A DNA stretch of 64,000 nucleotides from positions 3,338 to 67,337 of the forward strand of contig JAGQKV010000008.1 of NCBI GenBank assembly GCA_020429915.1. The letters are read 5' to 3'. The notes below the pieces were generated by a model. It worked only from the letters and a program-made list of their open reading frames with translations, did not search any database and was not told the origin of the DNA. Shown here in pieces: positions 1 through 64,000 of the stretch (positions are counted from its first letter, which is position 1; the number at the start of each line of letters is the position of its first letter). This stretch comes from Candidatus Omnitrophota bacterium (GTDB lineage: Bacteria > Omnitrophota > Gorgyraeia > Zapsychrales > Zapsychraceae). The translations under genes and the position numbers were made by a program.

Positions 1-79
1 CGCCCTGGAACACGAAAGTGCCCCGGCACAGGGACGGCCGGAGGCCGGCACGGTCATTTACGCGCGCCGGGGAGACAGC

Positions 80-421
80 GTGGTGATTACCTTGAGGATA
101 CCGGGAATCGGGGGACTGCTCAACGGGGCCAACATCTTTCTCAACGGTTACCGCCGCGACGTGCCCTTCGGCGATATGCCGAAGTACCGTATTCATGTGC
201 GCCGCGGGGGAACGGCCAAGGTCTATAACCGCCACAATCCGGTGATGGTCGAAGGTGTCACTGTTACGCGTCAGGGAAATGATCTCACGGTGACGGTGCC
301 GCTGGACATCCTGGAGCGGCCGGAATATATCCTGGCGTGTGTGCGCGGGGGACGGACCGACGGGCCCGACACGGCCACGGCCTGGCGCGTATTGGAGATT
401 CCCGATCATGAACGCCGGTGA
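80..421 (+). CDS. hypothetical protein; start uncertain, may extend upstream of the window
   Basis: 113-aa ORF in a high-GC region. Overlaps the start of the next gene by 14 nt. No recognisable motifs. Confidence 0.3.
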   Translation: MVITLRIPGIGGLLNGANIFLNGYRRDVPFGDMPKYRIHVRRGGTAKVYNRHNPVMVEGVTVTRQGNDLTVTVPLDILERPEYILACVRGGRTDGPDTATAWRVLEIPDHERR

Positions 422-1067
422 GGATATCAAGGTCCGCGCCTACGCGCCGGGCGACCGTGACACGGTGCGGCGCATCAGCCGGGACACCGCGTTCGCCGGA
501 CTGGCGCCGCACGGCATGGGCAAGGAGGAATGGCTGGCCGACGCGCTGACGCTGTATTTTACGGATTTCGAACCGCACTGCAGCTTTGTCGCGGTCCGGG
601 GGGAGGAAGTGCTGGGCTACGTGACGGGTGCCGTGGACGGCCGCCGAATGCGCCGGGTGACGCGGCGGCACATCGTGCCCCGGTTGATCGGGAGATTTAT
701 CACGTCCGGTTTTCTCTTCGATGCCTCCCGCCGCCACTTTGTTGGCGAAGGCCTGCGGTGTTGGGTCAAAGGCGAATTCCGGCGTCCGGGTTTCCGCCGC
801 GCGTATCCCGCGGAACTGCACATCAATCTCGACGCAGGGGCGCGCCGCCGGGGAGCAGGGCGCAAGTTAATCACGGCCTTCACCGAATACGCCCGGGCGC
901 AGGGGGTGATCGGCGTTCAGGTGAGCGTGCTGTCGGACCCCGCCCGCGACTTTTTCAAAGCGCAGGGTTTTGAAGTCCTGTATCAGACCGAACGCACCTT
1001 TCTGCAAAAGACCCGGGACGAGAAGTCCCCGTGGTATATAATGGGAAAGAAACTCACAGCCGAGTGA
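408..1067 (+). CDS. GNAT family N-acetyltransferase
   Basis: Internal ATG at 408 (MNAGEDIKVRAYAPGDRD...). Acetyl-CoA-binding-like motif HINLDAGARRRGAGRKL, followed by the typical GNAT C-terminal beta strands (QGVIGVQVSVL...FFKAQGFE). Confidence 0.65.
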   Translation: MNAGEDIKVRAYAPGDRDTVRRISRDTAFAGLAPHGMGKEEWLADALTLYFTDFEPHCSFVAVRGEEVLGYVTGAVDGRRMRRVTRRHIVPRLIGRFITSGFLFDASRRHFVGEGLRCWVKGEFRRPGFRRAYPAELHINLDAGARRRGAGRKLITAFTEYARAQGVIGVQVSVLSDPARDFFKAQGFEVLYQTERTFLQKTRDEKSPWYIMGKKLTAE

Positions 1068-1152
1068 CAATATTCGACGATGTCCATTAAGCCGTATAAG
1101 ATCTTCATCTGCTCCTGATCAATGAAAAAGGGGTTATCAAGTCAGGTAAACC

Positions 1153-1695
1153 ATGCCTTTAATCGGATTTTTGCTGTTCTGCGGAGTTTGGTTCTTTTCG
1201 GTAATTATGTTTACGGTCGGAAGGCAGTCGAAGTCCTGGATAATAAAGGGATTGTTCGGCATTCCCCTGGCAGCGACGGCCATATTGACCGTTACGATAG
1301 TTATTCTTTCGGTAATCGGATTCGTTATACAATTGCATCCGCCATCAGCCTTCCGGCAAGTATTCGGGCAGTGGCCCTCCGATCGGATTACCGACATTCG
1401 TATCGAAGACAGTTGTTTTCTTGACAGTTGTCACACTTATTTGGCATTTAAGACTGACTATAGGGAATTTCAGGAACTAGTGCCCGAGGGCATGGTAAGA
1501 CTGAGTTACGAGGAATACAATGAGAATATGCCTGGATCCAATCTTCATTCACCACGGTGGTGGCTGGGTGTTAATCCTCAAACGGAGGATATCCGGTTTA
1601 TACGCAGTAATAAGAATTTTGCCTCTGAGGTGACGACTATGACGTATGATGCCGAGACGAATACCGCGCAATATTTCTATCTCGGATTGGAGTAG
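1153..1695 (+). CDS. hypothetical membrane protein (AT-rich gene, likely foreign origin)
   Basis: Two N-terminal hydrophobic helices. Codon usage and GC clearly lower than the flanking genes. Confidence 0.5.
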   Translation: MPLIGFLLFCGVWFFSVIMFTVGRQSKSWIIKGLFGIPLAATAILTVTIVILSVIGFVIQLHPPSAFRQVFGQWPSDRITDIRIEDSCFLDSCHTYLAFKTDYREFQELVPEGMVRLSYEEYNENMPGSNLHSPRWWLGVNPQTEDIRFIRSNKNFASEVTTMTYDAETNTAQYFYLGLE

Positions 1696-1722
1696 AAGAA
1701 GGCGTATTAGAAAGGAGATTTT

Positions 1723-2217
1723 ATGTACACTCCCGACGACCAGGACAAAGTGGAAATCTTGCACGACGCGCCGCAGCCGAAGTCGACGGCGACGGACCCG
1801 GTGATCATGGCACAGGAGGACAAGCTGATCCTCGCCTACTATGAGACCGGTCCGCAGGGGCCGAGTTTCGGGGCGGACGAGGTGGCGATGGTGTGGTTCA
1901 AGGGGGTCGTCTCGCACATGTTCGGCCTGCCCACCGACGAGGTGATCGGCGGCCATCCGCTGGCCGGGCGCGGGCTGGAAAAATACCACGTGCACCGGGT
2001 TGAGAATTCCTCATGGCTGCGCGCCATGGAGAAAGTCCATTCCGTGCATCCGAAACACGACAGCGAGCGGTTCCTCAAGGGGATGAACCATTACATCTTC
2101 ACCTTCCACAACTCCACCTTCGAGTGCCTCGCCGAGAGCTTCCGCTTCAAGACGCATGAGACGCATATGGAGGCGGTGAGGCCGCGCATGTTGGAGGAAT
2201 TGCAGGAGCGAGATTGA
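1723..2217 (+). CDS. hypothetical protein
   Basis: 164-aa ORF preceded by AGGAGA RBS-like sequence (GAAAGGAGATTTTATG). Confidence 0.5.
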   Translation: MYTPDDQDKVEILHDAPQPKSTATDPVIMAQEDKLILAYYETGPQGPSFGADEVAMVWFKGVVSHMFGLPTDEVIGGHPLAGRGLEKYHVHRVENSSWLRAMEKVHSVHPKHDSERFLKGMNHYIFTFHNSTFECLAESFRFKTHETHMEAVRPRMLEELQERD

Positions 2218-2225
2218 GTGCGAGG

Positions 2226-2360
2226 GTGGTGAGTGATGTGTGGTGAGTGATGATATAACAGGCGCAGGTCGTAATACGACCATCACTCAGCACTCACCAC
2301 TTCACGCGCGGCATGGAAACATCACCCACGCGCATCGTGAAAACATCACCCACGCGCACG
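2226..2360. repeat. heptamer-periodic hairpin element, copy 1 (GTGATG type)
   Basis: Left arm GGTGGTGAGTGATGTGTGGTGAGTGATGAT (2226-2255) faces right arm CATCACTCAGCACTCACCAC (2281-2300). Loop contains the perfect 7-1-7 palindrome GGTCGTAATACGACC. Two downstream direct copies of AACATCACCCACGCGCA precede the ATG at 2374. Confidence 0.7.
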
Positions 2361-2373
2361 GAGAAAGGCAAAC

Positions 2374-3135
2374 ATGACCAAATACCCACTCCAAATACTC
2401 ATCCAACTGCTATTCACCCTAGTGATGTACGCCATGGCAGTACTATTCTTCGGCATCTCGCTGATGCCGGGGCTTGCGATTCTACTGAAGACCTGGGACG
2501 CGGTACACACCGCGTCGCTGTGGCAGAAGACGATGTGCCTGGGCTTCGCGCTGTCCGCCGGGTTTTTCCTGTTCGGGATCACGCTGGTCCTTTTGGTGGG
2601 GACGTTCCGGATGGTGTCGGGCCTGAAGCTCAAGGAGGGCGAGTACAAGATGCACGAGCTCGAGGCGTTGAAGTGGAGTTTTCTGAGCTGTCTGTATTCG
2701 ATGATCCGTTATACCTTTATCGACTTTATCCTGCTGACGCCGTTTGCGAATCTGCTGTTCCGGATGCTCGGGGCGAAGATGGGCAAGAACGTGGCGATCA
2801 ATTCGTCGTTCGTGTTCGACCATTCGCTGCTGGAGATCGACGACGGCGCGGTGATCGGCGGCGGCGCGATCATCGACGCGCACATCTTCGAGCGCGGGAA
2901 GCTCATACTAAGGAAGGTCAAGATCGGCAAACAGGCCCTGCTGGGCTCGCACTGCACCCTGATGCCGGGCTGTGAAATAGGGGACAAGGCGATCATCTCG
3001 GCGAACGCCTTGTTGCTCAAAGATTCAAAGGTGGAGCCGAGGGATATTTGGGTTGGCATCCCGGCGGAGTCTCTGCGCGCTAAGAAGCGCGCGGAGAGAA
3101 ATAAGCGCAAAGAGCGGGAGGGTGATGATACTTGA
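2374..3135 (+). CDS. hexapeptide-repeat (left-handed beta-helix) acyltransferase with N-terminal membrane segment
   Basis: C-terminal imperfect hexapeptide repeats (NVAINSSFVFDHSLLEIDDGAVIGGGAIIDAHIFERG...IGKQALLGSHCTLMPGCEIGDKAIISANALL). N-terminal 100 aa hydrophobic. Confidence 0.6.
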   Translation: MTKYPLQILIQLLFTLVMYAMAVLFFGISLMPGLAILLKTWDAVHTASLWQKTMCLGFALSAGFFLFGITLVLLVGTFRMVSGLKLKEGEYKMHELEALKWSFLSCLYSMIRYTFIDFILLTPFANLLFRMLGAKMGKNVAINSSFVFDHSLLEIDDGAVIGGGAIIDAHIFERGKLILRKVKIGKQALLGSHCTLMPGCEIGDKAIISANALLLKDSKVEPRDIWVGIPAESLRAKKRAERNKRKEREGDDT

Positions 3136-3223
3136 GTGATGATTTGACAGGCACAGGTTGTAATACGACCATCACCCAGCACTCACCACTTCTTCCACTC
3201 CATAGAACCATCACCCACGCGAA
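3121..3223. repeat. heptamer-periodic hairpin element, copy 2 (GTGATG type)
   Basis: Left arm GGTGATGATACTTGAGTGATGAT, right arm ATCACCCAGCACTCACCAC. Loop ACAGGCACAGGTTGTAATACGACC is nearly identical to the copy-1 loop. Downstream ACCATCACCCACGCGA lies before the ATG at 3235. Confidence 0.7.
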
Positions 3224-3234
3224 ATATACGCACC

Positions 3235-3699
3235 ATGAGCGACCTGATACAAGCCAACGAAACCACTCTGAAAAAAGCCGATCTGTCCGTCCGCATACTC
3301 CAGTTTGCGATCATCTTGACCGGCATCGGCTTCACCTGTATGCTGGCTTTGATCGGGGCCGCGCAGAAGTGGCCGGCATTGCTCCTGGCGGCCGGTTACA
3401 TCGTTTATCTGGTCAACGAACGCTCCGCCTTTGATCGTATCCGGGATGATATCACCCGGGAACCCGCGGCGGCCTGCAAACTCCGGTGCGTCAAACGCAC
3501 ACTGACCCAGGCCCTGGTCGGCGGGCCGGTGGTCATCGCCTTTATCGCCCTGTTCGTGCACAGCGTCAGTGATATCCCGGCGTGGACCGTGGCGCTGCCG
3601 CTGGCCGTGATGTGCGCGGCGGACTTCACCGCGGCACAGGTCCTGTTCAGAAAATTTGACGACGGTACCATTCAACCCTATCAGCAAGAGGAATCATAA
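3235..3699 (+). CDS. hypothetical membrane protein
   Basis: 154 aa with three or four predicted transmembrane helices. Stop overlaps the next start (ATAATG). Confidence 0.5.
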   Translation: MSDLIQANETTLKKADLSVRILQFAIILTGIGFTCMLALIGAAQKWPALLLAAGYIVYLVNERSAFDRIRDDITREPAAACKLRCVKRTLTQALVGGPVVIAFIALFVHSVSDIPAWTVALPLAVMCAADFTAAQVLFRKFDDGTIQPYQQEES

Positions 3700-4445
3700 T
3701 GCACATCGGCCGCACCCGTTTTCGCCGGCAAATCCTGACCGAGTTCGCCGCACCCAAGGACAAAAAGTCCGGCAAGGTTGTGATCTTTTGCGCAGGCGTG
3801 CCGGGCGCACCGGAGAAGGACGAGGTCCTCGAATACTTTGCCAGGAAGGGCTACTGGGCGTTCTTTCCGCGCTACCGCGGCTGCTGGGAGAGCCACGGAA
3901 AGTTCCTCAAGCATTCGCTCGAGTACGATGTCTTTGCCGTGATCGACGCGATGCAAAAGCGATTTAAAGATTTCTGGACGGACAAAAGTTACCGGGTGAA
4001 ACCGGAACATATCACTGTGGTGGGTTCGAGCTTCGGCGGGCCGGCCGCGATTCTGGCCACGCTGGATGAACGCGTGGACAAAGCGGTGTGCATCTCGCCG
4101 GTGGTCGACTGGGTCGCCGAGGACAAGGACGATCCGCTGGAGAATCTCTACAAACTTATCCGCAAGGCCTTCGGCGGGGTGTACCGCATCGACAAGAAGA
4201 ACTGGAACCGGCTGAAAGACGGGGATTTTTACAATCCGCTGCCGCACATCGACAAATTCGATAAAGACAAGATCATGATCTTCCACGCCGAAGACGACAC
4301 CATCGTCAAATACAAACCCGTGGCCAAATTCGCCGACAAACTCGGCTGCAAGCTGACCACCTTCGAAAAGGGAGGCCACCTGTCGTCGTCATTATTATGC
4401 AGCGCGGCGAGTTTCCGTAAGGTGGAGCGATTTCTACACAAATAA
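3699..4445 (+). CDS. alpha/beta hydrolase fold protein
   Basis: Nucleophile-elbow GxSxG (VVGSSFGGPAA). Typical size and layout for a dienelactone-hydrolase or esterase-like enzyme. Confidence 0.6.
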   Translation: MHIGRTRFRRQILTEFAAPKDKKSGKVVIFCAGVPGAPEKDEVLEYFARKGYWAFFPRYRGCWESHGKFLKHSLEYDVFAVIDAMQKRFKDFWTDKSYRVKPEHITVVGSSFGGPAAILATLDERVDKAVCISPVVDWVAEDKDDPLENLYKLIRKAFGGVYRIDKKNWNRLKDGDFYNPLPHIDKFDKDKIMIFHAEDDTIVKYKPVAKFADKLGCKLTTFEKGGHLSSSLLCSAASFRKVERFLHK

Positions 4446-4483
4446 GGGCTCGCCCATCACAACCGACAGGACATAAGGAAACA

Positions 4484-5209
4484 ATGCGCCAAATTTACGT
4501 TTTTTCAGTCATGATCCTGGTCGCCAGCATGTGCCTGGCCCGCGCGGACACCGTCCACGCCCAGGAGAAGCGCCGGGTGTTTCAGCACCGGGGGGTGTGG
4601 GTGGAGAATATCGGCGTCTGTCCCACGGAGATGACCGACCGGATTATCGATCACTTCAAAGAAAAAGGCCGGCAGGTGCGGCTGATCAATATCAATCCAT
4701 ACAACCCCAACCCAAACAAAGACTGCAAACAGGATTCGCTCTTTTTGGTGCATTTGAAAAAACGGGGCACCGAGTTCCCTTACGAAGGGTACACGCGCTA
4801 TATCGAACGCAACGGCAGTTTTATTGAGCATTCGTGGGGGGAAGTCGAGGCCCTGCCGTTTCATCTCGATGATCCGCTGCAGCGTGTCTTTGAGGTTATC
4901 AAGGGCAGCACGTTTATGACGCAGTTGAATTCACACGGCGTCCTGCTGCAAGACGGAACCCGGATCGGCAAGAATGACATGAAGGCAATCATCGAGGAAA
5001 TCCACATGGCGTACCGGCCGGGCATCGAACGGCACATCGACGGGCCGGTCCGGCTCAAGGAAGACACCGGCGGTCTGGTGACCGCTTCCTTTATGACGGG
5101 GAAGGGCCGGCCGGTATGGTACAAACTGAGCAAGGAAGCGGGGTGGTGGAGCATCCTGGACAGCTCGGAGAGCCGCGGCCGGGTGCAGATGCCGTTGCCG
5201 GGAAGTTAG
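4484..5209 (+). CDS. hypothetical secreted protein
   Basis: N-terminal signal peptide (MRQIYVFSVMILVASMCLARADTVHA). Confidence 0.5.
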   Translation: MRQIYVFSVMILVASMCLARADTVHAQEKRRVFQHRGVWVENIGVCPTEMTDRIIDHFKEKGRQVRLININPYNPNPNKDCKQDSLFLVHLKKRGTEFPYEGYTRYIERNGSFIEHSWGEVEALPFHLDDPLQRVFEVIKGSTFMTQLNSHGVLLQDGTRIGKNDMKAIIEEIHMAYRPGIERHIDGPVRLKEDTGGLVTASFMTGKGRPVWYKLSKEAGWWSILDSSESRGRVQMPLPGS

Positions 5210-5232
5210 TCGAAGCGGATTCCGTCGACGTG

Positions 5233-5365
5233 TTTAGTGATGATACAGGATGCGAGGGCATAAGGACAGTCCTGCGAAGGTGCCAGTACATTTCAACCCG
5301 CACCTGATACGATCATCACTCAGCACACATCACTCCTCCCGCAGCCTGAAGACATCACCCGGAGG
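5233..5365. repeat. heptamer-periodic hairpin element, copy 3 (GTGATG type)
   Basis: Left arm TTTAGTGATGATACAGG, right arm CCTGATACGATCATCACTCAGCACACATCAC. Inner palindrome AGGACAGTCCT. Downstream GACATCACCCGGAGG. Confidence 0.65.
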
Positions 5366-5371
5366 CAATTC

Positions 5372-5402
5372 TTGACTTTTTCCGATCCCCGGGGGCTATT
5401 AG
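5372..5402 (+). promoter_or_regulatory. candidate promoter (TTGACT - 19 nt - TATTAG) with embedded palindrome CCCCCGGGGG
   Basis: Read directly. Spacer is longer than optimal. Lies between hairpin copy 3 and the ATG at 5418. Confidence 0.25.
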
Positions 5403-5417
5403 TGCTATTCTAGTAGC

Positions 5418-5726
5418 ATGCGCATGTACCCATGCCCCTCCTGCCAACAAGACGGCATCACCTGGTTCGGCCGCCGGTATTCGGTCAAGCCGATGCCCAC
5501 CCAGTGCCGTCATTGCAAACGCCATTTCTATCCCAAGCGCCGCGCCGACAAATATCCCCGGGAACTGATCGTGATGGAAGTCCTGTTTTGGGCGGCGTTT
5601 TTGCTCGGTGTCGGATTCAAATTCATCGGCTTCTGGCGCGGCGCCCTCCTGCTGGCCGCCTACGCCTGGCTGAGCGGGGTGATTGCGGAGAAAGTGACGT
5701 ATATGGTGCCAGGTGGCGAGGAGTAG
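5418..5726 (+). CDS. small zinc-ribbon membrane protein, hypothetical
   Basis: Two CxxC pairs (CPSCQQ...CRHCKRH) followed by two hydrophobic helices. Confidence 0.45.
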   Translation: MRMYPCPSCQQDGITWFGRRYSVKPMPTQCRHCKRHFYPKRRADKYPRELIVMEVLFWAAFLLGVGFKFIGFWRGALLLAAYAWLSGVIAEKVTYMVPGGEE

Positions 5727-5735
5727 GGATCGGTG

Positions 5736-5846
5736 ATTTGTGATTTGAACAGTTTTCCAAAGTAAGTTGGGATTTCACTCATAAATTTTATCCTAATTCC
5801 AAATTGGCCCAACGGGAGTAATTCCCAATCACTAATCACCAATCCC
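5736..5846. repeat. heptamer-periodic hairpin element, copy 4 (GTGATT type)
   Basis: Left arm GGGATCGGTGATTTGTGATTTG, right arm ATTCCCAATCACTAATCACCAATCCC. Loop carries AGTTGGGATT and TTGGCCCAACGGG. Confidence 0.65.
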
Positions 5847-5902
5847 TAACAGGCCTCAAAGTCCGCTATATGCTATACTATATCCACACCAAGGAGCCTG
5901 AT

Positions 5903-6331
5903 ATGCGTTCATATTTGATATTACTCGCCGTAGTGAGCCTGTGCGCCGGCTGCGCGACGATGCATGAGCCGGAACTGACTGCGGACCAGGTCAGGCAGAT
6001 CGATCTGGCAACAGGCGACCAGACGGCCACGGTGCTGGTCAAGGCCCGGCCGGCCGGACAGCAGCAGCTGACGACGTTTTATCAGATCGATATTCCGGAC
6101 CTCGAACCGGTCCTCGTCTTTAAGGAAAGCAATACCGTGCTGCGGCTCGACGCGGGCACGGTCCCGGTGACGATCACGGCGGTGACCGGCAAGGACAAGT
6201 TCGCGGCCCGCGGTGACTTCTTCGGCAAACCCAGCCGCCGCGTTCTCAACCTCAAACCCGGCGACCGCGTTATCTTGGAGTACACGGGACCGTATTGGAT
6301 GGGGGATTCTGGCAGGCTATACGCGAAGTGA
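5903..6331 (+). CDS. hypothetical lipoprotein
   Basis: Strong RBS AAGGAG 6 nt before the ATG at 5903. Lipobox LCAGC. The upstream in-frame ATG at 5870 lacks an RBS. Confidence 0.5.
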   Translation: MRSYLILLAVVSLCAGCATMHEPELTADQVRQIDLATGDQTATVLVKARPAGQQQLTTFYQIDIPDLEPVLVFKESNTVLRLDAGTVPVTITAVTGKDKFAARGDFFGKPSRRVLNLKPGDRVILEYTGPYWMGDSGRLYAK

Positions 6332-6347
6332 GAGTCAGGGGGGTGAG

Positions 6348-6517
6348 TTGGGATTGGTGATTAGGGATTGGGGATTTGGAGATTGGACCGTTACTCAATG
6401 CAGCGATTTGGGGGCGGTCGCCATTCCGAATGCGGATTACAAGATTGTAATCTCCACACCCACGGCACATCCTGAAAGCAAACTGTTCAAATCCCCAATC
6501 ACAAATCACTAATCCCC
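6348..6517. repeat. heptamer-periodic hairpin element, copy 5 (GTGATT type)
   Basis: Left arm GTTGGGATTGGTGATTAGGGATTGGGGATTTGGAGATTGG (five 7-bp units), right arm CAAATCCCCAATCACAAATCACTAATCCCC. Loop contains the perfect palindrome GGATTACAAGATTGTAATCC. Confidence 0.7.
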
Positions 6518-6543
6518 AGTAAGCTCTATTCAAAACTATCCGC

Positions 6544-6978
6544 ATGACCCTACAGCTACATCCGACATTTCTACAATTCCTCCCCCACTTCTGGCAAAAC
6601 TACTATCTCGCCACCCCGCTGTTCGTGGTGCTCGACGCGATTTTCGGCATCAGTCTGCGGATTCCGTTTCTCGACAACGCGCCTGTGCTAAAATACATTT
6701 ACTACGCGATGATTTTTTGCTTCGGCCTCGTGATACGCCGCTGGCCGGACACGGCCAAGGGGATTTCGCTGGCCGAATGTTCGGTGTGCGTGACGCTGAC
6801 CTGCGTCGGCTTTTTGGTCCCGCTGTACTGTCACGACTGGAGCCTGGAGGCGATCGAGCACGCGCGGGATTATTACAACTGGAAAACGATTACCAACTTC
6901 GCGGTGACTGGCGGGTTGTTGTATTATTGGTTTTATCAGGCGCAGATTAGATTTAAAATTAACGGTACTGTGGAATGA
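6544..6978 (+). CDS. hypothetical membrane protein
   Basis: 144 aa with four predicted transmembrane helices. Moderately AT-rich. Confidence 0.45.
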   Translation: MTLQLHPTFLQFLPHFWQNYYLATPLFVVLDAIFGISLRIPFLDNAPVLKYIYYAMIFCFGLVIRRWPDTAKGISLAECSVCVTLTCVGFLVPLYCHDWSLEAIEHARDYYNWKTITNFAVTGGLLYYWFYQAQIRFKINGTVE

Positions 6979-7098
6979 ATGATGGTATGGCTTGCATGGG
7001 CGAATGTTAGGTACGATTTTCTCTCATTAAACTGAATTTATAATTGAACCGGTTGTTCTACTGTGACGCCTGGTTTAAATTCGACTCAGTAAGGCTTT

Positions 7099-7578
7099 AT
7101 GAACAATCAGGAGATTAAAAAGGAAATAAACGCGTTTGTGCTTTTGATTGAACACGGCGCCGGAAGTTCAGTCGAGAACTTCAAGGAACTGCTACGTGTG
7201 CTCGACGCTTTGGCATTGGCAATACATTATGTGAAATATACCTACGACGAAAATGAATTACCCGATCCACCCCGGAGGAGTTACGAGGATGACCGGAAGC
7301 TGGCGACTGAGCGATTTCCTGATTTTGGTCATTACAACCGTGTACTCAATGTCGTGGAAAAATTAGGGCACCCAGATTTCGGAATGGGTGACGCTTTCGA
7401 TGATATAACGGATATTTATGGAGAAATGAAAATGGTACAGTGGCGATGGGACCATAATGGTCCGGATGATGCCTTGTGGTGTTTTAGCGACATGTATGGT
7501 TTTCATTGGAAACGGCATTTAAGAAACTTACAGCTCTATTTGTGTGAATGGATGGACTCAGATGGCGACGGAAAGTAG
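7099..7578 (+). CDS. hypothetical protein (AT-rich, acidic, Trp-rich; immunity-protein-like)
   Basis: 159 aa. Visibly lower GC than its surroundings. No enzymatic motifs. Confidence 0.45.
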   Translation: MNNQEIKKEINAFVLLIEHGAGSSVENFKELLRVLDALALAIHYVKYTYDENELPDPPRRSYEDDRKLATERFPDFGHYNRVLNVVEKLGHPDFGMGDAFDDITDIYGEMKMVQWRWDHNGPDDALWCFSDMYGFHWKRHLRNLQLYLCEWMDSDGDGK

Positions 7579-7996
7579 ACTTTTGTTTGTCGATTTACAG
7601 AACGATGAAGACGCCATGCATATTGCCGTGTGGGCGGCCAACGGTAATTTTCAGGGGATGCAGGATATCTATATTTACCGGGAACAGCTGAATGACTGGG
7701 CCTGCGAGCTGACTGAATTCGGAAAGACACCCCAAGACAAGGCGGTCTTTGAATACGGCAGCGACGATCCCAACTTTTATGCCCGGCTGCGCCTGACCGC
7801 CTTCATCTACGAATCCCGGGGCGCCTCTGCGCTGGAGGTGTTGATCGACAATCATTCCGAAAGCCCGTACCAATGCCGGGTGGAATTCTGTATCTTCTGC
7901 GCCCCGGCCGAACTCAATGAATTAGGCGCGATGATTCTCGATTGGGACACCGGTAAGAACCTGATGATGGAATGGACCGTGGAGAATTCGGTGTGA
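7562..7996 (+). CDS. hypothetical protein (acidic; immunity-protein-like). Start is either 7544 or 7562
   Basis: ORF 7544-7996. Starting at the second ATG (7562) avoids most of the overlap with the upstream gene. Confidence 0.4.
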   Translation: MATESRLLFVDLQNDEDAMHIAVWAANGNFQGMQDIYIYREQLNDWACELTEFGKTPQDKAVFEYGSDDPNFYARLRLTAFIYESRGASALEVLIDNHSESPYQCRVEFCIFCAPAELNELGAMILDWDTGKNLMMEWTVENSV

Positions 7997-9387
7997 AGAG
8001 GGCCGTGATCATCATCTTGGGCGTGTGCATCCTGTTCGGGGCGCTGGCCGTTACGCGCAATCCGTACAACCGCGATTGGACGCGCGGTGAACTCAGTCAC
8101 GTGGTGGCTTACAATCTGTGCACCACCGGAAAAATGTTCCCCGACGCCCCGTACGTCGCGCGGCCGCCGGGCTACATTTATTTTATCGCCGCGGTGTTCT
8201 CCGCGTCCGAATTTCTAGCCCCGCAATTTTGCTTTATGGAGACGCCGGAAGGTCATGTCCCGGTGAAAACCAATTTGCTGGTCGCGCTCTTCATCGCGCA
8301 GATATTCGTCCACGCGGCGAACGCCGTCCTTCTTTATTTATGGGCAGGCAGGTTGATGGACCGGCGGATGGCGCTGGTGATCGCGTTGTGTTTCGGCACG
8401 AGCGTCTACTGGTTGTTGCAAATCGCGTCGGTCCATTATGCCGTATGGCATCTTTTCTGGGTGCTTGCGGCCGGATATACCTGGACGCTGGCCTGGCAGG
8501 AACGCGAGCGCTCCCTGATGATGGGGCTGAGCGGACTTCTGTGGGGAATCGCCACGCTGGTGCGTCCGGTGACGCTGTTGTTGCCGTTGTTCGCCGTCCC
8601 GGCGGCCGTGATCGCGGGCCGGGGGGACAAACACTGGGTGATCCGTTTCACCCTGCTGATCATTCTGGGCATGGCTGTGTTCATCGGGCCGAACACGCTG
8701 AGGAATTACCGGCTGACCGGCCGCTGGATTCCGGTCAACGCACAGGCCGCGGCGGCGCTGTGGGGCGGGACCGAACCGCATCCGGGAATCTCTCCCAAGC
8801 ACTATTTCTGGCCGCGGCTGCTGCCGGAATTCGAGCGGATCTATCGCGGCGTGACCGGCGACAATTATACCTATGCGGGTTATGTGCGGCACAACCTCGC
8901 TCTGGAAGATGCCTTCCGCCGTGAGGCGTGGCGCAATATCCGGGAACGGCCCGGTGTTTACGCCGGAAATGTCCTGACAAATTTAAAACTCTTCGCCGTG
9001 GGTGTCGACTCCGGAATCCTGAACGGGTATCTGGCCCGCAGACATGGGGAGGACAGAACGGCGACGACGCGGCCTTTCGACGCGCTAATGATTTTACTGA
9101 CGGTGCTGGCCGGACTGGCGGGGTACGCGGCGTTACGGGCTCGGGATACCCGGCTGCTGGTCCCGGCGGCGGTCCTGTTGTGCTACGGACTGGGCCATGC
9201 CCTGACTTATCTGGACATCAATTATTATTATTTCAAGCAGCCGTTCCTGTATCTGGGGGCGGGTTATCTGCTCAGCCGGTTGTGCTGTTCGTCCGACCGG
9301 CCGGGAGCGGGGTGGCGGATCGCGGGATACGTCATGACGGGCGCCGTGATTTGTGTAACGGCGATGTCCTGGAGGATATTCTTCTAG
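7993..9387 (+). CDS. polytopic membrane glycosyltransferase candidate (ArnT/PMT-like, GT39/GT83-type)
   Basis: About 12 transmembrane helices. PPGYIYFIAAVF-type motif near the first loop. GTG start at 7993 with GGAGA RBS; an alternative ATG start lies at 7972. Confidence 0.45.
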   Translation: MKRAVIIILGVCILFGALAVTRNPYNRDWTRGELSHVVAYNLCTTGKMFPDAPYVARPPGYIYFIAAVFSASEFLAPQFCFMETPEGHVPVKTNLLVALFIAQIFVHAANAVLLYLWAGRLMDRRMALVIALCFGTSVYWLLQIASVHYAVWHLFWVLAAGYTWTLAWQERERSLMMGLSGLLWGIATLVRPVTLLLPLFAVPAAVIAGRGDKHWVIRFTLLIILGMAVFIGPNTLRNYRLTGRWIPVNAQAAAALWGGTEPHPGISPKHYFWPRLLPEFERIYRGVTGDNYTYAGYVRHNLALEDAFRREAWRNIRERPGVYAGNVLTNLKLFAVGVDSGILNGYLARRHGEDRTATTRPFDALMILLTVLAGLAGYAALRARDTRLLVPAAVLLCYGLGHALTYLDINYYYFKQPFLYLGAGYLLSRLCCSSDRPGAGWRIAGYVMTGAVICVTAMSWRIFF

Positions 9388-9506
9388 GAGGTCCGGCGGA
9401 CGGACCGTTACCGTCCCATATAATTGCTGTCACTTTTCACCGGCATATCACTTCAAAGTATTTTTAAAACTTTCCTCACCCGGCGATATTTCAGGGCCAT
9501 CATCCG

Positions 9507-10442
9507 CTAGTCATCATCCTCTGTCGTACTGAATAAAGCCCAGATCGGCCGGTGATCCGACACTGCCAGTTTGGCGCGGTTGTCGTCGTTGCCGAACATG
9601 GTTTCGTCGAAATTCCACACGCCGACCTGGCCGGTGTACTCGCGGACGTAGCGGGTCTCGAACCAGAAATTGTCGTAGAGACTCGTATCGGTGACGGTGG
9701 TGCGGACCGGATCGTTCAGCAAGGCCGTCATCGTGGGCAGGCGGTTCAGGTTCGACCAGCCGCGGTCGTCGGGCCCGAAATTGAAGTCGCCTAACAGGAT
9801 GATATCCTGTTCGCCGGCATCGGCGTTTTGCGCGTATTCATAGACCTTGGCGAGGTGTTCCAGTTCGGGACGGCGCTCGGATTCGCTTTTACCGTAAAGC
9901 AGGTGAATGGTCAGCAGGGTGAAGTCAAAGGCCCCGGCGCGGAAGGAAGCGAAATAGGGTTCGCGGATGAACTCGTCGCGCTCATCCGGATACAGCTGTC
10001 CGGGCGTTGTCTGGGCGACCTTGTCGGCACGGTAGAGAAAGGCGTAGCGTTCCTTGACCCCGCGGCCGACCGGCGCGCTGATGTCGTAGGCGGCCGGATA
10101 ACCGCGGCGTTCAAGCAGGGCCACGGTGCGGCGCAGGACGTCTTCGTCGCGCAGTTCCTGGATGGCGGTTATGTCGCACGGTTCGAGCAGATTTGTGATA
10201 TAATCCAGCTCGTTGTCGTCGCGGCTCTTATTGGAGAAGACGCGGATGTTGAAGGAACACACCCGCAGGTCGTCGCCGCCCGCCATGGCGGTGACAGGCG
10301 CGGGCGCCGAAGCGGTCCGTTGTTCCAGAAAGCGCTCGATATCCGCGCGCGGCGCAAAGGCCAGACCGATGGCGGCAATCAGCGCCAACAGCAATAAGGC
10401 GTCGGTCAGTCGGGATGATTTCGGTTTGGGACGACGGGGCAT
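9507..10442 (-). CDS. secreted endonuclease/exonuclease/phosphatase (EEP, DNase I-like) family protein
   Basis: Signal peptide or TM at the N-terminus. EEP catalytic motifs include LRVCSFNIR, ILLGDFN and the C-terminal SDHRPIWA. Confidence 0.65.
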   Translation of the reverse strand: MPRRPKPKSSRLTDALLLLALIAAIGLAFAPRADIERFLEQRTASAPAPVTAMAGGDDLRVCSFNIRVFSNKSRDDNELDYITNLLEPCDITAIQELRDEDVLRRTVALLERRGYPAAYDISAPVGRGVKERYAFLYRADKVAQTTPGQLYPDERDEFIREPYFASFRAGAFDFTLLTIHLLYGKSESERRPELEHLAKVYEYAQNADAGEQDIILLGDFNFGPDDRGWSNLNRLPTMTALLNDPVRTTVTDTSLYDNFWFETRYVREYTGQVGVWNFDETMFGNDDNRAKLAVSDHRPIWALFSTTEDDD

Positions 10443-10512
10443 GGTGCTTTTTATTGTAAGTTACGTAAGGCATGAAGGAAGGAAAAAGGTGATTATTTTG
10501 ACTATCCGCTTG

Positions 10513-10659
10513 GGTGCTGAGTGATGTGTGATGAGTGCTGATCGCGGGGGACGAACTGACATATTTGCCGATACACCGAATACGACCATCACCCATCACC
10601 GCATGGACTGCTTGAGTACATCACTCATCACCCTTAAATCCAATCATCACACCCGGAGG
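10513..10659. repeat. heptamer-periodic hairpin element, copy 6 (GTGATG type)
   Basis: Left arm GGTGCTGAGTGATGTGTGATGAGTGCTGAT, right arm CCGAATACGACCATCACCCATCACC. Then ACATCACTCATCACCC and ATCATCACACCCGGAGG precede the ATG at 10665. Confidence 0.7.
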
Positions 10660-10664
10660 AAAAT

Positions 10665-11027
10665 ATGAAATACATCGACGGCTTTCTAATCCCCGTCCCC
10701 AAAAAGAAACTGGACGAATACAAAAAACTCGCTCGCAAGGCGGGGAAGATCTGGATGGAATATGGCGCGCTGGATTATGTGGAATGTGTTGCCGACGACG
10801 TGAAGAAGGGGAAATGGACGTCGTTCCCGCAGGCGGTCAAACAGAAGGACGGCGAGACCGTTGTCTTTTCCTATATCATCTACAAATCCCGCGCCCACCG
10901 TGACCGGGTTAATAAAAAGGTCATGGCCGACCCGCGCCTGATGGCGATGTGCGACCCCGGCAACATGCCCTTCGACGGCAAGCGAATGATGTGGGGGGGA
11001 TTTAAGTCGATGGTGGATATGGCGTGA
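10665..11027 (+). CDS. DUF1428-like small protein
   Basis: About 120 aa. N-terminus MKYIDGFLIPVPKKKLDEYKK resembles DUF1428 (YbaA-like) proteins. Assignment is from memory only. Confidence 0.45.
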   Translation: MKYIDGFLIPVPKKKLDEYKKLARKAGKIWMEYGALDYVECVADDVKKGKWTSFPQAVKQKDGETVVFSYIIYKSRAHRDRVNKKVMADPRLMAMCDPGNMPFDGKRMMWGGFKSMVDMA

Positions 11028-11030
11028 TAA

Positions 11031-11195
11031 GGGATGAGTGATGTGTGATGAGTGATGATCGCAGGAAGCGCTGGTCACAGGGAGTGTTGGTCGCAGGGAG
11101 TGTTGCTCGTGGGAAGTACTGGTCAAATGTACCGAATACGATCATCACTCACCACTTCATACACTTCCTGACGACATCACTCACCACCCGGGAGA
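11031..11195. repeat. heptamer-periodic hairpin element, copy 7 (GTGATG type)
   Basis: Left arm GGGATGAGTGATGTGTGATGAGTGATGAT, right arm ACCGAATACGATCATCACTCACCAC. Loop holds the 16-nt direct repeat GTC(A/G)CAGGGAGTGTTG. Downstream GACATCACTCACCACCCGGGAG precedes the ATG at 11200. Confidence 0.7.
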
Positions 11196-11199
11196 ATAA

Positions 11200-11763
11200 A
11201 TGAGAAAACCAATATTACCGATAACCGCTATCCTGATCCTCCTCGCGCACACGCACGCCCGCGCGCAAGTCGCCATTACAACAGTCCCCACCCAACCACC
11301 TTCCGGGCAAACCGACGGGCAGCATCAGGTGAAACGCAATTTCTCGCACCGCGACCTGCCGCCCTTGAATCTCGATATGTTCGCGCTGAGCACGCAGACC
11401 GGCGGAGAGTTTTACTTTTGGGGGGAAGGCGAGTTCGGTTCCGAGGCGGCGAGCAAGGTGATCGCCGAATCGGTCCTGTCGACACAGACGCTCCTCTATA
11501 AGTACGGGGATATCGACGGGACATGCGAGATCCCGTTTTACGTGGAGAAGTACAAGTACCACTTTACCTTCTTCACCGGTATTCAATCCAAAGACCGTAT
11601 CGAATTCATCCAACCCGACGGCAGGGTCCTCAAGGACGGCGAAGGCGTGATCGTTTATCCCTTTCAACGTATGCTCATCGCCACGGTCAACGCGCCGCAG
11701 GCGGGGGAGTGGACCATCCGACTGTCGGGCAGGGGGAAGTATTTGGTTTCAGTGAGAAAGTGA
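11200..11763 (+). CDS. hypothetical secreted protein
   Basis: Signal peptide MRKPILPITAILILLAHTHARA. Confidence 0.5.
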   Translation: MRKPILPITAILILLAHTHARAQVAITTVPTQPPSGQTDGQHQVKRNFSHRDLPPLNLDMFALSTQTGGEFYFWGEGEFGSEAASKVIAESVLSTQTLLYKYGDIDGTCEIPFYVEKYKYHFTFFTGIQSKDRIEFIQPDGRVLKDGEGVIVYPFQRMLIATVNAPQAGEWTIRLSGRGKYLVSVRK

Positions 11764-11777
11764 ACTTCAAGGGGCGA

Positions 11778-11887
11778 GAGTCGGGATACGTGATACGGGA
11801 TATGTGATACGAACAGTCTGCCGTCAGGAATATTTACGGAGTTTACCTAAGAACTTGGCCCAACGGGCCGTCAACGTATCCCGACTG
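11778..11887. repeat. heptamer-periodic hairpin element, copy 8 (GTGATAC type)
   Basis: Left arm GAGTCGGGATACGTGATACGGGATATGTGATACG (four 7-bp units), right arm CGTATCCCGACTG. Loop contains TTGGCCCAACGGGCC, shared with copy 4. Confidence 0.65.
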
Positions 11888-11918
11888 GCCATCCTATCGC
11901 TCCTGAAAGGTTTTAACA

Positions 11919-12923
11919 TTGGTGTTATTGATTGTTAATATTATCATCGCCCTCGTCCTCGCCGGCGGTTGGCTGTTCATGCTGCTGATCCCCGTCGGTA
12001 TCTGCGCGCAGACTGAGGAGCCGATGGATCTGAAAGATTTTAAGCCGCACGTCTTTCGTTGTCCGAAATGCGCCAAGGAATGGGCGCCGCTGCGGCTGCT
12101 CAAACACGTGACCTTTGATCACAAGGAACGCATTGAACGCAAGGTGATCCCGCGGATCGCGGACTGCAACGAATGCGGTGGCCGCGGGGTCGTCTCCGGC
12201 GGAATGACGTCCATGCCGCACGCGTTCGAGTTCGACCGGGAGATGCCCGTGCAAACCACGGTCGGCTGTTCGGTGTGCGGCGGGTCGGGCCGGGTGCCGC
12301 ATCCCGACGGCGATGAAGTGCGGGTGCGGAAGATCCGTTCCTGCAAACACCGCTATACCTATCAATGTCTGTCCTGCACCGGGAAGTTCGACAGTGAATA
12401 CCGGGTGAATTGGCACAAACCGAAACCGTCCAAGCCGCATGATTCGACTTACGACGGCGTCATTCAGATGGGCATGGCCCGGGGGATGGCCGGTGTTACG
12501 GCCCTGGTGTTCGGAGCGGCACTGTATACGGTTATCCGCACGGCGATGTCCACGTATCCGGAATATCCGTTGAAAGAAGATATGATGTGGGCCCTGAATC
12601 GGCTCCTGTTCAAGGGGGCGGGCGTGACGCTGTTGGCGATTCCCGGCGGAGCGCTGTTCGGATTGGTGTGCGGTGTGATCAATCTGCCGCTGGCCCGGTT
12701 TTTGAAACGCAAAGGATTGCCAAACGCGCTGGTCTGCGGTACAGTGGCGGGTACGGGATTGCTGGCCGCTGCCGATGCGTTTTTTCTCACTGGGCAGGTC
12801 CCGGTGTACGCTGCGGATCCCCAGGGCTGGGTGACTGCCTACGGAACCGCCGCCGCCCTGGCCGCGACGGCCTTGCTGTTGGGGCAGGGAGTGTGGGCTC
12901 TGGCGCAGAGATGGAATTTATAA
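11919..12923 (+). CDS. hypothetical membrane protein with three zinc-ribbon-like CxxC pairs
   Basis: TTG (11919) or GTG (11922) start. N-terminal TM, then CPKC/CNEC/CSVC/CLSC pairs, then about four C-terminal transmembrane helices. Confidence 0.45.
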   Translation: MVLLIVNIIIALVLAGGWLFMLLIPVGICAQTEEPMDLKDFKPHVFRCPKCAKEWAPLRLLKHVTFDHKERIERKVIPRIADCNECGGRGVVSGGMTSMPHAFEFDREMPVQTTVGCSVCGGSGRVPHPDGDEVRVRKIRSCKHRYTYQCLSCTGKFDSEYRVNWHKPKPSKPHDSTYDGVIQMGMARGMAGVTALVFGAALYTVIRTAMSTYPEYPLKEDMMWALNRLLFKGAGVTLLAIPGGALFGLVCGVINLPLARFLKRKGLPNALVCGTVAGTGLLAAADAFFLTGQVPVYAADPQGWVTAYGTAAALAATALLLGQGVWALAQRWNL

Positions 12924-12924
12924 G

Positions 12925-13028
12925 TGATGTGTGATGAGTGGTCCCTCGACTCCGCTCGGGATTGAACTTGCCGATCATTGCAGATGGTGAGCGAAGTCGA
13001 ACTATGAGGGGTGATCGTATTCGGTGCG
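12925..13028. repeat. heptamer-periodic hairpin element, copy 9 (GTGATG type, right arm inverted)
   Basis: Left arm GTGATGTGTGATGAGTGG. The distal arm GGTGATCGTATTCGGTG is the reverse complement of the CACCGAATACGATCACC motif seen in copies 6 and 7. Confidence 0.55.
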
Positions 13029-13048
13029 TCGGCTTCCTAAAAAGAACT

Positions 13049-13058
13049 TGTATAATTT
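13049..13058 (+). promoter_or_regulatory. candidate extended -10 element (TTGTATAAT) upstream of the hydrolase gene
   Basis: TG directly 5' of TATAAT. No good -35 element. Confidence 0.25.
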
Positions 13059-13110
13059 TCCAGCGAACAGCACTCAACCCTCACGCACGACTTGGCCGCA
13101 TCACCCCAGG

Positions 13111-13944
13111 ATGAAGATGAAGCAAACAGTATTCCCGATAAGCGTTATCCTATCCACCGCTATGCTTACCGGTTGCGCCTCACTCAATCCGGTTGCAAAC
13201 TTGGAGTACGGGCTGATCTATATTCCTTCCCGGGAGATGAAGGCGGATCCGCAGAGCGCGGGACTCGCGTACGAAGATGTCTATCTGAAGACGGCCGACG
13301 GGGTGCGGCTCAACGGCTGGTTTCTCAAGGGGCGCGGCGACACGGCGACCATGCTGTTTTTTCACGGCAATGCCGGAAATATCTCGCACCGGATGGAGCG
13401 GCTCGCGCTCTTTCGCGATATGGGTTTGAATGTGTTCATCATCGATTACCGCGGCTACGGCCGCAGCAAGGGCCGGCCAACCGAAGAGGGGCTGTATCTT
13501 GACGGATTCGCCGCCTATGATTACCTGCTCAAACGGGACGATGTCGATCCCGACCGGATCATCGTCTACGGCGCGTCACTGGGCGGGGCGGTGGCCGTGG
13601 AGGTCGCGGCCAAGCGGCCGGTGGCCGGACTGATCGTGGAGGCTTCGTTCACGTCCATCCCGGATGTGGCCAAGCTCCACGTGCCGTGGGTGCCGCGGTC
13701 GTGGATCGGGACACGGATGGATTCCCTCACCAAGATCCGCGCCATCGAGGCGCCGAAGCTGATCCTGCACAGCTCCGACGACGAGGTCATCCCGTACCGG
13801 ATGGCGGAAAGCCTGTTTCGCGCCGCGCCGGAACCGAAATCTTTTATCCCACTGAACGGCAATCACGCCTACGCCTGGCAAACGTCCGGCGACCGTTTTG
13901 TGAAGGGGATCGAAGCCTTTTTGATCTTTCACCGGTTTATGTAA
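13111..13944 (+). CDS. alpha/beta hydrolase (BAAT/ABHD-like) lipoprotein
   Basis: Start at MKMKQTV preceded by CATCACCCCAGG. Lipobox LTGC. HGNAGN oxyanion region and the GASLGG nucleophile elbow. Confidence 0.65.
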   Translation: MKMKQTVFPISVILSTAMLTGCASLNPVANLEYGLIYIPSREMKADPQSAGLAYEDVYLKTADGVRLNGWFLKGRGDTATMLFFHGNAGNISHRMERLALFRDMGLNVFIIDYRGYGRSKGRPTEEGLYLDGFAAYDYLLKRDDVDPDRIIVYGASLGGAVAVEVAAKRPVAGLIVEASFTSIPDVAKLHVPWVPRSWIGTRMDSLTKIRAIEAPKLILHSSDDEVIPYRMAESLFRAAPEPKSFIPLNGNHAYAWQTSGDRFVKGIEAFLIFHRFM

Positions 13945-13969
13945 ATCCGTTTAACGAAGCAGCAGACTT

Positions 13970-15118
13970 ATGCGCGTTGTCATTCTTACCACCATAGCCA
14001 ATCACGCGGTTTATTACGCGACGCTGGCCGATTATTTCAACGCGAACGGCGGCGCGGTCACCTTTCTGGGCCCGGCGCCCATGTTGACCACCATCCGCGG
14101 ACTGACCGGCGGCGGGGGGCACGCATTTGTCGAGGCCGACGAGGGCAGGCGGGTGCCGGAGATTATTCGCGGTCACCGGGATGAGATCGGCACGCACGAC
14201 GCGGCCTTTTTTGATGAGGGTTTCGGCCGGCCGGAACATTATTTCCGAGCGCTGCAAACCGTGTCGGCGCGCGTCCTCAAAATCCAGACCGTTCACAATG
14301 TGAATACCCAGCTGCAGCCGCGTTATTATTTGAATTGGGATAATTTCCGCGACAATACCTTTCGCAAACGCAGCATGGGAATGATGGGCGCGCTGTTGGT
14401 GTGCAGTCCGGTGCTGAAGGAATACATCCGTGCGCAGACAAACTACGGTGGCGCAGTGTTCAGCATTCCGTTTTTGCGGCCGCAGGAGGCCCCGGACGAG
14501 GAACCGGTCAACGGCCGCGTCACCTTTGCCGTACCCGGTGGCATCGATACCAAGCGCCGCCACTATAATCTGGTCCTCGACGCCTTTGTCGACTTGTGGC
14601 GAGATGACGTCCCGGCCAATCTCAAGTTCATCGGCCAGGCCGGCTCCGAGGAGTCGGACCGGCGGATAGTCACGCGATGCCGGGAGCTCGGCGCGCAATT
14701 CACCGACGGACGGCTGCGCTATTTCGAACGACGGCTGACCGACGCGGAATTCGATGCTGAGATGCGCTCCACCGACGTGATCCTCGCCAATCTGGAGGCC
14801 TCTTACGAGATGTCCGGGACCCGCGAGTTGTACGGGCGCACCAAGGAATCCGGCATCACTTATCACATGCTGAATTACGCCAAACCCGCGCTGGTGCCCC
14901 GCAACCTGGTGCTGATGCCCCGGCTGGAACGTCAGGTCGCCACGTATACGAATGTTGCCGATTTCACCGCGGCGGCCCGCGCGCTGACCGGCGGGAACGG
15001 CCGGCTGCGGGAACGGATCGCCTGCGCCCGCGAAAACGCGCAGTACTACCGGGAATACTTCGACGCCGAATTCGCCGCCTTGGCGCAATGGATGACGGAC
15101 GGTAACGGTCGCGCGTAA
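13970..15118 (+). CDS. hypothetical protein; GT-B (GT4-like) glycosyltransferase candidate
   Basis: C-terminal half has a GT4-like pattern (RVTFAVPGGIDTKRR...KFIGQAG...STDVILANLE). The antisense ORF 13937-15088 is low-complexity Arg/Gly-rich and was treated as a shadow ORF. Confidence 0.4.
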   Translation: MRVVILTTIANHAVYYATLADYFNANGGAVTFLGPAPMLTTIRGLTGGGGHAFVEADEGRRVPEIIRGHRDEIGTHDAAFFDEGFGRPEHYFRALQTVSARVLKIQTVHNVNTQLQPRYYLNWDNFRDNTFRKRSMGMMGALLVCSPVLKEYIRAQTNYGGAVFSIPFLRPQEAPDEEPVNGRVTFAVPGGIDTKRRHYNLVLDAFVDLWRDDVPANLKFIGQAGSEESDRRIVTRCRELGAQFTDGRLRYFERRLTDAEFDAEMRSTDVILANLEASYEMSGTRELYGRTKESGITYHMLNYAKPALVPRNLVLMPRLERQVATYTNVADFTAAARALTGGNGRLRERIACARENAQYYREYFDAEFAALAQWMTDGNGRA

Positions 15119-15351
15119 AGGGGTTACGGTTTTATGATTCTAACGTCAGAACCTGCTCATTACGAATTTTGATGCCGGAACTTCGCGATCACCTCACCGA
15201 CGCACACATAAGGAGAGCGTCCTGAAGAAAATCAAAACAATTATTATTATCCTACTGATCCTCGGATTTCTCCTTGTCCTGGGATCTCAACTGGTGATTA
15301 TTTGTCAGAATTTTGGTTTAATTAAAGTACTACGGAAAGAAACACGGACGA

Positions 15352-15912
15352 ATGAGTGAACGATTAACAGCTATCAGCAAATATCTCAGCTTCGTGCTCA
15401 GGCACAAGCCGCAGGCGATCGGACTTAAACTGGACGCCAACGGTTGGGCGCGGGTCGATGAATTGATCACCTGCGCGGCGCGGGACGGCCGGAAACTCAC
15501 CCCGGAGCTGATCGCCGCGGTGGTGGCGACCGACCCCAAGCAGCGCTACGCGTTCAGCGAAGACGGCGCGCGTATCCGCGCCAATCAGGGCCACTCGGTC
15601 GACGTGGATTTGCAGCTGAAAGAGGAGGAACCGCCCGCGGTCCTGTTTCACGGGACCGCGCGGGCTTCGCTTGAGGCGATTTTAGTGCACGGCTTAAAAC
15701 CGATGCAACGGCATCACGTTCATCTCTCCGTGGACGAATCCACGGCATACGCGGTCGGCCGGCGTTACGGAGAGCCGGTAATCCTGCGCGTCGACTGCGC
15801 GGCCATGCGCGCGGACGGTCACGTCTTTTTCAGGTCCGAAAACGGTGTTTGGCTGACGGATACGGTCCCGGCAAAATTTCTCGCGATTGCCGGGGACAGA
15901 ACGGGAAGCTAG
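15352..15912 (+). CDS. kptA: RNA 2'-phosphotransferase (Tpt1/KptA family)
   Basis: Collinear similarity to E. coli KptA: SKYLSFVLRHKP, HGT, RHHVHLS, ENGVWLT. Confidence 0.8.
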   Translation: MSERLTAISKYLSFVLRHKPQAIGLKLDANGWARVDELITCAARDGRKLTPELIAAVVATDPKQRYAFSEDGARIRANQGHSVDVDLQLKEEEPPAVLFHGTARASLEAILVHGLKPMQRHHVHLSVDESTAYAVGRRYGEPVILRVDCAAMRADGHVFFRSENGVWLTDTVPAKFLAIAGDRTGS

Positions 15913-15929
15913 CAGGAGAGCGGCGGCTT

Positions 15930-16349
15930 ATGATCATCCGGGTCCTTATCCGTGAGGCGTGGTGGAAAGTACTGCTGTTAACGTTGTTGTACGCGTGGTT
16001 AAGCGTGGTCAATCACTGGTTCGGCACGTCTTTTTTTATCGCGATCGCCTACGGGATCATCCTCGGACGGATCGTGCCGCGCGCCTTATATCAGGCACAG
16101 GTCCCGATCTCCCGAAGGTATCAGCTCACGGCAGTCGTGACGACGCTGATCGGCCTCTATTTTCATTTCGCCTTTTTCTGTTCCTTCAAGTATCTGGAAA
16201 CGCTGCTGTTTCCCTGGCAGATCTGGGTGGCGCTGCAGGCCATTGCGCAACAGGGAGCCGCCGCGAGCGGTTACTACACGCAGTGGCTCATCGAGTCCGC
16301 CGCGGCCGTAATCAGCACGGCTGTCACGGTCCAGCTGATAGATCACTGA
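15930..16349 (+). CDS. hypothetical membrane protein
   Basis: Start at MIIRVLI with AGGAGAG RBS. Three or four transmembrane helices. Confidence 0.45.
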   Translation: MIIRVLIREAWWKVLLLTLLYAWLSVVNHWFGTSFFIAIAYGIILGRIVPRALYQAQVPISRRYQLTAVVTTLIGLYFHFAFFCSFKYLETLLFPWQIWVALQAIAQQGAAASGYYTQWLIESAAAVISTAVTVQLIDH

Positions 16350-16381
16350 ACCGCTGTTCGTTCGGGGAGGCCGGTCGCGGT

Positions 16382-16410
16382 TTGCAATTCTCTGCCCGGA
16401 ACCCTATAAT
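16382..16410 (+). promoter_or_regulatory. sigma70-type promoter: TTGCAA (16382-16387), 17-nt spacer, TATAAT (16405-16410)
   Basis: Near-consensus hexamers with optimal spacing, read directly. The -10 overlaps the first ATG (16409). The second in-frame ATG (16418) sits at the expected transcription start, which would give a leaderless mRNA. Confidence 0.5.
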
Positions 16411-16999
16411 GACAATCATGCGATACAGCTCACAAAGGAATCCGTTGCGACTGCGAACCGCGCTCATCTTCATCACCGGCCTCTGTCTGCTCTGCCTCGG
16501 CGGCTGCGGGGGAAAGAAAGAAAAGGGACCGCCAACGGACGGCTGGAAGATCATCCTGAAGGACGGTAAACAATCCTTGGAATACCGGCTGTCGGTCATG
16601 AATGTCTATGTCACCGATCCGGTGGCGGCCGCAGAGTATCCGGAGGCGTTCGAGATCTTCGGGGAAAACGTGCATCTGCTGGGGACCTTTCCGCTGGAGA
16701 CCCGCATCGGATTCGATTCCAATATCGACGTCCTGTTAAATACACCGATCACCATCAAGATGCAGATGATGAACGCGCGGGACTACAAGATCGAGAACTC
16801 CTTTTCTTCAATCATCTTAGACGGCGCCGACCGGAAATACGTCAAAGGAGAAATAATTTTTCGCCAGCGCACCGGCAAGACCACCGGCCGCGACGGCGAT
16901 ATCACCCTCACCGGTGAAATCACCCTCGAAATCGGCACCGGCGCCGACCGCAAGACCCTCACCGGCACCATTAGTGTGCATCCTGTCGCCTGGGGATAG
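16409..16999 (+). CDS. hypothetical lipoprotein (alternative leaderless start at 16418)
   Basis: Signal peptide plus lipobox (LCLLCLGGCGG). Confidence 0.5.
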   Translation: MTIMRYSSQRNPLRLRTALIFITGLCLLCLGGCGGKKEKGPPTDGWKIILKDGKQSLEYRLSVMNVYVTDPVAAAEYPEAFEIFGENVHLLGTFPLETRIGFDSNIDVLLNTPITIKMQMMNARDYKIENSFSSIILDGADRKYVKGEIIFRQRTGKTTGRDGDITLTGEITLEIGTGADRKTLTGTISVHPVAWG

Positions 17000-17008
17000 G
17001 CGGCTCCC

Positions 17009-20000
17009 TTAATCTACCATTATAATCGCACCGCGCAATGGACCGCCCGTACGGACCTGCGGATAACGGTAGTAATGGATGGCATCACCGTCGTCCAGGA
17101 CCATCCGGAAGCAATAGTTGTTTCCGCTCGCGGCCCCGTTGTTTTGAACGACCCAGTCATATTCGAGACGTTGACCGACCGTAGCCGACAACGGGTTGGC
17201 GGCGGAATCGTTGGCTTCTTCATAAGAGGCGCGAATGTCGCTGAGTGAAAGCAGGTTTGCCGACAGAGTCGCGCCGTCCGCCGGGGATGCGTTGTCGAAG
17301 CCGCGCCAGATGCCGCTGCCGCCGGTTCCGTCCACATCTGTCCAGCTACCGTCGGCCTCGGCCGCGCAATTCGTACTCGCGACGTACTGCAGGGTAAAGG
17401 CCTGTTCGCTAGCGCTGAGATCGGTGCCGCCGACTTGGACCGCCATGCGCAGCCGGATGACCTGACCGTTGGTTACCTGTTCGGCCCGGGTATTCTCGGC
17501 GGCCAGCGCCGTCGTCGGCTGGACGGCATCGATATTCTCGTATATCCGGTAGTGGGTTTGATCGAAGATGGAGGCGTCGGTCAGGATGGTCCCGGAGCTG
17601 GCGTCGAAGGCGACAAGTGCGACACTTTCTGTGGTATGGGTACGGTCGGATCCGGTCCCGTCTTCGTCTGCCGATCCGTAATGCGTGGAGGCGGTGGTGG
17701 CCCGGCCGGTCGAGGTGACCGCGTAGCTGCCGTTCCCGCCGTCTTCACCCGACTGGCTGATGACCGTAACCTCCGGCGCGGAGGAGAAGGCGCTGGTGAA
17801 GGTGGTCTCGTACCCGTTGCCCGCGTCACAACAGGAGACCGTGTCCACCCCCAGCTGGGTATCAAACTCAACCGCATTGTTTGTTCCGTGTACGCCTTCC
17901 TCAAAAGCGATGTAGTCGATGTCCTCGGCGCCGTGGGGTGAGCCGGAGCAGGCATTCCAGCCCACATTGAGAGTCATGCGCATGGTCGAAGTCGTCGGGT
18001 CATTGTCCAGTGTCGTCCCGTCATCGATATGGGTTGAGGTCCACGCCGTATCGGAATTGGAGGCGACGGTCGTCAGCACGATCGGGGTCCCGCTGAAGGC
18101 CGGGTTGAAGGTCACCGTGGCGGGCGTACCCGAAATGGTATCCGTGTTGCAGAATGTCCCATCGGTGTTTTCCGATCCGGCTTGGACCAACAAGGTCCCT
18201 GAGCCGCTGTCCATGCCGAAGGTCCCGGACTCCATGACGATATAGTCGACGGTGGTGGTCGCGGTCAATGATCCGGCGCTGTTGTCGACTTTGACGTCGA
18301 ATTGTGTGGAAGTTTTGTTACGCACGCGCACTTCGCGCTGGGCATCAGTGTCCGGATCATAACGCGCGGATCCGACCACAACAGGGTTGGTGTAGGTGTT
18401 TGTGAAATTGACGGTTTCCCATGTGTTGTTAGTGAGGCTGACCGTGCCGAATTCCCCAATGCGATTGGAATTCACCGCATCAATCGTCAGTTCGGGATAG
18501 ACGCTGTAGGAATCCAGGGCGCTGCCCGCGGCGGCGTCGTACAGCCGGAAGCAGTAGCTTTGTCCGGTGACCGCGGTCTCGCCGGGAGTTATCGAGTATT
18601 CGAGTTCCACCATCTCGTCGGTATCCAATGGACCGCGGCTGCTGCTGGTATCGGCACTATCACGGCCTTCGCCGGTAATACGGCTGTAACTGCCCGGCAG
18701 CGTCAGGAAGCCGGTCGAGCTGCTCTCACCGTCCGGGCTGATATGGACCGAATCTACCATCTGGAATTCATCGGTCGTATCGTCGACTCCGGTCCAGGAA
18801 CTGACCGCGGCACAGGTGGTTACCTTGGGGGCGAATTCGAGTTCATACTGACGACCGGCATCCTCTGCGGCGGCGCCCAGATTGGCCACGGCGATACGGA
18901 TCCGCCGCGTAACGCCGCGGTCAATGCTGGCGATCGCGTTGGAGTCTTCCACGCCCAAGGTGCCGCTGAGCGTGTTGAGGTCCGAGGCATCGTCGCGCCA
19001 AATAAAATGCAGCTGCGTGGAGTCCTCCGCGGCCATCACCAGTGAAGGATAGGTGGCGTATCCGTCAAGTGGGGTGCCGGCGAGGGCGTCACGGACCCGG
19101 AAGCAGTAGCGGGTGGCGTCCGCCGCGGTGGCCGTCGGAGTTATGCTGAATTCGAGTTCCGTCACCGTCGATGCGTTGAGCGGTCCGAGGCTGGCGGTCG
19201 TGTCGGTGACGTCGCGGCCTTCACCGTTGGTAAAGCTGTACGCTTCGGTATTCGACAGCAGGGTGCCGGTTACTGTTTGACCGTCGGTGAGGTTGGTCGA
19301 TGCGGACATCGCAAATTCGTCGGCGCTGTCGGCCACACCAACATAGTTGCCGGACGGGATGGCGCCGCAGGTGGTGCTCGCCTCGGCCCACTGGATTTCG
19401 TACTGGCGCGCAGCGGACTCAACGGTGTCGCCGGCATTGGCCACGCTCAGGCGTACCCGATACGTGGAGGCGACCTGCGCGTCGGAGAGTTCCGTGCTTT
19501 CGGCGGCCAGAAATCCGCCTGAGGAATTCAGCGCCGTGGTATCGTCCCTCCAGCGGTACCGCAGTTGCCGCGTAAAGGGGGTTCCTCCGGGGATGAACAG
19601 AGTATCAAGGTTCACCCCTTGTAACGCCATCCGGTCGGCCTGATAAGTGGAATCACTGTTGGTGGCCTCGTTAATTTGGGTGAGTTGGATATACTGGGTA
19701 CTCGCGAGGCCCGGCATCAGGATTCCGGCAGAGGCGCCGCTGGTCAAGGTCGTCCCCCCGCTGGTCTCTACACCCCGGTTGTATTGACCGAAACCGCCGT
19801 AGAGATACAAACCGGATCCGTCGGTCCCCGCGGCGGAGCTGTCGCTGTTCTGCCATTCCCCGAAAAGGGTCTCCCGGGCATCGACCCCCGAACGCGACGC
19901 GTACAAGGCGCCGAAGAAAAGGTAGTCACCGTCCGCCTCAATGTTGATCCGTTCGGTGTTAGTGCCGTCGTGATCGAAAGCGGCGGTGTCCTCTTCATCC

Positions 20001-21043
20001 GCGGTATCCCAGGTGATGTTGGTGCGCGAGTTGCTGAGGTCTTGACCGCCGCCGGTCTCGGTGAGGCGGACGTAATGGGCGTCGTCCGGAAGCTTGGCAA
20101 TGGTTATCCCGGTCTCGGCGGCGACCACTTGCAGTCCCGTCGGTGTATTCACGCCTTCCCTGCGTATTTGGATCACCAGATCCTGACTGGTGGTGGTTGT
20201 CTCGATAATACCGGCATAGGTCGCCATCGAATCTTCGGTGTTATTCGTCCCGCGCTGATAGGCGGTGATCCGCGTGCCCGGGATCTCGGTACCGTCCAGG
20301 GTTAGGCGCGTTTCCAGGTTGCCGCGGTTGGTCGTGTCGTTTTGATTGAAGCTGACGTTGGACGTCACCAGATAGTGGCCTTGCGGCCCAAGGGTGATCG
20401 TCGCACCGCTGCGGCTAAATGTGCCGGCATCAATCTCATCGTCGGTGGCCAGGGTCAGATCGATGAACGTGCTGGAGGTGAAAGTCTGATTCGACGACGG
20501 GCGGGTCCTGATATAGTCCCAGCCGTCATCCAGCTTCAGGACGGAAATGCCAGACTTGTCCGCGCGGCGCCGCACCGTGGCGGAATTGCTGTCGGTGCGT
20601 TGCATCTGAATACGGATATCGTCTCCGGCGGAAACATCGATAATTGCCGCGCCCTGATTGTATCCTTCGTCGTTGTTGCCCGCTCGCCGAATATATCCCT
20701 GGCCGCGGCCATAGGGAAGATTGGAGCCCGTCGTTTGATTGCGGATCCAGCTTTGCATCTCCGAGCGATTGGTCCCTCCGGAGGTTTCGGTCGGGACGGA
20801 GTAGAGGACGAGATAGTGACCGCCCTCTTCGAGATCGATGTCCAGACTGCCCGTTATGGAGAAGCTTCCCGATACAGTCACTTCATCATCCCAGGTCAAG
20901 TTGGTGGCCGTCGTGGCGATGGTGTCCAGGCCGGTGATGTCCTTATAAATGGCATAATCACCGGGCGCACCCCAGGTTCGGCCGCTCATAGCCAGCACGG
21001 CCAGCAGCAGGGACAGTCCAAGTTGTCGAATGCGTTTAAGCAT
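17009..21043 (-). CDS. very large (1344 aa) secreted Thr/Ser/Gly/Asp-rich surface protein with internal domain repeats (adhesin or S-layer-like)
   Basis: Signal peptide MLKRIRQLGLSLLLAVLAMSGRTWG. Two tandem 175-aa repeats (LRYRWRDD...YPSLVMA and LHFIWRDD...YPELTID). Three copies of a GHYLV/GDYLF-containing module near the N-terminus. Confidence 0.6.
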   Translation of the reverse strand: MLKRIRQLGLSLLLAVLAMSGRTWGAPGDYAIYKDITGLDTIATTATNLTWDDEVTVSGSFSITGSLDIDLEEGGHYLVLYSVPTETSGGTNRSEMQSWIRNQTTGSNLPYGRGQGYIRRAGNNDEGYNQGAAIIDVSAGDDIRIQMQRTDSNSATVRRRADKSGISVLKLDDGWDYIRTRPSSNQTFTSSTFIDLTLATDDEIDAGTFSRSGATITLGPQGHYLVTSNVSFNQNDTTNRGNLETRLTLDGTEIPGTRITAYQRGTNNTEDSMATYAGIIETTTTSQDLVIQIRREGVNTPTGLQVVAAETGITIAKLPDDAHYVRLTETGGGQDLSNSRTNITWDTADEEDTAAFDHDGTNTERINIEADGDYLFFGALYASRSGVDARETLFGEWQNSDSSAAGTDGSGLYLYGGFGQYNRGVETSGGTTLTSGASAGILMPGLASTQYIQLTQINEATNSDSTYQADRMALQGVNLDTLFIPGGTPFTRQLRYRWRDDTTALNSSGGFLAAESTELSDAQVASTYRVRLSVANAGDTVESAARQYEIQWAEASTTCGAIPSGNYVGVADSADEFAMSASTNLTDGQTVTGTLLSNTEAYSFTNGEGRDVTDTTASLGPLNASTVTELEFSITPTATAADATRYCFRVRDALAGTPLDGYATYPSLVMAAEDSTQLHFIWRDDASDLNTLSGTLGVEDSNAIASIDRGVTRRIRIAVANLGAAAEDAGRQYELEFAPKVTTCAAVSSWTGVDDTTDEFQMVDSVHISPDGESSSTGFLTLPGSYSRITGEGRDSADTSSSRGPLDTDEMVELEYSITPGETAVTGQSYCFRLYDAAAGSALDSYSVYPELTIDAVNSNRIGEFGTVSLTNNTWETVNFTNTYTNPVVVGSARYDPDTDAQREVRVRNKTSTQFDVKVDNSAGSLTATTTVDYIVMESGTFGMDSGSGTLLVQAGSENTDGTFCNTDTISGTPATVTFNPAFSGTPIVLTTVASNSDTAWTSTHIDDGTTLDNDPTTSTMRMTLNVGWNACSGSPHGAEDIDYIAFEEGVHGTNNAVEFDTQLGVDTVSCCDAGNGYETTFTSAFSSAPEVTVISQSGEDGGNGSYAVTSTGRATTASTHYGSADEDGTGSDRTHTTESVALVAFDASSGTILTDASIFDQTHYRIYENIDAVQPTTALAAENTRAEQVTNGQVIRLRMAVQVGGTDLSASEQAFTLQYVASTNCAAEADGSWTDVDGTGGSGIWRGFDNASPADGATLSANLLSLSDIRASYEEANDSAANPLSATVGQRLEYDWVVQNNGAASGNNYCFRMVLDDGDAIHYYRYPQVRTGGPLRGAIIMVD
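18488..19564 (-). repeat. intragenic tandem duplication encoding two 175-aa domain repeats
   Basis: Protein-level repeat: aa 494-671 versus aa 678-852 of the 1344-aa product. Confidence 0.5.
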
Positions 21044-21151
21044 AATTTTTGTTCGATAGAGACCCTATCGGCAAATTTCTCCCGCACACAGAATGCACCC
21101 GAGGCACTCCTCCCGCGGGGAAATTAAAAAAACCGTGATGACTGCCGCAGC

Positions 21152-21337
21152 TTATTGCCGGGAGTCGGTCACGGTGTGGCCACTTTTTAACAGGACTTTG
21201 ATCTGGTCAACCAGCTCCGGCGGGAGCTTGCTGAGGTTGGCCAGGGTCCGTTTGCGTACTTTGCCGTCCACGCGATAGGACTCGCGGATCAGCACGCACG
21301 GTGGCGAATTCCGGTTTTTAACATACTCTACGTACAT
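21152..21337 (-). pseudogene. 61-codon N-terminal remnant of an IS1634/ISAs1-like transposase (truncated)
   Basis: MYVEYVKNRNSPPCVLIRESYRVDGKVRKRTLANLSKL resembles the conserved N-terminus of IS1634-family transposases. The reading frame ends after 61 codons. Recognition is from memory only. Confidence 0.4.
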
Positions 21338-21849
21338 GGCTACATTCTATACGTAAAATATTGTCTAATAAACATAAACTGGTACTAATACATGGCTACA
21401 TAAAAAGACACTGATTGAGCCGGGAGGAGGGAACTGAGATGAGACGCGGTGCGTCTATTATAGTTTAAGATGTTGCTAGTTAATAACTTGAGTAGATTTA
21501 GAAAGTCTTGCGGCCGTCCGCTGCGGGGCGGCCTGATCCCATGGGCGCTTGGAATAAACATGGGCCGGCCGGTCGATGGGGACATGTGGGGGAAATAAGG
21601 ATAAAAAAGAAGCGGCCGACGGTCCCAGGGGGATAAGGGTGGCTGATTCGCGATTCCTCCCCGGCCTCATCGGGGGGAGTGGACGCGCGGAGGTCGCGCG
21701 AACCATGACCGTCGGCCGCTTGGTACGGGACTTATATAACCCATCGGGCCTCCCCGATTATTCATTTCGGGAAAGCCCGGTGGATTTCCCTCTTGTGCGG
21801 AGGGGGGAACGGGAGGCAGCCGTTGGTACGGACGGGCCGCCGTCCCGGA

Positions 21850-22302
21850 TTATCGACAGTTATCGTGATATTCCCAGTGTCCGCCAAGCTCTTCTTTCAC
21901 GCGGATGTAATGACTTTCAACAATAACAGTACCGTATTTGGGGTGGGTTTCCTCATGTTCGGGCACGTGTTTTTTTATCCACCGGAATTCCGGCACCCAC
22001 ACACGTTGCTGATCGCAATGATAGTGTTTTACCACCTGTTGGTAGGGACGATGTCGGGTCGCCGGCCGGTAAGAGACCGGTTCCGGCTGGTAGTAGCCGG
22101 AGGTCGTACGGTTGGTATATTTATGGCCGGTGACGGCCTCGCCGAATCCACCGACCACGTCGATTTGTCCGCCGCTCACCAAGCGCAGGCCTTCAATAAT
22201 AGTTAATGCCTTGCCTGCCTTGTCCCATTCGCTGGCATGGCTGACAGAGGCGGTAGATCCGAGGAAAGTTGCGGTGATCAGGATGGTTATTAGTCTTTTC
22301 AT
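21850..22302 (-). CDS. hypothetical secreted protein
   Basis: Start at MKRLITIL with AAGGGGGA RBS. Signal peptide. His/Tyr-rich C-terminus. Confidence 0.5.
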   Translation of the reverse strand: MKRLITILITATFLGSTASVSHASEWDKAGKALTIIEGLRLVSGGQIDVVGGFGEAVTGHKYTNRTTSGYYQPEPVSYRPATRHRPYQQVVKHYHCDQQRVWVPEFRWIKKHVPEHEETHPKYGTVIVESHYIRVKEELGGHWEYHDNCR

Positions 22303-22507
22303 GAGTTCCCCCTTTCGTAGGAATGTGCGTTGTGCTGCTGTTCGACCTCTTAGACACGGCACGTCCGGGAAAAGTTCCCTGGACACCGGTAAAAATTTCG
22401 TGCAGCGAAATAAAACTAAAGTGTTGCGGTATGGACGGTTAAATCAGTTTGAACTGATACCGATTCTTTGCTAGACTGATGAAACCCTGCGGCCGGCAAA
22501 CATATCC

Positions 22508-23974
22508 TTGAGACCTATGTCACTTCCTCACGATATTATCAGAATATCCGATACCCTGTGGGAAATCCCCAAGTCCCATGATCCGGAAATGCGCGTTCCC
22601 GCCCGGATCTTCGCCACCGAAAAACTTCTGCAAAAAATGGACGAAGCCGTCTTTCAGCAGGCCGTTAACGTCGCCAAGCTGCCCGGCATTCTCAAATACT
22701 CTTACTGTATGCCGGACGGGCATTGGGGGTACGGTTTTCCGATCGGCGGGGTGGCGGCCATGGACCCGGAGGAGGGTGTGATTTCTCCGGGCGGCATCGG
22801 TTTTGACATCAATTGTGGGATGCGTTTGTGCCTGACCAACCTGACCTTTGATGAGGTCAAACCACACCTGAAGCGGCTGGTGGAGCGCCTGTTCGACCGT
22901 GTCCCGTGCGGGGTCGGCCGAAAGGGATTTGTCGAGATATCGAAAAAGGAATTTCCGCGGGTGGCGCGGGAGGGGTCGCGCTGGTGTTTGAACAAGGGAT
23001 ACGGAACTCAACACGATTTGGAGATGACCGAAGAGGGCGGCTGCATTGAGGACGCCGATCCGTCCCGCGTATCCCAGAAGGCGATCGAGCGCGGCTTTCA
23101 TCAGATCGGTACGCTCGGTTCGGGGAATCACTATCTCGAAATCCAGGTGGCAAAGCCGGAAAACATTTTTGATGAACAAACAGCGCGGGCCTACGGTATC
23201 ACCATCCCGAACCAGGTCGTGATTATGTTCCACTGCGGCAGCCGCGGGTTCGGGCATCAGATTGCCACCGATTATCTGGAAATTTTCCTGAAGGTCATGC
23301 AGAGCAAATACAAACTCAAGGTCAATGACAAGGAGCTAGCCTGCGCGCCGTTCCGTTCGCCGGAAGGGCAGGCCTATTTCGCGGCGATGAAGTGCGCGGT
23401 CAACATGGCCTTTGCCAATCGCCAGGTGATCCTCCACCGGGTGCGCGAGGTTTTTTCGGAGGTCTTTTGTAAGTCGCCGCAGGATTTGGGTCTCAGCCAG
23501 GTTTACGACGTGGCCCACAATATTGCCAAACTGGAAAAGCATATCGTGGACGGAAAGATGCGCACCGTTCTCGTCCACCGCAAAGGCTCCACGCGCGCCT
23601 TTGGGCCGGGTATGGACGGTATTCCGGATGCCTACCGCAAGGTCGGTCAGCCGGTGATCATCGGTGGGAGTATGGAGACGGGATCGTACTTGCTGGCCGG
23701 TGTAAAGGGCAACGAGGATGCCTTCTGCACCACCGCGCACGGCAGCGGCCGCACCATGAGCCGCCGGCAGGCGCGTAAACAGTTTCGGGGAGATGATCTG
23801 CAGCGGGCGATGGAGGAACGCGGCGTTTACGTTCGCTCGGCTTCCTTTGCCGGACTCGCCGAAGAGGCCGGACTGGCGTACAAGAATATCGACGACGTCA
23901 CTGAGGCCACCGAACTCTCCGGGATCAGCAAACGGATCGTGCGGCTGGTACCGGTCGGGAATATCAAGGGATAG
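22508..23974 (+). CDS. rtcB: RNA-splicing ligase RtcB (3'-phosphate/5'-hydroxyl RNA ligase)
   Basis: Hallmark motifs CMPDGHWGYGFPIGGVAA, GGIGFDINCG, GSGNHYLEIQ and HGSGR. 488 aa. Confidence 0.9.
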   Translation: MRPMSLPHDIIRISDTLWEIPKSHDPEMRVPARIFATEKLLQKMDEAVFQQAVNVAKLPGILKYSYCMPDGHWGYGFPIGGVAAMDPEEGVISPGGIGFDINCGMRLCLTNLTFDEVKPHLKRLVERLFDRVPCGVGRKGFVEISKKEFPRVAREGSRWCLNKGYGTQHDLEMTEEGGCIEDADPSRVSQKAIERGFHQIGTLGSGNHYLEIQVAKPENIFDEQTARAYGITIPNQVVIMFHCGSRGFGHQIATDYLEIFLKVMQSKYKLKVNDKELACAPFRSPEGQAYFAAMKCAVNMAFANRQVILHRVREVFSEVFCKSPQDLGLSQVYDVAHNIAKLEKHIVDGKMRTVLVHRKGSTRAFGPGMDGIPDAYRKVGQPVIIGGSMETGSYLLAGVKGNEDAFCTTAHGSGRTMSRRQARKQFRGDDLQRAMEERGVYVRSASFAGLAEEAGLAYKNIDDVTEATELSGISKRIVRLVPVGNIKG

Positions 23975-23979
23975 ACGCG

Positions 23980-24405
23980 ATGCCGTACCGGTTTCTGGAT
24001 GATGTCGCCACCGCAGATATTGCGTTTGAGGCCACAGGCAGGGACCTGAATGAAATCTTCCGGGCCGCCGCCGCCGCGACGCTGGCCGTTATGCTGGAAG
24101 ATATTCCCGGGCTCGAGGACCGGGTCGAGCGGACGGTCGTATTGGATGCCGACGATCCGCAGGAATTGCTCTTCCGGTTTCTCCAGGAGGTGATCTTTTA
24201 CAAAGATGCCGAATGCCTCCTGTTGCGTGTGCGGGAGCTCAACGTGACCGGCGACGGCCGGCAACTGCGGGCGGTCATGAGCGGTGAGGCTGTGGATATC
24301 GAACGCCATTGTTTGAACGTAGACATAAAAGCGGTCACGTATCACCTTTTTACTTTTAAAGAAACCGCCGAGGGCTATGTCACGACCGTTGTCCTCGACA
24401 TATAA
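23980..24405 (+). CDS. archease (RtcB activator)
   Basis: Collinear with archease (DDVATADIAFEA ... DIKAVTYH ... VVLDI). Immediately downstream of rtcB. Confidence 0.8.
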   Translation: MPYRFLDDVATADIAFEATGRDLNEIFRAAAAATLAVMLEDIPGLEDRVERTVVLDADDPQELLFRFLQEVIFYKDAECLLLRVRELNVTGDGRQLRAVMSGEAVDIERHCLNVDIKAVTYHLFTFKETAEGYVTTVVLDI

Positions 24406-24414
24406 GGTAGCGAA

Positions 24415-25041
24415 ATGAAATCGGCCAGGGCCAATTCGGAAGAGACGTTGCGGGGATGGATGCAGATTTCCGCAATCAGTCTGCTGATGTTCTCGATCAG
24501 TTTCGGACTGATCAAGATGATCGCCCAGAGTCCGTGGACCCAGGCGCGCTTTGAACAGGACCGGCTCATGCAAGAAAATACGGGGCTGCTCGATAAGGTG
24601 ATCGAAATCCGTCAGGCCGAGGGTCGTCTGGACCCCGACTCGGCGCGGCGGATGACAACGCTGCGGGAGGACTTAGAAAAGGTGAAGGATCGGTTGGCAA
24701 CCGCCCGGCGGGAGGAACGGCCGGTGGAAGAACGGGAGGCCTTGGCCGGTGAGAGGCAGACAATAAAAAAGGAATTGCGCGCGGTCAAGTTGGATATTGT
24801 TAGGAGTACGGCCGCACTTGACGATTCCGCGCACTATGTCACGCTCGCCCGCAAGTGTCTACGCAATATGGATCGGTTGGCGGAACTTGACGCCATGTCC
24901 GGGTTTTTCTACTCAACGGGAGGACAGATAATCTTAATACTCACCGGCTTTTTTTTATCGGTGGTGATGTGGCTGGGCATAGGCGGCATAGTCTTTCTCT
25001 CCATACTCGGCGGCATCAACACATTGTTGAGTTCGACGTGA
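24415..25041 (+). CDS. hypothetical membrane-anchored coiled-coil protein
   Basis: N-terminal TM, charged coiled-coil middle, C-terminal double TM. Confidence 0.45.
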   Translation: MKSARANSEETLRGWMQISAISLLMFSISFGLIKMIAQSPWTQARFEQDRLMQENTGLLDKVIEIRQAEGRLDPDSARRMTTLREDLEKVKDRLATARREERPVEEREALAGERQTIKKELRAVKLDIVRSTAALDDSAHYVTLARKCLRNMDRLAELDAMSGFFYSTGGQIILILTGFFLSVVMWLGIGGIVFLSILGGINTLLSST

Positions 25042-25086
25042 GACAGCCGTTGCCCGGAGGAATGGAACAACAGGAAAGGTGAGTGT

Positions 25087-26430
25087 ATGGTGTTAGGAAA
25101 GAAGGCGAAACAACTTCGCATGACACTGGTCGTCCCGGATACTCTAAGGGACAAGGTCGTGGTCTCCAAGGCGTATCAATCTTGTGATTCCGAAGGCAAG
25201 GTGACCGGATTCGGGGTCGACCTGACCTTCACGGAACTGCGTTTGGCCAAGGCCATCAAATCCGGAGATTTTGCGCTGCTGCAAGGGAAGATCGAAAATA
25301 CCCTGCGGGCATGGGAGAAGCGTTACGTCCGGCATTTGGACAAAGTGGCCCGGGAGCAGCGGTCCGCGTCCGTAGAGGAATTGACCCGCGAAGCCCAGCA
25401 GGCCGCCGTCGATCTGGAAGGTCTGCTGATCAATTCGTTGACCGAAGACGATGCCGTTGACTGGGAGGCCATAAAACGCCAGGATTCTTTCACCGTTGAT
25501 CCGCAGAACATCACAGGCCAGCAACCTCCGGCCTTTATCCGTTTTGCCGAAAACGGCAAACCGGCCTTGTTTACGCGGTTGTATGAGCCGAAGCAGCCGC
25601 AGTTGGCAAAGGTCAAGAAGGAGTTCAGTATTTTCAAACGGATTTTTAACGGCAAACTGATCCGCGCCGAGTTCGAACGTCGCCACAAGGATTGGGAGGT
25701 AAAGATCGAGGAAGCCCGCCGGGACAACCGGGAACGGGAAGAGGCGTATCACATCTATTTGCGTGCCTGGGAAGAACTCAAGACGCAGTTCGAGAAGGAA
25801 AAAGCCGACAGCAATGCTACGCTCGAAGACATTCGTTTGCGTTATCAAAACAAGAAGCCGCGCGCGATCGAAGAGTATTGTGATCTGGTGCTCAATCATT
25901 CCGCCTATCCAGACTTTTTTCCCCACAGCTGGCATCTGGAGTACCGGTCGGCAGAGGCGTTGCTGGTGGTCGACTACGATTTGCCGGTTTTAGACGATCT
26001 TCCATCGGTGGCGGCTTACGCCTATGTGAAGTCCGAAGACCAGGTTATTGTCCGGCGGCATCCGGCCGAGTACCTGCGCAAGTTATATGACAGCGTGTGC
26101 TATCAGGTGTGCCTGCGCACGATTCACGAGTTGTTCGAGTCGGATGTCATCGGTGCCGTCGATGCCGTGGCGTTCAACGGAATGGTGCGCGTATTCAAGT
26201 CCGATCAGAACATAAAAGAAATAAAGGTCATTATGTCGGTGCGCGCCGCCAGGGATCGTTTTCATGATTTCGATCTGACTATGGTCGATCCGCGGGCGAC
26301 ATTCAAGCTGTTGAAAGGCGTCTCCACCGATCATTTATACGAAAATGTTCCTGTCAGACCGGTCGTCACATTGGCCCGCGGGGACCGGCGGGAAATCAGC
26401 GAAAATCAACTCGAGCAGGACAGCGCCTAG
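25087..26430 (+). CDS. hypothetical 447-aa protein: charged coiled-coil N-half with a possible PD-(D/E)xK nuclease-like C-half
   Basis: C-terminal segment LLVVDYDLPVLDD...AYVKSED weakly resembles a restriction-endonuclease-like core. No confident family assignment. Confidence 0.4.
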   Translation: MVLGKKAKQLRMTLVVPDTLRDKVVVSKAYQSCDSEGKVTGFGVDLTFTELRLAKAIKSGDFALLQGKIENTLRAWEKRYVRHLDKVAREQRSASVEELTREAQQAAVDLEGLLINSLTEDDAVDWEAIKRQDSFTVDPQNITGQQPPAFIRFAENGKPALFTRLYEPKQPQLAKVKKEFSIFKRIFNGKLIRAEFERRHKDWEVKIEEARRDNREREEAYHIYLRAWEELKTQFEKEKADSNATLEDIRLRYQNKKPRAIEEYCDLVLNHSAYPDFFPHSWHLEYRSAEALLVVDYDLPVLDDLPSVAAYAYVKSEDQVIVRRHPAEYLRKLYDSVCYQVCLRTIHELFESDVIGAVDAVAFNGMVRVFKSDQNIKEIKVIMSVRAARDRFHDFDLTMVDPRATFKLLKGVSTDHLYENVPVRPVVTLARGDRREISENQLEQDSA

Positions 26431-26448
26431 GCGCATGAGGGAAAGATC

Positions 26449-27537
26449 ATGAGCAAAAGACGCATCGGCATTCTCACCGGTGGAGGGGATTGCGCCGGAC
26501 TCAACGCGGTTATCCGCGCCGTGACCAAGAAAGCCATCCTTGAGCAGGGCTACGAGGTATTCGGATATGAAGACGGATATGAAGGGGTCATTCACAATCG
26601 GTACCGTCCGCTGGCCTTTGACGATGTCTCCGGCATTTTGACTCTGGGCGGAACCATCCTCGGGACATCCAACAAGGCCAATCCTTTCAAGTATGCCGTC
26701 AAGGCCGACGGGAAAGTAACCTTTGAAGACCGCTCCCGGGACGCCGTGCACAACATACAAGACCTCGGACTGGAGTGTCTGGTGTGTATCGGCGGCGACG
26801 GTACGTTGACGATCGCCAACAAACTGTGCGAGATGGGTGTCCCCGTGGTCGGCGTTCCCAAGACCATCGACAACGACATCCGCGGTACGGATATCACCTT
26901 CGGATTTGATTCGGCGGTGGAGATCGTCACCGAAGGGATCGACCGCATTCACAGCACGGCTCAGTCCCATCATCGGGTCATGATCATTGAGGTGATGGGC
27001 CGCACCGCCGGGTGGATCGCCCTGCATTCCGGTGTGGCCGGAGGCGGAGACATTATCTTGCTGCCGGAGATACCGTATGACATCAACAAGGTCGCTGAAC
27101 GCGTTCTCAAACGCGGGAAGGAAGGCAAACGTTTCAGCATCATCGTCGTGGCCGAGGGGGCCAAACCGATCGGCGGAGAGGTCACGGTGAAGAAGATCGT
27201 TGAGGACAGTCATGAAAAGGTCCGGTTGGGCGGGATCAGTTTCCGGTTGGTGTCCGATGTCGAGGCGCTGACCGGCCTCGAGGCGCGGGCCGTGGTGATG
27301 GGACATCTGCAGCGCGGCGGCACGCCGTCGTCGTTCGACCGGGTGTTGGCCACGCGATTGGGAACGCGGGTCGTCGACATGATCGAGGCCGGGCAGTTCG
27401 GACACATGTGCGGCGTGCGCTGTGATGGACTGGTCAACGTCCCGTTGAGCGAAGTCGCCCGAGGGCCGCGACTGGTTGACCCGGCCGATCCGCTGATTCG
27501 ATCCGCCCGCTCGATCGGCGTTATTTTCGGAGATTGA
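26449..27537 (+). CDS. pfkA: 6-phosphofructokinase (ATP- or PPi-dependent)
   Basis: RIGILTGGGDCAGLNAVIR and GGDGT motifs. PFK architecture throughout. Confidence 0.85.
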   Translation: MSKRRIGILTGGGDCAGLNAVIRAVTKKAILEQGYEVFGYEDGYEGVIHNRYRPLAFDDVSGILTLGGTILGTSNKANPFKYAVKADGKVTFEDRSRDAVHNIQDLGLECLVCIGGDGTLTIANKLCEMGVPVVGVPKTIDNDIRGTDITFGFDSAVEIVTEGIDRIHSTAQSHHRVMIIEVMGRTAGWIALHSGVAGGGDIILLPEIPYDINKVAERVLKRGKEGKRFSIIVVAEGAKPIGGEVTVKKIVEDSHEKVRLGGISFRLVSDVEALTGLEARAVVMGHLQRGGTPSSFDRVLATRLGTRVVDMIEAGQFGHMCGVRCDGLVNVPLSEVARGPRLVDPADPLIRSARSIGVIFGD

Positions 27538-27613
27538 TGGCAAGTGCTGGCGCGCGACTTTACGTATTGACTTTGGCTTAGACACCCGACGATACACAAC
27601 CAGGAAAAATACT

Positions 27614-28195
27614 ATGGAAGAACTCGAAGAACTTTCTGAGAAGACCCCGGTCAAGCATGTCCGGGACGGATACAAAGGCTGGATTTGCGGAAGAACACGC
27701 ATGAAGGAATGTTTTACCGGCAACACCGACTGCGATTTTCAATACCGCGTGCAAATTCCCGGAGAGGACCGCCGACGTATCGCGCCGCGGGAGGATTTGG
27801 AGATCATACGCGAAGCCGGAGATTTTCCGGAGGTTATTTACGAACATGACCAGCACGATGAAAACGAAAGCTGGCTGCACGCGCTTGGTTACCAGATCAC
27901 GGGCATGGATTTTAACGAACGGATCACCATTTTGATGAATATCGCGATCCCGATGCGGGGCGAGCGATCCGTCGTGTACAAGCTGACCGGTTTTATGAAG
28001 GCGCGCGCCACCAGTCAGGATCGCACCCAACAGTATTATCACGCGTTGTCGGAGTGGAACCGGGACATCAATTTCATTATGAAGAAATTCGACGACAAAT
28101 GGATCAAGACACACGTAAAGTCGATCCGCAAGAAACTGGAACAGAACGGGTACCATTGGATCGAAGATGAGGAAGTCAAAGACCAATCCGCCTAA
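27614..28195 (+). CDS. hypothetical protein
   Basis: 193-aa ORF. No recognisable motifs. Confidence 0.45.
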   Translation: MEELEELSEKTPVKHVRDGYKGWICGRTRMKECFTGNTDCDFQYRVQIPGEDRRRIAPREDLEIIREAGDFPEVIYEHDQHDENESWLHALGYQITGMDFNERITILMNIAIPMRGERSVVYKLTGFMKARATSQDRTQQYYHALSEWNRDINFIMKKFDDKWIKTHVKSIRKKLEQNGYHWIEDEEVKDQSA

Positions 28196-28213
28196 TCCGC
28201 AAAGGGGAGATGC

Positions 28214-31200
28214 ATGCAAAAGATTCTGGTGATGATCGGCGTCCTGATGACAGTAACCGTAACGCAGGCCGCGGCTGAAAACTTGCGCGGGGCGCGCGCC
28301 TTGTTCGACATGGTGACGAAGTACGCAAATGTCGAGGAGGAGCCAGTCGAGCGACCGGTGGATGAATGGCGCGCGGCAGTGGCCGCGTACAAGGCGAATC
28401 CCCCCGCCGATGCCAGGCAGGCGGCGGCGGACTGGCAGGCCCTTTATTTTCGGTTGTGGGAAGTCCGTGAACCGCAGAACGAGGCGCTTTATGCACCGAA
28501 TCCGGCATTAAAAGCATTGATCGCGGCCATCCCCGGACCGGAGGCGTGGGGCCATTTGCTGGACCTCCCGGTCCCCGATGGACAACAGGACTCGGCGGCC
28601 GGTCAGGTGTGGTGGTACATCACCGGCGCATTGGCCGAGGATGAGGTCCGCATGAACGCGGCGTTGGACGCCCTGGAGACCGGCAGCCGTTCGGGACCGG
28701 AATGGCAACAGGAGTACGCGCGCGAGCTGATCCGTTCGATGCGCCGGGAGCTGATGATGGGCCACGGCTCCGCGCAGCCTCAGATCAAACTTTTTATGGA
28801 AGCGTTAGTCGCTGAACAAACCGAACGTTCCTTCCATGAGGTCGAGGTCCCGGATTTGGTCACGATTTTAGGTAAGACCGAGGCCAGGGAGCTGCTGATC
28901 AAGGCCTTAAAGACCGGGGGGGTGTTGCTTAAAGTTCCGGTCGGTGACGAAACCCGCGCGATGGCGATTAAAACGGCACTGGAAATGATCGACGACATCC
29001 GGGAACCGCAGTGGCTGTTGACTATGGAGGTGGGCCCGCAACCGCAGAAACTGTACGAGGCGCTGGAAAAGGAATTCGGCCCGCTGCCGGCCCAGTACCG
29101 GTCCGGGGCCGAGGTGGCGGACGGGTCCGATTCCGGGGAACCGCTGAGCATTGGCGAGATGCTGAGCGAGTTTATGGGAATCGACGACGAAGGGAGCGCC
29201 GATCCGCCTTACGGATCGCTATACTATTTTCAGGCCCAGGCACGTCCCTACTACATGGTCTCTCTCATGTTGGCCGGGCGGCAAGCGGAGGCGATGGACA
29301 TCGCTTTTGAGGTGGGACTGCACCGGGACGGCTTGTTGACCGGAGAGATAATGAACTTTATGCAGGAAACCGGTCACACCCGGGAGCTGGTCGGTTTCCT
29401 GAAAGAAGTACTTACCGTCCGTCCGCAGCTCGGTTGGTGGGACGTTTACATCGCCCTGGCGGCACAGATGGGTATGCGCGAGGAGCCTGAACAAATGATC
29501 AGCGCACGCCTGGCCGACTCAGGGATTGACCCCGATCGCCGGTTGGTTTACCAGGTGCATCTGCTGCGGCTGTACCTCGCCTTTGATGATATCCCCGCGG
29601 CTGAGAGTATTGTCGACGGAATCAGTCTGGACCTCACCCGGCGTCCGGTTCTCGATTTGTCCGACTATCAGCAAACAGCCGTGAAGTTGGCCAGGACGCT
29701 CACCCGCGCGGGAACGGCACTGGATAAACAGGAGTGGGTGGAACGGGGCCTGGAAATTCTGCGGAAGTTAGCCGGGCGCGGGGGGTTGAACCAATATTTT
29801 GACAGCAGCGCCGAACAGACACTGGTTCGCGAGCTCATCCAACTCGACCGGCTTGCCGAGGCCGAGGAAGTGCTGTTCGCGGGGCTGGAACGCTTTCTCA
29901 AGCGTCTGAATAACCCGTTGGCGATCGACGGTATGGCCGGATATTGGCAGTACGCCGAGTACCTTCCGCTGCTGGTGGTGGTTTATCACAAGTCAGGTCG
30001 CTACGCGGACATCGTGCGGCTGACCGAGCGTATTGCGTTTTGGCAGTACGGCGGTCTGTTCGCGACACTGGAAAAAGGTTTTGTCGATATCGATTTCGGA
30101 TATCATATCGCGCACGCGCTCTACAAAACCGGCCAGACGGAAAAAGCGGCGGAAATCCTCAAACACCTGATAATGCGCGACGGCGGTTATGACCCGGCTT
30201 ACGAGGGGTTGGTCAAGATTGTCGGTCCCGGAATCATTCCGTGGCTGGACGAAGTCTATGCGACCGATCATTTCGAAGAGCGTCCGCTTATTTGGAAGGC
30301 CCATCTATTGGCGCAGGAAAAACAGTGGGAGGCGGCCCGGTCCGTGATCGAGCAGGCCATAGCTATCGATCCTTCCGACGGAGAACAGGGACAGGGACGC
30401 CGGATGCGCGCCTACGCCGTGTTGGCCGTAATTCATCAGGCGTTGGGTGACGCCGAGCAGGCGGTTTTCTATGAAGACGTTGTCAAGGCCATCCGCCAGG
30501 CGGAGCAGGCAGATGAGTTGTATGCCGCCGGTTTGGTCACCCGGGCCGTGCGTGAGTACGAGGCCGCGCTGGACCGGTTCGCGGACGCTTACTGTATTCA
30601 ATCGCGCGCCGCAGTCTATCAGGAATCCCTGGGCAATACCGCAGCTGCCGAAAAACACCTGCGCCGGGCGTATGAACTGATGCCGTCAAGTTTCGGGCAA
30701 ATGGAAAGCCATTGTTTCGGCTGCGAAAAGGCCTTTGCCACGCTCAACCGGCAGCAAATTGCCGAGGAGGTCTTTCAGTCCTTATTGAAGCAGATGCCCG
30801 ACAATCCCCGGGTACAATACCTGATGGGATATCTCCGTCAGGAGCAGGGCAGGGCCGAGGCCAAAGATTATTTTTGGCAGGCCGTTCGCCTCGACCCCGA
30901 TTACATCAATGCCTGGAAGAATCTGCAGCGCCTGAGCGATCACGCCTATGTCCCGGCGGCCGAACAGCAGGAAATTGTCCTGAATCTGCTGCGGCTGGAT
31001 CCGTATGCCCGGCACAGTTCGCCCGAGTTGGGCCGGGTCCATAGCCTGCGGGCTTTGTGGAGTGTCTCCGCCGGGGCGCCCGCCTTGCCGGTCTCGGCGC
31101 AGGGCGAAGTCTATCCGTTTCCTGCCACTCAGGAGCGCCTGGACGGCATGGCCAACGAACAACGGATGATGTTTTACGGGACCGGGGATTCGGACGCGTC

Positions 31201-31288
31201 CACGGACGTCAGCGTGGATCCGGCACGCCGGCTCAGCGAACACAATGTGTTCGTTCCCCTGTATACACTGGTGAAATACCTGCAATGA
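28214..31288 (+). CDS. large secreted TPR-repeat protein (1024 aa)
   Basis: Signal peptide MQKILVMIGVLMTVTVTQAAA. Multiple TPR-like helical repeats in the C-terminal half (AIRQAEQADELYAAGLVTRAVREYEAALD...). Confidence 0.55.
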   Translation: MQKILVMIGVLMTVTVTQAAAENLRGARALFDMVTKYANVEEEPVERPVDEWRAAVAAYKANPPADARQAAADWQALYFRLWEVREPQNEALYAPNPALKALIAAIPGPEAWGHLLDLPVPDGQQDSAAGQVWWYITGALAEDEVRMNAALDALETGSRSGPEWQQEYARELIRSMRRELMMGHGSAQPQIKLFMEALVAEQTERSFHEVEVPDLVTILGKTEARELLIKALKTGGVLLKVPVGDETRAMAIKTALEMIDDIREPQWLLTMEVGPQPQKLYEALEKEFGPLPAQYRSGAEVADGSDSGEPLSIGEMLSEFMGIDDEGSADPPYGSLYYFQAQARPYYMVSLMLAGRQAEAMDIAFEVGLHRDGLLTGEIMNFMQETGHTRELVGFLKEVLTVRPQLGWWDVYIALAAQMGMREEPEQMISARLADSGIDPDRRLVYQVHLLRLYLAFDDIPAAESIVDGISLDLTRRPVLDLSDYQQTAVKLARTLTRAGTALDKQEWVERGLEILRKLAGRGGLNQYFDSSAEQTLVRELIQLDRLAEAEEVLFAGLERFLKRLNNPLAIDGMAGYWQYAEYLPLLVVVYHKSGRYADIVRLTERIAFWQYGGLFATLEKGFVDIDFGYHIAHALYKTGQTEKAAEILKHLIMRDGGYDPAYEGLVKIVGPGIIPWLDEVYATDHFEERPLIWKAHLLAQEKQWEAARSVIEQAIAIDPSDGEQGQGRRMRAYAVLAVIHQALGDAEQAVFYEDVVKAIRQAEQADELYAAGLVTRAVREYEAALDRFADAYCIQSRAAVYQESLGNTAAAEKHLRRAYELMPSSFGQMESHCFGCEKAFATLNRQQIAEEVFQSLLKQMPDNPRVQYLMGYLRQEQGRAEAKDYFWQAVRLDPDYINAWKNLQRLSDHAYVPAAEQQEIVLNLLRLDPYARHSSPELGRVHSLRALWSVSAGAPALPVSAQGEVYPFPATQERLDGMANEQRMMFYGTGDSDASTDVSVDPARRLSEHNVFVPLYTLVKYLQ

Positions 31289-31331
31289 GCCGGGACCGAT
31301 GGCGATCCGCGGCCGGTAAGGATACCGTCAT

Positions 31332-32714
31332 TTGAAACGAACCGTTTACCGACGCAGGCAATTCTTTTTCTTGGGACTGCTCTGTGCGTTCCTGATAACA
31401 CGTCTGCTGCTGCATCCGTGGGACCAGGAATTTCTCGAGGAATGTCTGGATATCCTGGGCATCGGACTCATCGCGCTGGGATTTATTATGCGCATCGCGG
31501 CCAGCGGGTATCTCTTGCAGCGGGCGCAGGGCGGAGAGAACCTGGTCACCGAAGGGCCGTACCGCTTCGTGCGTCACCCCAAGTTCCTGGGCACGTTATT
31601 CGTCGTGGCCGGGGTCGTCAGTCTGTTCCTGCATATTTCCTGGTGCCTGTTTTTTCTGTTGATATGGATGTCCGTCTTCATTCCCGATATCACAGCGGAA
31701 GAACAGCGTCTTGCCAAACGCTTCGATCAAAAATACGCCCGCTACACGCGGCGCGTTCCCCGGTTTGTACCGGTCCTGAGGTCGTGGCTGTGGCTGCCCG
31801 ATTACTTTCAAATCAGACTGTCCTGGTTTAAGCTCGAACGATTGTCACTGGTGTCGGCCGTAGCGGTCACTTTGGTGGTCGAGATCCTCATTGACGCCAA
31901 ACTGTTCGGTCATCAGGAATTACTGGGAGAATTTATTGAGCTGCTGGTTGTCACGGTGTCTTATGCGCTGGCCGGCGCGTGGTTTTTTCTCCCCGAAATC
32001 CGCGAGGCCAAGAGCCTGCGTCCGTTGATCGAAAAAGAATTTGATGCCAACGGCGAGAAGATCTTTGTCTCGCTCTGTTTTGTGACCTTGTTATTCTTCA
32101 CCGGGTTGGTGCTGCACATCAAGAGCTATCCGGTGTGGGCGCCGGATCTGTACATAACCCGGGGTTTTCAACACGAGACCTATTTCGCGTTCTGGTTGCA
32201 GTTGATGAAAATTGTGAGTTTCTTGGGAGACGCTCCGGTCCGGGTGATGTCGTTCGTGTTGGCGGCGCTGTTGTTTTACATCACTCATAACAGGCGGGAG
32301 GTGCTCTTTCTTTTTTTTGTCGCGGTGGCCAATGTCATGGCGGGCGCCATCAAATACGCGGTTGGACGTCCGCGGCCGACGGCGGACATGGTCGCGGTCT
32401 ACCAGAGTACGCATAATTCCAGCTTTCCCAGCGGACATACCGTCTTCTTCACAATTTTTTACGGGTTCATTATCCTGTCGATGTTCTATGCCCGCAATAT
32501 CCCTTTTCTGTTGCGTTGTGTGATCGCGTATGTTTCGATGCTGCTGATCCTCACCATCGGCCTGGCGCGGATTTATATCGGTGTGCATTTCGCTACAGAC
32601 GTGATCGGGGGGTACATGATCGGTTTTGCCTTCCTGTTGGTGATCATCTATTTGTACATCGGTGACAATATCCGTTACCAGCGGATCAAGCGGGGAGGGC
32701 CCGATTTGCGGTGA
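31332..32714 (+). CDS. fusion membrane protein: ICMT/PEMT-like methyltransferase N-domain plus PAP2 phosphatase C-domain
   Basis: ICMT-family motif (GPYRFVRHPKFLGTLF) in the N-terminal half. PAP2 motifs KYAVGRPRP, PSGHT and ARIYIGVHFATD in the C-terminal half. About 10 transmembrane helices. Confidence 0.6.
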   Translation: MKRTVYRRRQFFFLGLLCAFLITRLLLHPWDQEFLEECLDILGIGLIALGFIMRIAASGYLLQRAQGGENLVTEGPYRFVRHPKFLGTLFVVAGVVSLFLHISWCLFFLLIWMSVFIPDITAEEQRLAKRFDQKYARYTRRVPRFVPVLRSWLWLPDYFQIRLSWFKLERLSLVSAVAVTLVVEILIDAKLFGHQELLGEFIELLVVTVSYALAGAWFFLPEIREAKSLRPLIEKEFDANGEKIFVSLCFVTLLFFTGLVLHIKSYPVWAPDLYITRGFQHETYFAFWLQLMKIVSFLGDAPVRVMSFVLAALLFYITHNRREVLFLFFVAVANVMAGAIKYAVGRPRPTADMVAVYQSTHNSSFPSGHTVFFTIFYGFIILSMFYARNIPFLLRCVIAYVSMLLILTIGLARIYIGVHFATDVIGGYMIGFAFLLVIIYLYIGDNIRYQRIKRGGPDLR

Positions 32715-32890
32715 CAGCCGCCCCGTCATTCCGCGGACCGCTGTGTTTGATATATATGACTATTATGATATACTATTACTACTTAATCAGAACCAGTTGG
32801 TTTCCCGCCTAGTACATTCCCCAATCGACGCAGGACTTTAGTATTCTCAATATCATTTAGTTTACATAAGAATCTAAACTGCAAGGTTTT

Positions 32891-35800
32891 ATGCTCGTGT
32901 CCTCGATTTGCCAACAGCGAGTAAGTCCATGGCGCCGGGCCGTAAGCGGCCTCACCGCGATCCTTTTTGTGTTCACCGGGAGCCTGCCCGCGGGGGCTGT
33001 TCAGGGACTGCCGCGTCCGGGCCAAATGGTCCAGCCTTCCGCGACCTACCAATCACCCGGGCTGCGCGGGGTCCGCATCCATCCGGAAAATCCCCTGGAG
33101 TTTGACTTTATTATTAATAGCGGCGAAGCCGATCTGAATACCGACGCCCTCAAGGACGAGGCGGGGAAGCTGATCAAATACTTCTTGGCCGCGTTGACGA
33201 TCCCGGAAGATCACCTGTGGGTCAACCTGTCTCCTTACGAGGAAGGGCGGGTCATATCCTCCGGACTCGGTGCGACTGCGATGGGCCGGGACCTGCTGGA
33301 GCAGGATTATTTGCTGAAGCAGTTGTCGGCTTCCCTGATGTATCCCGAAGAGGAATTGGGACGAACATTCTGGCAACGGGTCCATGAGCGTACGTTGCGT
33401 ACGTACGGAACCACGGCCGTTCCCGGTCAGACATTCCATAAGGTTTGGATCGTCCCTGACAAGGCCGTTGTTTATGAGCGGGACGGGGGGGCTTACGTGG
33501 TGGAACGGCATCTGAAGGTGATGCTGGAAGCGGATTATCAGGCATCGGAGTATGCCAATCCGGATGCCGGCGCGGTCTCCTCCGGGGAATCCCAAAACGG
33601 GGATATCGCGGCGAAGATGGTCCGTGAAATCATTGTCCCCGAGATCGAACGCGAGGTGAATCACGGCCGCCACTTCGCGACGCTGCGCCAGATATATGAC
33701 GCCATGATCCTGGCCACCTGGTACAAACGTAAACTGCGCGACGGCCTGTTGAACCGGATCTACGTGGACCGCGAAAAGGTCCGCGGCGTGGATATCAATC
33801 ACCCGAAACAGGTGACGGAGGAAATTTATCAGCAGTACCTGGAAGCCTTTCGCAAAGGGGTGTACGACTTTGTGCGTGAGGACGTGGACCCGGTGAGCCG
33901 GGAGACCGTGCCGCGCCGGTATTTCTCAGGCGGTTTGATTTACCGGGGACGTACCGTGGAGGTGACCACTGACAAGGCGTTGTTGACCGACGAACAGCAA
34001 CGTCAATTACGGCGGGACGCGGGACGGGATCGCCTGGTAACCGCTATGCTTTTGGAGGTAGAGGCCAAGGCCGGCGATCAGGCGATGAACGCCAAGGAGC
34101 CGGCGCCTGACACGGAGGCGGGGCGGTTGGCGGCAGTGCAGCGCGCGCTTTACCCGGATGGGAGAGTTCAACCGGTGCGGCTCGCCGACAAACACGGAGA
34201 CGTCCATAATCTGGTCGTGTTGGACCCGGAAGGCCGAAACTTCGGACATGCCTCCACGTGGAAGGTCAACGGCGGTTCGAATATAGCGGCGCACAGTTTT
34301 GATTTGGCCGTCCCCACGGGAAACCGAAAGGTCTCTTTCAATATCGTCGCGCCTGAGGGCCGGTCTGCCGACGGTCGCGTCTTTACAGCCGCGTTAAACG
34401 ACATCGTCGGTTTGCCCGATATATCTGGCGAACAACTGTTCGCCCGCCCCGATTTATTGACCCGTGATGATCATTCTGTCTCCGGTAATGAATTTGTGAT
34501 CCGGCTGGACAATCTTGGTGGACTGAACTCACTCGTCATCTCCGACTTAAGATTCGGCAGCGGCAAATCAATTAAGGATGAGAAACGCAGCGGCCCCGCC
34601 GATCCGACGGCGGCCGCCTACACCAAGCAATTTGTGGATGAGGGACGCGACATCCGCGCAAGTCGTTGGTCCAGGAACGGGGAGCCGCGCTTTCGCGCCA
34701 CCGCCCAGCCGCGCACCGCCGACGGGCTGCACGACACGCACAACTATCTGGTGGAGATCGATTCGCATCAGACGGGATTCCGGCCGGGTTCGGTCACCAT
34801 CGCATTGAATGAAGGCAATGACGTTGTCATTCATAAAGACGCGGACGTGGATTATGTAATGCTACGGGTGCGGCTCTACTCGGATCATACGGATTTGGGC
34901 CATATGCGGTTGGAGGAATTGTACGACGTGTCCGTTTTGGAACACTACGTGGATTTGCAGCAGCGGGAAGAGGATTGGTTCGGCACCGCCACAGCGGAGC
35001 AACGCCGGCGTTACCAACGGCTGGTGAAGAGTCTGCGCAGGCACATGCTGGAGCGCAACGCCGGCGAGCGTCAACGCCGCCGGATCGCACTGCTACGCAG
35101 CCGTATCTCAACCTTGGCTGATCAAATCGGTCAGCGGGACGCCGACAAGCAGGCAGCCCTGAATCCGCTCCGTCAGTACGAAGACATCCCGTTCTTTGAG
35201 GCGGAACGGTTGCGGATCTTGTTGTATAACGGACAATTCTTGATAACGCGCAACGCCGCCATCCTCGCCGGGTCGCCGTATTATTTGACGCCATTCGGCG
35301 GAGACGTGATCATCATCCTGCGTGAACTGCTGGGTTATCTCCGGCCGGACGTCGTCCGTGCGCAGTTTTACCAGTTGCTGAAGCTGGTGCGCAATGGGCA
35401 GCTCGCGCATGAGGTCGACATCCGATTTCACAGCGACGATGAGCGTCATCTGGACGTCCGCCTGGAATCACCGCGCGTGGACACGGAACTGTTGCTGATG
35501 ATGTTTGCCGGGACCATGCTGAGCCACCCTGAGTACGATATCGACTGGCAGCAGACCGTCACGGGCGACATCACGGCCGCCGAAGCGATCACCGGCGTCG
35601 CCCGCTATGTGCTCGAACGCGCGCAGAGACTCGCTTCCGCTCAGGACCGCACCGGACTCCTCGGTCCGAAGGATACCGGGACCGCGTTCGAAGACCCGCG
35701 GCTGGATTGGGAGGATGCTTCGAATTCCAAGGCCTACGGACGCTACAGTCATTTGATCCAGTACCTCGTTCCGTTCGCGTTGCAGGCCATCAACAAGCTT

Positions 35801-37195
35801 AGTGAGAGTCACAAGACGGCGTCGGATATCCATGTCGACCCTGTGCTCATCGAAGATTGGGTGGGGACCCGCGATATTTTCAACACCCGCGTCGGCCGGG
35901 ATTACCGGATCGAAGCCTTGATGGAATGGTACCGTTGGCGCATCAAACGGACCGCGGACGGTCGGCGTTTCGTCTTGGCCATGCTGGCGGACGCGCTGGA
36001 GTACTACGGATCCGATTTCACTTTCAAGCAGGGGAGTGACGACGAACTGCTCGCCTCCATCCGGGAGTTCCTGGAGGCGCATGTCCCGCTGGGTGACTTC
36101 GTCTACCAGTCCAAAGTCCTCGACGCGGGCGGTGATCAGATCCGGGTGGCTGATACCAATCCGCTGATATTTGCCACGTCCACGGCGGACGGCGTACGCA
36201 CCGACGAGATAAAACACGGTCTGGATTTGGTTTTTACGCACGTCGCCCTGGGCGGTGTCGGTATGACGGAGGGATCGGTGCAGACCGGTATTCCGACCGT
36301 GAAGGGTGCCGACCGCGAAGTCCGGCATCCGGTCAGCATCGCCGGGATCATTCCGTCGACGGATCTATACGAAATCTATCACCGGAATTATCACGGCATG
36401 ATCATTTGGCTGTCGATGAACTACAAACGCCTCAACGGTTTGATCCGGCAGATCAATCATCGCCTGTCAAATGGGGAAGGATTCTCGCAGGACGTCCAAA
36501 TGATGTACGCGGCCGTGGAGCTGTTGCACAATGACATGAACCAGCTGGCCGAGCTTGTTACCGAGGAGACCCTGGAGCCGTATATGAACGGAAGCCAGCG
36601 GTTTCGCTGGCGGCCGTACGGCAGCAATGTGGAAGTTGACGATGCCGACGGTATTCAGTCCGGTTCGATGCAGGGATTCAATATGATGGCCATGCCTGCC
36701 ATCGTGAATTTACGCCGGCTGCGGGAACGGATCGAGGCCCTACCGCAATCCGGATTTATGTCGGCCGTCGGCATGCGCGCCGGCAACCTGCGGACAAGGA
36801 TCCAGGAGAAGCCGTACGCGGTACGCGCGCTGATCCGCGAATGGACGCAGCAGCAGCGGACGCCGCTGGCGGATGCCACTCCCCAGACCACCACCGATGA
36901 CCAGGCGTTGCTCAACACCGCAGCACGGACAACGAACGACAAGGATGTCGGGGGGATCGACTTGAGTTCGGGCTGGCTGGATTTGCAGATTAAACGCGAT
37001 CCGAACGGGGTCCCCTTGCCGGTCATCGAGCAACCGCTTGATACCATCCGCGCGGATTTTGAAGGCTTTTACCCGGTGATCATCAACGTAACGCCGGTCA
37101 ATATCCCGCTGATCCTGGGGATGTCGCCGGATGGACCGGACCCGGCGGAGGAACATTTTGTCCCACGGCCGGGGTCTCCATTGGCACGGCGGTAG
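32891..37195 (+). CDS. giant (1434 aa) hypothetical secreted protein
   Basis: N-terminal signal-like segment (LTAILFVFTGSLPAGAVQG). No recognisable catalytic motifs. Uninterrupted frame. Confidence 0.55.
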   Translation: MLVSSICQQRVSPWRRAVSGLTAILFVFTGSLPAGAVQGLPRPGQMVQPSATYQSPGLRGVRIHPENPLEFDFIINSGEADLNTDALKDEAGKLIKYFLAALTIPEDHLWVNLSPYEEGRVISSGLGATAMGRDLLEQDYLLKQLSASLMYPEEELGRTFWQRVHERTLRTYGTTAVPGQTFHKVWIVPDKAVVYERDGGAYVVERHLKVMLEADYQASEYANPDAGAVSSGESQNGDIAAKMVREIIVPEIEREVNHGRHFATLRQIYDAMILATWYKRKLRDGLLNRIYVDREKVRGVDINHPKQVTEEIYQQYLEAFRKGVYDFVREDVDPVSRETVPRRYFSGGLIYRGRTVEVTTDKALLTDEQQRQLRRDAGRDRLVTAMLLEVEAKAGDQAMNAKEPAPDTEAGRLAAVQRALYPDGRVQPVRLADKHGDVHNLVVLDPEGRNFGHASTWKVNGGSNIAAHSFDLAVPTGNRKVSFNIVAPEGRSADGRVFTAALNDIVGLPDISGEQLFARPDLLTRDDHSVSGNEFVIRLDNLGGLNSLVISDLRFGSGKSIKDEKRSGPADPTAAAYTKQFVDEGRDIRASRWSRNGEPRFRATAQPRTADGLHDTHNYLVEIDSHQTGFRPGSVTIALNEGNDVVIHKDADVDYVMLRVRLYSDHTDLGHMRLEELYDVSVLEHYVDLQQREEDWFGTATAEQRRRYQRLVKSLRRHMLERNAGERQRRRIALLRSRISTLADQIGQRDADKQAALNPLRQYEDIPFFEAERLRILLYNGQFLITRNAAILAGSPYYLTPFGGDVIIILRELLGYLRPDVVRAQFYQLLKLVRNGQLAHEVDIRFHSDDERHLDVRLESPRVDTELLLMMFAGTMLSHPEYDIDWQQTVTGDITAAEAITGVARYVLERAQRLASAQDRTGLLGPKDTGTAFEDPRLDWEDASNSKAYGRYSHLIQYLVPFALQAINKLSESHKTASDIHVDPVLIEDWVGTRDIFNTRVGRDYRIEALMEWYRWRIKRTADGRRFVLAMLADALEYYGSDFTFKQGSDDELLASIREFLEAHVPLGDFVYQSKVLDAGGDQIRVADTNPLIFATSTADGVRTDEIKHGLDLVFTHVALGGVGMTEGSVQTGIPTVKGADREVRHPVSIAGIIPSTDLYEIYHRNYHGMIIWLSMNYKRLNGLIRQINHRLSNGEGFSQDVQMMYAAVELLHNDMNQLAELVTEETLEPYMNGSQRFRWRPYGSNVEVDDADGIQSGSMQGFNMMAMPAIVNLRRLRERIEALPQSGFMSAVGMRAGNLRTRIQEKPYAVRALIREWTQQQRTPLADATPQTTTDDQALLNTAARTTNDKDVGGIDLSSGWLDLQIKRDPNGVPLPVIEQPLDTIRADFEGFYPVIINVTPVNIPLILGMSPDGPDPAEEHFVPRPGSPLARR

Positions 37196-37206
37196 CTTCG
37201 TCGTAT

Positions 37207-38319
37207 TTACCTTCCGAAATTATATTCGATGACAATCAGGCCGATGCCCAGAAACAGCGCCGGCGGGAGCCAGGCGGCCATCGGCGGGGGCAAGAGACCG
37301 CCTTTGCCGAAGGCGAAAAAGACGGCGGTCAGGACGTAGTAGGCAAACGATACGGCCATGGCGATAAAGACCGAAAAGAAGGTCATGCCTTTGCGGCTCT
37401 TGGTCATCAGAGCGAAGGGCAGGCCGAGGAAAATGACCACGAAATTCTGCCACGGGAAGGCCATCTTTTGATGCAGATCGACCCGCAGGTTGTTGATCGC
37501 GCGGGTGGCACCGCTCGAGGAAAAACGGTCGATGTATTCACTGAGTTCCCGCATGTTCATCGAGGACACCTTCACCCGCTGACGTAAAAAGTCTTCGGGA
37601 TCTTCCTTAATATCCATCAACTTTTCTTTATAGACCTTGACCTTGAGCGGCTGGGATATGCCGGCCTCGCCGTAGGTGGTGATGTTGCAGGTGTAGAATT
37701 TCCAGACCGGATTCGCCCATTTGCCTTCCAGAGCGACAATCTTTTGCCGGATGCGGGCGTTGTCATCATATTCAATGATGGTGATCCCGAACAGCTCGTT
37801 GGTGCTGGGATTCATGCGGCTGACGTAAAACAATCGGTTGTTCAGACCGTAGAAGGTAAGGTTTTTTACGCTTTCCTGTTTGCGGCGGCGTACGTCCGAC
37901 TCGATCATCATATTTTCCTGTTTGATTTCACGGGTCGTCTGGTAGGATTCGGGCACGAAGCGCTCATTGATCCAGAAGACCAGCATCGAGATCATCAGTC
38001 CGAAGCACAGGGCCGGGCGGGTAATTTGCCAAAAGCTCAGACCGCTCGCCCGCATCGCGATCAATTCGTTCGAATTCGTCATCCCGCCGAACGCGACCAT
38101 GACCGAAATCAGGCAGGCGATATAAGACGTTTCGACCAGGATCATCGGGATGTACGCCAGATAATAGCGGAGGATGATTTGTATCGAGACTTCATGCTCG
38201 ATAAATTCGTCCAACTTACTGGTGCTGTCGATCAGGATGAACAACAGCGTGAAGATGATGAACATCAGGGCGAAGTTCCGCAGGATCGATTTCAGGATGT
38301 AGGATTCTAGGATACGCAT
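37207..38319 (-). CDS. LptF/LptG family permease (YjgP/YjgQ)
   Basis: Start at MRILESYILKSILRNF, as in the paralog. Six transmembrane helices with a large periplasmic loop. 13-nt overlap with the upstream paralog. Confidence 0.7.
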   Translation of the reverse strand: MRILESYILKSILRNFALMFIIFTLLFILIDSTSKLDEFIEHEVSIQIILRYYLAYIPMILVETSYIACLISVMVAFGGMTNSNELIAMRASGLSFWQITRPALCFGLMISMLVFWINERFVPESYQTTREIKQENMMIESDVRRRKQESVKNLTFYGLNNRLFYVSRMNPSTNELFGITIIEYDDNARIRQKIVALEGKWANPVWKFYTCNITTYGEAGISQPLKVKVYKEKLMDIKEDPEDFLRQRVKVSSMNMRELSEYIDRFSSSGATRAINNLRVDLHQKMAFPWQNFVVIFLGLPFALMTKSRKGMTFFSVFIAMAVSFAYYVLTAVFFAFGKGGLLPPPMAAWLPPALFLGIGLIVIEYNFGR

Positions 38320-39392
38320 CGGTAATTCAGGATCAAGGCGGCCAAACCGGCCACGATATCCGGCATCCACATGATCCATGCCGGGTCCATGCCTCCCTTG
38401 GATGCGAGCGCCTCGCAGCCGAGGGTCAGTAAATAATAAATCACCACACACATCACGGCCAGCAGAATATTGGCCGACTTTTCCCGCCGGTGAGTGATTA
38501 CCGCGATCGGAAATCCGAGCACCATAAAGAAGAAGGGGGCAAAGGACCAGGTGATCTTTCTGTAGAACTCGGTCCGGATCCGGGAGTCTTCGATCATCAA
38601 TCGTTCCAGCCGTTCCTGCTCGGCCCGAAGCTCCTTGAGCGACATGCTTTTGGGTTTCTTTTTGATTTTATCGTCTTTCTTGGAGAAATCCAGCGTCATG
38701 AAGTAAGTGTCAAAGTTGAGCTTGTAAAAGCTGTTGGAATTCTCGCCGCCCGGCTCGTCACTGGTCCCGTCGATCAACTTGAGCTTGATCTTGTCGGTTC
38801 CGGGGATCGGTGTGAATTCGCCCTGCCGCGCGATAATTGTTCGCGTCGGACCGTCCTCCTGCGGTTGGTAGATGGTGATATTGTAAAACTTGTTACCGTC
38901 GATCTTATGGATGAAGAGGATCTGTCCCTCAAAGGCATCCACGAACATGCCGGGTTCCAACAGGGCCGTAGGATTCTTGACCCCCAGCTGTTTGAGCAGG
39001 ACCCGCTGTCGGTGATGCGCGTGCGGAACGATCCGGTCGTTAAAGATAAAGGCCACCAGGCTCATGAGCACCCCCAAGACGCAGATGGCAAAGAGGATCC
39101 GTCCCAGATGCACACCGCTGGCGCGAATGGCGATAATTTCATTGTCCGCCGACATGCGGCTGAAGGCGATGATGATGCTGATCATGCAGGCGATCGGCAG
39201 GGTGTAGCCGACCAGCATCGGAATATACCAGAGAAAGGCCTCGCCGATCGTGGAGAGGGCCACGCCTTTATTGATGACGAGATTGGTCAACCGGACGAGG
39301 CTGCCCAGCAGGAACACGCTGTTGAGCAGCAACATGGAGACGATAAAGGGGACCAGGCACTCTTTGAGGATATAATTTCTCAGAATTCTCAT
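38307..39392 (-). CDS. LptF/LptG family permease (YjgP/YjgQ)
   Basis: MRILRNYILKECLVPFIVSMLLL N-terminus typical of LptF/LptG. Confidence 0.7.
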   Translation of the reverse strand: MRILRNYILKECLVPFIVSMLLLNSVFLLGSLVRLTNLVINKGVALSTIGEAFLWYIPMLVGYTLPIACMISIIIAFSRMSADNEIIAIRASGVHLGRILFAICVLGVLMSLVAFIFNDRIVPHAHHRQRVLLKQLGVKNPTALLEPGMFVDAFEGQILFIHKIDGNKFYNITIYQPQEDGPTRTIIARQGEFTPIPGTDKIKLKLIDGTSDEPGGENSNSFYKLNFDTYFMTLDFSKKDDKIKKKPKSMSLKELRAEQERLERLMIEDSRIRTEFYRKITWSFAPFFFMVLGFPIAVITHRREKSANILLAVMCVVIYYLLTLGCEALASKGGMDPAWIMWMPDIVAGLAALILNYRCVS

Positions 39393-39406
39393 CGGATCGG
39401 ACAGCC

Positions 39407-40132
39407 TCAGGCTATGGCAAGGGTTAAGACGGCAACGGTACCAGCTCCGGCTGATTTGGCGGCGTGCGCGGCGGAGGCGGCCGTGGCTCCGGTTGTCAGC
39501 AGATCGTCGATGATCAGAATGTTTGCCCCGGAAATTCTTTCGGAAGGATTTATTCTAAAAGCCCCCCTGACATTTGTAAAGCGTTCTTTTCGGCCCAGAC
39601 TGGACTGGGGTGCGGTCATACGTGATTTCACAATAACTTTGCGCCACAAGGGTTTACCGAAGCGGCGGGCCAAAGGCTCAGCCAGGAGCAGTGCCTGGTT
39701 GTAGCCGCGTTCCCGCTGCCGGGCCGGAGCCAGCGGCATGGGGACGACGGCGTCAAACTGGTCGATGTCGAGATTGTAGTGCGCCGCATAGTCCAGCATG
39801 CGTGCGACAAAGGCGTGCCTCAGGTAGGTCCGTTGCCGGAATTTAAACTGGTGCAGCAGGCCGCGTACATACGGGGTAAAGCGGCAGGCCCCCCAGGCAA
39901 AATCGAAGGCCGGCGGCTGCTCGCGGCAATGGCGGCAGCGGGGCGGAGGATAGGTTTCATCCTGATGGCGGCCGCATGTCACACAAAAGGGCGGATTGTT
40001 CAACGGGATGCGACGGATACAGTCCGGGCACAGCCCGGCGAACGGGCGGTCGTCGAGGGGGGATGAGCGGCATTGGATACATAACGGGGGATAAACCAGG
40101 TCCTGAAATCCGTGTAACAGCGACCTGAGCAT
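39407..40132 (-). CDS. comF: ComF family protein (double zinc ribbon plus phosphoribosyltransferase domain)
   Basis: N-terminal Cys clusters (CIQC...CPDC...CVTCGRH). C-terminal PRTase motif ILIIDDLLTTGATA. Confidence 0.7.
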   Translation of the reverse strand: MLRSLLHGFQDLVYPPLCIQCRSSPLDDRPFAGLCPDCIRRIPLNNPPFCVTCGRHQDETYPPPRCRHCREQPPAFDFAWGACRFTPYVRGLLHQFKFRQRTYLRHAFVARMLDYAAHYNLDIDQFDAVVPMPLAPARQRERGYNQALLLAEPLARRFGKPLWRKVIVKSRMTAPQSSLGRKERFTNVRGAFRINPSERISGANILIIDDLLTTGATAASAAHAAKSAGAGTVAVLTLAIA

Positions 40133-40188
40133 GGCGGTATTCTAGCATCCGTCCCCGGGGGTGTCAAAGTTTCCGGATCAATGATTGC

Positions 40189-40217
40189 TTGAACAGCCCA
40201 AATCTTACCGATATAAT
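40189..40217 (+). promoter_or_regulatory. sigma70-type promoter: TTGAAC (40189-40194), 17-nt spacer, TATAAT (40212-40217)
   Basis: Read directly. Followed by RBS AAAGGA and the ATG at 40239. Confidence 0.5.
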
Positions 40218-40238
40218 AGCATCCAACAAAGGATCTTT

Positions 40239-40547
40239 ATGAAACGAATGGCAGTACTCCTGTTATTGCTCCTGTGCTGGACCGGCCCGTGCGAGGCGTT
40301 CCTGTATAATCTCAGGATGCTCTCGGAAGTGGAAGTCAGTGCCTTGTCGGACGAGGATCTGAAGAGCACGTTTCTCGAGGCCAAAATTGAAGAGAAAGCC
40401 AGCGCTGAATTTCATCGGGGGGCGGGGTTTTCCAACGCCAAAGAATACGAAAAACGCAAGCAGCTGCTGCGCTTCATTATTTATCTCCACCGGGAGATGG
40501 ACAAACGCGGCATTACCCCGGATCCTATCGACAGCTGGTTGAAGTGA
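40239..40547 (+). CDS. small secreted hypothetical protein
   Basis: Signal peptide MKRMAVLLLLLLCWTGPCEA. Confidence 0.5.
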   Translation: MKRMAVLLLLLLCWTGPCEAFLYNLRMLSEVEVSALSDEDLKSTFLEAKIEEKASAEFHRGAGFSNAKEYEKRKQLLRFIIYLHREMDKRGITPDPIDSWLK

Positions 40548-40721
40548 CCTGCACCAGAGTAATCAGGATGTATTAACAGACCATGCCCTCCGGGACATGG
40601 TCGTACCGTTGAACCTTCACCGCAACCCGGACCGGCATCGATCCTGCCCGACCTGTGGATGCCACCTGCATGAACGGGGCCACTTCTGTCCGGAAATCAA
40701 TCCCAGAAAGGACGGTCACCT

Positions 40722-41291
40722 GTGATGACGCAAGATGCGACCCTCGCAGAGGAGCGACAACAACTCCTCGATCTTATTACCAACGAAGCCTACTTCCGTA
40801 AGAAAATCACGCTGTCCAGCGGCAAGGAGAGCGACTATTACATCGATGCCCGGCTGATTACCCTGCAACCGCTGGGGGCGTATCTCTGCGCCCGCCAGAT
40901 GCTGGACATCATCGGTGACGAACGGCTGGATGCCATCGGCGGACCGACCCTCGGGGCTGATCCGCTCATCGGGGCGATCGGGGTGGTCAGCCTGCAACAG
41001 CAACGTCCGGTGCCGAATTTTATAATCCGTAAAGAAGCCAAGGCGCACGGCATGGGCAAACAGATTGAAGGCCCCGTGTTGTCATCAGGCGATCGGGTGG
41101 TCGTCATTGACGACGTAGCCACTACGGGCAAGGCCTTCCTGCATTCTCTGGACGTGCTGCAGGCCATGGATGTCGAGGTGGTCAAATGCGTTTGCGTCGT
41201 CGACCGTGAGGAGGGTGCCGCCGAGGCTGTGGCGGCGAAAGGCTCCACGCTGGCGGCGATCTTCCGCGCCTCGGAAATTCATAAACCCTGA
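40722..41291 (+). CDS. pyrE: orotate phosphoribosyltransferase
   Basis: PRTase motif VVVIDDVATTGKA. SGKESDYYID N-terminal region typical of PyrE. Confidence 0.8.
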   Translation: MMTQDATLAEERQQLLDLITNEAYFRKKITLSSGKESDYYIDARLITLQPLGAYLCARQMLDIIGDERLDAIGGPTLGADPLIGAIGVVSLQQQRPVPNFIIRKEAKAHGMGKQIEGPVLSSGDRVVVIDDVATTGKAFLHSLDVLQAMDVEVVKCVCVVDREEGAAEAVAAKGSTLAAIFRASEIHKP

Positions 41292-41311
41292 TCCCGGAGA
41301 ACTCAGCCCCG

Positions 41312-42646
41312 ATGAAGAAAGTCATCCTCGCATCCGGCTCGGCCCAGCGTAAGAATCTCATGCAAGTGACGGGCATTCCCTTTGAAGTGCGGCCCAGTGC
41401 CGCTCCTGAAGCGGATGCCATCACCACGACCTGCGATGATTTGGTTAAACACAACGCCCTGGTTAAAGCGCGGGATATCGCGGCCGGGATCGACAGCGGC
41501 GTGGTGATCGGTGCTGACACGGTGGTGTATCTCGGAGACAACCGTCTGGTGCTCAAACCGAAGGACTTGCAGGAGGCCAAGGAGAAACTGCAGGAGCTGA
41601 TGGCGTCGCCGCAGTGGGTGTACACCGGTGTGGCGGTTATCGACGTCGAGACCGGCACGGAACAGTGTGAGGTCGAGAAGACCAAGGTCTACATGGACCC
41701 GCTCACCGATGCGGAGATCGACCGGTATCATCAGCGTGTCCCGCCGCTCGACAAGGCCGGCGGGTTTGATATCGAAGGTTTGGGCAGTCTGTTCATTCAT
41801 CGTATCGAAGGCTGCTATACCAATGTGATCGGACTGCCGATGGCCCGGCTGCGGGTGATGCTCAAAAACGCCGGTATCACACTGATCGGACTGGTGATGA
41901 TGTTGTCGGTCGGCGGCTGCACCACCGAATACAATGTGGCTACCCGCAAGCAGGAATACTATCTGCACTCCACCGATAAGGAAGTCAATATCGGACAGCG
42001 GGTGGCGGCTCAGATCGAAAAAAACTTCGATATGGTCGAGGGTGTCGAAGAAAACCGGCGCGTCCAGGAGATCCTCGACAAATTGGTCGCCGTGTGCGAC
42101 CGGAAGGATATCGTCTATTCCATCCGTATCATCGACCGCGAAGATATTAATGCCACCGCGCTGCCCGGCGGGTTTATCTTCCTATTTAAGGGGGTTTTGG
42201 ATTACGCTACCTCCGACGATCAGGTCGCGGGCGTGATCGCTCACGAAATCGGTCATATCACGGCAAAGCATGGTTTGAAGAGGATGCAGGCTTCTTACGG
42301 CGCCTTGTTGCTGCAGATCGCCGCGTTGGAAGCCAACGGCAATGTGGCCGGCGGGGTCAATCTCGCCACGACATCGCTGTTCATGGAATATTCGCAGGAC
42401 CATGAATTGGAGGCCGACGAACTTGGCATCAAATATATGAAAAAGGCCGGTTACGATCCCCAGGAAATGATCGGTTTTCTGGAGACCATGGGAGAAGAAA
42501 CGGACAAGGAAATCCGGCGCTTTTCCTACTGGCGGACTCACCCCCACATTCCCGAACGCATCGCCAATATCAGCCGGTTGATCAAGGGACAAATGGATTT
42601 CCGGGATTACATCAGACTTATAGACAGGGTCCATGACGACTACTAG
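41312..42646 (+). CDS. maf: in-frame Maf-like NTP pyrophosphatase domain, TM or lipoprotein-signal segment, and M48 (HExxH) metallopeptidase domain. Either a fusion or two genes with an internal start near 41860
   Basis: N-terminus MKKVILASGSAQRKNLM...(Maf). Internal MLKNAGITLIGLVMMLSVGGC signal or lipobox-like segment. Then HEIGH, as in BepA/YfgC-type M48 peptidases. No stop codon separates the parts. Confidence 0.55.
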   Translation: MKKVILASGSAQRKNLMQVTGIPFEVRPSAAPEADAITTTCDDLVKHNALVKARDIAAGIDSGVVIGADTVVYLGDNRLVLKPKDLQEAKEKLQELMASPQWVYTGVAVIDVETGTEQCEVEKTKVYMDPLTDAEIDRYHQRVPPLDKAGGFDIEGLGSLFIHRIEGCYTNVIGLPMARLRVMLKNAGITLIGLVMMLSVGGCTTEYNVATRKQEYYLHSTDKEVNIGQRVAAQIEKNFDMVEGVEENRRVQEILDKLVAVCDRKDIVYSIRIIDREDINATALPGGFIFLFKGVLDYATSDDQVAGVIAHEIGHITAKHGLKRMQASYGALLLQIAALEANGNVAGGVNLATTSLFMEYSQDHELEADELGIKYMKKAGYDPQEMIGFLETMGEETDKEIRRFSYWRTHPHIPERIANISRLIKGQMDFRDYIRLIDRVHDDY

Positions 42647-43085
42647 AAAAATGATAGTCTTTCTCGCCGTCCTGGTCATGACGGCTTGCGCGGGATCGCC
42701 GGCCGACGACCGGGTATGCTTTGACGGGACCTGTTTTCAGGTGGAGGTAGCGACGACCGAGGCCCAGCGCACGCAGGGGCTGATGCACCGGGCGGCGTTG
42801 CCGGCGGATACCGGGATGCTTTTTATCTTCGGTGCCGAGCGACCGTATTCGTTCTGGATGAAGAACTGTTTGATCTCTCTGGATATTATCTGGATGGATT
42901 ACTCGCGGCGGATTGTCCATATTGAACAGGATGTCCCGCCTTGTCAGGAGGAACCCTGCCCGAGCTACCGGCCGGCCGGCAGCGCCTTGTATGTCCTGGA
43001 AGTCAACGCGGGCACAACCGCGCAACTGGGTATTGCCGTCGGAGATCTGGCCGAATTCCGTCTGAAATCACTGTCTACACCATGA
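42633..43085 (+). CDS. DUF192 family lipoprotein
   Basis: Lipobox MTAC. DUF192-like core (MLFIFGAERPYSFWMKNCLISLDIIWMD). Confidence 0.55.
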   Translation: MTTTRKMIVFLAVLVMTACAGSPADDRVCFDGTCFQVEVATTEAQRTQGLMHRAALPADTGMLFIFGAERPYSFWMKNCLISLDIIWMDYSRRIVHIEQDVPPCQEEPCPSYRPAGSALYVLEVNAGTTAQLGIAVGDLAEFRLKSLSTP

Positions 43086-44716
43086 AGATATCGCAACGGA
43101 TAACATTACTGGTCGTCTTTCTGGTCATCGGAATGATCGTCAATACCTTTACCGGCTTGAGCCAGTTGAAGAAGGTCGGTAATGAATTTCGGCAGGTGGC
43201 GGAAGGGGACATGGCGATTACGGAGATTGTGACCGCCGTCGCGCAGCATCAACTGGAAAAGGCCATTCTGTTTGAGCGCCTGCAGCGGGTGGCGGAAGAG
43301 ATCGCCTTTGAGACCATCACCCCGGCCCGTAAACTCCATCTCTTTGATCATATCGAGGTGACCAAGCGCGGATTCGACTATCTTTCTCAAAAAGTCGGCC
43401 GGTTGATTATCGAAGGACGTAATCTGATTTCCGACTTGCTGCAAAAGGATTTTCCGGAGCGCAAGCAATCAGAATTGTTGAAAGTGCAGCAGAATCTCGA
43501 GGCCATCGAGAAGGCGCACATCAGTTACGACAAGTCCGTCGCCGAGATGATCGAGCGTGTCAAATCGGAGAAGTTGCAAATCTCCTTTGAGGACTTGTCG
43601 ACTTTGAGGCGGGATGAATTGCGGTTGTCCAAGGCGATTAAGGAACTTTTAACGCAGGTCCAGGGATTCACACGCAACTCGGTCAGCAAGGCCAAGGAGG
43701 CCGAGAATGTGGCCGCCGAAATCCTGATCTACACCCTGATGTTCACCATCATGATCGGTGCGATCGTAGCGGGCTATCTTATTGTCAGTATCTCCCGGCC
43801 GTTGAAGCGCCTTGTCAACGCGGCCAACGCAATCGGTTCCGGACAGCTCGATATTAAGGTCGCTACCTCAGGGAATGTTGAGATCGACGAGGTATCCACG
43901 GCTTTCAATACGATGACCGAACAGTTGTCGGCCGCCCAGACGGAACTGGAAAAGAAGAATCAGGCCTTGGCCAGCAATCTTAAGCTGGTTGAAGAGCAGA
44001 AACATGACCTGGAAAAAGTCAATCGTGAGCTCGACAACTTCGTCGGCACGGTGAGTCATGACATCCGTTCCCCGTTGACCGGGATCAGCGGTTATGCCAC
44101 GATTCTCGATAATCAGTATCACGACAGTTTCGACAAGCGCGGGCAGCGCTGCCTGACCGGGATTAAAAACGGCATCGAACGAATGAACAACATGATTATC
44201 GACCTGCTGGAATTGACAAAGATATCGCGGGTGCGGAATCCTTATGAGGAAACGGATATGGACAATCTCATCGATTCCATTATCGCCCGTCTGGAGTACC
44301 GGATCGCCGAGAAAAACGTCGAGGTTAATATACAGGACAGTATGCCGACCGTTTTTTGCGACCGGATCAAGATCGGCGAAGTTTTCCACAATTTGATCAG
44401 CAACGCGTTGAAGTTTTCTTCCAAAGTCGACCGACCGCCGGTGATCGATATCGGTTTTCATGAAAACAAGGAGGATTACGAATTCTGGGTCAAAGACAAC
44501 GGCATCGGGATCGCTCCGGAGGACCAGGACAAAGTCTTCGGGATCTTTAAACGGTTGGAAAGCGCCAAAGAATATGAAGGAACCGGTGCGGGTCTCAGCA
44601 TCGTAAAGGGAATCATTGAGGAGCACAAGGGAAGAATCTGGATCAATTCGGAATTGGAGAAGTACACCGCGTTTCACTTTACCGTTTCCAAACATTTGGT
44701 CAACGAAAGTCGTTAG
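43082..44716 (+). CDS. sensor histidine kinase (TM - HAMP - coiled coil - HisKA - HATPase)
   Basis: Start at MKISQRITLLVVFL, overlapping the upstream stop (ATGA). H-box VSHDIRSPLT. G-boxes GIGI and GTGAGLSI. Confidence 0.7.
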   Translation: MKISQRITLLVVFLVIGMIVNTFTGLSQLKKVGNEFRQVAEGDMAITEIVTAVAQHQLEKAILFERLQRVAEEIAFETITPARKLHLFDHIEVTKRGFDYLSQKVGRLIIEGRNLISDLLQKDFPERKQSELLKVQQNLEAIEKAHISYDKSVAEMIERVKSEKLQISFEDLSTLRRDELRLSKAIKELLTQVQGFTRNSVSKAKEAENVAAEILIYTLMFTIMIGAIVAGYLIVSISRPLKRLVNAANAIGSGQLDIKVATSGNVEIDEVSTAFNTMTEQLSAAQTELEKKNQALASNLKLVEEQKHDLEKVNRELDNFVGTVSHDIRSPLTGISGYATILDNQYHDSFDKRGQRCLTGIKNGIERMNNMIIDLLELTKISRVRNPYEETDMDNLIDSIIARLEYRIAEKNVEVNIQDSMPTVFCDRIKIGEVFHNLISNALKFSSKVDRPPVIDIGFHENKEDYEFWVKDNGIGIAPEDQDKVFGIFKRLESAKEYEGTGAGLSIVKGIIEEHKGRIWINSELEKYTAFHFTVSKHLVNESR

Positions 44717-44747
44717 CAGCTATGATTAACCAAAAGGAGAGTATCGA

Positions 44748-46391
44748 ATGAAAGCAGCAGATTTGTTTGTCAGAGCCCTGGAAAAGGAGGGCGTTGAATA
44801 TATATTTGGAATCCCCGGTGAAGAAAATCTGGATTTGCTTGAGGCCATACGAAAATCACGTATCAAACTGGTCATTACCCGTCACGAGCAGGCCGCAGGG
44901 TTTATGGCGGCCACGTACGGGCGTCTGACCGGCAAGGCCGGCGTTTGTCTGTCAACCCTGGGCCCCGGCGCCACTAATCTCGTGACCGCCGCGGCTTATG
45001 CGCAACTGGGCGCGATGCCGATGCTGATGATCACCGGACAAAAGCCGATCAAGACCTCCAAGCAAGGGCAGTTTCAGATTGTGGACGTGGTGGACATGAT
45101 GGGCCCGTTGACCAAGTTTACCAAACAGATTGTCGACGGGAATAATATCCCCTCACGCGTCCGCGAGGCCTTTCGTCTGGCCGAAGAGGAGCGCCCCGGC
45201 GCAGTCCATTTGGAACTGCCGGAGGACATTGCGATGGAGCAGACCAATGCCACGTTATTTTCCGAAAGTATTGTCCGCCGACCGGTCCCGGAGAAAAAGG
45301 TGATCCGCCATGCCGTAGAATTGATTGAGGAGGCCCGTTCACCGATCGTGTTAATCGGGGCCGGTGCCAATCGTAAATTGACCTCCCGGGTGCTGACCAA
45401 ATTTGTCGAGGAATTCGGAATCCCGTTTGTGTCTACACAGATGGGAAAAGGGGTTATCGACGAACGGTCGCCGCTTTATCTCGGCAATGCCGCGCTGTCG
45501 GATAATGATTACGTCCACTGCATGATCGATCGCGCCGATCTTATCATCAATGTCGGGCACGATGTCGTTGAGAAACCGCCCTTTTTTATGCATGCCGAGG
45601 ACAACCGTAAAGTGATCCATGTCAACTTTATGACCGCCTCGGTCGACCCCGTTTATTTCCCGCAGGTCGAGGTTGTCGGAGATATTGCCAGCAGCATTTC
45701 CCAAATCGGCAAGGGGTTGACCAAGCAGGCGCATTGGGATTTCGGCGCGATCATGCGCATGCGCAAGGCGGCGGAACAACACATCAAGGGGTCTTTCGAT
45801 GATCCCCGCTATCCGATCATACCGCAGCGCTTGGTGGCGGATATCCGTGAGGTGATGCCCGAAGATGGAATCATTGCGCTCGACAACGGTATCTACAAAA
45901 TATGGTTCGCCCGTAATTATCCGGCGTACAAGCCGAACACCGTGTTGCTCGACAACGCCCTGGCATCGATGGGGGCGGGGTTGCCGTCGGCAATGGCCGC
46001 CAGCATCGTGTTTCCCCAGCGGAGTGTCCTGGCCATCTGCGGAGACGGCGGGTTCATGATGAATTCCCAGGAAATGGAGACCGCGGTTCGATTGAATCTC
46101 AATATCAATGTCCTGATTCTGCGTGACGACGCCTATGGGATGATCAAATGGAAACAATCCGCGATGCGCTTCGACAGCTTCGGGTTGGATTTCGGCAATC
46201 CGGATTTTGTCAAGTATGCGCAAAGTTACGGGGCCCGCGGGCACCGCTTGGAAAAGACGGAGGATTTTACCGGGTTGCTTAAAAAATGTATGGATACCCC
46301 CGGCGTCGACCTGATCGACATCCCGGTGGACTATTCGGAAAACGAACGGGTGCTCATCAAGGAGTTGCTCGAGAAAACGTGCCAGTTATAA
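44748..46391 (+). CDS. acetolactate synthase-like thiamine-pyrophosphate enzyme
   Basis: TPP-enzyme N-terminal, central and C-terminal domains. GDGGF TPP-binding motif. Confidence 0.75.
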   Translation: MKAADLFVRALEKEGVEYIFGIPGEENLDLLEAIRKSRIKLVITRHEQAAGFMAATYGRLTGKAGVCLSTLGPGATNLVTAAAYAQLGAMPMLMITGQKPIKTSKQGQFQIVDVVDMMGPLTKFTKQIVDGNNIPSRVREAFRLAEEERPGAVHLELPEDIAMEQTNATLFSESIVRRPVPEKKVIRHAVELIEEARSPIVLIGAGANRKLTSRVLTKFVEEFGIPFVSTQMGKGVIDERSPLYLGNAALSDNDYVHCMIDRADLIINVGHDVVEKPPFFMHAEDNRKVIHVNFMTASVDPVYFPQVEVVGDIASSISQIGKGLTKQAHWDFGAIMRMRKAAEQHIKGSFDDPRYPIIPQRLVADIREVMPEDGIIALDNGIYKIWFARNYPAYKPNTVLLDNALASMGAGLPSAMAASIVFPQRSVLAICGDGGFMMNSQEMETAVRLNLNINVLILRDDAYGMIKWKQSAMRFDSFGLDFGNPDFVKYAQSYGARGHRLEKTEDFTGLLKKCMDTPGVDLIDIPVDYSENERVLIKELLEKTCQL

Positions 46392-46406
46392 GGAAGGCGG
46401 TGAACG

Positions 46407-47801
46407 ATGGCGGAGAGACTTGTTGTCAAAGCCCCCTATGATCAGGCGGCGATAAAAGAATTTCCCTTGGATGATTGGGCGGCGATCGAAGGGAAACTGC
46501 AAACGGCTGCTCTGCTGGCGGCTGACAGGAGGAAGGCCTTGCCCGTGCCGGACCGGATCGCCATTTTGGAACGGTGCGCCGACATCGTGCAGGAACGCAG
46601 TGAGCAATTCGCCTTCGAGGCGGCCCGGGAAGGCGGGAAGCCCCTGGTGGATTCGCGGGTCGAGCTGGTGCGGGCCGTCAACGGGATCCGCGAAGCGGCG
46701 CGCAGTATCGGGCAGTTGACCGGTGAGCAGATTCCGATGAAGCTCAACGCCGCATCCCAAAACCGGATGGCTTTTACTTTTCGGGAGCCGATCGGGGTGG
46801 TGGTCGCCATCAGCGCGTTTAATCATCCGTTTAATCTGATCGTTCACCAAGTGGTTCCCGCGGTGGCCGTCGGTGCGCCGGTCATTGTCAAACCGGCGGG
46901 TGCCACGCCGATTTCATGTATCAATCTGCTTGAATGTCTGTACGAAGCAGGGCTGCCCCGGGAATGGGCGCAATTGACGCTGTGTCCGATTCCACTCGCT
47001 GAGAAGCTGGTGACGGACGTTCGGGTCGCGTTTATGAGCTTTATCGGTTCAGGTCGGGTCGGATGGATGTTGCGGTCCAAATTACATCCGGGCGCGCGCT
47101 GCGCGCTGGAACACGGCGGCGCCGCACCGGTGATCGTCGAACCGGATGCCGACATCGAGGATATGCTCCCGCTACTGGCCAAGGGAGGGATGTATCATGC
47201 TGGTCAGGTGTGCGTCAGTGTCCAACGGGTTTTCGTCCACCGGAATATCCTGGAATCAGTACGCGACGGTCTGGTCAGGCTGGCGGAACGGTTTGTGGTC
47301 GGAGATCCCACGGACGAAAAGACGGATATCGGGCCGTTGATCCGTGAGGCCGAAGTCGACCGGGTGGATCAATGGGTCCGGGAAGCGGTAGACGGGGGAG
47401 CGAAGGTGCTGACGGGCGGCAAGAAGCTGTCCGGCAGTTGCTATGCGCCGACCGTCCTTTTGGACCCTCCGGCGGATGCGAAGGTGTCGCGGGAAGAGAT
47501 TTTCGGACCGGTAATCTGTCTGTATACTTATACTGAACTGGACGACGCCATTCGGCGCGCCAATGACGTGCCGTTTTCTTTCCAGTCGGCGGTATTCACC
47601 AAGAATATTGATACGGCTTTCGACGTAGTCAACCGTCTGGAGGCGCTGGTAGTCCTGATCAACGATCATACGGCCTTTCGGGTGGACTGGATGCCGTTCG
47701 GGGGGCGCAAGCAGTCGGGGCTCGGGATCGGCGGCATTCTCCCGACCATGCGGGAGATGACGGAGGAAAAAATGTTCGTTTTGCGTTCCCCGCGGCTTTA
47801 G
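46407..47801 (+). CDS. aldehyde dehydrogenase family protein
   Basis: ALDH catalytic region EHGGAAPVIV...GQVCVSVQRV (catalytic Cys). Confidence 0.75.
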   Translation: MAERLVVKAPYDQAAIKEFPLDDWAAIEGKLQTAALLAADRRKALPVPDRIAILERCADIVQERSEQFAFEAAREGGKPLVDSRVELVRAVNGIREAARSIGQLTGEQIPMKLNAASQNRMAFTFREPIGVVVAISAFNHPFNLIVHQVVPAVAVGAPVIVKPAGATPISCINLLECLYEAGLPREWAQLTLCPIPLAEKLVTDVRVAFMSFIGSGRVGWMLRSKLHPGARCALEHGGAAPVIVEPDADIEDMLPLLAKGGMYHAGQVCVSVQRVFVHRNILESVRDGLVRLAERFVVGDPTDEKTDIGPLIREAEVDRVDQWVREAVDGGAKVLTGGKKLSGSCYAPTVLLDPPADAKVSREEIFGPVICLYTYTELDDAIRRANDVPFSFQSAVFTKNIDTAFDVVNRLEALVVLINDHTAFRVDWMPFGGRKQSGLGIGGILPTMREMTEEKMFVLRSPRL

Positions 47802-47916
47802 GTTCGTAAGTCGCTAATATATAATAAATTAGAGGATTATCCTGATTCGGACTTAACGGAACTTTTGGGCTAGCTCCTTTGTCTAACGGGCGAATCGATT
47901 AACAAAGGAGACCATC

Positions 47917-48528
47917 ATGAGACTGACCCGTATCATTACCGCTTTGATCATTCCGACCGCCATCGGCGTCGGATTTGCTCCGGCCCCCGCGGAAGCCAGC
48001 TTTTCCATTTCCTACTCATCAGGGGGGGATTGGGCCTATTATGGGCACAAGCACCGCAGACGGTATGCCGATAAACGCCCCCGGTACTCGGGTTATTATC
48101 GGAATAAAGGATATGGTTTTCCCCGCTACGCCCGTCCTTACGCCTACCGCAACTATCCCTATTATTCGACTTCGTATCGGCGCGTTTATGATTTGCCGCG
48201 CACGGCCAAATTCGTATGGATCGACGGTTACAAGTATTACACGTATGGCGGTAATTATTACCGGAGAAGTGACTGCGGCACTTACTACATTGTCGTGGAT
48301 AATCCGCATACCTATCGAGAGCCTCCTCAGGATGAAATTACTCACTACTATGAGGACACCGTATACGAGAGTAATCAGAAAGAATTTGTCGTCCATGTCC
48401 GTGGTAAGGACGGCAAGCTGGTCACGGTCCGTTTAACCAAGGAAGATGACGGTTATGTGGGGCCGCAAGGGGAGTTCTATCCTGAATTTCCGAAAGTTGC
48501 GCAATTGCGGGAAATGTATGCGGATTAA
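47917..48528 (+). CDS. secreted Tyr/Arg-rich hypothetical protein
   Basis: Signal peptide. Low-complexity Y/R/G-rich segment (YYRNKGYGFPRYARPYAYRNYPYY). Confidence 0.5.
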   Translation: MRLTRIITALIIPTAIGVGFAPAPAEASFSISYSSGGDWAYYGHKHRRRYADKRPRYSGYYRNKGYGFPRYARPYAYRNYPYYSTSYRRVYDLPRTAKFVWIDGYKYYTYGGNYYRRSDCGTYYIVVDNPHTYREPPQDEITHYYEDTVYESNQKEFVVHVRGKDGKLVTVRLTKEDDGYVGPQGEFYPEFPKVAQLREMYAD

Positions 48529-48578
48529 AGAATCTTCTTCGGGGGAATTAGCAACGACAGCTTGCTCTTAGACAGCTT

Positions 48579-49139
48579 ATGCAGGAAATAGAACGCGAAA
48601 TATTGGAACGAGCCGCAGCCGGCGATGTGAATGCCTTTGAAGAGGTTTATAAGGCCTACAGCCGATTTGTGTACAATGTGGCCCTGCGCATGTGCCGGAA
48701 TAACGAGATAGCCCAGGATGTGACCCAAGATGTCTTTATTACGGTATATGACAAATTTGACAAGTTCCGGTTTGAGTCATCATTTAAGACTTGGGTGTAC
48801 CGGATTACCGTTAATACCTCAATCAACACCTTGAAAAAGGGAAGTAAAATGCGGGACAAAAGTGTCAGCTTTGATGATCAATATGATTACGGACAAGCGG
48901 CCGACAGCATGCCGGAGAAGATCCAGCGTGAAGAACAGGCTGCCTTGATCGATCGTTTGTTAGGGTACTTGAACACGGATCAACGAACCTGTATGGTTCT
49001 GCGGAATATCGAAGGACTGAGTTATGAGGAGATTGCCGAGGCTTTAAAAATCCCGATCAATACCGTCCGCAGCCGGTTGAAACGAGCGCGTGAGAAACTA
49101 CTGCAAATTCGAAATGAGGTGATTCCCAATGAAGTGTGA
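48579..49139 (+). CDS. ECF-type RNA polymerase sigma-70 factor
   Basis: Sigma region 2 (FEEVYKAYSRFVYNVALRMCRN...DVFI) and region 4 HTH (LSYEEIAEALKIPINTVRSRLKRAR). Confidence 0.75.
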   Translation: MQEIEREILERAAAGDVNAFEEVYKAYSRFVYNVALRMCRNNEIAQDVTQDVFITVYDKFDKFRFESSFKTWVYRITVNTSINTLKKGSKMRDKSVSFDDQYDYGQAADSMPEKIQREEQAALIDRLLGYLNTDQRTCMVLRNIEGLSYEEIAEALKIPINTVRSRLKRAREKLLQIRNEVIPNEV

Positions 49140-49671
49140 AAAGGTTAAAGAGCTCGTGTTGACAGACTACGTGGATGGACAGCTTGAGATGGCTGAAAAG
49201 GCCCGGTTGGAAGAGCATTTGAAGACCTGTGCCGGCTGTCATGAGTTTGCCCAATCCGTCGAGAAAGAATTGGTGGCACCGTTTGCCGGTTTGGAAAGAC
49301 CCGAGGTTCCGCCGGTCGTTTGGCAGAATATCCGAACGGCCATCGTCCCCGAGGAGGAACCCAAACAAGCCTGGACGGCAGTCATCCGATTCTTGGAATA
49401 TCTGAAATCCTTGCGCCCCGCGTTGTTGATATTGGCGGGGGTAGTTTTTGTCTTTATGTTGTCGACACTCTTCACTAAACCGGCCGGGACCCCGGAACAG
49501 ATCGCCCAGCCGCCGGTGGTTCAACAGCAGTTGGCGGTGCAGGAGAGCCCGTCGTCCACGGATGAACTAACGGTCGAAACGTACCTTGCGTCTCTAGACG
49601 ATGATTACGACGATGTGTACGACTTGGCGGAGAACGGGTACGGAACGGCCATTGAAGAGTATTTTCTATGA
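49129..49671 (+). CDS. anti-sigma factor (zinc-finger type) cognate to the ECF sigma
   Basis: Overlaps the sigma stop. N-terminal HxxxCxxC-like motif (HLKTCAGCHEF). Central TM. Confidence 0.55.
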   Translation: MKCEKVKELVLTDYVDGQLEMAEKARLEEHLKTCAGCHEFAQSVEKELVAPFAGLERPEVPPVVWQNIRTAIVPEEEPKQAWTAVIRFLEYLKSLRPALLILAGVVFVFMLSTLFTKPAGTPEQIAQPPVVQQQLAVQESPSSTDELTVETYLASLDDDYDDVYDLAENGYGTAIEEYFL

Positions 49672-49750
49672 GGGAACTTTACTAAGGCCGCGTTGTCTAA
49701 ATCTCGGATGGCAGGGAGATTTCAATAATCAGGAGTCAAGGAGACCAATT

Positions 49751-50305
49751 ATGAACAGGAAGCACAAAAACCAATGGATATGGGCGCTGGCAGGAGTGCT
49801 CATACTGATTCACACGGTACCAGCGGTGGCTCAAGATGACACGGCACGCGAAGACCGCCGGGCCCGTTTCAAGGCCCGCATGGAAGAAAAGATTGAGCAG
49901 ATGCATGCAGAGCTTGGTCTGAGTCAGGAACAGCAAGAAAAGCTCAAGACGCACCGTGACGCCAAGATGGAGAAGCGCCAAGCCTTTCGCGAGAACATGC
50001 GGAACAAACGCCGCGCACTCCGCGAGGAACTGCAGAAACCCGATTTTGACCGCCAGCGCGTTAAGAGCTTGCATGAGGACATCAAGAAGTTGATGAATGA
50101 AAGTGCCGATCAGCGCCTGGAGGACATCATGTACGTCCGGGAAATCCTGACACCGCAACAGTACAAGGCTTTCATGGAAAAGAAAGAGGAGTTTAAGAGG
50201 CGGCACGGATCCTGGCGTGAGAAAGGATCACACGGCGATTCCCCGAAGGGATTCGGAGGGCCGCCTCCCGATCCGGAATTCGATATGCCTCCTGAAGACA
50301 GATAG
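49751..50305 (+). CDS. periplasmic Spy/CpxP (LTXXQ) family stress protein
   Basis: ATG at 49751 with AGGAG RBS. Signal peptide. Helical charged repeats with an LTPQQ motif. Confidence 0.6.
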   Translation: MNRKHKNQWIWALAGVLILIHTVPAVAQDDTAREDRRARFKARMEEKIEQMHAELGLSQEQQEKLKTHRDAKMEKRQAFRENMRNKRRALREELQKPDFDRQRVKSLHEDIKKLMNESADQRLEDIMYVREILTPQQYKAFMEKKEEFKRRHGSWREKGSHGDSPKGFGGPPPDPEFDMPPEDR

Positions 50306-50335
50306 TTGTCAGGCAGGATAAAACTGAAACGAAAG

Positions 50336-50368
50336 GGACGGGTGAACGTCACGCCCGTCCTTTTTTGT
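50336..50368 (+). terminator. rho-independent terminator
   Basis: GGACGGG - loop - CCCGTCC stem followed by TTTTTTGTTT. Read directly. Confidence 0.6.
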
Positions 50369-50422
50369 TTCCCGGAGGTTATCATGTTCAAAGGCCTATT
50401 TTGTTGTTAAAATAATTTCGCT

Positions 50423-50815
50423 ATGTCCCAGGTCACATCCATTCTATGCCAATTTTTGGGGGTAATCAGTTTCCAGATCTTCTGCCAATTGCCGTTCGAA
50501 TGGATATATTTTCCAAAAGGGGAAGAAAGGCGGTTGAAAACTGAGCAACGGGAGATGCTGATTTTTCTGTTTTGTGTCCTGCTTGGCGTTTGCGTGGGTT
50601 CGCTTACGCTTTTGATTCTGAAGTACCCGATTATCCAAGGCCGGGCTCTGAATTTCCTGAATTTATTCCTGACACCCTTTGTCGTCGGCAGGTCCATCAA
50701 CTGGCTCCACAATCGCCGGCCTTCCGTACGCGAAGCGTATTATCTTTTCGAGAACGTATGGAATGCCTACATATTTGCCTTTTGCATTACTGCCATGCGC
50801 TATATACTCATATAA
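50423..50815 (+). CDS. hypothetical membrane protein
   Basis: 130 aa with four transmembrane helices. Confidence 0.4.
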   Translation: MSQVTSILCQFLGVISFQIFCQLPFEWIYFPKGEERRLKTEQREMLIFLFCVLLGVCVGSLTLLILKYPIIQGRALNFLNLFLTPFVVGRSINWLHNRRPSVREAYYLFENVWNAYIFAFCITAMRYILI

Positions 50816-50818
50816 GTT

Positions 50819-51313
50819 ATGGACGAAAATCTGACACCTACTGAAATATTCTATAAAATGCGCAATCAGGCCCTGAACCTGGAGCCTGAGGATATCGGAG
50901 TCCATCCCTCCAAGGACCTTAAGCACGTTTATGGTATTCTCATGGAAATCGGCCATCCCGATGGGGTCGTGACCCTGATTGTGTTGGCCGATGGCACGGT
51001 CAGTCTCTATTACGAAAACGGCGGCGGCCTGATCGGGGCGGGGGGGGAAGCTGAGGTGCATAAAGCGGCGGAAGAGTTTCTGAAAGTGGTCGAAGGACAT
51101 CACCGGCATTTTCAGGAGGCGCACGTGGGCAAGCTTCCGGAAGACGGGCAGGTCTTGTTTTATGTGTTGACTTACCGCCGGGGGATTCTGACCGGAGAAG
51201 CCAGTGAAACCAAGCTGGGAGACAAGACTCACGGCCTGACCGAGGTTTTCTTCGCCGGACATAATGTCATCAGCGAATTGCGAAAGATCGAAGAGTTTCG
51301 CGAGGCCGAATGA
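50819..51313 (+). CDS. hypothetical protein
   Basis: 164-aa ORF. Stop overlaps the next start (ATGATGG). Confidence 0.45.
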   Translation: MDENLTPTEIFYKMRNQALNLEPEDIGVHPSKDLKHVYGILMEIGHPDGVVTLIVLADGTVSLYYENGGGLIGAGGEAEVHKAAEEFLKVVEGHHRHFQEAHVGKLPEDGQVLFYVLTYRRGILTGEASETKLGDKTHGLTEVFFAGHNVISELRKIEEFREAE

Positions 51314-51999
51314 TGGCGGCCCCTAAGGTCCGCATCCTGATTCCTCCGTCCGAAGGCAAGCAACCGGGGGGAGACCGCCCGTCGTTGAAAGATTGGCCGG
51401 AAGGATCCGAGGAAATGCTCACGCGGCTGGCTAAAGTCAAATCCGCGGAATGGGAAAAACTCCTCGGTGTGAAAGGCAAGGCCCTCGCTCAGGCGGTGGC
51501 CGCCAATCGCAAAATTCGCACCGCCCCGACCCTGCCGGCAATCGAACGTTATTCCGGAGTGGTCTACGCCGCGCTGGATTATCCAAGCCTAAAAGAAAGC
51601 GAGCAGGACTTTCTTAACCGGCACATCCGTATCGTCTCCGCCGTCTTTGGCCTGGTTCGTCCGGACCAGTTGATTCCCGACTACAAATTGAAAATCGATA
51701 AGCTGGGCGCTGATAAGCTCTGGTCCGTCCGGACCGCAGCCGAACTGGAAAAAATGTATGTGATCGATCTGCTTCCGAAAGCGCACCGCAAGGCGGTGGC
51801 TTATTCGTCGGGATGCGCACCGGAATTTCTCTTTGTCAAAGACGGAAAACCCAAGCCGGCGGGGCACAGCGGCAAACACATTAAAGGCCGTTTTATTCGG
51901 TTTCTGGCCCAGCAACAGATTGCCGATCCATCCGAATTTCACAAATTCCGTGAAGACGGTTTCCGTTTTGTCGACGGTTATTTCGTCAAGAATATATAA
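51310..51999 (+). CDS. yaaA: YaaA/DUF328 family peroxide-stress protein
   Basis: Collinear with E. coli YaaA (IERYSGVVYAAL; IVSAVFGLVRPDQLIPDYKLKI). Confidence 0.65.
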   Translation: MMAAPKVRILIPPSEGKQPGGDRPSLKDWPEGSEEMLTRLAKVKSAEWEKLLGVKGKALAQAVAANRKIRTAPTLPAIERYSGVVYAALDYPSLKESEQDFLNRHIRIVSAVFGLVRPDQLIPDYKLKIDKLGADKLWSVRTAAELEKMYVIDLLPKAHRKAVAYSSGCAPEFLFVKDGKPKPAGHSGKHIKGRFIRFLAQQQIADPSEFHKFREDGFRFVDGYFVKNI

Positions 52000-52018
52000 A
52001 TCCCCCGCTTGCCCGCTC

Positions 52019-53101
52019 ATGAATATCAAACGATTGGTGTTGCGTATTGCCATTGTCATTGCCATTGCGGGCAGTTACGCATTCTATCTCCGATGGCAGA
52101 TGCGCCCGCGTATACGGGAAGTGGTTCGTCTCTATGACAAGGATCGAAAATTATTGGTCCGGCGATTTATGCGATACGGTAATCACGGAGAATTCAGTCT
52201 GCATTATGCCCCATCGGGCGAGCTGGTCACCGGAGACTGCGTGGATTTCCTGATCCGCGCCGACATTGCTCTGCAGGGGACCTGTCAGGAAGGTAAGTTC
52301 GAAGGTCCCATCCGCGGATATGATCATCTAAACCGTATCGCTCTGGAGGGCACATACCGCGACGGTCTCAAGCATGGTGAATTCAGGAGTTATCGTGACG
52401 GTCGCTTGAACCGCATCCAAAATTTTGACACGGGACAGCTGTCCGGGCGGCAGGAGGACTACTACGCCAACGGAAGCATCAACTGCACGGCCACATACGA
52501 GCATCATCGCCGCAGCGGGGTTTATAAATGCTTTTATCCGGACGGCACGCCGAGGCTAGAGGACTACTTCAGCAACGGTCGTCGGAACGGCTTGCACCGG
52601 CGCTGGGATCCCGACGGGAATCTGGTTTGGGAGATGCCATTTGAAAACGGCCGTGAGGTTTTGCACAGTGAAGTTTACCGGGTCCGCTCGGTCATCAGCG
52701 GCGACACCATCTTGTTGGATAATGACCGCCGGGTTACGTTGCGCGGGATTCGGGAAATTCCCGGCACGACTGCCGATAATAAATCAAAGCCGCGGGAGGT
52801 CCTCAAAGGAGTTCTGCGGGAGGGCAGCCGTTTCGCGGACGTCCGGCTGGAATTCTTGGAACCGCCTGCCGGTGACGGAGATTGGGAGGCCTATGTTTTC
52901 GTGGATACCGGATATACACTAGATCAACTGAAAAAGTTGGAAAACTTTGAGGCCCCGGACGACGGGTACTATGATTTCTATCCGGTACGGCTCAGTCAAT
53001 TCATCAATGCCACGTTGCTTAAGAAAGGCGTCGTCCGCATTGCCGACATGTCGGCAGATGATCGCTACTATAATCTGTTCCGGTCACTGGAGCGCAAGTG
53101 A
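52019..53101 (+). CDS. MORN/YwqK-like repeat protein with C-terminal SNase (thermonuclease-like) domain, membrane anchored
   Basis: Start MNIKRLVLRIAIVIAIAG (TM). Repeated G-[EK]-x-x-x-Y-x-x-G MORN-like units. C-terminus VYRVRSVISGDTILLDNDRRVTLRGI is SNase-like. Confidence 0.5.
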   Translation: MNIKRLVLRIAIVIAIAGSYAFYLRWQMRPRIREVVRLYDKDRKLLVRRFMRYGNHGEFSLHYAPSGELVTGDCVDFLIRADIALQGTCQEGKFEGPIRGYDHLNRIALEGTYRDGLKHGEFRSYRDGRLNRIQNFDTGQLSGRQEDYYANGSINCTATYEHHRRSGVYKCFYPDGTPRLEDYFSNGRRNGLHRRWDPDGNLVWEMPFENGREVLHSEVYRVRSVISGDTILLDNDRRVTLRGIREIPGTTADNKSKPREVLKGVLREGSRFADVRLEFLEPPAGDGDWEAYVFVDTGYTLDQLKKLENFEAPDDGYYDFYPVRLSQFINATLLKKGVVRIADMSADDRYYNLFRSLERK

Positions 53102-53111
53102 TCCCGGCATC

Positions 53112-53552
53112 CTACCAGCTTCCGGTATTTCCCATGGAAGCCCACGGTTCCTGCGGTGGTAGGGCATCACCCTGTTGCAGCAATTCGATCGAAATGCCAT
53201 CGGGAGATTTGATGAAGGCCATGTGCCCGTCACGCGGCGGCCGGTTGATCGTCACCCCCGCGTCTTTCAGTTTCTGACAGGTTTCGTAAATATTCTCTAC
53301 GCGATAGGCCAGATGGCCGAAGTTCCGCCCGCCGCTGTAAACTTCCGGGTCCCAGTTATAGGTCAATTCCAACAACGGCGCCTTGTCCTGCTTGGCGCGA
53401 TCAAGATCCCCCGGCGCGGCGAGAAAGATCAGCGTGAATCGCCCTTTTTCGGATTCGTAGCGGCGGGTTTCGACGAGCCCGAGTTTTCCGCAGTAAAAGG
53501 CGAGTGAGTCTTCGATATCGGCAATACGGACCATCGTATGCAGGTATTGCAT
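53112..53552 (-). CDS. gloA: lactoylglutathione lyase (glyoxalase I)
   Basis: [27 protein letters not shown]-terminus typical of GloA. VOC fold. Confidence 0.7.
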
Positions 53553-53691
53553 GTCATTCCTCCTGTTTGGCGGTTATCGCGAAGCCTCACTATAGCATAA
53601 ATCCCGTGGACGCGAAAATTTGCACCACGACCGTTGTTTTAGTACAATACAAATCCCCCCACCGTGATCCCCTCCCAAGAAAGGATTTCGA

Positions 53692-54396
53692 ATGAAGAAA
53701 GAAGGTATGTATTCCACGGCCATTGATCAGTGGCCGCGCGAAGACCGTCCCCGGGAGAAACTGGTGCGCTACGGGGAGCGGGCTTTGAGCAACTCCGAAC
53801 TGCTGGCCATCCTGATCGGCAGCGGCGTACGCGGCTGCAACGCGGTTGACCTGGCCCGGGAGATCCTCGCCGCGTTCAAGACATTCCGCCGGATGGGAGA
53901 CAGTGAGGCGGGGGAATGGCAGCGATTCCACGGTTTGGGGCCGGCCAAGACCGCGCAAATCAGGGCGGCGCTCGAGATCGGCCGCCGTTTCCGTGAGGAT
54001 GAGCGACGCGCCCGGGGCGCCAAGATTCGGTCCTCCGCGGACGCGGTAGCGGTCCTGATGCCCCAGATGCGGGACCTGCCCAAGGAAATATTTAAGACGA
54101 TCTATCTGAACGCTTCCCACCATGTTTTGCAGATTGTGGATGAGGCCCGCGGGACGGTCAACTACACCACCCCGATTGTTCGGGAAATATTTCATAAAGC
54201 CTTGCAAGTACATGCAGTCTCGGTCATCTGTGCGCATAATCATCCGTCCGGGGACACTGCACCCAGCCGGGAAGACCGGGAATTCACCCGGCGGTTGGCG
54301 GAGGCCGGCCGGATTATGCAGATCAAGGTCCTCGATCACGTGATTATCGGCGATAATACCTATTTCAGTTTTGCCGATGAGGGATATTTGACGTAG
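53692..54396 (+). CDS. radC: RadC-like JAB domain protein
   Basis: HhH N-terminal region. JAMM motif HNHPSGDTAPSREDREFT. Confidence 0.8.
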   Translation: MKKEGMYSTAIDQWPREDRPREKLVRYGERALSNSELLAILIGSGVRGCNAVDLAREILAAFKTFRRMGDSEAGEWQRFHGLGPAKTAQIRAALEIGRRFREDERRARGAKIRSSADAVAVLMPQMRDLPKEIFKTIYLNASHHVLQIVDEARGTVNYTTPIVREIFHKALQVHAVSVICAHNHPSGDTAPSREDREFTRRLAEAGRIMQIKVLDHVIIGDNTYFSFADEGYLT

Positions 54397-54451
54397 CCGT
54401 AAAAGGTGATATGATAACAATTTAAAGATTAACCGCAAGGGAGGGAAAGTC

Positions 54452-55075
54452 ATGACACGGAGCGGAATGCGGCTGTTGGCCGGGATGGCCCTGACAGTAA
54501 TGTTGGCGGCATGTGGGCAACAATCCGGCGAGAAATACAGCAAGAGCCTGTTGATCGATTCATATGACCGGCCGCTCGGCAGCCGGCAAGTCGATTTCGG
54601 TTCATCCAGCGGTACCCGGATCGAGGTCGCCGGATACCTGGGCGCGAAAAAATGCGGGACCAAATCGCTGCGGATCAAATATAATCTATTGGAAGGCGGC
54701 TATATGTACTGCGCGCGTGGATATCGGCTGGATGCCCCGGGCGCTCTCTGGGACGGACCCCATCCTGAGAAGATCGACTGGAGCGCATACAGCGGGTTCA
54801 GCGTACAGGTTTACGGTTCGCGGCGCGGGCCGATTGCTTTTGACGTTAAGGACAATGACGGCGAACTGCACCGTTTTCTGATAGACGACAACTTTAACGG
54901 CTGGAAAGAAATCTATATTCCGTTCAGCAGCTTGGTATCACGCACGGACTGGCAACCGCAAAACATCACGGTCAACAAGGTCATAGATTTTCCCATCTGG
55001 TCCTATCAATACGAGCCGAAGAATCCGGGAGAGGGGCAGGTTTACTTTGATTGCCTGCAGCTGGTCAAGGAGTAA
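54452..55075 (+). CDS. hypothetical lipoprotein
   Basis: Signal peptide plus lipobox (LAACGQ). Confidence 0.5.
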   Translation: MTRSGMRLLAGMALTVMLAACGQQSGEKYSKSLLIDSYDRPLGSRQVDFGSSSGTRIEVAGYLGAKKCGTKSLRIKYNLLEGGYMYCARGYRLDAPGALWDGPHPEKIDWSAYSGFSVQVYGSRRGPIAFDVKDNDGELHRFLIDDNFNGWKEIYIPFSSLVSRTDWQPQNITVNKVIDFPIWSYQYEPKNPGEGQVYFDCLQLVKE

Positions 55076-55107
55076 TTAACGTCAACGGCGGCACAAGGAC
55101 CGGAATA

Positions 55108-55476
55108 ATGAATGTCATACGAAAAATCCTGGGCGCAATCATCCTTTTCGTCGACGGATTGACACGCCCCCGACAGATGCAGCGGACCGATGAGGAACGC
55201 GTCAAACTTGACGAACAGACACGGAAAATGCAGATTTTTGAATTCCGCACTTGTCCGTTCTGCGTCAAAGTCCGGCGCAACATTCACCGGTTGAATATCA
55301 ACATCCCGCTACGTGATGCCCGCAACGATCCGGATGCGGCCCGTGAATTAATCGAGGGCGGCGGCAAACGGCAGGTCCCGTGCCTGCGGATCGAAGAGGA
55401 CGGCCTGGTGAGCTGGATGTATGAATCAAACGATATCAACGCGTTCCTCAACGAACGGTTTGAGAACGTCACATGA
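55108..55476 (+). CDS. glutaredoxin-family protein
   Basis: RBS AAGGA 8 nt before the ATG. CPFC active site. Glutaredoxin-like fold signature (QVPCLRI). Confidence 0.55.
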   Translation: MNVIRKILGAIILFVDGLTRPRQMQRTDEERVKLDEQTRKMQIFEFRTCPFCVKVRRNIHRLNINIPLRDARNDPDAARELIEGGGKRQVPCLRIEEDGLVSWMYESNDINAFLNERFENVT

Positions 55477-55499
55477 ACAGTATGCCACGGAGGACAACC

Positions 55500-55889
55500 A
55501 TGAAACGACTGATCACCATCGGATTGATTGTAGCGGCGGTTCAAGCGGCCGGCACGACAGAGGCGGCCAGTATGAAAGACAAATACGTAGCCAATTGCGT
55601 CAAGTTTTCCAAGCGGGTTAACCGGCAGATGCGGGCGGACGACAAGCGTCAGAAGCAGGCTTGCGACTGCATCTGTGAAAAAGTCCAGTCCCTCGGCGCC
55701 GACGACCAAGCTCTTAAAACGATCATGGAGTATACCCGCGAATACGATTTTACCGTGATACCCAAACAGCCCACGTTTCAACAGATTCTGCAGGCCCATG
55801 TCGATGTTCATCGCGATATCATCAAGACCCAGGCCGATCTGGAGGAGTTTGTCAAAGGGATGATGAGCTGTTCGTTCGAGGCCGATTAA
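55500..55889 (+). CDS. hypothetical secreted Cys-containing protein
   Basis: GGAGGA RBS 5 nt before the ATG. Signal peptide MKRLITIGLIVAAVQAAG. Confidence 0.5.
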   Translation: MKRLITIGLIVAAVQAAGTTEAASMKDKYVANCVKFSKRVNRQMRADDKRQKQACDCICEKVQSLGADDQALKTIMEYTREYDFTVIPKQPTFQQILQAHVDVHRDIIKTQADLEEFVKGMMSCSFEAD

Positions 55890-56011
55890 TTCCTCGTTGG
55901 CCGGAATCCGTACCGCAACCATCACGATCTGTTAACAATTAAGGCCCATGCATTTCCCGCGGACTCTCGGGAAATTGACGGCGAAGTGTTTCATCAGAAA
56001 AGAGGTGCGCC

Positions 56012-58123
56012 ATGTCGGGGAGTCTCTATATTACCTCTACCGAAGACAACAGCGGCAAATCGGTCATCACCCTGGGGGTGATGGATATGCTGCTGCGTAA
56101 AACCAACCGGGTCGGATTTTTCCGCCCGGTCGTGGATATCCCGGAGGGCGGCCGCGACCGGGATATCGATTTGATCGCGACCTATTTCGGCCTGGAAGCC
56201 CACCACGACGATATGTACGGATTGACGGCGAAGAAACTCGGTGAATTGATGGTGAAGGGAGAAGAGCAGGCGGCGGTCGAATGCATCATCGACAAGTATG
56301 ACCGGCTCCGGGAGCGTTATGAGTTTATTCTTTGTGAGGGAACCGATTTTAACAGCTCCACTGCCTCTTATGCCTTCGACATCAACGCCGAGATTTGCAA
56401 TCATCTCGGTTGTCCGGTCTTGCTGGTGGCCGGGGCTTTTGGGAAGACCACCGAGGAAGTGATCCATTCCACGCAGCTCGCCCTGGAATCGTTGAAGGAA
56501 AAGAAATGCCAGACCGTTGCCACGATTATCAACCGGGTGACACCGGAAAACCGCGAACAGGTGCTCAGCGGCATCGGTGCCGCCGAGATCTTTAAGGGCC
56601 AAAGTGTTTACACCATTCCCGATCAACCGTTTCTCACTTATCCGACGGTAGGCGCGGTCGCTGAGTTTATGAATGCCGGGATCCTCTACGGTCATGATCA
56701 GTTGCATCGTCATGTCAACGGGATGACGGTGGCGGCCATGCAGCTGCGTAATTTTCTGTCCCGCTTCAAACACGGATCGCTGGTGATCGTTCCCGGCGAC
56801 CGGGCCGACGTCATTGTTGCCAGCCTGGCCGTGGTCTGCTCGAGCAGCGCCGAGAAGATTTCCGGACTGCTGCTCACCGGCGGTCTCAAACCCGAGCCGG
56901 CCATTGACGATCTGCTCAAGGGCTTCCCGCGCATGGTGCCGATCCTGAGTGTGGCGACCAATACCTTTGAGACGGCCACCACCCTGAACCATATGCCCAC
57001 CAAGATCAGTCCGCATGACAAGCGGAAGATCTCCAGCGCTTTATCCGTTTTCGAAGATTACGTCGATGTGGAGGACTTGCAGAGTCACATTGTCACTTCA
57101 CGGGCGGCGATCGTTACCCCGCGAATGTTCGAGTACCGGATCATTCAACGCGCGCGCGGCAACAAACGGCACATTGTCCTGCCGGAAGGTGAAGAGGACC
57201 GCATTCTGTGGGCGGCTGAGAATCTGCGCCAGCGGGATATCGTCGATCTGACACTGCTGGGCGACGAGCGCATTATCCGCGACAAGATCTCCCAGCTCGG
57301 AATTCACCTCGATGATATCAACATCGTCAATCCGCATACGTCCCCGTTGCTGAACGATTATATCCAAACCTTCTATGAATTGCGCAAACACAAGAACATC
57401 AATATGGATATCGCCACCGACTGGATGCATGACGTCAGCTACTACGGGACCATGATGGTCTACAAAGGGCATGCCGATGCGATGGTCTCGGGTGCCGTCC
57501 ACAGCACACGTTCGACAATCCGACCGGCCCTGGAAATTATCAAGACCATGCCGGGATCGACGATCGTCTCCAGCATATTTTTTATGTGTTTCGATGACCG
57601 CGTGCTCGTGTACGGGGACTGCGCGGTCAACGCCAACCCGGACGCGTCCCAATTGGCGGAAATCGCGATCAGTTCCGCGCAGACCGCCAGGGACTTCGGC
57701 ATCGAACCCGTCGTGGCGATGCTGTCCTATTCCACCGGCGACTCCGGCCAGGGCGAGGATGTGGAGAGGGTGCGCGAGGCCACGGAACTGGCCCGCGAGC
57801 GCGCGAAGACACAGTATCCGGGACTGAAGATCGAAGGGCCTTTGCAGTATGACGCCGCAATCGAGCCGTCGATCGCTCAGACCAAACTTCCGGGCAGCGA
57901 CGTAGCCGGCAAGGCGACTGTCTTTATCTTCCCGGACCTGAATACCGGCAACAATACTTACAAAGCGGTCCAGCGCTCCGCCGGCATCATTGCGGTCGGA
58001 CCGGTTTTGCAAGGGCTGAATCATCCGGTGAATGACCTCAGCCGGGGATGCACCATCCCGGACATCATCAATACCGTGGCCATTACCGCCGTTCAAGCGC
58101 AGGTGCGAAAGGCGTCTGCATGA
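56012..58123 (+). CDS. pta: phosphate acetyltransferase (long form with N-terminal DRTGG/AAA-like domain)
   Basis: 703 aa. C-terminal PTA domain motifs. Typical long Pta architecture. Confidence 0.85.
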   Translation: MSGSLYITSTEDNSGKSVITLGVMDMLLRKTNRVGFFRPVVDIPEGGRDRDIDLIATYFGLEAHHDDMYGLTAKKLGELMVKGEEQAAVECIIDKYDRLRERYEFILCEGTDFNSSTASYAFDINAEICNHLGCPVLLVAGAFGKTTEEVIHSTQLALESLKEKKCQTVATIINRVTPENREQVLSGIGAAEIFKGQSVYTIPDQPFLTYPTVGAVAEFMNAGILYGHDQLHRHVNGMTVAAMQLRNFLSRFKHGSLVIVPGDRADVIVASLAVVCSSSAEKISGLLLTGGLKPEPAIDDLLKGFPRMVPILSVATNTFETATTLNHMPTKISPHDKRKISSALSVFEDYVDVEDLQSHIVTSRAAIVTPRMFEYRIIQRARGNKRHIVLPEGEEDRILWAAENLRQRDIVDLTLLGDERIIRDKISQLGIHLDDINIVNPHTSPLLNDYIQTFYELRKHKNINMDIATDWMHDVSYYGTMMVYKGHADAMVSGAVHSTRSTIRPALEIIKTMPGSTIVSSIFFMCFDDRVLVYGDCAVNANPDASQLAEIAISSAQTARDFGIEPVVAMLSYSTGDSGQGEDVERVREATELARERAKTQYPGLKIEGPLQYDAAIEPSIAQTKLPGSDVAGKATVFIFPDLNTGNNTYKAVQRSAGIIAVGPVLQGLNHPVNDLSRGCTIPDIINTVAITAVQAQVRKASA

Positions 58124-59265
58124 TTGTCCTGGTCATCAATACAGGCAGTTCCTCCATCAAGTATGAAGTTTTCGACATGGTAGCGGATTGCCGCATCGGC
58201 GGGGGAGCGATCGAAGGCATCGGACAAGGGAAGATTGCCGACCACCGTGCCGGTCTGCGCAGGCTGATCGACGATCTGCTGAATGCCGAGAACGGGATGG
58301 TCGCGGACCCTGCGCAAATCTCGGCGGTCGGCCACCGCGTGGTCCACGGCGGAGAAAGTCTCGCCGACCCGGTCGTGGTGGATGACGCCGTCGAGCAAAA
58401 GATCGAGGAGAATGTCCCGCTGGCTCCGCTGCATAATCCGGCTAATTTGTTGGGGATTCGCACCGCTCGTGAGATGTTCCCGGCGGTGCCGCAGGTGGCC
58501 GTTTTTGACACCGCCTTCCATCGAACCATGCCGCCGCGGGCCTATTTGTACGCACTGCCGTATCATTTGTATGAAGACCTTCGTCTGCGGCGGTACGGTT
58601 TTCACGGGACCTCGCATGCCTATGTGACCGAACAGGCCGCCCGGTTGATGGAATGCCCGGTGTCGGCGGTGAATCTGATCACCCTGCACTTGGGAAACGG
58701 CGCGAGTGCCGCGGCCGTTCGTGCCGGACAGTGCATTGATACTTCAATGGGCATGACGCCGCTGGAAGGTTTGGTGATGGGGACCCGGTGCGGGGATCTC
58801 GATCCTTCCGTACCTTTCTTTCTCGGCGAGCAGACCGGCATGACACCCGCCGATATCAACGCGTTACTCAATAAGGAAAGCGGTCTGAAAGGATTATGCG
58901 GGGAGGCGGATATGCGGGAGGTAATCGCCCGGCGCGACGGAGGTGACGCCCGGGCGACGGCCGCCCTGGAAGTTTACGTGTACCGGCTTCAGAAATATAT
59001 CGGTGCCTACACCGCGGCGCTGGGGGGCGTGGACGGATTGGTTTTTACCGGCGGAGTCGGTGAACGTTCGGCGCTTATCCGGCAGGAAATCCTCACCGGT
59101 CTGGAACACATCGGCTTGCGGCTGGATACGGACCGCAATGCCGTCGCGTCCGAACAGGCACGGTTTATTCACCACGACGACGGCGCCGTCAAGATCATGG
59201 TCATCCCGACAGACGAAGAACGCCATATCGCGCGCCAGGTTATGAACGTGCTTTCCTCTCGATAG
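58120..59265 (+). CDS. ackA: acetate kinase
   Basis: Start MIVLVINTGSSSIKYEVF overlaps the pta stop (ATGA). Acetokinase signature regions. Confidence 0.85.
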   Translation: MIVLVINTGSSSIKYEVFDMVADCRIGGGAIEGIGQGKIADHRAGLRRLIDDLLNAENGMVADPAQISAVGHRVVHGGESLADPVVVDDAVEQKIEENVPLAPLHNPANLLGIRTAREMFPAVPQVAVFDTAFHRTMPPRAYLYALPYHLYEDLRLRRYGFHGTSHAYVTEQAARLMECPVSAVNLITLHLGNGASAAAVRAGQCIDTSMGMTPLEGLVMGTRCGDLDPSVPFFLGEQTGMTPADINALLNKESGLKGLCGEADMREVIARRDGGDARATAALEVYVYRLQKYIGAYTAALGGVDGLVFTGGVGERSALIRQEILTGLEHIGLRLDTDRNAVASEQARFIHHDDGAVKIMVIPTDEERHIARQVMNVLSSR

Positions 59266-59347
59266 TCCTCCACCGCTTAATGCGGGAAACTCCTCCCAAC
59301 CATCCAAAGATACAAAACTTATTCCGGAGCATGCGGCACTGGGCACT

Positions 59348-60325
59348 CTATAGTGACGCGATGTACTGGATCATCATCCGGCGTTCGCCTTCATCCGGTA
59401 GGCGTCCTTCCAGCGCACCCATGTTTTCGATCATGTGATCCACCCGTGAGGTGGCCGGGATAGCACACGTCACCGCCGGATGCGAGACGATGAATTTCAG
59501 AAAGAACTGCGCCCAGTTGCGGCAGTCGAATGTTTTGGCAAAGGCGGGCAGCGGAAGTTTTTCAAAACGGGGAAACAACTGACCGCCTTGGAACGGCCGG
59601 TTGATGATAACACCCAGTTCCCGTTCGCGCGCGATCGGCAGCAACCGGTCCTCGGCCGCGCGGTCGACGATATTATAGGTGAATTGGACAAAGTCGATAG
59701 GCGCGGTGGTCATCACCTTTTCAAACAGGTCGTGCCGGCGGCCGTGGGAGGTGGTAATGCCGACATAACGGGTCAGTCCGAGGCTTTTCCATTCCAGCAG
59801 GGTCTCCAGGTGCTTTTCCCAATTCAGCAGGTTGTGGACCTGCAGGAGATCGAACTGTTCCAGGCCCCAATATTCATGTGAATCCATGATTTGGCTGATG
59901 CCCTGACCGGTAAAGGGAGTCCATATTTTGGTTGCTGAGAACAGGGAAGAGGAATCGTCGATCCGCTCGAGCGTGTATCCGAGGACTTGCTCGGCCGAAC
60001 CGTACATCGGCGACGAGTCGACCATGCCTCCGCCCATTTTTAGAAACGTCCGCAGCACATCGGTGCGGGCGTCCCGCAACCGGGTGTCGCTGCCGACGTG
60101 AAAGGTTTGCCAGGTGCCCATGCCGATGACCGGAAGGTGCTCGTCGGTCCGTGGGATGCGCCGGGTGATTATGGTCCGCGGGGCGCAGAAGACGGGGCGC
60201 GGCAGAAACGGCGCAGACAGCGCGGCGCCGACGGTGAGCAGGAGGTATTTTAGGAAAGCCCGCCGCGTGATCACGGCACGCGTCGCTTCCGGTTTTTCGT
60301 CGTGGGCCTCGCGGGATTCGGGCAT
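59348..60325 (-). CDS. aldo/keto reductase with Tat-type signal
   Basis: Tat-like RRAFLKYLLLTVGAALSA N-terminus. AKR core (VIGMGTW...). Confidence 0.65.
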   Translation of the reverse strand: MPESREAHDEKPEATRAVITRRAFLKYLLLTVGAALSAPFLPRPVFCAPRTIITRRIPRTDEHLPVIGMGTWQTFHVGSDTRLRDARTDVLRTFLKMGGGMVDSSPMYGSAEQVLGYTLERIDDSSSLFSATKIWTPFTGQGISQIMDSHEYWGLEQFDLLQVHNLLNWEKHLETLLEWKSLGLTRYVGITTSHGRRHDLFEKVMTTAPIDFVQFTYNIVDRAAEDRLLPIARERELGVIINRPFQGGQLFPRFEKLPLPAFAKTFDCRNWAQFFLKFIVSHPAVTCAIPATSRVDHMIENMGALEGRLPDEGERRMMIQYIASL

Positions 60326-60334
60326 AGGCGTCTT

Positions 60335-61732
<1,398 letters not shown>

Positions 61733-61785
61733 TTATATCCGGACATTATGTTGACTTCACCAAGGGGTTTGTTAGAATTCAGTGT

Positions 61786-62460
61786 ATGACTCTAAATTAT
61801 TCCGATCAAAATTCTGACAAACGCAAGCACCCACGGATTTCCGGATCGATTATCGAATATTCCTACCTGAGTACGCCGTCTTTTCAATTAACGGCGTTTC
61901 TCAAGGATCTCAGCATGGGCGGGGTATGCATTTATACGCATGATGAAATCCCGCCGGTGACCAATTTGTCCCTGCTGATCCACCACTTCAGCGATGAAGC
62001 CCCCATCGAAGCACGCGGTGAAGTCATTTGGCAGCGGCCGTCCAAGGTGGCCGGATGTTTCGACACCGGCATCCGCTTCATCAAACTGGAACCGGCTGAA
62101 GAGGAGAAGTTGATAAATTTTATCGAGACCTTCCTGGAAGGCCACCCCGAGGGCGTGGCCGTGTCACAAGTGGAGATGTCCACACCCGAAGGGGTTTACA
62201 AACAATTGTACAGTTCGGGAGAGTTGTTGAGTGAGGTCAATGTGATCAACGGAAAAATGCAGGGCCTCAAACGCTACTACTACCGGTCCGGACAGGTCCT
62301 CGAGGAACTGAACTGGGTCGACGGTGTGCGCCACGGTCCCCGGCGGTGCTATTATCCCAACGGGCAGCTGTATCTCGAGCAGGAATTCCGCAACGGAAGG
62401 AGTGTCTTCGTGCGCTGGTATTCCCGCGAAGGCCGTCTGATCAAGGAAGTTGCCGAGTAA
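61786..62460 (+). CDS. PilZ domain protein with C-terminal MORN/YwqK-like repeats
   Basis: PilZ motifs (KRKHPRISG...DLSMGGVCIYT). C-terminal YYRSGQ...YYPNGQLY repeats. Confidence 0.55.
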   Translation: MTLNYSDQNSDKRKHPRISGSIIEYSYLSTPSFQLTAFLKDLSMGGVCIYTHDEIPPVTNLSLLIHHFSDEAPIEARGEVIWQRPSKVAGCFDTGIRFIKLEPAEEEKLINFIETFLEGHPEGVAVSQVEMSTPEGVYKQLYSSGELLSEVNVINGKMQGLKRYYYRSGQVLEELNWVDGVRHGPRRCYYPNGQLYLEQEFRNGRSVFVRWYSREGRLIKEVAE

Positions 62461-62484
62461 CCGACCGCTTACGGGATAGTGCCG

Positions 62485-64000
62485 ATGGATAACGCGTCCG
62501 TCTCGTCAGGGCCGCCTCCGTCCAAAACGTATGTCATCGCCCGCCAGCTGTTTTTACGGCTGATGGGAGGGATATACTTTCTCGCCTTTTTATCGCTTAC
62601 TTATCAGACCAGAGGATTGTGGGGGAAGGAAGGGATTCTCCCCGCCGCGGATTATCTGAATGTCGCGCGTCAATTCTACGCCGGCAGCCATGTGTGGCAG
62701 CACCCGACGATCTTCTGGCTGGGCAGCGGGGATGGTGTTCTGCTCGCCGCGTGCTGGGCTGGAATGGGCCTCGGACTGCTGCTGATGTGCGGCCTCGTCC
62801 CGGCGGTGACCTGCGCGCTGTTATGGATGTTGTATGTGTCGTTCATTTATATCGGTCAGGACTTTCTCAGTTTTCAATGGGATATTCTGCTGGTCGAGGT
62901 CGGATTCCTCTGCATTTTCTTCAGCCCGTGGCGGTGGACGCTGTCGTCGCGGCGTGAACCCGTCCCGCGGGTCATCCTGCTGCTGCTGTACGTCGTCCTG
63001 TTTAAGGTGATGATGCAATCGGGCCTGGTCAAGCTGCACAGCAAGGATCCCGCCTGGGCCGACCTCACGGCGTTGACCTATCACTATTGGACGCAACCCA
63101 TACCCAATCCGGTCAGCTGGTACGTGCATCAACTGCCTTTGTGGCTCCAGAAGTTTTCGTGTTTGATGATGTTCATCATTGAACTCTTCGTACCCTGCTG
63201 GATATTTCTCGGCCGTTGGATGCGGCGGGCCGCCTTTCTCCCCCTGGTCGGATTGCAGGTGTTGATCCTGTCGACGGGGAATTACTGTTTTTTCAATCTG
63301 CTGATGATCGTGTTATGCGTCCTGTTGCTGGATGATCAGGTCTGGCGCCGGTTGCTGCCGGGGAACCTGACGGATTTGCTCGACACGACCGCGGATACCG
63401 ACGCTGCGCCCGGGTGGTTCGGCTGGACCAAATACGGGATATGTATCGGTGTGGCGATTGTCATTACCGTTTTGAATATCGGATTGGGCCTCCGCATGTC
63501 TTACGGGACAAAATCGGTGCCGCGCCCACTGGCGGCCTTAAACAAGGCATTGTCGCCGTGGTTGCTGACCAACAGCTACGGCCTGTTCGCGGTGATGACC
63601 AAGACCCGTCCGGAGATCGAGATCCAGGGCAGCACCGACGGTCAGACCTGGAAGACGTATCCGTTTCGGTACAAGGCGGGCCGCCTGGATCGGCGGCCTC
63701 CGCAGGTCGCGCCTTATCAGCCGCGGGTGGACTGGCAGATGTGGTTTGCCGGTTTAAGCGGACGGTTGGAGCGGAGTCCGTGGTTTCTGCGCATGATGGA
63801 AAGGATCGCCGAAGGAAGTCCGGCGGTCCTCGATCTGCTCGGCGAGAATCCGTTTCCGGACAAACCGCCCAAATACTTCCGGGCCAAATTGTATCATTAC
63901 GAATTTACCACGCCCGCGGAACGCGCGGCCACGGGCAACTGGTGGAAGAGGAGTTATCAACGCATGTATATGCCGGAAGTGTATCTCAAGAAAGCCGGGA
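62485..64000 (+). CDS. polytopic membrane protein, HTTM / lipase-maturation-factor-like (3' end beyond window)
   Basis: ORF is open to the window end. Many transmembrane helices. Family resemblance is from memory only. Confidence 0.4.
   Translation, partial: MDNASVSSGPPPSKTYVIARQLFLRLMGGIYFLAFLSLTYQTRGLWGKEGILPAADYLNVARQFYAGSHVWQHPTIFWLGSGDGVLLAACWAGMGLGLLLMCGLVPAVTCALLWMLYVSFIYIGQDFLSFQWDILLVEVGFLCIFFSPWRWTLSSRREPVPRVILLLLYVVLFKVMMQSGLVKLHSKDPAWADLTALTYHYWTQPIPNPVSWYVHQLPLWLQKFSCLMMFIIELFVPCWIFLGRWMRRAAFLPLVGLQVLILSTGNYCFFNLLMIVLCVLLLDDQVWRRLLPGNLTDLLDTTADTDAAPGWFGWTKYGICIGVAIVITVLNIGLGLRMSYGTKSVPRPLAALNKALSPWLLTNSYGLFAVMTKTRPEIEIQGSTDGQTWKTYPFRYKAGRLDRRPPQVAPYQPRVDWQMWFAGLSGRLERSPWFLRMMERIAEGSPAVLDLLGENPFPDKPPKYFRAKLYHYEFTTPAERAATGNWWKRSYQRMYMPEVYLKKAG

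What the first reader, a model, noticed from the sequence alone, without database searches (positions are those of the whole stretch)
15352..24405. RNA-repair toolkit: Tpt1/KptA near an RtcB-archease operon
KptA removes the 2'-phosphate from RNA splice junctions. RtcB seals 2',3'-cyclic-phosphate/5'-OH breaks and archease is its activator. Having all three within 9 kb, with rtcB-archease translationally coupled, suggests a dedicated RNA damage-response or tRNA-repair capacity. A 447-aa unknown protein (25087-26430) follows immediately and may belong to the same module.
Basis: established knowledge. Interest (0 to 1): 0.5.

Follow-up and report, generated by a model that had tools for sequence, protein, structure and literature searches.

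The report
Ordinary rtcB-archease operon; KptA unlinked
The window carries a textbook RNA-ligase operon (rtcB plus its activator archease) and, 6.6 kb away, a separate KptA gene. Comparison with relatives shows that KptA and the 447-aa protein are neighbours by accident of gene order, so this is not a dedicated RNA-repair module.

Summary
The three genes exist as described, in a Candidatus Omnitrophota MAG. KptA/Tpt1 is 15352-15912. RtcB is 22517-23974 (ATG start; the listed ORF starts at TTG 22508). Archease is 23980-24405. All three are full-length with catalytic motifs intact.

- **rtcB-archease:** a conserved pair. Archease lies downstream of rtcB in 71 of 80 genomes from many phyla. This operon was described in 2014.
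- **KptA:** not part of the pair. Five genes and gene remnants separate it from rtcB, three of them on the opposite strand, including a transposase fragment. KptA was absent within the up-to-10-kb flanks held for all 80 RtcB loci and from the 4.8 kb upstream of rtcB in the closest relative. RtcB ligation leaves no 2'-phosphate for KptA to remove.
- **Regulation:** no RtcR-type activator and no sigma-54 promoter. A conserved sigma-70-like element lies upstream of rtcB.
- **447-aa protein:** it matches the N-terminal ~435 residues of a 587-aa Mrr-type "restriction system protein" family but lacks the Mrr nuclease domain. It is under purifying selection. It follows rtcB-archease only in one narrow clade and in none of 80 other loci.

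Verdict: ordinary, already known.

The parts
15352..15912 (+). kptA/tpt1, RNA 2'-phosphotransferase (186 aa). Solitary gene, not part of the rtcB unit.
   Evidence: PF01885 at E 1e-52. NCBIfam equivalog NF002014 at 261 bits, above the 239 cut-off. 192 bits to PDB 7kw8 in a gap-free alignment that keeps R17-H18, R65 and R120 opposite identical residues of the solved enzyme. Absent near rtcB in 80 other genomes.
15930..16349 (+). 139-aa predicted membrane protein downstream of kptA (context only).
   Evidence: Called as a gene on the identical ENA contig. Hydrophobic sequence. No Pfam or NCBIfam match.
16445..16999 (+). 184-aa predicted lipoprotein (context only). The first-pass 346-aa ORF 15959-16999 is an over-extension of this gene.
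   Evidence: ENA gene call. Signal/lipobox-like LLCLGGCGG. 62% identical homologue in L170, where it sits next to the sec150 homologue without the 1344-aa gene or KptA.
17009..21043 (-). 1344-aa secreted protein of unknown function on the opposite strand. It interrupts any kptA-rtcB co-transcription.
   Evidence: ORF and ENA gene call. N-terminal signal-like sequence. Only a sub-threshold H_lectin match. Absent from this position in relative L170.
21152..21337 (-). 61-aa N-terminal remnant of an IS1634-family transposase.
   Evidence: tblastn gives 59-62% identity to the N-termini of annotated IS1634-family transposases on plasmids.
21850..22302 (-). 150-aa secreted protein, transcribed divergently from rtcB. 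Conserved neighbour in close relatives.
   Evidence: ENA gene call. Signal peptide MKRLITILITATFLGSTASVSHA. 73% and 66% identical homologues in the same position in L170 and L176.
22449..22477 (+). Candidate sigma-70-type promoter of rtcB: TTGAAC, 17-nt spacer, TGc-TAGACT (extended -10). Inferred, not shown.
   Evidence: It lies in the ~95 nt upstream of rtcB that stay largely identical between the window and L170, although synonymous sites in the region's genes are saturated in comparisons with related contigs. It matches 8 of 12 consensus positions, so the consensus scan did not call it.
22517..23974 (+). rtcB, 3'-phosphate/5'-OH RNA ligase (485 aa), archaeal/eukaryal archease-dependent type.
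   Evidence: PF01139 at 558 bits, full length. 561 bits to P. horikoshii RtcB (1uc2/4dwq), with DINCG, GSGNH, H-GSRG, DVAHN and HG-GR motifs aligned and conserved. 100% identical to a protein NCBI names 'RtcB family protein'.
23980..24405 (+). archease, RtcB activator (141 aa).
   Evidence: PF01951 at 117 bits. Aligns to P. horikoshii archease 4n2p with TAD (D13) and K117 conserved, and ends in ...LDI like the D141-I142 metal site. Lies downstream of rtcB in 71 of 80 genomes.
24415..25041 (+). 208-aa membrane/coiled-coil protein of a tiny clade-restricted family.
   Evidence: Hydrophobic segments at about residues 15-38 and 167-207. Three hits among 5.8 billion proteins and 14 representative clusters among 1.84 billion. 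33-37% identical genes in the same position in relatives. A distant member (L174/L175) has no rtcB, archease or 447-aa homologue detected in the DNA held (6 kb upstream; 1.7 kb or less downstream).
25087..26430 (+). 447-aa nuclease-less relative of Mrr-type 'restriction system proteins'.
   Evidence: PADLOC mREase_IV at E 1e-27. 47% identical to residues 7-436 of the 587-aa P0011, whose Mrr_cat domain (451-567) has no counterpart here. pfk starts 18 nt after its stop. dN/dS 0.05-0.08 against relatives. AF2 model with pLDDT 89.9 and no convincing PDB match.
26449..27537 (+). pfk, phosphofructokinase. The next gene in the same co-directional, tightly spaced array.
   Evidence: PF00365 at E 4e-104. 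84-90% identical and syntenic in relatives.

Best explanation
The region is an ordinary chromosomal stretch of a Candidatus Omnitrophota genome. It holds a canonical two-gene rtcB-archease cassette.

**Mechanism, from established knowledge of the family.** RtcB, with Mn2+ and GTP, seals RNA ends that carry a 2',3'-cyclic or 3'-phosphate to 5'-OH ends through a His-GMP intermediate. Archease, through its acidic metal-binding tip, promotes RtcB guanylylation and multiple turnover.

**Expression (inferred).** The pair is probably transcribed from a conserved sigma-70-like promoter about 40 nt upstream of rtcB. It heads a long co-directional gene string: 208-aa gene, 447-aa gene, pfk and onwards. 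It does not use the RtcR/sigma-54 stress circuit known from E. coli.

**KptA.** It is an intact but independent Tpt1-family NAD+-dependent 2'-phosphotransferase gene 6.6 kb upstream. Its nearness to rtcB is a clade-specific accident of gene order.

**The two downstream genes.** Both the 208-aa membrane/coiled-coil protein and the 447-aa protein are restricted to this position in a narrow clade. The 447-aa protein is the N-terminal module of an Mrr-type restriction protein family that has lost its nuclease domain but is still under purifying selection. Neither shows any detectable link to RNA repair.

**Shown:** gene identities, motif conservation, gene order, and the conservation statistics. 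**Inferred:** enzymatic activities, the promoter, and co-transcription.
For: - Family assignments and intact motifs.
- rtcB-archease linkage: archease lies downstream of rtcB in 71 of 80 genome loci from many phyla with RtcB 67-77% identical. The operon and the activation mechanism are published (PMC3973293 and PMC4604427).
- KptA: no hit in 1.35 Mb around the 80 RtcB loci even at E 0.05. The closest relative, L170 (RtcB 91%), has OprB and an ABC-3 permease upstream of the lipoprotein homologue where the window has KptA. Opposite-strand genes and an IS1634 remnant lie between KptA and rtcB.
- Biochemistry: the RtcB pathway generates no 2'-phosphate, and bacterial Tpt1 function is an acknowledged puzzle (PMC10275265).
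- Regulation: no sigma-54 site near rtcB and no GAFTGA or enhancer-binding-protein motif in the window. The upstream ~95 nt are conserved and contain TTGAAC-17-TGcTAGACT.
- 447-aa protein. Of 80 metagenome loci with homologues, 0 have RtcB, archease, KptA, the 208-aa gene or PFK nearby, and 75 carry the Mrr_cat domain.
- Clade-level synteny sec150(-)|rtcB-archease-208(x1-2)-447-pfk.
Against: - The block rtcB-archease-208-447 is kept, with gaps of 2-66 nt, in four related lineages. In one of them, L170, the upstream flank is seen to be rearranged. A functional tie of the two downstream genes to RtcB within this clade is therefore not excluded.
- No + strand terminator-like site separates rtcB from pfk, so co-transcription of all of them is likely.
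- The promoter is inferred from conservation in two sequences only. Promoter rules in Omnitrophota are unknown.
- KptA was not checked genome-wide for co-occurrence with RtcB across Omnitrophota.
Confidence: 0.85

Rival explanations
1. KptA, RtcB, archease and perhaps the 447-aa protein form one dedicated RNA-damage or tRNA-repair module whose clustering reflects shared function.
For: All three RNA-end-processing genes are intact and lie within 9 kb. Some Tpt1 enzymes also act on terminal 2'/3'-phosphates or ADP-ribosylate 5'-phosphates, so a non-canonical link to end-healing is conceivable (PMC10275265).
Against: - KptA is separated from rtcB by five genes and gene remnants, three of them on the opposite strand, including an IS remnant.
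- KptA is found in 0 of 80 RtcB loci.
- KptA is absent from the 4.8 kb upstream of rtcB in the closest relative.
- RtcB products carry no 2'-phosphate.
- There is no shared regulator and no sigma-54 site.
Confidence: 0.04
2. rtcB-archease-208-447 is a clade-specific four-gene functional module. For example, the nuclease-less Mrr-family module could act as a nucleic-acid sensor or adaptor and the membrane coiled-coil protein as an anchor or effector, both tied to RNA ligation.
For: - Same order and tight spacing in four related lineages with RtcB 87-96% and the 447-aa protein 70-77% identical.
- The 447-aa gene is under purifying selection despite losing its nuclease (dN/dS 0.05-0.08).
- There is no terminator-like site within the string.
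Against: - Synteny in these relatives extends equally to pfk and the 193-aa gene, so it may simply reflect recent common ancestry.
- No 447-aa homologue elsewhere lies near rtcB or archease: 0 of 80 metagenome loci, nor any of the homologues looked up individually.
- Other nuclease-less derivatives sit next to an RND efflux pump or other genes.
- A distant homologue of the 208-aa protein lies next to a DinB-type polymerase with no rtcB detected in the DNA held (6 kb upstream; 1.7 kb or less downstream).
- Other Omnitrophota rtcB loci have unrelated downstream genes.
Confidence: 0.08
3. The 447-aa ORF is merely a decaying pseudogene fragment of a type IV restriction gene.
For: It lacks the Mrr_cat domain present in 75 of 80 homologues. 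One homologue, P0026, is visibly split, with the Mrr_cat part in a separate following ORF.
Against: - An intact 435-447-aa reading frame is kept in at least four related lineages at 70-77% identity.
- dN/dS is 0.05-0.08, similar to archease at 0.09.
- The AF2 model is confident, with pLDDT 89.9.
- Nuclease-less versions recur in other lineages.
Confidence: 0.03

Closest known systems
rtcB-archease 'tRNA splicing operon' of Pyrococcus horikoshii, Thermus thermophilus and diverse bacteria (Desai et al. 2014, PMC3973293; 2015, PMC4604427)
   Same: Same two genes in the same order and adjacent. The RtcB is of the archaeal/eukaryal type (561 bits to P. horikoshii RtcB). RtcB active-site motifs and the archease metal-site residues are conserved.
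   Different: Nothing essential. The host is an Omnitrophota MAG. The bacterial substrate is unknown, because bacterial tRNA introns are self-splicing.
Escherichia coli rtcBA operon with RtcR/sigma-54 control
   Same: It encodes an RtcB RNA ligase thought to repair damaged RNA.
   Different: The window has no RtcR, no sigma-54 promoter, and no rtcA among the ORFs scanned near rtcB. The E. coli-type RtcB model matches only weakly, 137 bits against a cut-off of 407. E. coli RtcB works without archease.
Bacterial Tpt1/KptA (E. coli KptA; Runella slithyformis Tpt1, PDB 7kw8)
   Same: The window protein is a single-domain 186-aa protein that scores 192 bits to 7kw8 and is above the NCBIfam equivalog cut-off.
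   Different: None detected. As in other bacteria, its physiological substrate is unknown.
Mrr-type type IV restriction enzymes / 587-aa 'restriction system protein' family (PF04471 Mrr_cat; PADLOC mREase_IV)
   Same: The 447-aa protein is 40-47% identical to the N-terminal ~435 residues of this family.
   Different: It lacks the C-terminal Mrr_cat PD-(D/E)xK nuclease domain, so it cannot be filed as a restriction enzyme.

Membership tests
RtcB RNA ligase (PF01139) | Full-length match to the family profile above the curated threshold. | tested here: met
   557.8 bits against a gathering score of 27, profile positions 1-426 of 426.
RtcB RNA ligase (PF01139) | Metal-binding and nucleotidyl-acceptor residues (P. 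horikoshii Asp95/Cys98, Asn202/His203, His234, His329, His404; residue roles recalled from the literature). | tested here: met
   Alignment to 1uc2: FDINCGMRL, GSGNHYLE, MFHCGSRG, DVAHNIAK and TAHGSGRT lie opposite the corresponding P. horikoshii motifs.
RtcB RNA ligase (PF01139) | GTP/Mn2+-dependent 3'-phosphate/5'-OH ligation activity. | not testable with these tools
   Needs a biochemical assay.
Archease (PF01951) | Profile match above threshold, and position next to rtcB. | tested here: met
   117.4 bits against 25. Starts 5 nt after the rtcB stop. The same linkage holds in 71 of 80 loci.
Archease (PF01951) | Metal-binding tip: N-terminal Asp (P. horikoshii D12), Lys117, and penultimate Asp plus the C-terminal carboxylate (PMC3973293). 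| tested here: met
   TAD (D13) and K117 align to 4n2p. The protein ends ...VVLDI.
Tpt1/KptA RNA 2'-phosphotransferase (PF01885) | Profile match above the curated equivalog cut-off. | tested here: met
   PF01885 at 179 bits. NF002014 at 261.4 bits against 239.
Tpt1/KptA RNA 2'-phosphotransferase (PF01885) | Catalytic Arg-His-Arg-Arg tetrad (Runella Tpt1 R16-H17-R64-R119; numbering recalled from the literature). | tested here: met
   The gap-free alignment to 7kw8 has an offset of 1. Window R17, H18, R65 and R120 lie opposite identical residues.
Rtc stress system of the E. coli type (rtcR-rtcBA) | Adjacent RtcR (CARF plus sigma-54 AAA+ activator) and a -24/-12 promoter upstream of rtcB. | tested here: not met
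   No TGGCAC-N5-TTGC match with 2 or fewer mismatches between 22303 and 22516, and window-wide matches are fewer than in shuffles. No GAFTGA or GESGTGKE-type motif in six frames. The neighbours are unrelated proteins.
Conserved KptA-RtcB gene neighbourhood (the 'toolkit') | Co-localisation recurring in other genomes. | tested here: not met
   0 of 80 RtcB loci have a KptA hit at E 0.05 or better. KptA is absent upstream of rtcB in L170.
Mrr-type type IV restriction endonuclease (for the 447-aa protein) | Mrr_cat (PF04471) PD-(D/E)xK nuclease domain. | tested here: not met
   No Pfam hit at E up to 1. The homologue P0011 has Mrr_cat at 451-567, beyond the aligned region 7-436. pfk starts 18 nt after the stop codon.
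Mrr-type type IV restriction endonuclease (for the 447-aa protein) | Homology of the N-terminal module to the family. | tested here: met
   PADLOC mREase_IV at E 1e-27. Between 23% and 47% identity to PF04471-bearing proteins and 23-77% across all homologues.

The most novel reading that the evidence does not exclude
In one narrow Omnitrophota clade, rtcB-archease may have recruited two extra partners. One is a rapidly evolving two-segment membrane/coiled-coil protein. The other is a nuclease-less, still-constrained N-terminal module of an Mrr-type restriction protein with no solved structural relative. Together they would form a four-gene unit that links sensing of foreign or damaged nucleic acid, or membrane localisation, to RNA ligation.
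Probability: 0.08. Interest if true: 0.55.

Novelty: already known. Interest (0 to 1): 0.13.

Why it matters
As found, it matters little. It adds one more example of the well-described rtcB-archease operon and of a bacterial Tpt1 with no known substrate, both already named by standard annotation.

The useful outcomes are negative and corrective:
- KptA and RtcB belong to alternative, not sequential, RNA-joining chemistries, and their proximity here is not conserved.
- The 'unknown 447-aa protein' is a domain-loss derivative of a restriction-protein family.

Two by-products may deserve separate attention. One is the standalone ~435-aa N-terminal module of that restriction family, which has a confident model but no structural relative. 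The other lies outside this window: a CobW/COG0523-type GTPase gene is inserted between rtcB and archease in 35 of 80 genomes, which could point to a dedicated metallochaperone for RtcB.

Tried and rejected
- **Sigma-54/RtcR regulation.** The pattern search and the six-frame motif search found nothing near rtcB.
- **RNA elements.** There are no tRNA genes and no Rfam matches at gathering scores in the window. The 21000-22600 gap gave only chance miRNA-model hits with E above 0.3.
- **Defence-system assignment.** PADLOC gave nothing for KptA, RtcB, archease or their neighbours, apart from mREase_IV for the 447-aa protein and an insignificant LmuB coiled-coil hit for the 208-aa protein.
- **Pseudogene hypothesis for the 447-aa gene.** Rejected by dN/dS.
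- **Consensus scan.** It found no qualifying sigma-70 promoter in 22303-22516 and no + strand terminator between rtcB and pfk.
- **Unknown neighbours.** Pfam and NCBIfam at E up to 1 gave nothing meaningful for the 139-, 184-, 150-, 193- and 208-aa proteins (both libraries for most) or for the 382-aa protein (Pfam; NCBIfam at E up to 0.01).
- **The 346-aa ORF 15959-16999.** Rejected as a single gene in favour of the two shorter genes called on the identical ENA contig.

Full report
**What is in the sequence**

The ORF list and the profile searches confirm the three named genes.
- KptA/Tpt1 is at 15352-15912(+). It matches PF01885 at E 1e-52 and NCBIfam equivalog NF002014 at 261 bits against a cut-off of 239.
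- RtcB is ORF 22508-23974(+). It matches PF01139 at 558 bits over the whole profile.
- Archease is at 23980-24405(+), PF01951 at 117 bits.

The most likely rtcB start is ATG 22517. That gives the 485-aa protein found in the databases and in all homologues.

The identical region occurs on public contigs of a MAG that NCBI labels Candidatus Omnitrophica bacterium; the longest such contig is 2.0 Mb. The rest of the window is ordinary chromosome with LptF/G, Maf, pfk, pta-ackA, a histidine kinase and similar genes. It has no tRNA genes and no Rfam matches.

**Integrity of the enzymes**

- RtcB scores 561 bits against P. horikoshii RtcB (1uc2/4dwq). The aligned motifs carrying the metal ligands and the GMP-accepting histidine are conserved: DINCG, GSGNH, H-GSRG, DVAHN and HG-GR. 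The residue roles are recalled from the literature.
- It is the archaeal/eukaryal type. The E. coli-type model NF007153 reaches only 137 bits against a cut-off of 407.
- Archease aligns to P. horikoshii archease with the TAD aspartate and Lys117 conserved. It ends in ...LDI, matching the D12/K117/D141/C-terminal-carboxylate site shown to be essential.
- KptA aligns without gaps to Runella Tpt1 (7kw8). R17-H18, R65 and R120 lie opposite the catalytic tetrad. The tetrad numbering is from memory.

**Anatomy between and around the genes**

KptA and rtcB are 6.6 kb apart and are not one unit. After KptA come a 139-aa membrane protein and a 184-aa lipoprotein on the + strand. The 346-aa ORF in the first-pass list is an over-extension of the lipoprotein gene.

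Three minus-strand features follow:
- a 1344-aa secreted protein (17009-21043);
- a 61-aa N-terminal remnant of an IS1634-family transposase (21152-21337), 59-62% identical to annotated transposases;
- a 150-aa secreted protein divergent from rtcB.

A 208-aa gene (24415-25041) lies in between. It has hydrophobic segments at both ends and a charged coiled-coil-like middle.

From rtcB onwards the genes are co-directional. The gaps are 5, 9, 45 and 18 nt through to pfk, then 76 and 18 nt further on. No + strand terminator-like site occurs before 27816.

**Is the clustering meaningful?**

I fetched 80 genome loci encoding RtcB proteins 67-77% identical to the window's, from Omnitrophota, Desulfobacterota, Cyanobacteria, Acidobacteriota, Nitrospirota and others, with up to 10 kb of flank each side. 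Window proteins were searched against them with tblastn.
- Archease is downstream of rtcB in 71 of 80 loci.
- KptA, the 208-aa protein, the 447-aa protein and PFK are found in none. This holds even at E 0.05 for the first three, over 1.35 Mb.

The closest relative sampled is L170, with RtcB 91% identical. It has the homologues of the lipoprotein and of the 150-aa protein directly adjacent. The 1344-aa gene and the IS remnant are therefore an insertion in the window's lineage. Upstream of its lipoprotein homologue, L170 carries OprB and an ABC-3 permease where the window has KptA.

So rtcB-archease is a real conserved pair, and KptA's nearness is not conserved. This fits the biochemistry. Tpt1 removes the junction 2'-phosphate left by Trl1-type ligases. 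The RtcB pathway leaves none, and the role of Tpt1 in bacteria is an acknowledged puzzle (PMC10275265).

**Regulation**

No sigma-54 -24/-12 match lies in the 214-nt rtcB upstream region, and window-wide matches (38) are below the shuffle mean of 61. No GAFTGA or enhancer-binding-protein Walker A motif exists in any frame.

Instead, the ~95 nt before rtcB are largely identical between the window and L170, although synonymous sites in the region's genes are saturated in comparisons with related contigs (L002, L009). This stretch contains TTGAAC (22449-22454), a 17-nt spacer and TGc-TAGACT (22469-22477). I read this as a sigma-70-type extended -10 promoter. That reading is an inference.

**The 447-aa protein**

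It has no Pfam or NCBIfam hit. It matches the PADLOC type IV restriction model at E 1e-27.

Its homologues are mostly 587-aa proteins with a C-terminal Mrr_cat domain, which sources name 'restriction system protein' or 'restriction endonuclease'. The window protein aligns at 47% identity to residues 7-436 of one of them and lacks the Mrr_cat domain at 451-567. pfk begins 18 nt after its stop codon.

In 80 metagenome loci with homologues, 75 carry Mrr_cat, and none has RtcB, archease, KptA, the 208-aa protein or PFK nearby. Individually inspected contexts show BrnT toxin, RND efflux or PIN/MazE neighbours. Nuclease-less versions recur in other contexts.

**The 208-aa protein**

It belongs to a tiny family. 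There are three hits among 5.8 billion proteins and 14 representative clusters among 1.84 billion. A distant member lies next to a DinB-type polymerase, with no rtcB or 447-aa homologue detected in the DNA held (6 kb upstream, 1.7 kb or less downstream).

**Clade-level synteny**

Four related lineages keep the order archease, 208-like (one or two copies), 447, pfk, wherever their contigs reach. They are L002/L003; L170 plus L009 from one assembly; L171; and L176. In them RtcB is 87-96% identical (the 96% from a 75-residue fragment), the 447-aa protein 70-77%, and the 208-like protein 33-37%.

In these relatives pfk is equally syntenic, and so is the 193-aa gene where the contig reaches it (L002/L003). 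Other Omnitrophota rtcB loci have unrelated downstream genes. I therefore read this as shared ancestry and not as evidence for a four-gene module. I leave about 8% for a clade-specific functional link.

**Comparison with what is known, and verdict**

The rtcB-archease operon, including bacterial examples, and the activation mechanism were published in 2014-2015 (PMC3973293, PMC4604427). The window's pair meets every sequence-level membership test. It does not belong to the E. coli RtcR/sigma-54 rtcBA type. KptA is a standard bacterial Tpt1. The 447-aa protein fails the defining nuclease-domain test of Mrr-type restriction enzymes and should be described only as a nuclease-less relative.

The finding is real as a list of genes but ordinary. 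The 'toolkit' interpretation is not supported.

**Side observation, outside the window**

In 35 of the 80 RtcB loci, a ~294-aa CobW/COG0523-type GTPase gene lies immediately downstream of rtcB, usually between rtcB and archease. No paper in the searchable library mentions both COG0523 and RtcB.

Noticed in passing
L024 11536-12420; L039 11462-12349; 33 further loci among L016-L088 (not in the window): In 35 of 80 genomes with a close RtcB, a ~294-aa CobW/COG0523-type G3E GTPase gene (GSGKTTLL P-loop, GCVCCS motif) lies immediately downstream of rtcB, usually between rtcB and archease. The genomes include cyanobacteria, Acidobacteriota, Latescibacterota and Thermodesulfobacteriota. It may be a dedicated metallochaperone for the Mn2+/GTP-dependent ligase. 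No paper in the library mentions both COG0523 and RtcB.
   Followed up: partly
window 21152-21337 (-): A 61-aa ORF is the N-terminal remnant of an IS1634-family transposase, 59-62% identical to annotated transposases. Together with the 1344-aa gene it marks an insertion relative to the closest relative L170.
   Followed up: yes
window 17009-21043 (-): A 1344-aa protein with a signal-like N-terminus has no family match except a sub-threshold H-type lectin hit at residues 876-935. It is absent from the corresponding position in L170.
   Followed up: partly
window 25087-26430; L007, L116, L119, L125: The ~435-aa N-terminal module of the 587-aa Mrr_cat 'restriction system protein' family folds confidently (pLDDT 90) into a long helical hairpin plus small alpha/beta domains, with no solved structural relative. 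It occurs as a standalone nuclease-less protein in at least three unrelated contexts, one of them next to an RND efflux pump.
   Followed up: partly
window 22425-22516: About 95 nt upstream of rtcB are largely identical to the relative L170, although synonymous sites in the region's genes are saturated in comparisons with related contigs. The stretch holds a sigma-70-like TTGAAC-17-TGcTAGACT and, in the window only, a 7-nt inverted repeat ATCAGTT/AACTGAT overlapping the -35 element.
   Followed up: partly
window 21338-21849: A ~510-nt stretch has no called gene between the IS remnant and the 150-aa gene. Its first part is AT-rich. It has no credible Rfam match. The 116-aa ORF at 21576-21926 is not called on the identical public contig.
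   Followed up: partly
window 27614-28195 (+): A 193-aa protein with no family match is 88% identical in the relative L002 with dN/dS 0.02. It is the most constrained unknown gene in the string.
   Followed up: no
window 41312-42646 (+): A single 444-aa ORF combines a Maf-like domain (residues 3-186) with a peptidase M48 domain (residues 247-422). This possible fusion was not examined further.
   Followed up: no
L172/L173 10001-15417: In Omnitrophica WOR_2 GWA2_45_18, archease lies 3.5 kb downstream of rtcB, separated by multihaem-cytochrome-like genes and a 688-aa gene. A YbaK/tRNA_edit gene precedes rtcB.
   Followed up: no

What the first reader, a model, noticed from the sequence alone, without database searches (positions are those of the whole stretch)
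21338..21850. About 500 bp of GC-rich non-coding sequence with long-range 13-bp perfect inverted repeat: candidate structured RNA or IS-end debris
The interval has no convincing ORF. It contains GCGGCCGACGGTC (21612-21624) and its exact complement GACCGTCGGCCGC (21707-21719), which enclose 82 nt. Inner hairpins are present (GCGCG-GAGGT-CGCGC) along with G-runs (GGGGGGAG, GGAGGGGGGAACGGGAGG). A segment GGGTGGCTGATTCGCGATTCC is reminiscent of a tmRNA 5' end. The region lies upstream of both the IS remnant and a secreted-protein gene.
Basis: seen in the sequence. Interest (0 to 1): 0.5.

Follow-up and report, generated by a model that had tools for sequence, protein, structure and literature searches.

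The report
Conserved structured RNA beside IS remnant
The flagged interval is two things side by side: the leftover end of an old insertion sequence, and a previously unannotated, evolutionarily conserved folded RNA that trails a stress-regulated secreted-protein gene in a group of Omnitrophota bacteria and probably helps control translation.

Summary
The inverted repeat is real. It has 15 perfect base pairs (21610-21624 / 21707-21721), and 17 pairs when read as RNA. It is the closing helix of a rod-shaped hairpin of about 112 nt (H4, 21610-21721) on the minus strand.

- **Conservation:** the hairpin occurs in six other Omnitrophota contigs, always directly 3' of orthologues of the secreted-protein gene 21850-22302(-).
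- **Covariation:** 96.6% of cells are paired and 13 of 34 pairs show compensatory changes. G-U pairs fit the minus strand only.
- **Upstream structure:** three further hairpins (H1-H3) and an AU-rich linker fill the space back to the stop codon, making a structured 3' region of about 250 nt.
- **Known families:** there is no Rfam, tRNA or tmRNA match. The tmRNA resemblance lies on the wrong strand.
- **The AT-rich third (21338-~21490):** this is the left end of a DDE_Tnp_1 insertion sequence. Its 61-aa N-terminal ORF is under purifying selection.
- **Upstream gene:** it carries a conserved ECF-sigma-type promoter and an unusual AAAGGGGG Shine-Dalgarno sequence. The RNA displays conserved unpaired UCCCCCUG and CCCCCC motifs.

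My best mechanism is a 3'-UTR or 3'-UTR-derived anti-Shine-Dalgarno regulator, similar to icaR. This is inferred, not shown. The element is a new RNA family of a known kind and of moderate interest.

The parts
21610..21721 (-). H4: rod-shaped hairpin of about 112 nt, the core of the finding. P2 pairs 21698-21705 with 21644-21651. P3 pairs 21690-21694 with 21655-21659. A short P4 and an apical loop complete it.
   Evidence: RNAalifold and pair counts on 7 orthologues give 96.6% of cells paired. Thirteen pairs have changes on both sides, nine of them in P1. Slid controls give 30-49%. All 7 sequences fold alone into the same shape, with z from -3.7 to -7.2. The covariance model scores 114-138 bits on this strand and 14-19 bits on the other.
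21627..21643 (-). Conserved 16-18-nt pyrimidine-rich bulge on the 3' side only (AGCCACCCUUAUCCCCCU). It contains UCCCCCUG (21633->21626), an anti-Shine-Dalgarno-like motif.
   Evidence: The bulge is unpaired in all 7 individual folds. Several of its columns are invariant. It is complementary to the AGGGGGA of the upstream gene's ribosome-binding site in all 7 loci.
21667..21681 (-). Apical loop with the conserved sequence CUC(A)CCCCCGA(A/U)GAGG. This is the second C-run.
   Evidence: Invariant columns C59-C62, A65 and G69-C71 of alignment A4. Folds.
21603..21609 (-). C + U6 tract immediately after P1, giving a terminator-like 3' end.
   Evidence: Read directly from the sequence. A U-tract is present in 4-5 of 7 orthologues and absent in L184 and L182.
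21722..21737 (-). Conserved single-stranded AU-rich linker AUAUAAGUCCCGUACC between H3 and H4. It is a possible endonuclease processing site (inferred).
   Evidence: Nearly invariant in 7 loci. Unpaired in the folds.
21738..21786 (-). H3: hairpin of 16-21 bp. Its loop presents the conserved AUGAAUAA and its base is the invariant GGGUU.
   Evidence: Different stem sequences form the same hairpin in 6 of 7 loci, with z from -2.8 to -6.1. Most contain G-U pairs. L088 is unclear.
21788..21804 (-). H2: short hairpin CCCUC-N7-GAGGG.
   Evidence: Present in 6 of 7 loci. Variant stems occur in L090 (CCUCCUU/AAGGAGG) and L182.
21810..21847 (-). H1: GC-rich hairpin right after the stop codon, followed by a weak U-tract. 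It is terminator-like and possibly leaky.
   Evidence: Present with different sequences in 6 of 7 loci. A clear U4-6 tract follows it in L184, L089, L090 and L182.
21850..22302 (-). Gene for a 150-aa secreted protein of an Omnitrophota-only family with no Pfam domain. The RNA always lies directly 3' of it.
   Evidence: 34 homologues, all from Omnitrophota or unnamed metagenomes. Gene calls. Alignment.
22306..22315 (-). Shine-Dalgarno region AAAGGGGGAA of the secreted-protein gene.
   Evidence: AAAGGGGG/AAGGGGG is conserved in 7 loci. Of 18 AGGGGG sites in the window, it is the only one placed before the start of a credible gene. Three others precede short ORFs of about 95-99 aa, one of them the antisense of the RNA itself.
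22350..22379 (-). ECF-sigma-type promoter motif GGGAACTTTT-N14-CGTGTCTAA upstream of the secreted-protein gene.
   Evidence: Invariant in 7 loci. The same motif precedes the ECF sigma operon and an LTXXQ gene elsewhere in the window. There are 5 hits against 0.47 expected.
21338..21490 (-). AT-rich left-end remnant of a DDE_Tnp_1 (IS4/IS1634-like) insertion sequence. It includes the repeated motif TACATGGCTACAT (21333-21345 and 21389-21401) and a -10-like TAGAAT (21344-21349) 6 nt before the ATG. The outer boundary is approximate.
   Evidence: The motif and the -10 are conserved upstream of homologous ORFs in L003-L006. In L004 the left inverted repeat lies about 167 bp upstream of the ATG. 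The GC step is seen.
21152..21337 (-). 61-aa ORF, the N-terminal piece of the transposase. It appears to be retained under selection.
   Evidence: Homologues sit directly in front of DDE_Tnp_1 ORFs. dN/dS against L003 is about 0.08.
21491..21602 (.). Native spacer between the RNA's 3' end and the insertion. It is only partly alignable with the closest relative, L087, as far as about 21557.
   Evidence: flank identity about 50-60%.
21430..21457 (+). ECF-like motif GGAACTGAG-N-GCGTCTA inside the IS end, facing outward (antisense to the RNA). Its status is uncertain.
   Evidence: Found by pattern search. It is not conserved in L003 and overlaps a small hairpin.

Best explanation
The interval is composite.

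**IS part (shown).** Bases 21338-~21490 are the decayed left end of a DDE_Tnp_1 insertion sequence. That sequence, together with a giant secreted-protein gene, was inserted next to an older locus.

**RNA part (shown).** Bases 21604-21849 on the minus strand encode a conserved, highly structured RNA. It forms the 3' region of the mRNA of an ECF-sigma-regulated secreted-protein gene, or lies immediately behind it. It has three small hairpins (H1-H3), an AU-rich single-stranded linker, and a 112-nt rod (H4).

**Mechanism (inferred).**
- The RNA is made by read-through of the weak H1 hairpin from the ECF-type promoter.
- It may be trimmed at the AU-rich linker.
- It acts post-transcriptionally through two conserved unpaired C-rich segments: UCCCCCUG in the H4 bulge and CCCCCC in the apical loop.
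- These segments pair with G-rich Shine-Dalgarno sequences, first of all the unusual AAAGGGGGAA of its own mRNA. The pairing could be in cis (5'-3' UTR pairing) or in trans after processing.
- The effect would be to damp translation, and possibly trigger decay, during the envelope-stress response.

The structure, conservation, strand and gene linkage are shown. Transcription, processing and the target are inferred.
For: **Structure and conservation**
- The 15-nt perfect repeat is confirmed.
- The element is found 3' of orthologues of the same gene in L087, L088, L089, L090/L091, L182 (L183 truncated) and L184.
- Pair counts give 96.6% paired cells and 13 pairs with compensatory changes. None of 500 shuffles reaches the observed values, and slid controls give 30-49%.
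- Each orthologue folds alone into the same architecture.
- H4 nucleotide identity (68-90%) is roughly equal to or above that of the coding sequence (67-75%), while the 3' flank is about 50-60%.

**Strand**
- G-U pairs occur in P1, P2 and H3.
- The covariance model scores 129 bits on the minus strand and 15 bits on the plus strand.

**Not coding**
- Indels of 1 and 2 nt occur in the core.
- There is no family hit.

**Link to the upstream gene**
- The linkage holds in 7 of 7 loci.
- No sigma-70-type promoter is found between the gene and the RNA.
- The motifs that looked like -35 and -10 boxes are instead the loop and base of H3.

**Regulation**
- The ECF-type promoter is invariant in 7 loci.
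- It is shared with the window's ECF sigma, anti-sigma and LTXXQ cluster.

**Anti-Shine-Dalgarno idea**
- The C-runs are unpaired and invariant.
- The gene's AAAGGGGG Shine-Dalgarno sequence is conserved in 7 loci and is the only such site placed before a credible gene start in 64 kb.
- A 6-10-bp G/C duplex is predicted in 7 of 7 loci, at -12.5 to -19 kcal/mol.
- There is an experimental precedent. The icaR 3'-UTR motif UCCCCUG, 260 nt past the stop codon, pairs with the UAGGGGG Shine-Dalgarno region of its own mRNA (PMC3868564).
Against: - There are no expression data, so transcription, transcript ends and processing are unknown.
- H1 looks like a competent intrinsic terminator in at least 4 loci. 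If so, it would separate the RNA from the mRNA and require an unseen promoter.
- The complementarity to the gene's own Shine-Dalgarno sequence is generic. Other translation-initiation regions in the window reach similar duplex energies, up to -17.8 kcal/mol.
- There is no covariation between the C-run flanks and the Shine-Dalgarno flanks.
- Only 7 distinct sequences from one clade are available. The apical part of H4 and a possible loop-bulge pseudoknot are unresolved.
- The U-tract after H4 is missing in L184 and L182.
Confidence: 0.4

Rival explanations
1. An independent small-RNA gene with its own unrecognised, non-sigma-70 promoter. It would act in trans on unrelated targets or bind a protein, and its position behind the secreted-protein gene would be only a conserved neighbourhood.
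For: - H1 plus a U-tract looks like a genuine terminator for the upstream gene in several loci.
- H4 plus a U-tract forms a compact sRNA-like unit.
- The loop and linker sequences (AUGAAUAA, AUAUAAGU) are conserved more strongly than pairing to a Shine-Dalgarno sequence would require.
- In relatives the RNA lies between two convergent genes.
Against: - No promoter-like site is found on the minus strand, and there is no TANNNT hexamer in the conserved AT-rich block.
- The conserved hairpins begin about 5 nt after H1, leaving no room for a promoter outside the coding sequence and H1.
- The coding-sequence end is not conserved as a promoter.
Confidence: 0.27
2. A purely cis-acting 3' end. It would be an elaborate double terminator and exonuclease block that stabilises the mRNA and stops transcription from running into the convergent gene, with no sequence-specific regulatory role.
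For: - It is on the same strand as the gene and directly 3' of it in 7 of 7 loci.
- A long GC-rich stem followed by U6 is present.
- Convergent gene arrangement in relatives.
- Other intergenic regions of the window also carry long-range inverted repeats.
Against: - A terminator does not need invariant unpaired segments of 16-18 nt or a conserved apical loop.
- The U-tract is absent in L184 and L182 although the structure is kept.
- H4 sequence identity is roughly equal to or above that of the coding sequence.
Confidence: 0.2
3. A decoy or substrate RNA. In one version the pyrimidine-rich bulge (AUCA-ACCAUCCUUUC) imitates the 16S rRNA 3' tail and titrates a protein or nuclease. In the other the RNA is a client of the neighbouring RtcB-archease RNA-repair genes, in the manner of Y RNAs.
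For: - RtcB and archease lie about 0.7 kb away in the window, L089 and L182, and a Tpt1/KptA gene is nearby.
- A long closing stem with a large pyrimidine-rich internal loop recalls Y-RNA architecture (own knowledge).
- The bulge resembles the usual bacterial 16S 3' end GAUCACCUCCUUUC (own knowledge; the 16S of this organism was not available).
Against: - L088 keeps the RNA but has no RtcB-archease beside it.
- No Rfam Y-RNA or YrlA hit appears even at E up to 10.
- The RNA is absent from 80 other RtcB neighbourhoods.
- No Ro/Rsr gene was looked for.
Confidence: 0.08
4. The whole interval is non-functional debris: the IS end, a MITE or a chance palindrome.
For: The AT-rich third really is IS-derived. 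Only one copy exists in the window.
Against: - The GC-rich part is absent from L003, which shares the IS remnant.
- It is present in relatives that lack the IS.
- It shows compensatory substitutions.
- It has no similarity in plasmid or phage collections.
Confidence: 0.03
5. A tmRNA or tRNA-like gene, or a small protein-coding gene.
For: The plus-strand string GGGTGGCTGATTCGCGATTCC loosely resembles a tmRNA 5' end. Open frames exist in this GC-rich DNA.
Against: - ARAGORN finds nothing.
- Rfam finds no tmRNA or tRNA.
- The G-U pairs place the RNA on the other strand.
- Frame-breaking indels occur.
- There are no protein family hits.
Confidence: 0.02

Closest known systems
icaR mRNA 3'-UTR anti-Shine-Dalgarno element of Staphylococcus aureus (PMC3868564)
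   Same: - Both are long 3' UTRs on the same transcript strand.
- Both carry an unpaired UCCCC(C)UG motif a few hundred nt after the stop codon (260 nt in icaR, about 220 nt here).
- In both, the motif is complementary to a G-run Shine-Dalgarno sequence of the same gene (UAGGGGG against AAAGGGGGA).
   Different: - The phylum differs, and there is no sequence or structural homology.
- Here the motif sits in a covariation-supported 112-nt rod with a second C-run.
- The pairing, the translational effect and any RNase III cleavage are untested here.
- The gene here encodes a secreted protein under an ECF-type promoter, not a transcriptional repressor.
3'-UTR-derived envelope-stress sRNAs of enterobacteria: CpxQ from cpxP, and sigma-E-dependent MicL (reviewed in PMC9438474; own knowledge)
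   Same: - The RNA lies at the 3' end of an mRNA for a small periplasmic or secreted protein driven by an envelope-stress regulator.
- It ends in the shared terminator hairpin.
- An AU-rich single-stranded site lies upstream that could be an endonuclease cleavage site.
   Different: - There is no homology and no Rfam hit.
- Processing, any Hfq or ProQ dependence, and targets are unknown.
- The candidate seed regions are internal C-rich loops rather than a 5' seed.
C-rich-loop sRNAs of Firmicutes (RsaE/RoxS, RNAIII UCCC loops; own knowledge and text)
   Same: Conserved unpaired C-runs displayed on stable hairpins, of the kind that pair with G-rich ribosome-binding sites.
   Different: The fold differs, the size differs, and the element is linked to a single gene. 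It is not detected by the Rfam RsaE model.
Rho-independent terminators
   Same: A GC-rich helix (P1) followed directly by U6 in the window.
   Different: The 'loop' is 82 nt of conserved, internally structured RNA. The U-tract is missing in 2 of 7 orthologues.
DDE_Tnp_1 (IS4/IS1634-like) insertion sequences, for bases 21152-~21490 only
   Same: - The 61-aa ORF aligns with the N-termini found just upstream of DDE_Tnp_1 ORFs.
- The upstream motif TA(G/C)CCATGTA (two copies) and a -10 box 6-7 nt before the ATG are shared.
   Different: - The catalytic domain is gone.
- No right end or target duplication is present.
- The stub is kept under purifying selection and stays linked to a giant secreted-protein gene in two lineages.

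Membership tests
   ARAGORN finds 0 genes in the window. There is no Rfam tmRNA hit at gathering score or at E up to 10. The resemblance is on the strand that scores 15 bits with the covariance model, against 129 bits for the other.
Any Rfam 15 family | Score at or above the family gathering threshold | tested here: not met
   There is no hit in the window. Only sub-threshold miRNA/snoRNA hits and one sub-threshold bacterial sRNA hit (Hrs10, 12.9 bits against a gathering score of 108) appear at permissive thresholds in the window region and in six orthologous loci.
Structured non-coding RNA (generic) | Helices maintained by compensatory substitutions in independent lineages | tested here: met
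   13 of 34 pairs have changes on both sides, and 96.6% of cells are paired against 30-49% in slid controls. All 7 individual folds agree. Only 7 sequences from one clade are available.
Structured non-coding RNA (generic) | Not protein-coding | tested here: met
   Indels of 1 and 2 nt occur within the conserved core. There are no family hits for the overlapping ORFs. No frame is kept open in all sequences.
3'-UTR anti-Shine-Dalgarno element (icaR type) | Located in the 3' UTR of, and co-transcribed with, the regulated gene | not testable with these tools
   The element is on the same strand, directly 3' of the gene, in 7 of 7 loci with no detectable promoter between. However, H1 may terminate transcription. 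RNA-seq is needed.
3'-UTR anti-Shine-Dalgarno element (icaR type) | Unpaired C-rich motif complementary to the gene's own Shine-Dalgarno region | tested here: met
   UCCCCCU is complementary to AGGGGGA in 5 loci and CCCCCCU to AGGGGG in 2, at -12.5 to -19 kcal/mol. The match is not specific by energy, because other initiation regions score similarly.
3'-UTR anti-Shine-Dalgarno element (icaR type) | Pairing blocks ribosome loading and/or creates an RNase III substrate | not testable with these tools
   Requires gel-shift, toeprinting and reporter assays.
Rho-independent terminator | Short GC-rich hairpin (loop of about 3-8 nt) followed by a U-tract | tested here: inconclusive
   P1 plus U6 fits the stem and tail. 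However, the loop is 82 nt, the scan did not call it, and the U-tract is absent in L184 and L182.
Riboswitch or 5' leader | Lies upstream of, and on the same strand as, the regulated gene | tested here: not met
   In relatives the element lies between two convergent genes. In the window the next same-strand gene belongs to a later insertion.
Bacterial Y RNA (YrlA type) | Match to the Rfam Y-RNA or YrlA models | tested here: not met
   No Rfam hit.
Bacterial Y RNA (YrlA type) | Ro/Rsr gene in the neighbourhood | not tested
   An Rsr (TROVE) gene was not searched for. RtcB is adjacent in 3 loci but absent in L088.
DDE_Tnp_1 insertion sequence (bases 21152-~21490) | Transposase with a DDE catalytic domain | tested here: not met
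   Only a 61-aa N-terminal ORF remains. Homologues in L004 and L005 are followed by DDE_Tnp_1 ORFs.
DDE_Tnp_1 insertion sequence (bases 21152-~21490) | Terminal inverted repeats | tested here: inconclusive
   L004 has 21-nt inverted repeats. The window shows only a weak likeness at about 21462-21485 and has no right end.
ECF-sigma-dependent promoter (upstream gene) | GGAAC-type -35 and GTCT-type -10 at about 16-18 nt spacing; cognate sigma factor in the genome | tested here: met
   The motif is invariant in 7 loci. It is enriched, with 5 hits against 0.47 expected. It also stands before an ECF sigma / zf-HC2 anti-sigma operon and an LTXXQ gene. Actual sigma dependence is untested.

The most novel reading that the evidence does not exclude
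The rod (H4) is a stand-alone riboregulator of the Omnitrophota envelope-stress (ECF) response. Its conserved pyrimidine-rich bulge would mimic the 16S rRNA 3' tail (the anti-Shine-Dalgarno sequence). It would then act as a global decoy or sponge for G-rich ribosome-binding sites, or for a factor that recognises the 16S tail. It might even be a client of the neighbouring RtcB-archease RNA-repair system. That would make it a new functional class, not just another gene-specific 3' UTR.
Probability: 0.08. Interest if true: 0.75.

Novelty: new member of a known kind. Interest (0 to 1): 0.45.

Why it matters
Almost nothing is known about RNA-based regulation in Omnitrophota, a widespread, uncultivated phylum that is largely ultra-small and partly host-dependent. 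This locus offers several things.

- It is a covariation-supported RNA family that neither Rfam nor the deposited annotation recognises. The flanking genes carry the consecutive locus tags H6756_00370 and H6756_00375.
- It is physically tied to a gene with a conserved ECF-type promoter and an unusual G5 ribosome-binding site.
- If the anti-Shine-Dalgarno model holds, 3'-UTR/5'-UTR pairing (known from S. aureus icaR) would extend to a very distant phylum. It would also give a first post-transcriptional branch of an Omnitrophota stress regulon.
- On a practical level, the seven-sequence alignment is a seed for a covariance model that could annotate the element in metagenomes.
- The analysis also shows that the 'IS remnant' next door is a selected gene, not dead debris.

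Tried and rejected
- **Rfam, whole window and orthologues:** gathering thresholds on the whole window and permissive thresholds on the region and six orthologous loci gave nothing relevant.
- **tRNA/tmRNA scan:** nothing found.
- **Repeat or MITE idea:** there is no second copy in the window by BLAST or covariance model.
- **Synteny through RtcB in GTDB species genomes:** the best relatives are only 77% identical or less and share neither the secreted-protein gene nor the RNA.
- **Metagenome pattern scan with TGGTTCGCGC...GCGRRYCNNCCAYYC:** it returned 90 stretches, all chance matches (17.9 bits or less against 114-138 for true copies). The pattern was designed before L182 and L184 were seen and would have missed their variant.
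- **Sigma-70 promoter reading of TGAATAA-N13-15-GGGTTATATAAGT:** rejected. There is no TANNNT hexamer, the spacing varies, the scan is negative, and both motifs belong to hairpin H3.
not conserved.
- **Loop-bulge pseudoknot (GAGG with CCUU):** compatible in most sequences, but only through one-sided changes, so it remains unresolved.
- **Specific targeting of the gene's own ribosome-binding site judged by duplex energy:** not distinguishable from other genes.
- **Plasmid and phage similarity:** none.
- **Literature on Omnitrophota non-coding RNAs:** nothing relevant found.
- **Structure model of the secreted protein:** only moderate confidence (pLDDT 67). It was not taken to a fold search because it would not change the verdict.
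Full report
**1. The observation**

The perfect repeat is in fact 15 nt long (21610-21624 / 21707-21721), with 82 nt between the arms. Only six inverted repeats of this class exist in the whole 64-kb window.

The interval is not uniformly GC-rich. GC is 34-45% up to about 21470 and 53-69% beyond. No ORF in it matches a protein family. The window carries no tRNA or tmRNA gene and nothing that reaches an Rfam threshold. A permissive scan of the region gives only chance-level hits.

**2. Context**

The DNA comes from a Candidatus Omnitrophica MAG, according to the source names of the two flanking proteins. An identical ENA contig exists. All relevant genes are on the minus strand. Reading that strand, the order is:

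- a 150-aa secreted-protein gene (22302->21850);
- the interval under study;
- a 61-aa ORF (21337->21152);
- a 1344-aa secreted giant protein (21043->17009).

RtcB and archease diverge from the other side of the secreted-protein gene.

**3. The AT-rich third is an insertion-sequence end**

Homologues of the 61-aa ORF are all short. In two contigs they sit directly in front of DDE_Tnp_1 transposase ORFs. One of those elements has 21-nt terminal inverted repeats, and its left repeat lies about 167 bp upstream of the ATG.

Five loci share the motif TA(G/C)CCATGTA twice, once at the start codon and once about 55 nt upstream. In the window these are 21333-21345 and 21389-21401. They also share a -10-like hexamer 6-7 nt before the ATG. 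I therefore assign 21338-~21490 to the IS left end.

A second Omnitrophota contig (L003) has the same 61-aa ORF followed by a homologous giant-protein gene. It lacks the GC-rich segment. Between the two, dN/dS is about 0.08. The stub is therefore a maintained gene, not debris.

**4. The GC-rich part is a conserved RNA**

I fetched the contigs that encode the 60-77%-identical homologues of the secreted protein. Nucleotide similarity there runs on past the stop codon through the inverted repeat, to about window 21604-21557. Seven distinct sequences can be aligned.

RNAalifold and an explicit pair count give the following helices:

- P2, 8 bp;
- P3, 5 bp;
- a short P4.

Across these, 96.6% of cells are paired. 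Thirteen of 34 pairs have changes on both sides, nine of them in P1. None of 500 shuffles reaches the observed values, and slid controls give only 30-49% pairing. Each sequence folds alone into the same rod, with z from -3.7 to -7.2.

The G-U pairs, and a covariance-model score of 129 bits against 15 bits, place the RNA on the minus strand. H4 identity to the window (68-90%) roughly equals or exceeds that of the coding sequence (67-75%), while the flank beyond drops to about 50-60%. Frame-breaking indels argue against a coding function.

**5. The structure extends to the stop codon**

Upstream of H4 there are three more elements, each present in six of the seven loci:

- a GC-rich hairpin right after the stop codon, followed by a U-tract (H1);
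- a short hairpin CCCUC/GAGGG (H2);
- a 16-21-bp hairpin (H3) with the conserved loop AUGAAUAA, whose base is the invariant GGGUU.

A single-stranded AUAUAAGUCCCGUAC then leads into P1. I first read TGAATAA...GGGTTATATAAGT as a promoter. I rejected that reading for four reasons. The block has no TANNNT hexamer. The spacing varies. The promoter scan finds nothing on that strand. Both blocks are parts of H3.

**6. Ancestral arrangement**

In L088, L089 and L090 the RNA faces a convergent lipoprotein gene. The orthologue of that gene in the window is at 16445-16999 (71-78% identical). The giant gene and the IS stub (17009-~21490) are therefore an insertion placed about 100 bp beyond the RNA's 3' end.

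The RNA does not occur elsewhere in the data examined:

- not elsewhere in the window;
- not in 80 RtcB neighbourhoods from other taxa;
- not in the 90 metagenome stretches that matched a sequence pattern by chance;
- not in plasmid or phage collections.

**7. Regulation of the upstream gene**

All seven loci share the motif GGGAACTTTT-N14-(C)GTGTCTAA(G) about 45 nt before a conserved AAAGGGGG ribosome-binding site. In the window the same motif also precedes two other units:

- a 203-aa secreted-protein gene that heads an ECF sigma / zf-HC2 anti-sigma operon;
- an LTXXQ (CpxP/Spy-like) gene.

The pattern occurs 5 times against 0.47 expected. I infer that the gene, and any RNA transcribed with it, belongs to an ECF envelope-stress regulon.

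**8. Mechanism**

The parts of H4 that stay unpaired and nearly invariant are a 16-18-nt pyrimidine-rich bulge ending in UCCCCCUG and an apical CUC(A)CCCCCGA(A/U)GAGG. The upstream gene's AAAGGGGG is the only G5 site placed before the start of a credible gene in the window. A 6-10-bp G/C duplex with the bulge is possible in all seven loci.

This closely parallels the S. aureus icaR mRNA. There, a 3'-UTR UCCCCUG motif 260 nt past the stop codon pairs with the UAGGGGG Shine-Dalgarno region, blocks ribosome loading and recruits RNase III (PMC3868564). The position behind a stress-induced secreted-protein gene also recalls CpxQ and MicL (PMC9438474; own knowledge).

I therefore favour a 3'-UTR or 3'-UTR-derived anti-Shine-Dalgarno regulator. 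The weaknesses are real:

- there are no expression data;
- H1 may terminate transcription;
- the complementarity is not specific by energy.

**9. Verdict**

The 'structured RNA' reading is correct for 21604-21849 on the minus strand. The 'IS-end' reading is correct for 21338-~21490. The tmRNA lead is wrong.

The RNA is an undescribed family of a known general kind. I am about 90% confident that it exists as a selected RNA structure, and about 40% confident in the proposed mechanism.

Noticed in passing
window 21152-21337 (-), with 21338-21401: The 61-aa 'IS remnant' ORF is under strong purifying selection (dN about 0.18, dS saturated, dN/dS about 0.08 against L003). It stays 61 aa long and stays linked to a giant secreted-protein gene in two lineages. 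A -10-like TAGAAT lies 6 nt before the ATG, which suggests a leaderless mRNA. The motif TA(G/C)CCATGTA occurs twice. It looks like a domesticated transposase DNA-binding domain with its own operator.
   Followed up: partly
window 17009-~21490 versus L088/L089/L090: The giant secreted-protein gene plus the IS stub is an insertion of about 4.5 kb. It lies between the lipoprotein gene 16445-16999(+) and the RNA. In relatives the lipoprotein orthologue lies directly convergent to the RNA and is followed by ABC-3 (Mn/Zn-type) transporter genes.
   Followed up: partly
window 47858-50305 (+): An ECF sigma cluster with the following units: promoter motif GGAACTTTT-N-TGTCTAA (47858-47885), a 203-aa Tyr/Arg-rich secreted protein (47917-48528), an ECF sigma (48579-49139), a zf-HC2 anti-sigma (49129-49671), a second promoter motif (49673-49699), and an LTXXQ/Metal_resist CpxP/Spy-like protein (about 49752-50305).
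   Followed up: partly
window 21430-21457 (+): An ECF-like motif (GGAACTGAG...GCGTCTA, with the same 18-nt spacing) sits inside the IS left end and points outward. If active, it would drive transcription antisense to the structured RNA. It is not conserved in L003 and overlaps a small hairpin, so it may be chance.
   Followed up: no
window 22437-22480 (-): A block upstream of the ECF-type promoter is conserved in all seven loci: CAGTCTAGCAAAGAA followed by the 16-nt palindrome ATCAGTTCAAACTGAT (22443-22458). It is also present in L088, which lacks RtcB. It is probably a regulator binding site for the secreted-protein gene.
   Followed up: no
window 6350-6516; 11045-11155; 11779-11886: Three other intergenic long-range inverted repeats, with arms of 29, 17 and 13 nt and 109, 77 and 82 nt between them. 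The second region also holds short tandem repeats. They may be further structured 3' regions. They are not related in sequence to the finding (no covariance-model hit).
   Followed up: no
window 15352-15912, 22517-23974, 23980-24405: Three RNA-repair or tRNA-splicing-type genes lie within 9 kb: Tpt1/KptA 2'-phosphotransferase, RtcB ligase and archease. They flank the RNA locus. The linkage to the RNA is not constant, since RtcB is absent in L088.
   Followed up: partly
window 21850-22302 (-): The secreted protein belongs to an Omnitrophota-restricted family of 34 homologues with no Pfam domain. It has an invariant ASDWDKAGKALTIIEGLR N-terminal segment and a C-terminal ERVWVPHY...GGHWE segment. 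The AlphaFold model has pLDDT 67 and predicts N-terminal helices plus one long beta-hairpin.
   Followed up: partly
window 17009-21043 (-): The 1344-aa secreted protein has only a sub-threshold H-type lectin hit (residues 876-935, 22.4 bits against a cut-off of 24).
   Followed up: no

What the first reader, a model, noticed from the sequence alone, without database searches (positions are those of the whole stretch)
28214..37195. Tightly linked block of three very large proteins: 1024-aa TPR protein, ICMT-PAP2 membrane enzyme, 1434-aa unknown secreted protein
All three genes are co-oriented with gaps of at most 180 bp, suggesting an operon. Their combined size (about 9 kb) is large, the third has no recognisable domains, and the set pairs a lipid-modifying membrane enzyme with two giant extracytoplasmic proteins. 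This could be an uncharacterised envelope or secretion-associated system.
Basis: inference. Interest (0 to 1): 0.5.

Follow-up and report, generated by a model that had tools for sequence, protein, structure and literature searches.

The report
Not an operon; Omnitrophota bracket-family glycosidase
The three big neighbouring genes are real but are not a conserved system; the "unknown" 1434-aa protein carries a hidden glycogen-debranching-type sugar-cleaving domain, held between an N-terminal and a C-terminal module that thousands of Omnitrophota proteins share and that I found described nowhere.

Summary
In detail: three co-oriented ORFs (1024, 460 and 1434 aa) with gaps of 43 and 176 nt, and the TPR and ICMT+PAP2 calls are correct. 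The window is from a Candidatus Omnitrophica MAG.

The "three-gene system" does not hold. Among five close relatives, only the closest keeps all three genes. Others lack the TPR gene, and one lacks the 1434-aa gene altogether. More distant homologues of the TPR and 1434-aa proteins sit in unrelated contexts. The 1434-aa gene also has its own conserved promoter-like site and leader.

The 1434-aa protein has four parts:
- a signal-peptide-like N-terminus;
- a ~310-aa N-module, ~50% identical to more than 3000 Omnitrophota proteins, with no Pfam, NCBIfam, PDB or viral-structure (BFVD) match;
- a ~65-aa C-module shared with the same proteins.

In 58 complete family members, the N- and C-modules always occur once each, at the two termini. 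Between them lie very different cargo domains: PGI, PGK, GAPDH, glycogen enzymes, receiver domains, HTH and radical SAM.

ICMT-PAP2 belongs to a conserved housekeeping backbone next to lptFG and is probably a lipid-phosphate remodelling enzyme. What the bracket modules do is unknown; a sorting or assembly handle is my inference.

The parts
28214..31288 (+). 1024-aa protein with a signal-peptide-like N-terminus. TPR repeats lie only in residues ~630-910 (nt 30101-30943) and residues 23-620 have no match. It is a variable insert in the clade and not part of the unit described here.
   Evidence: It is present at this position only in the window and L003 (79% identity); it is absent in L001, L004 and L005/L002. 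Only 8 homologues were found, and the more distant ones sit in unrelated contexts.
31332..32714 (+). 460-aa polytopic membrane fusion. An ICMT/PEMT-type SAM O-methyltransferase occupies residues ~43-148 (nt 31458-31775) and a PAP2 lipid-phosphate phosphatase occupies residues 324-442 (nt 32301-32657). It is part of the conserved backbone PFK - 193-aa gene - ICMT/PAP2 - lptGF.
   Evidence: Pfam PAP2 1.7e-20 and ICMT 3.2e-8. PAP2 motifs KYAVGRPRP, PSGH and ARIYIGVHFATD, and ICMT motifs RHPKFLG and EEQRLAKRF..Y..Y, can be read in the translation. PDB sequence matches: B. subtilis PgpB/YodM 3.3e-12, Ma-ICMT 5e-5, LpxE 5e-4. It is present in all five relatives.
32747..32774 (+). Promoter-like site of the 1434-aa gene: TTGATA, 16 nt, TATACT with an extended TG.
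   Evidence: 10 of 12 matches. The block TATGATATACT is invariant in five relatives whose encoded proteins are only ~63-76% identical.
32816..32826 (+). Leader motif ATTCCCCAATC, followed by conserved CTTTAGT and ACATAAG, about 74 nt upstream of the ATG.
   Evidence: It is invariant in relatives. The exact 11-mer occurs 10 times in the 88 fetched loci, always on the + strand and upstream of a bracket-family gene, including in distant genomes. It is 18.6-fold enriched upstream of these genes, p=3e-10.
32891..32998 (+). Signal-peptide-like N-terminus (residues 1-36): basic n-region, hydrophobic helix, then A-x-A-like PAGAV.
   Evidence: Translation. AF2 predicts a helix at 13-31. The same pattern (R..S......F......PP....AQ) is seen across family members. 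Cleavage and export are inferred and were not predicted with a dedicated tool.
33005..33934 (+). N-module (residues ~39-348). It is Omnitrophota-wide and has many invariant residues, including WVNLSP (110-115), DY.LKQ (139-144) and the F-GG of YFSGG (F345, G347, G348).
34175..34882 (+). Beta-sandwich domain (residues ~429-664) preceding the barrel.
   Evidence: AF2 model m1343664c141b, strands E39-E274 in model numbering, pLDDT mostly 75-93. It is aligned together with the barrel to 7vma_B.
34910..36850 (+). (alpha/alpha)6-barrel six-hairpin glycosidase-like domain (residues ~674-1320), of GDE/GH15-clan type. Motifs: LAGSPYYLTPFGGD (792-805), AHEVDIR (839-845), LDWEDAS (938-944), NYHGMIIW (1166-1173).
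36926..37135 (+). C-module (residues ~1346-1415): GGIDLS..LDLQIKRD..GVPLP...QP......GFYPVIINV.PV..PLILG.
   Evidence: It is shared with the same proteins that share the N-module. In 58 complete ORFs it occurs exactly once and ends 0-46 aa before the stop codon. On its own it is predicted as short strands at low confidence.

Best explanation
The block is three separate things placed side by side on a housekeeping backbone, not one system. (1) The 1434-aa gene is its own transcription unit. It encodes a member of a very large, Omnitrophota-restricted protein family. The family is defined by a signal-peptide-like N-terminus, a ~310-aa N-module and a ~65-aa C-module that bracket a variable cargo. 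In this protein the cargo is a beta-sandwich plus (alpha/alpha)6 barrel of the glycogen-debranching/GH15 type. Most likely mechanism (inferred): the protein is exported by Sec, the paired terminal modules act as a common handle that localises or assembles family members in the cell envelope or surface coat, and the barrel hydrolyses an alpha-glucan-type glycan there. (2) ICMT-PAP2 is a conserved membrane enzyme of the backbone beside lptFG. It most likely remodels a lipid phosphate by dephosphorylation plus O-methylation, with lipid A the leading candidate (inferred). (3) The TPR protein is a clade-specific insert, probably co-transcribed with its neighbours, whose partner is unknown. Shown: the domain architecture, the fold, the family distribution, the breaks in synteny and the conserved promoter/leader. 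Inferred: export, the role of the modules, and both substrates.
For: Architecture and family. There is exactly one N-module and one C-module per complete ORF (n=58), and cargo length ranges from 293 to 1893 aa. Distribution: at least 583 loci, all labelled Omnitrophota or 'uncultured Planctomycetales' apart from two records titled only 'bacterium', with several paralogues per MAG. Fold of the cargo. Internal cargo enzymes in paralogues. Synteny breaks. Own promoter and leader. ICMT/PAP2 motifs and nearest structures. It lies convergent to and abutting lptG in L004.
Against: All three genes are kept together in the closest relative, L003, and ICMT/PAP2 plus the big gene are adjacent in the four sequenced relatives that have the big gene. 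A clade-local functional link therefore cannot be excluded. Export is not demonstrated, and many paralogues carry cargo that needs cytoplasmic cofactors or DNA (PGK, GAPDH, radical SAM, HTH), which fits poorly with an extracytoplasmic location. In the barrel, the family motif FGRD is FGGD and WRD is WED in this clade, so catalytic competence is uncertain. Pfam GDE_C does not hit, and the family HMM does not hit the canonical GDE cargo of P0096. The C-module is modelled at low confidence, and no N-C contact could be tested.
Confidence: 0.6

Rival explanations
1. One reading: the three genes form one operon that encodes a dedicated envelope or secretion-associated system. A lipid-modifying enzyme would serve two giant extracytoplasmic proteins.
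For: The genes are co-oriented, with gaps of 43 and 176 nt. All three are retained in L003. ICMT/PAP2 plus the big gene are adjacent in L001, L002/L005 and L003. All three have export or membrane features.
Against: The TPR gene is absent in L001, L004 and L005/L002, and the big gene is absent in L004 while ICMT/PAP2 stays. Distant homologues are not linked. No TPR or ICMT/PAP2 homologue lies near 80 other family loci. A conserved promoter-like site and leader precede the big gene. The relatives that do share adjacency are close kin, so shared order may only reflect recent ancestry.
Confidence: 0.1
2. The bracket-family proteins, this one included, are not exported. [quoted passage not shown] The N- and C-modules would assemble sugar-metabolism enzymes into a cytoplasmic complex, and this member would be a genuine intracellular glycogen-debranching-like enzyme.
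For: Cargo is dominated by cytoplasmic-type enzymes. By my count, about 30 of the 64 Pfam-annotated hits carry glycolysis, glycogen or nucleotide-sugar enzymes, 11 carry receiver domains and 10 carry HEAT repeats. HTH and radical SAM/B12 cargo also occur. The cargo here resembles a glycogen debranching enzyme.
Against: Basic residues precede the hydrophobic segment, and an A-x-A/AQ motif follows it throughout the family. This is the layout of a Sec signal or an N-in anchor and would place the body of the protein outside. Some cargo is of an extracellular type: GH26 and Por_Secre_tail. A 2026 preprint reports signal peptides or TM helices in 94% of long Omnitrophota proteins (10.64898/2026.06.07.730766).
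Confidence: 0.2
3. The N- and C-modules are a delivery or processing device rather than an anchor. They might release the cargo by self-cleavage, or carry it out of the cell into a host or prey cell, where cytoplasmic-type enzymes would find their cofactors.
For: Many charged or polar residues of the N-module are invariant (N112, S114, E117, D134, D139, K143, K184, D215, E253, E255, R266, D333). This pattern is more typical of a catalytic or binding site than of a passive anchor. The cargo is paradoxical for an exported protein. Omnitrophota include epibiotic predators (abstracts).
Confidence: 0.1

Closest known systems
Archaeal-type glycogen debranching enzyme (amylo-alpha-1,6-glucosidase, PDB 7VMA) and the GDE_C/GH15 six-hairpin glycosidases
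   Different: There is no Pfam GDE_C hit and only 15% identity. The motif Arg of FGRD is Gly here and WRD is WED. The domain sits inside a 1434-aa protein between unrelated terminal modules and after a signal-like peptide. The family is very rare. Activity and substrate are untested.
C-terminal and N-terminal sorting or anchoring tags on diverse cargo, for example the T9SS C-terminal domain (Por_Secre_tail), with a Sec signal at the N-terminus
   Same: A short conserved C-terminal module and an N-terminal signal are shared by many proteins with unrelated passenger domains, which are dispersed around the genome.
   Different: No Por_Secre_tail/TIGR04183-type hit falls on the C-module. In addition there is a 310-aa conserved N-module, which T9SS cargo lack. 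One family member, P0106, carries a Por_Secre_tail internally (residues 1068-1139 of 1502), that is, as cargo. The resemblance is one of logic only; no homology is shown.
Omnitrophota long and giant multi-enzyme proteins ('Archaeovorins', West-Roberts et al. 2023 preprint; 2026 complete-genome preprint)
   Same: Same phylum, and the same unusual mix of sugar-metabolism enzymes, receiver domains, radical SAM and HEAT repeats in proteins with signal peptides or TM helices.
   Different: Those papers deal with proteins of 10,000 aa or more and, in the passages my term searches returned, do not describe a shared N-module/C-module bracket. The family here is 0.8-2.5 kaa with a strict one-N, one-C layout.
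Lipid A phosphate-modifying enzymes: LmtA (Leptospira lipid A 1-phosphate methyltransferase, ICMT-like) and the PAP2 phosphatases LpxE/LpxF/PgpB
   Same: The 460-aa protein combines an ICMT-type methyltransferase with a PAP2 phosphatase that has all three catalytic motifs. It gives weak NCBIfam hits to LmtA (8e-10) and PDB hits to PgpB and LpxE. It lies next to lptFG.
   Different: Scores are far below the equivalog cut-offs (38.8 against 325 bits for LmtA). A fusion of the two activities is found at full length in only five close relatives, plus one distant 492-aa Ste14/PAP2 fusion. The substrate is unknown.

Membership tests
Conserved three-gene operon/system (TPR + ICMT/PAP2 + 1434-aa protein) | The three genes co-occur, adjacent, in relatives beyond the nearest kin | tested here: not met
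   Only L003 keeps all three. L001, L004 and L005/L002 lack the TPR gene, and L004 lacks the big gene. Distant homologues are unlinked.
Conserved three-gene operon/system (TPR + ICMT/PAP2 + 1434-aa protein) | A single transcription unit | tested here: inconclusive
   The 43-nt gap is compatible with co-transcription of TPR and ICMT/PAP2. The 176-nt AT-rich gap holds a conserved promoter-like site and leader. No transcript data are available.
Six-hairpin glycosidases of the GDE_C/GH15 clan | (alpha/alpha)6 barrel fold with a preceding beta-sandwich | tested here: met
Six-hairpin glycosidases of the GDE_C/GH15 clan | Sequence-profile membership (Pfam GDE_C PF06202 or a related model above threshold) | tested here: not met
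   No Pfam hit at E<=0.1. There is only a weak profile-to-PDB hit to 7vma, E=5e-4. The family HMM does not detect the canonical GDE_C cargo of P0096.
Six-hairpin glycosidases of the GDE_C/GH15 clan | Catalytic acid/base carboxylates in place | tested here: inconclusive
   The Asp of W-x-D is retained (LDWEDAS 938-944) and a conserved Glu lies near 1225-1229. FGRD is FGGD in this clade. The residues were not mapped onto a solved active site.
Six-hairpin glycosidases of the GDE_C/GH15 clan | Glycoside hydrolase activity | not testable with these tools
   This needs an enzyme assay.
Omnitrophota N/C-bracket family (defined here) | One N-module directly after a signal-like N-terminus and one C-module at the extreme C-terminus of the same polypeptide | tested here: met
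   In the window protein the N-module is at ~39-348 and the C-module at ~1346-1415, each matched by HMMs built from family members. Identity to 116 paralogues is 42-60% over the best aligned stretch, which is the N-terminal stretch in the 56 checked.
Omnitrophota N/C-bracket family (defined here) | Invariant N-module residues (the WVNLSP block; D139, Y140, K143 and Q144 of DY.LKQ; E253, E255 and N257 of E.E.N; F345, G347 and G348 of YFSGG) | tested here: met
   All are present in the window protein.
T9SS cargo (C-terminal sorting domain) | A Por_Secre_tail/TIGR04183-type domain at the C-terminus | tested here: not met
   No Pfam or NCBIfam hit anywhere in the 1434-aa protein.
PAP2 lipid-phosphate phosphatases | The three motifs KX6RP, PSGH and SRX5HX3D, and the Pfam model above threshold | tested here: met
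   KYAVGRPRP, PSGH and ARIYIGVHFATD. PF01569 scores 73.5 bits against a cut-off of 27.2.
ICMT/PEMT membrane methyltransferases | Pfam model above threshold and the RHP.Y.G / EE...L C-terminal cofactor motifs | tested here: met
   PF04140 scores 34.3 bits against 24, and PF04191 scores 29.5 against 25. RHPKFLG and EEQRLAKRF are present.
LmtA (lipid A 1-phosphate methyltransferase) or LpxE/F equivalogs | NCBIfam equivalog/exception score above the cut-off | tested here: not met
   TIGR04571 scores 38.8 bits against a cut-off of 325, and the other equivalogs are far below their cut-offs. The function is only an analogy.

The most novel reading that the evidence does not exclude
The N-module and C-module are the two ends of a previously undescribed, phylum-specific protein handling system in Omnitrophota. 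It would take a large and diverse set of otherwise cytoplasmic enzymes and regulators (glycolysis, glycogen and nucleotide-sugar enzymes, receiver domains, HTH, radical SAM) out of the cytoplasm. The destination would be a surface coat, an enlarged periplasm, or a host/prey cell. A subset of these genes would be co-regulated through the shared leader element ATTCCCCAATC. The 1434-aa protein would then be one cargo-bearing unit of that system, not part of a local operon.
Probability: 0.3. Interest if true: 0.85.

Novelty: new variant of a known kind. Interest (0 to 1): 0.55.

Why it matters
As written, the three-gene "system" is ordinary gene neighbourhood and should not be pursued as such.

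The third gene is the useful part. It exposes a family of thousands of Omnitrophota proteins whose two termini are conserved at ~50% identity across the phylum while the middle changes completely. Neither terminal module has a Pfam or NCBIfam model. The N-module also has no structural match in the PDB or BFVD (the C-module was modelled too poorly to be searched), and I found no description of either in the papers I could search. Omnitrophota are uncultured nanobacteria, some of them predatory. How they place sugar-metabolism enzymes and regulators behind signal peptides is an open puzzle that has already been noted for their giant proteins. A defined, compact bracket gives a concrete handle for localisation, proteomic and structural experiments.

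The work also assigns a fold (debranching-enzyme-like six-hairpin barrel) to a protein that had no annotation. It further flags a rare methyltransferase-phosphatase fusion as a candidate lipid A modifier.

Tried and rejected
- **Pfam and NCBIfam** on the 1434-aa protein found nothing at E<=0.1. A direct sequence search of the PDB found nothing at E<=1.
- **Second family member in the window.** tblastn of the N-, C- and middle parts against the window found none. HMM scans agreed.
- **Conserved partner gene.** All-against-all clustering of neighbour ORFs around 80 family loci found no linked family. The largest cluster, in 11 loci, is a protein with a receiver-like N-terminus that I did not annotate; the 7-locus clusters were not annotated either, and two of them, on the opposite strand, look like shadow ORFs.
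- **ICMT/PAP2 or TPR as family-linked partners.** Rejected, because there are no homologues within 6 kb of any of the 80 loci.
- **hhalign of A2 against P0096**, meant to relate the cargo to canonical GDE, only re-found the N-module. A sub-alignment HMM did not hit P0096.
- **Rfam and tRNA scans** of the window were empty.
- **Literature.** Four full-text searches and term searches within five papers (Seymour 2023, West-Roberts 2023, the 2026 complete-genome preprint, Williams 2021, Kizina 2026) found no description of the bracket modules. Kizina et al. 2022 (PMC9004380) is not held, so it could not be checked.
- **Considered and rejected on sequence grounds:** a lipoprotein signal (no Cys); an exosortase- or sortase-type C-terminal signal (no TM helix plus basic tail); an intein-like bracket (no invariant Cys or His).

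Full report
**1. Observation**

The window holds three co-oriented ORFs at 28214..31288 (1024 aa), 31332..32714 (460 aa, TTG start) and 32891..37195 (1434 aa), separated by 43 and 176 nt.

- Pfam places TPR repeats only in residues ~630-910 of the first protein.
- Pfam finds an ICMT/PEMT domain (43-133) plus PAP2 (324-442) in the second.
- Pfam and NCBIfam find nothing in the third.
- All three have database homologues, including 100%-identical entries. P0001 is named by its source as a 'hypothetical protein' of a Candidatus Omnitrophica MAG.

'Secreted' rests on reading the N-termini, not on a predictor.

**2. Context**

- Upstream on the same strand lie rtcB, archease, two unknown genes, pfk and a 193-aa unknown gene, which ends 18 nt before the TPR gene.
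- Downstream, convergent, lie lptG/lptF and a comF-like gene.
- No tRNA or Rfam family is present in the window.

**3. Is it a three-gene system?**

Gene order in the clade, ranked by ICMT/PAP2 identity to the window:

| Locus | ICMT/PAP2 identity | Gene order |
|---|---|---|
| L003 | 88% | pfk - glyoxalase - 194 aa - TPR (1024 aa) - ICMT/PAP2 - big gene |
| L001 | 78% | pfk - glyoxalase - 192 aa - ICMT/PAP2 - 1436 aa |
| L004 | 75% | glyoxalase - 191 aa - ICMT/PAP2, then 6 nt later convergent lptG, lptF, comF; no TPR and no big gene |
| L005/L002 | 73% | pfk - 192 aa - DUF3592 - ICMT/PAP2 - 1428 aa - lptFG |

- The backbone (pfk ... 193-aa gene - ICMT/PAP2 - lptGF) is stable, while the TPR gene and the big gene come and go independently.
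- The 39%-identical homologue of the big protein (P0004) lies next to trehalose genes, with no partner nearby.
- TPR homologues at 33-47% identity lie among exbBD/secDF or unrelated genes.
- None of 80 further loci with family genes has a TPR or ICMT/PAP2 homologue within 6 kb.
- The 176-nt gap before the big gene is AT-rich. It carries a 10-of-12 promoter-like site with extended TG at 32747-32774. Blocks of it are invariant among relatives whose proteins are only ~63% identical: TATGATATACT, ATTCCCCAATC, CTTTAGT and ACATAAG.

I conclude that the big gene is its own unit. The TPR gene is an insert that is probably co-transcribed with its neighbours.

**4. Anatomy of the 1434-aa protein**

A search of 5.8 billion proteins returned only three full-length homologues (64, 63 and 39% identity). 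The partial hits listed match ~13-32% of the query at ~42-60% identity.

BLAST shows that the shared parts are residues ~2-350 and ~1350-1415. The parts are as follows.

- **(a) Signal-like N-terminus.** A basic n-region, a hydrophobic helix and an A-x-A/AQ motif, seen family-wide.
- **(c) Middle, residues ~390-1340.** It is very rare: 14 representatives at E<=1e-3 among 1.84 billion proteins, none of those scanned with a Pfam domain.
  - The AF2 model (pLDDT 77, pTM 0.79) shows a beta-sandwich (429-664) and a helical barrel (674-1320).
  - A profile of the family independently hits the 7vma sequence at E=5e-4. The alignment pairs LAGSPYYLT.FG.D with LAGIPYFACPFGRD, and G.vaHE with GKIPHE.
  - In this clade FGRD is FGGD and WRD is WED, so activity is uncertain.
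- **(d) C-module, residues ~1346-1415.** Its sequence is GGIDLS..LDLQIKRD..GVPLP..QP......GFYPVIINV.PV..PLILG. On its own it is modelled as short strands at low confidence.

**5. The family**

- HMMs of the two modules, run on every ORF of the fetched loci, found 103 ORFs with an N-module.
- The 58 ORFs that carry both modules each have exactly one N-module (median start at residue 47) and one C-module (ending a median of 9 aa, range 0-46, before the stop).
- Between the two modules lie 293-1893 aa of cargo.
- Apparent 'N-only' or 'C-only' ORFs I checked were cut by a locus end or split by a frameshift.
- A scan of one genome per GTDB species found at least 583 loci. Apart from two records titled only 'bacterium', all are in MAGs labelled Omnitrophota/Omnitrophica (including Candidatus Aceula) or 'uncultured Planctomycetales' / 'Planctomycetales bacterium'. 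Several paralogues occur per MAG, for example at least 6 in OFTM38.
- Cargo domains, from the precomputed Pfam list (my count): 64 of the 116 partial hits are annotated. About 30 of these carry glycolysis, glycogen or nucleotide-sugar enzymes, 11 carry receiver domains and 10 carry HEAT repeats.
- I verified that PGI, GAPDH, GDE_N+GDE_C, PGK, starch synthase, radical SAM/B12, HTH, GH26, peptidase M48, ABC1 and even a Por_Secre_tail domain lie internally, between the two modules.
- No conserved neighbouring gene accompanies the family.
- Only one member lies in this window.

**6. Mechanism**

- **Shown.** The strict bracket architecture, the phylum restriction, the paralogy, the cargo diversity, and the fold of this member's cargo.
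- **Inferred.** Sec export from the N-terminal layout; a joint role for the two modules, because they never occur apart; and a localisation or assembly function for them.
- **Unresolved paradox.** Much of the cargo (PGK, GAPDH, HTH, radical SAM) normally needs the cytoplasm.
- **Rival readings.** These are a cytoplasmic scaffold and a delivery or self-processing device; both are kept as rivals.
- **This member.** The most likely activity is hydrolysis of an alpha-glucan-type glycan, and this is untested.

**7. ICMT-PAP2**

- All three PAP2 motifs and the ICMT cofactor motifs are intact.
- The nearest solved structures are B. subtilis PgpB/YodM, Ma-ICMT and LpxE.
- NCBIfam gives only sub-threshold hits to LmtA, undecaprenyl-diphosphatases and ICMT.
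- The full-length fusion is confined to five close relatives; one distant 492-aa Ste14/PAP2 fusion also turned up.
- It always sits on the backbone beside lptFG.
- By analogy with LmtA plus LpxE/F, it could dephosphorylate and methylate lipid A. This is inference only.

**8. Comparison with what is known, and novelty**

- The cargo is a divergent member of a known fold class.
- The ICMT-PAP2 and TPR proteins are new members of known kinds.
- The terminal bracket resembles known sorting-tag logic (a Sec signal plus a C-terminal sorting domain, as in T9SS), but it fails the T9SS membership test and adds a large N-module of unknown fold.
- Four full-text searches and term searches within five papers found no description of the bracket. 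Kizina et al. 2022 could not be read.

I rate the whole as a new variant of a known kind, with a more radical reading left open.

**9. Verdict**

The finding as stated, a three-gene envelope system, is not supported and is ordinary. Its third gene is a good entry point to an undescribed, phylum-wide modular protein family. Interest 0.55.

Noticed in passing
window 32761-32826; also L011 5664, L022 5666, L050 1532 and 5888, L062 5824, L071 5875: A shared 5' leader layout lies upstream of a subset (~11 of ~100) of bracket-family genes, including in distant genomes. It reads: TTGAC-like -35, TATACT -10, then 15-45 nt (often a hairpin), then the exact 11-mer ATTCCCCAATC, then CTTTAG. It is 18.6-fold enriched upstream of these genes (p=3e-10). 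There is no Rfam match. It could be a regulator site or a leader RNA element.
   Followed up: partly
window 27614-28195 (+): A 193-aa protein with no Pfam domain and a Cys-rich N-terminal part (CGRTRMKECFTGNTDCDF) is the best-conserved gene of the neighbourhood. It is 83-90% identical in all five relatives, more than ICMT/PAP2 (73-88%) or the big protein (63-76%). Its function is unknown.
   Followed up: partly
window 28196-31331 versus L001, L004, L005: The slot between the 193-aa gene and ICMT/PAP2 is an insertion/deletion hot spot. It holds the TPR gene in the window and L003, a DUF3592 gene in L005/L002, and nothing in L001 and L004. A glyoxalase gene between pfk and the 193-aa gene is present in L001, L003 and L004 but absent in the window and L005.
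   Followed up: partly
window 17009-21043 (-): Another very large ORF (1344 aa) has only a sub-threshold H-type lectin match (E=1.4e-4). It is not a bracket-family member by tblastn or HMM.
   Followed up: no
window 22508-24405 (+): An rtcB RNA ligase gene is immediately followed by archease, its known activator. The two are followed by conserved unknown genes of 208 and 447 aa, which are also present in L005.
   Followed up: no
window 35294-35305 and 35708-35716 (protein residues 802-805 and 940-942): In the window clade, the six-hairpin family motifs FGRD and WRD read FGGD and WED, while more distant family members keep the Arg. The domain may have an altered specificity or may be inactive.
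   Followed up: partly
P0106 (1502 aa), P0067 (1340 aa) and P0066 (1144 aa), all: Bracket-family paralogues carry unexpected internal cargo: a T9SS-type Por_Secre_tail domain at residues 1068-1139, HTH DNA-binding domains together with a GH26 fragment, and a B12-binding radical SAM enzyme. This mixes extracellular-type and strictly cytoplasmic-type domains under the same terminal modules.
   Followed up: partly
P0122 (1466 aa): A divergent relative has the same six-hairpin cargo. Its N-terminal region is only ~25% identical to the query over residues 83-623, and it has a degenerate GGIDLS C-terminus. The bracket family therefore extends to much lower identity than the ~50% core.
   Followed up: no
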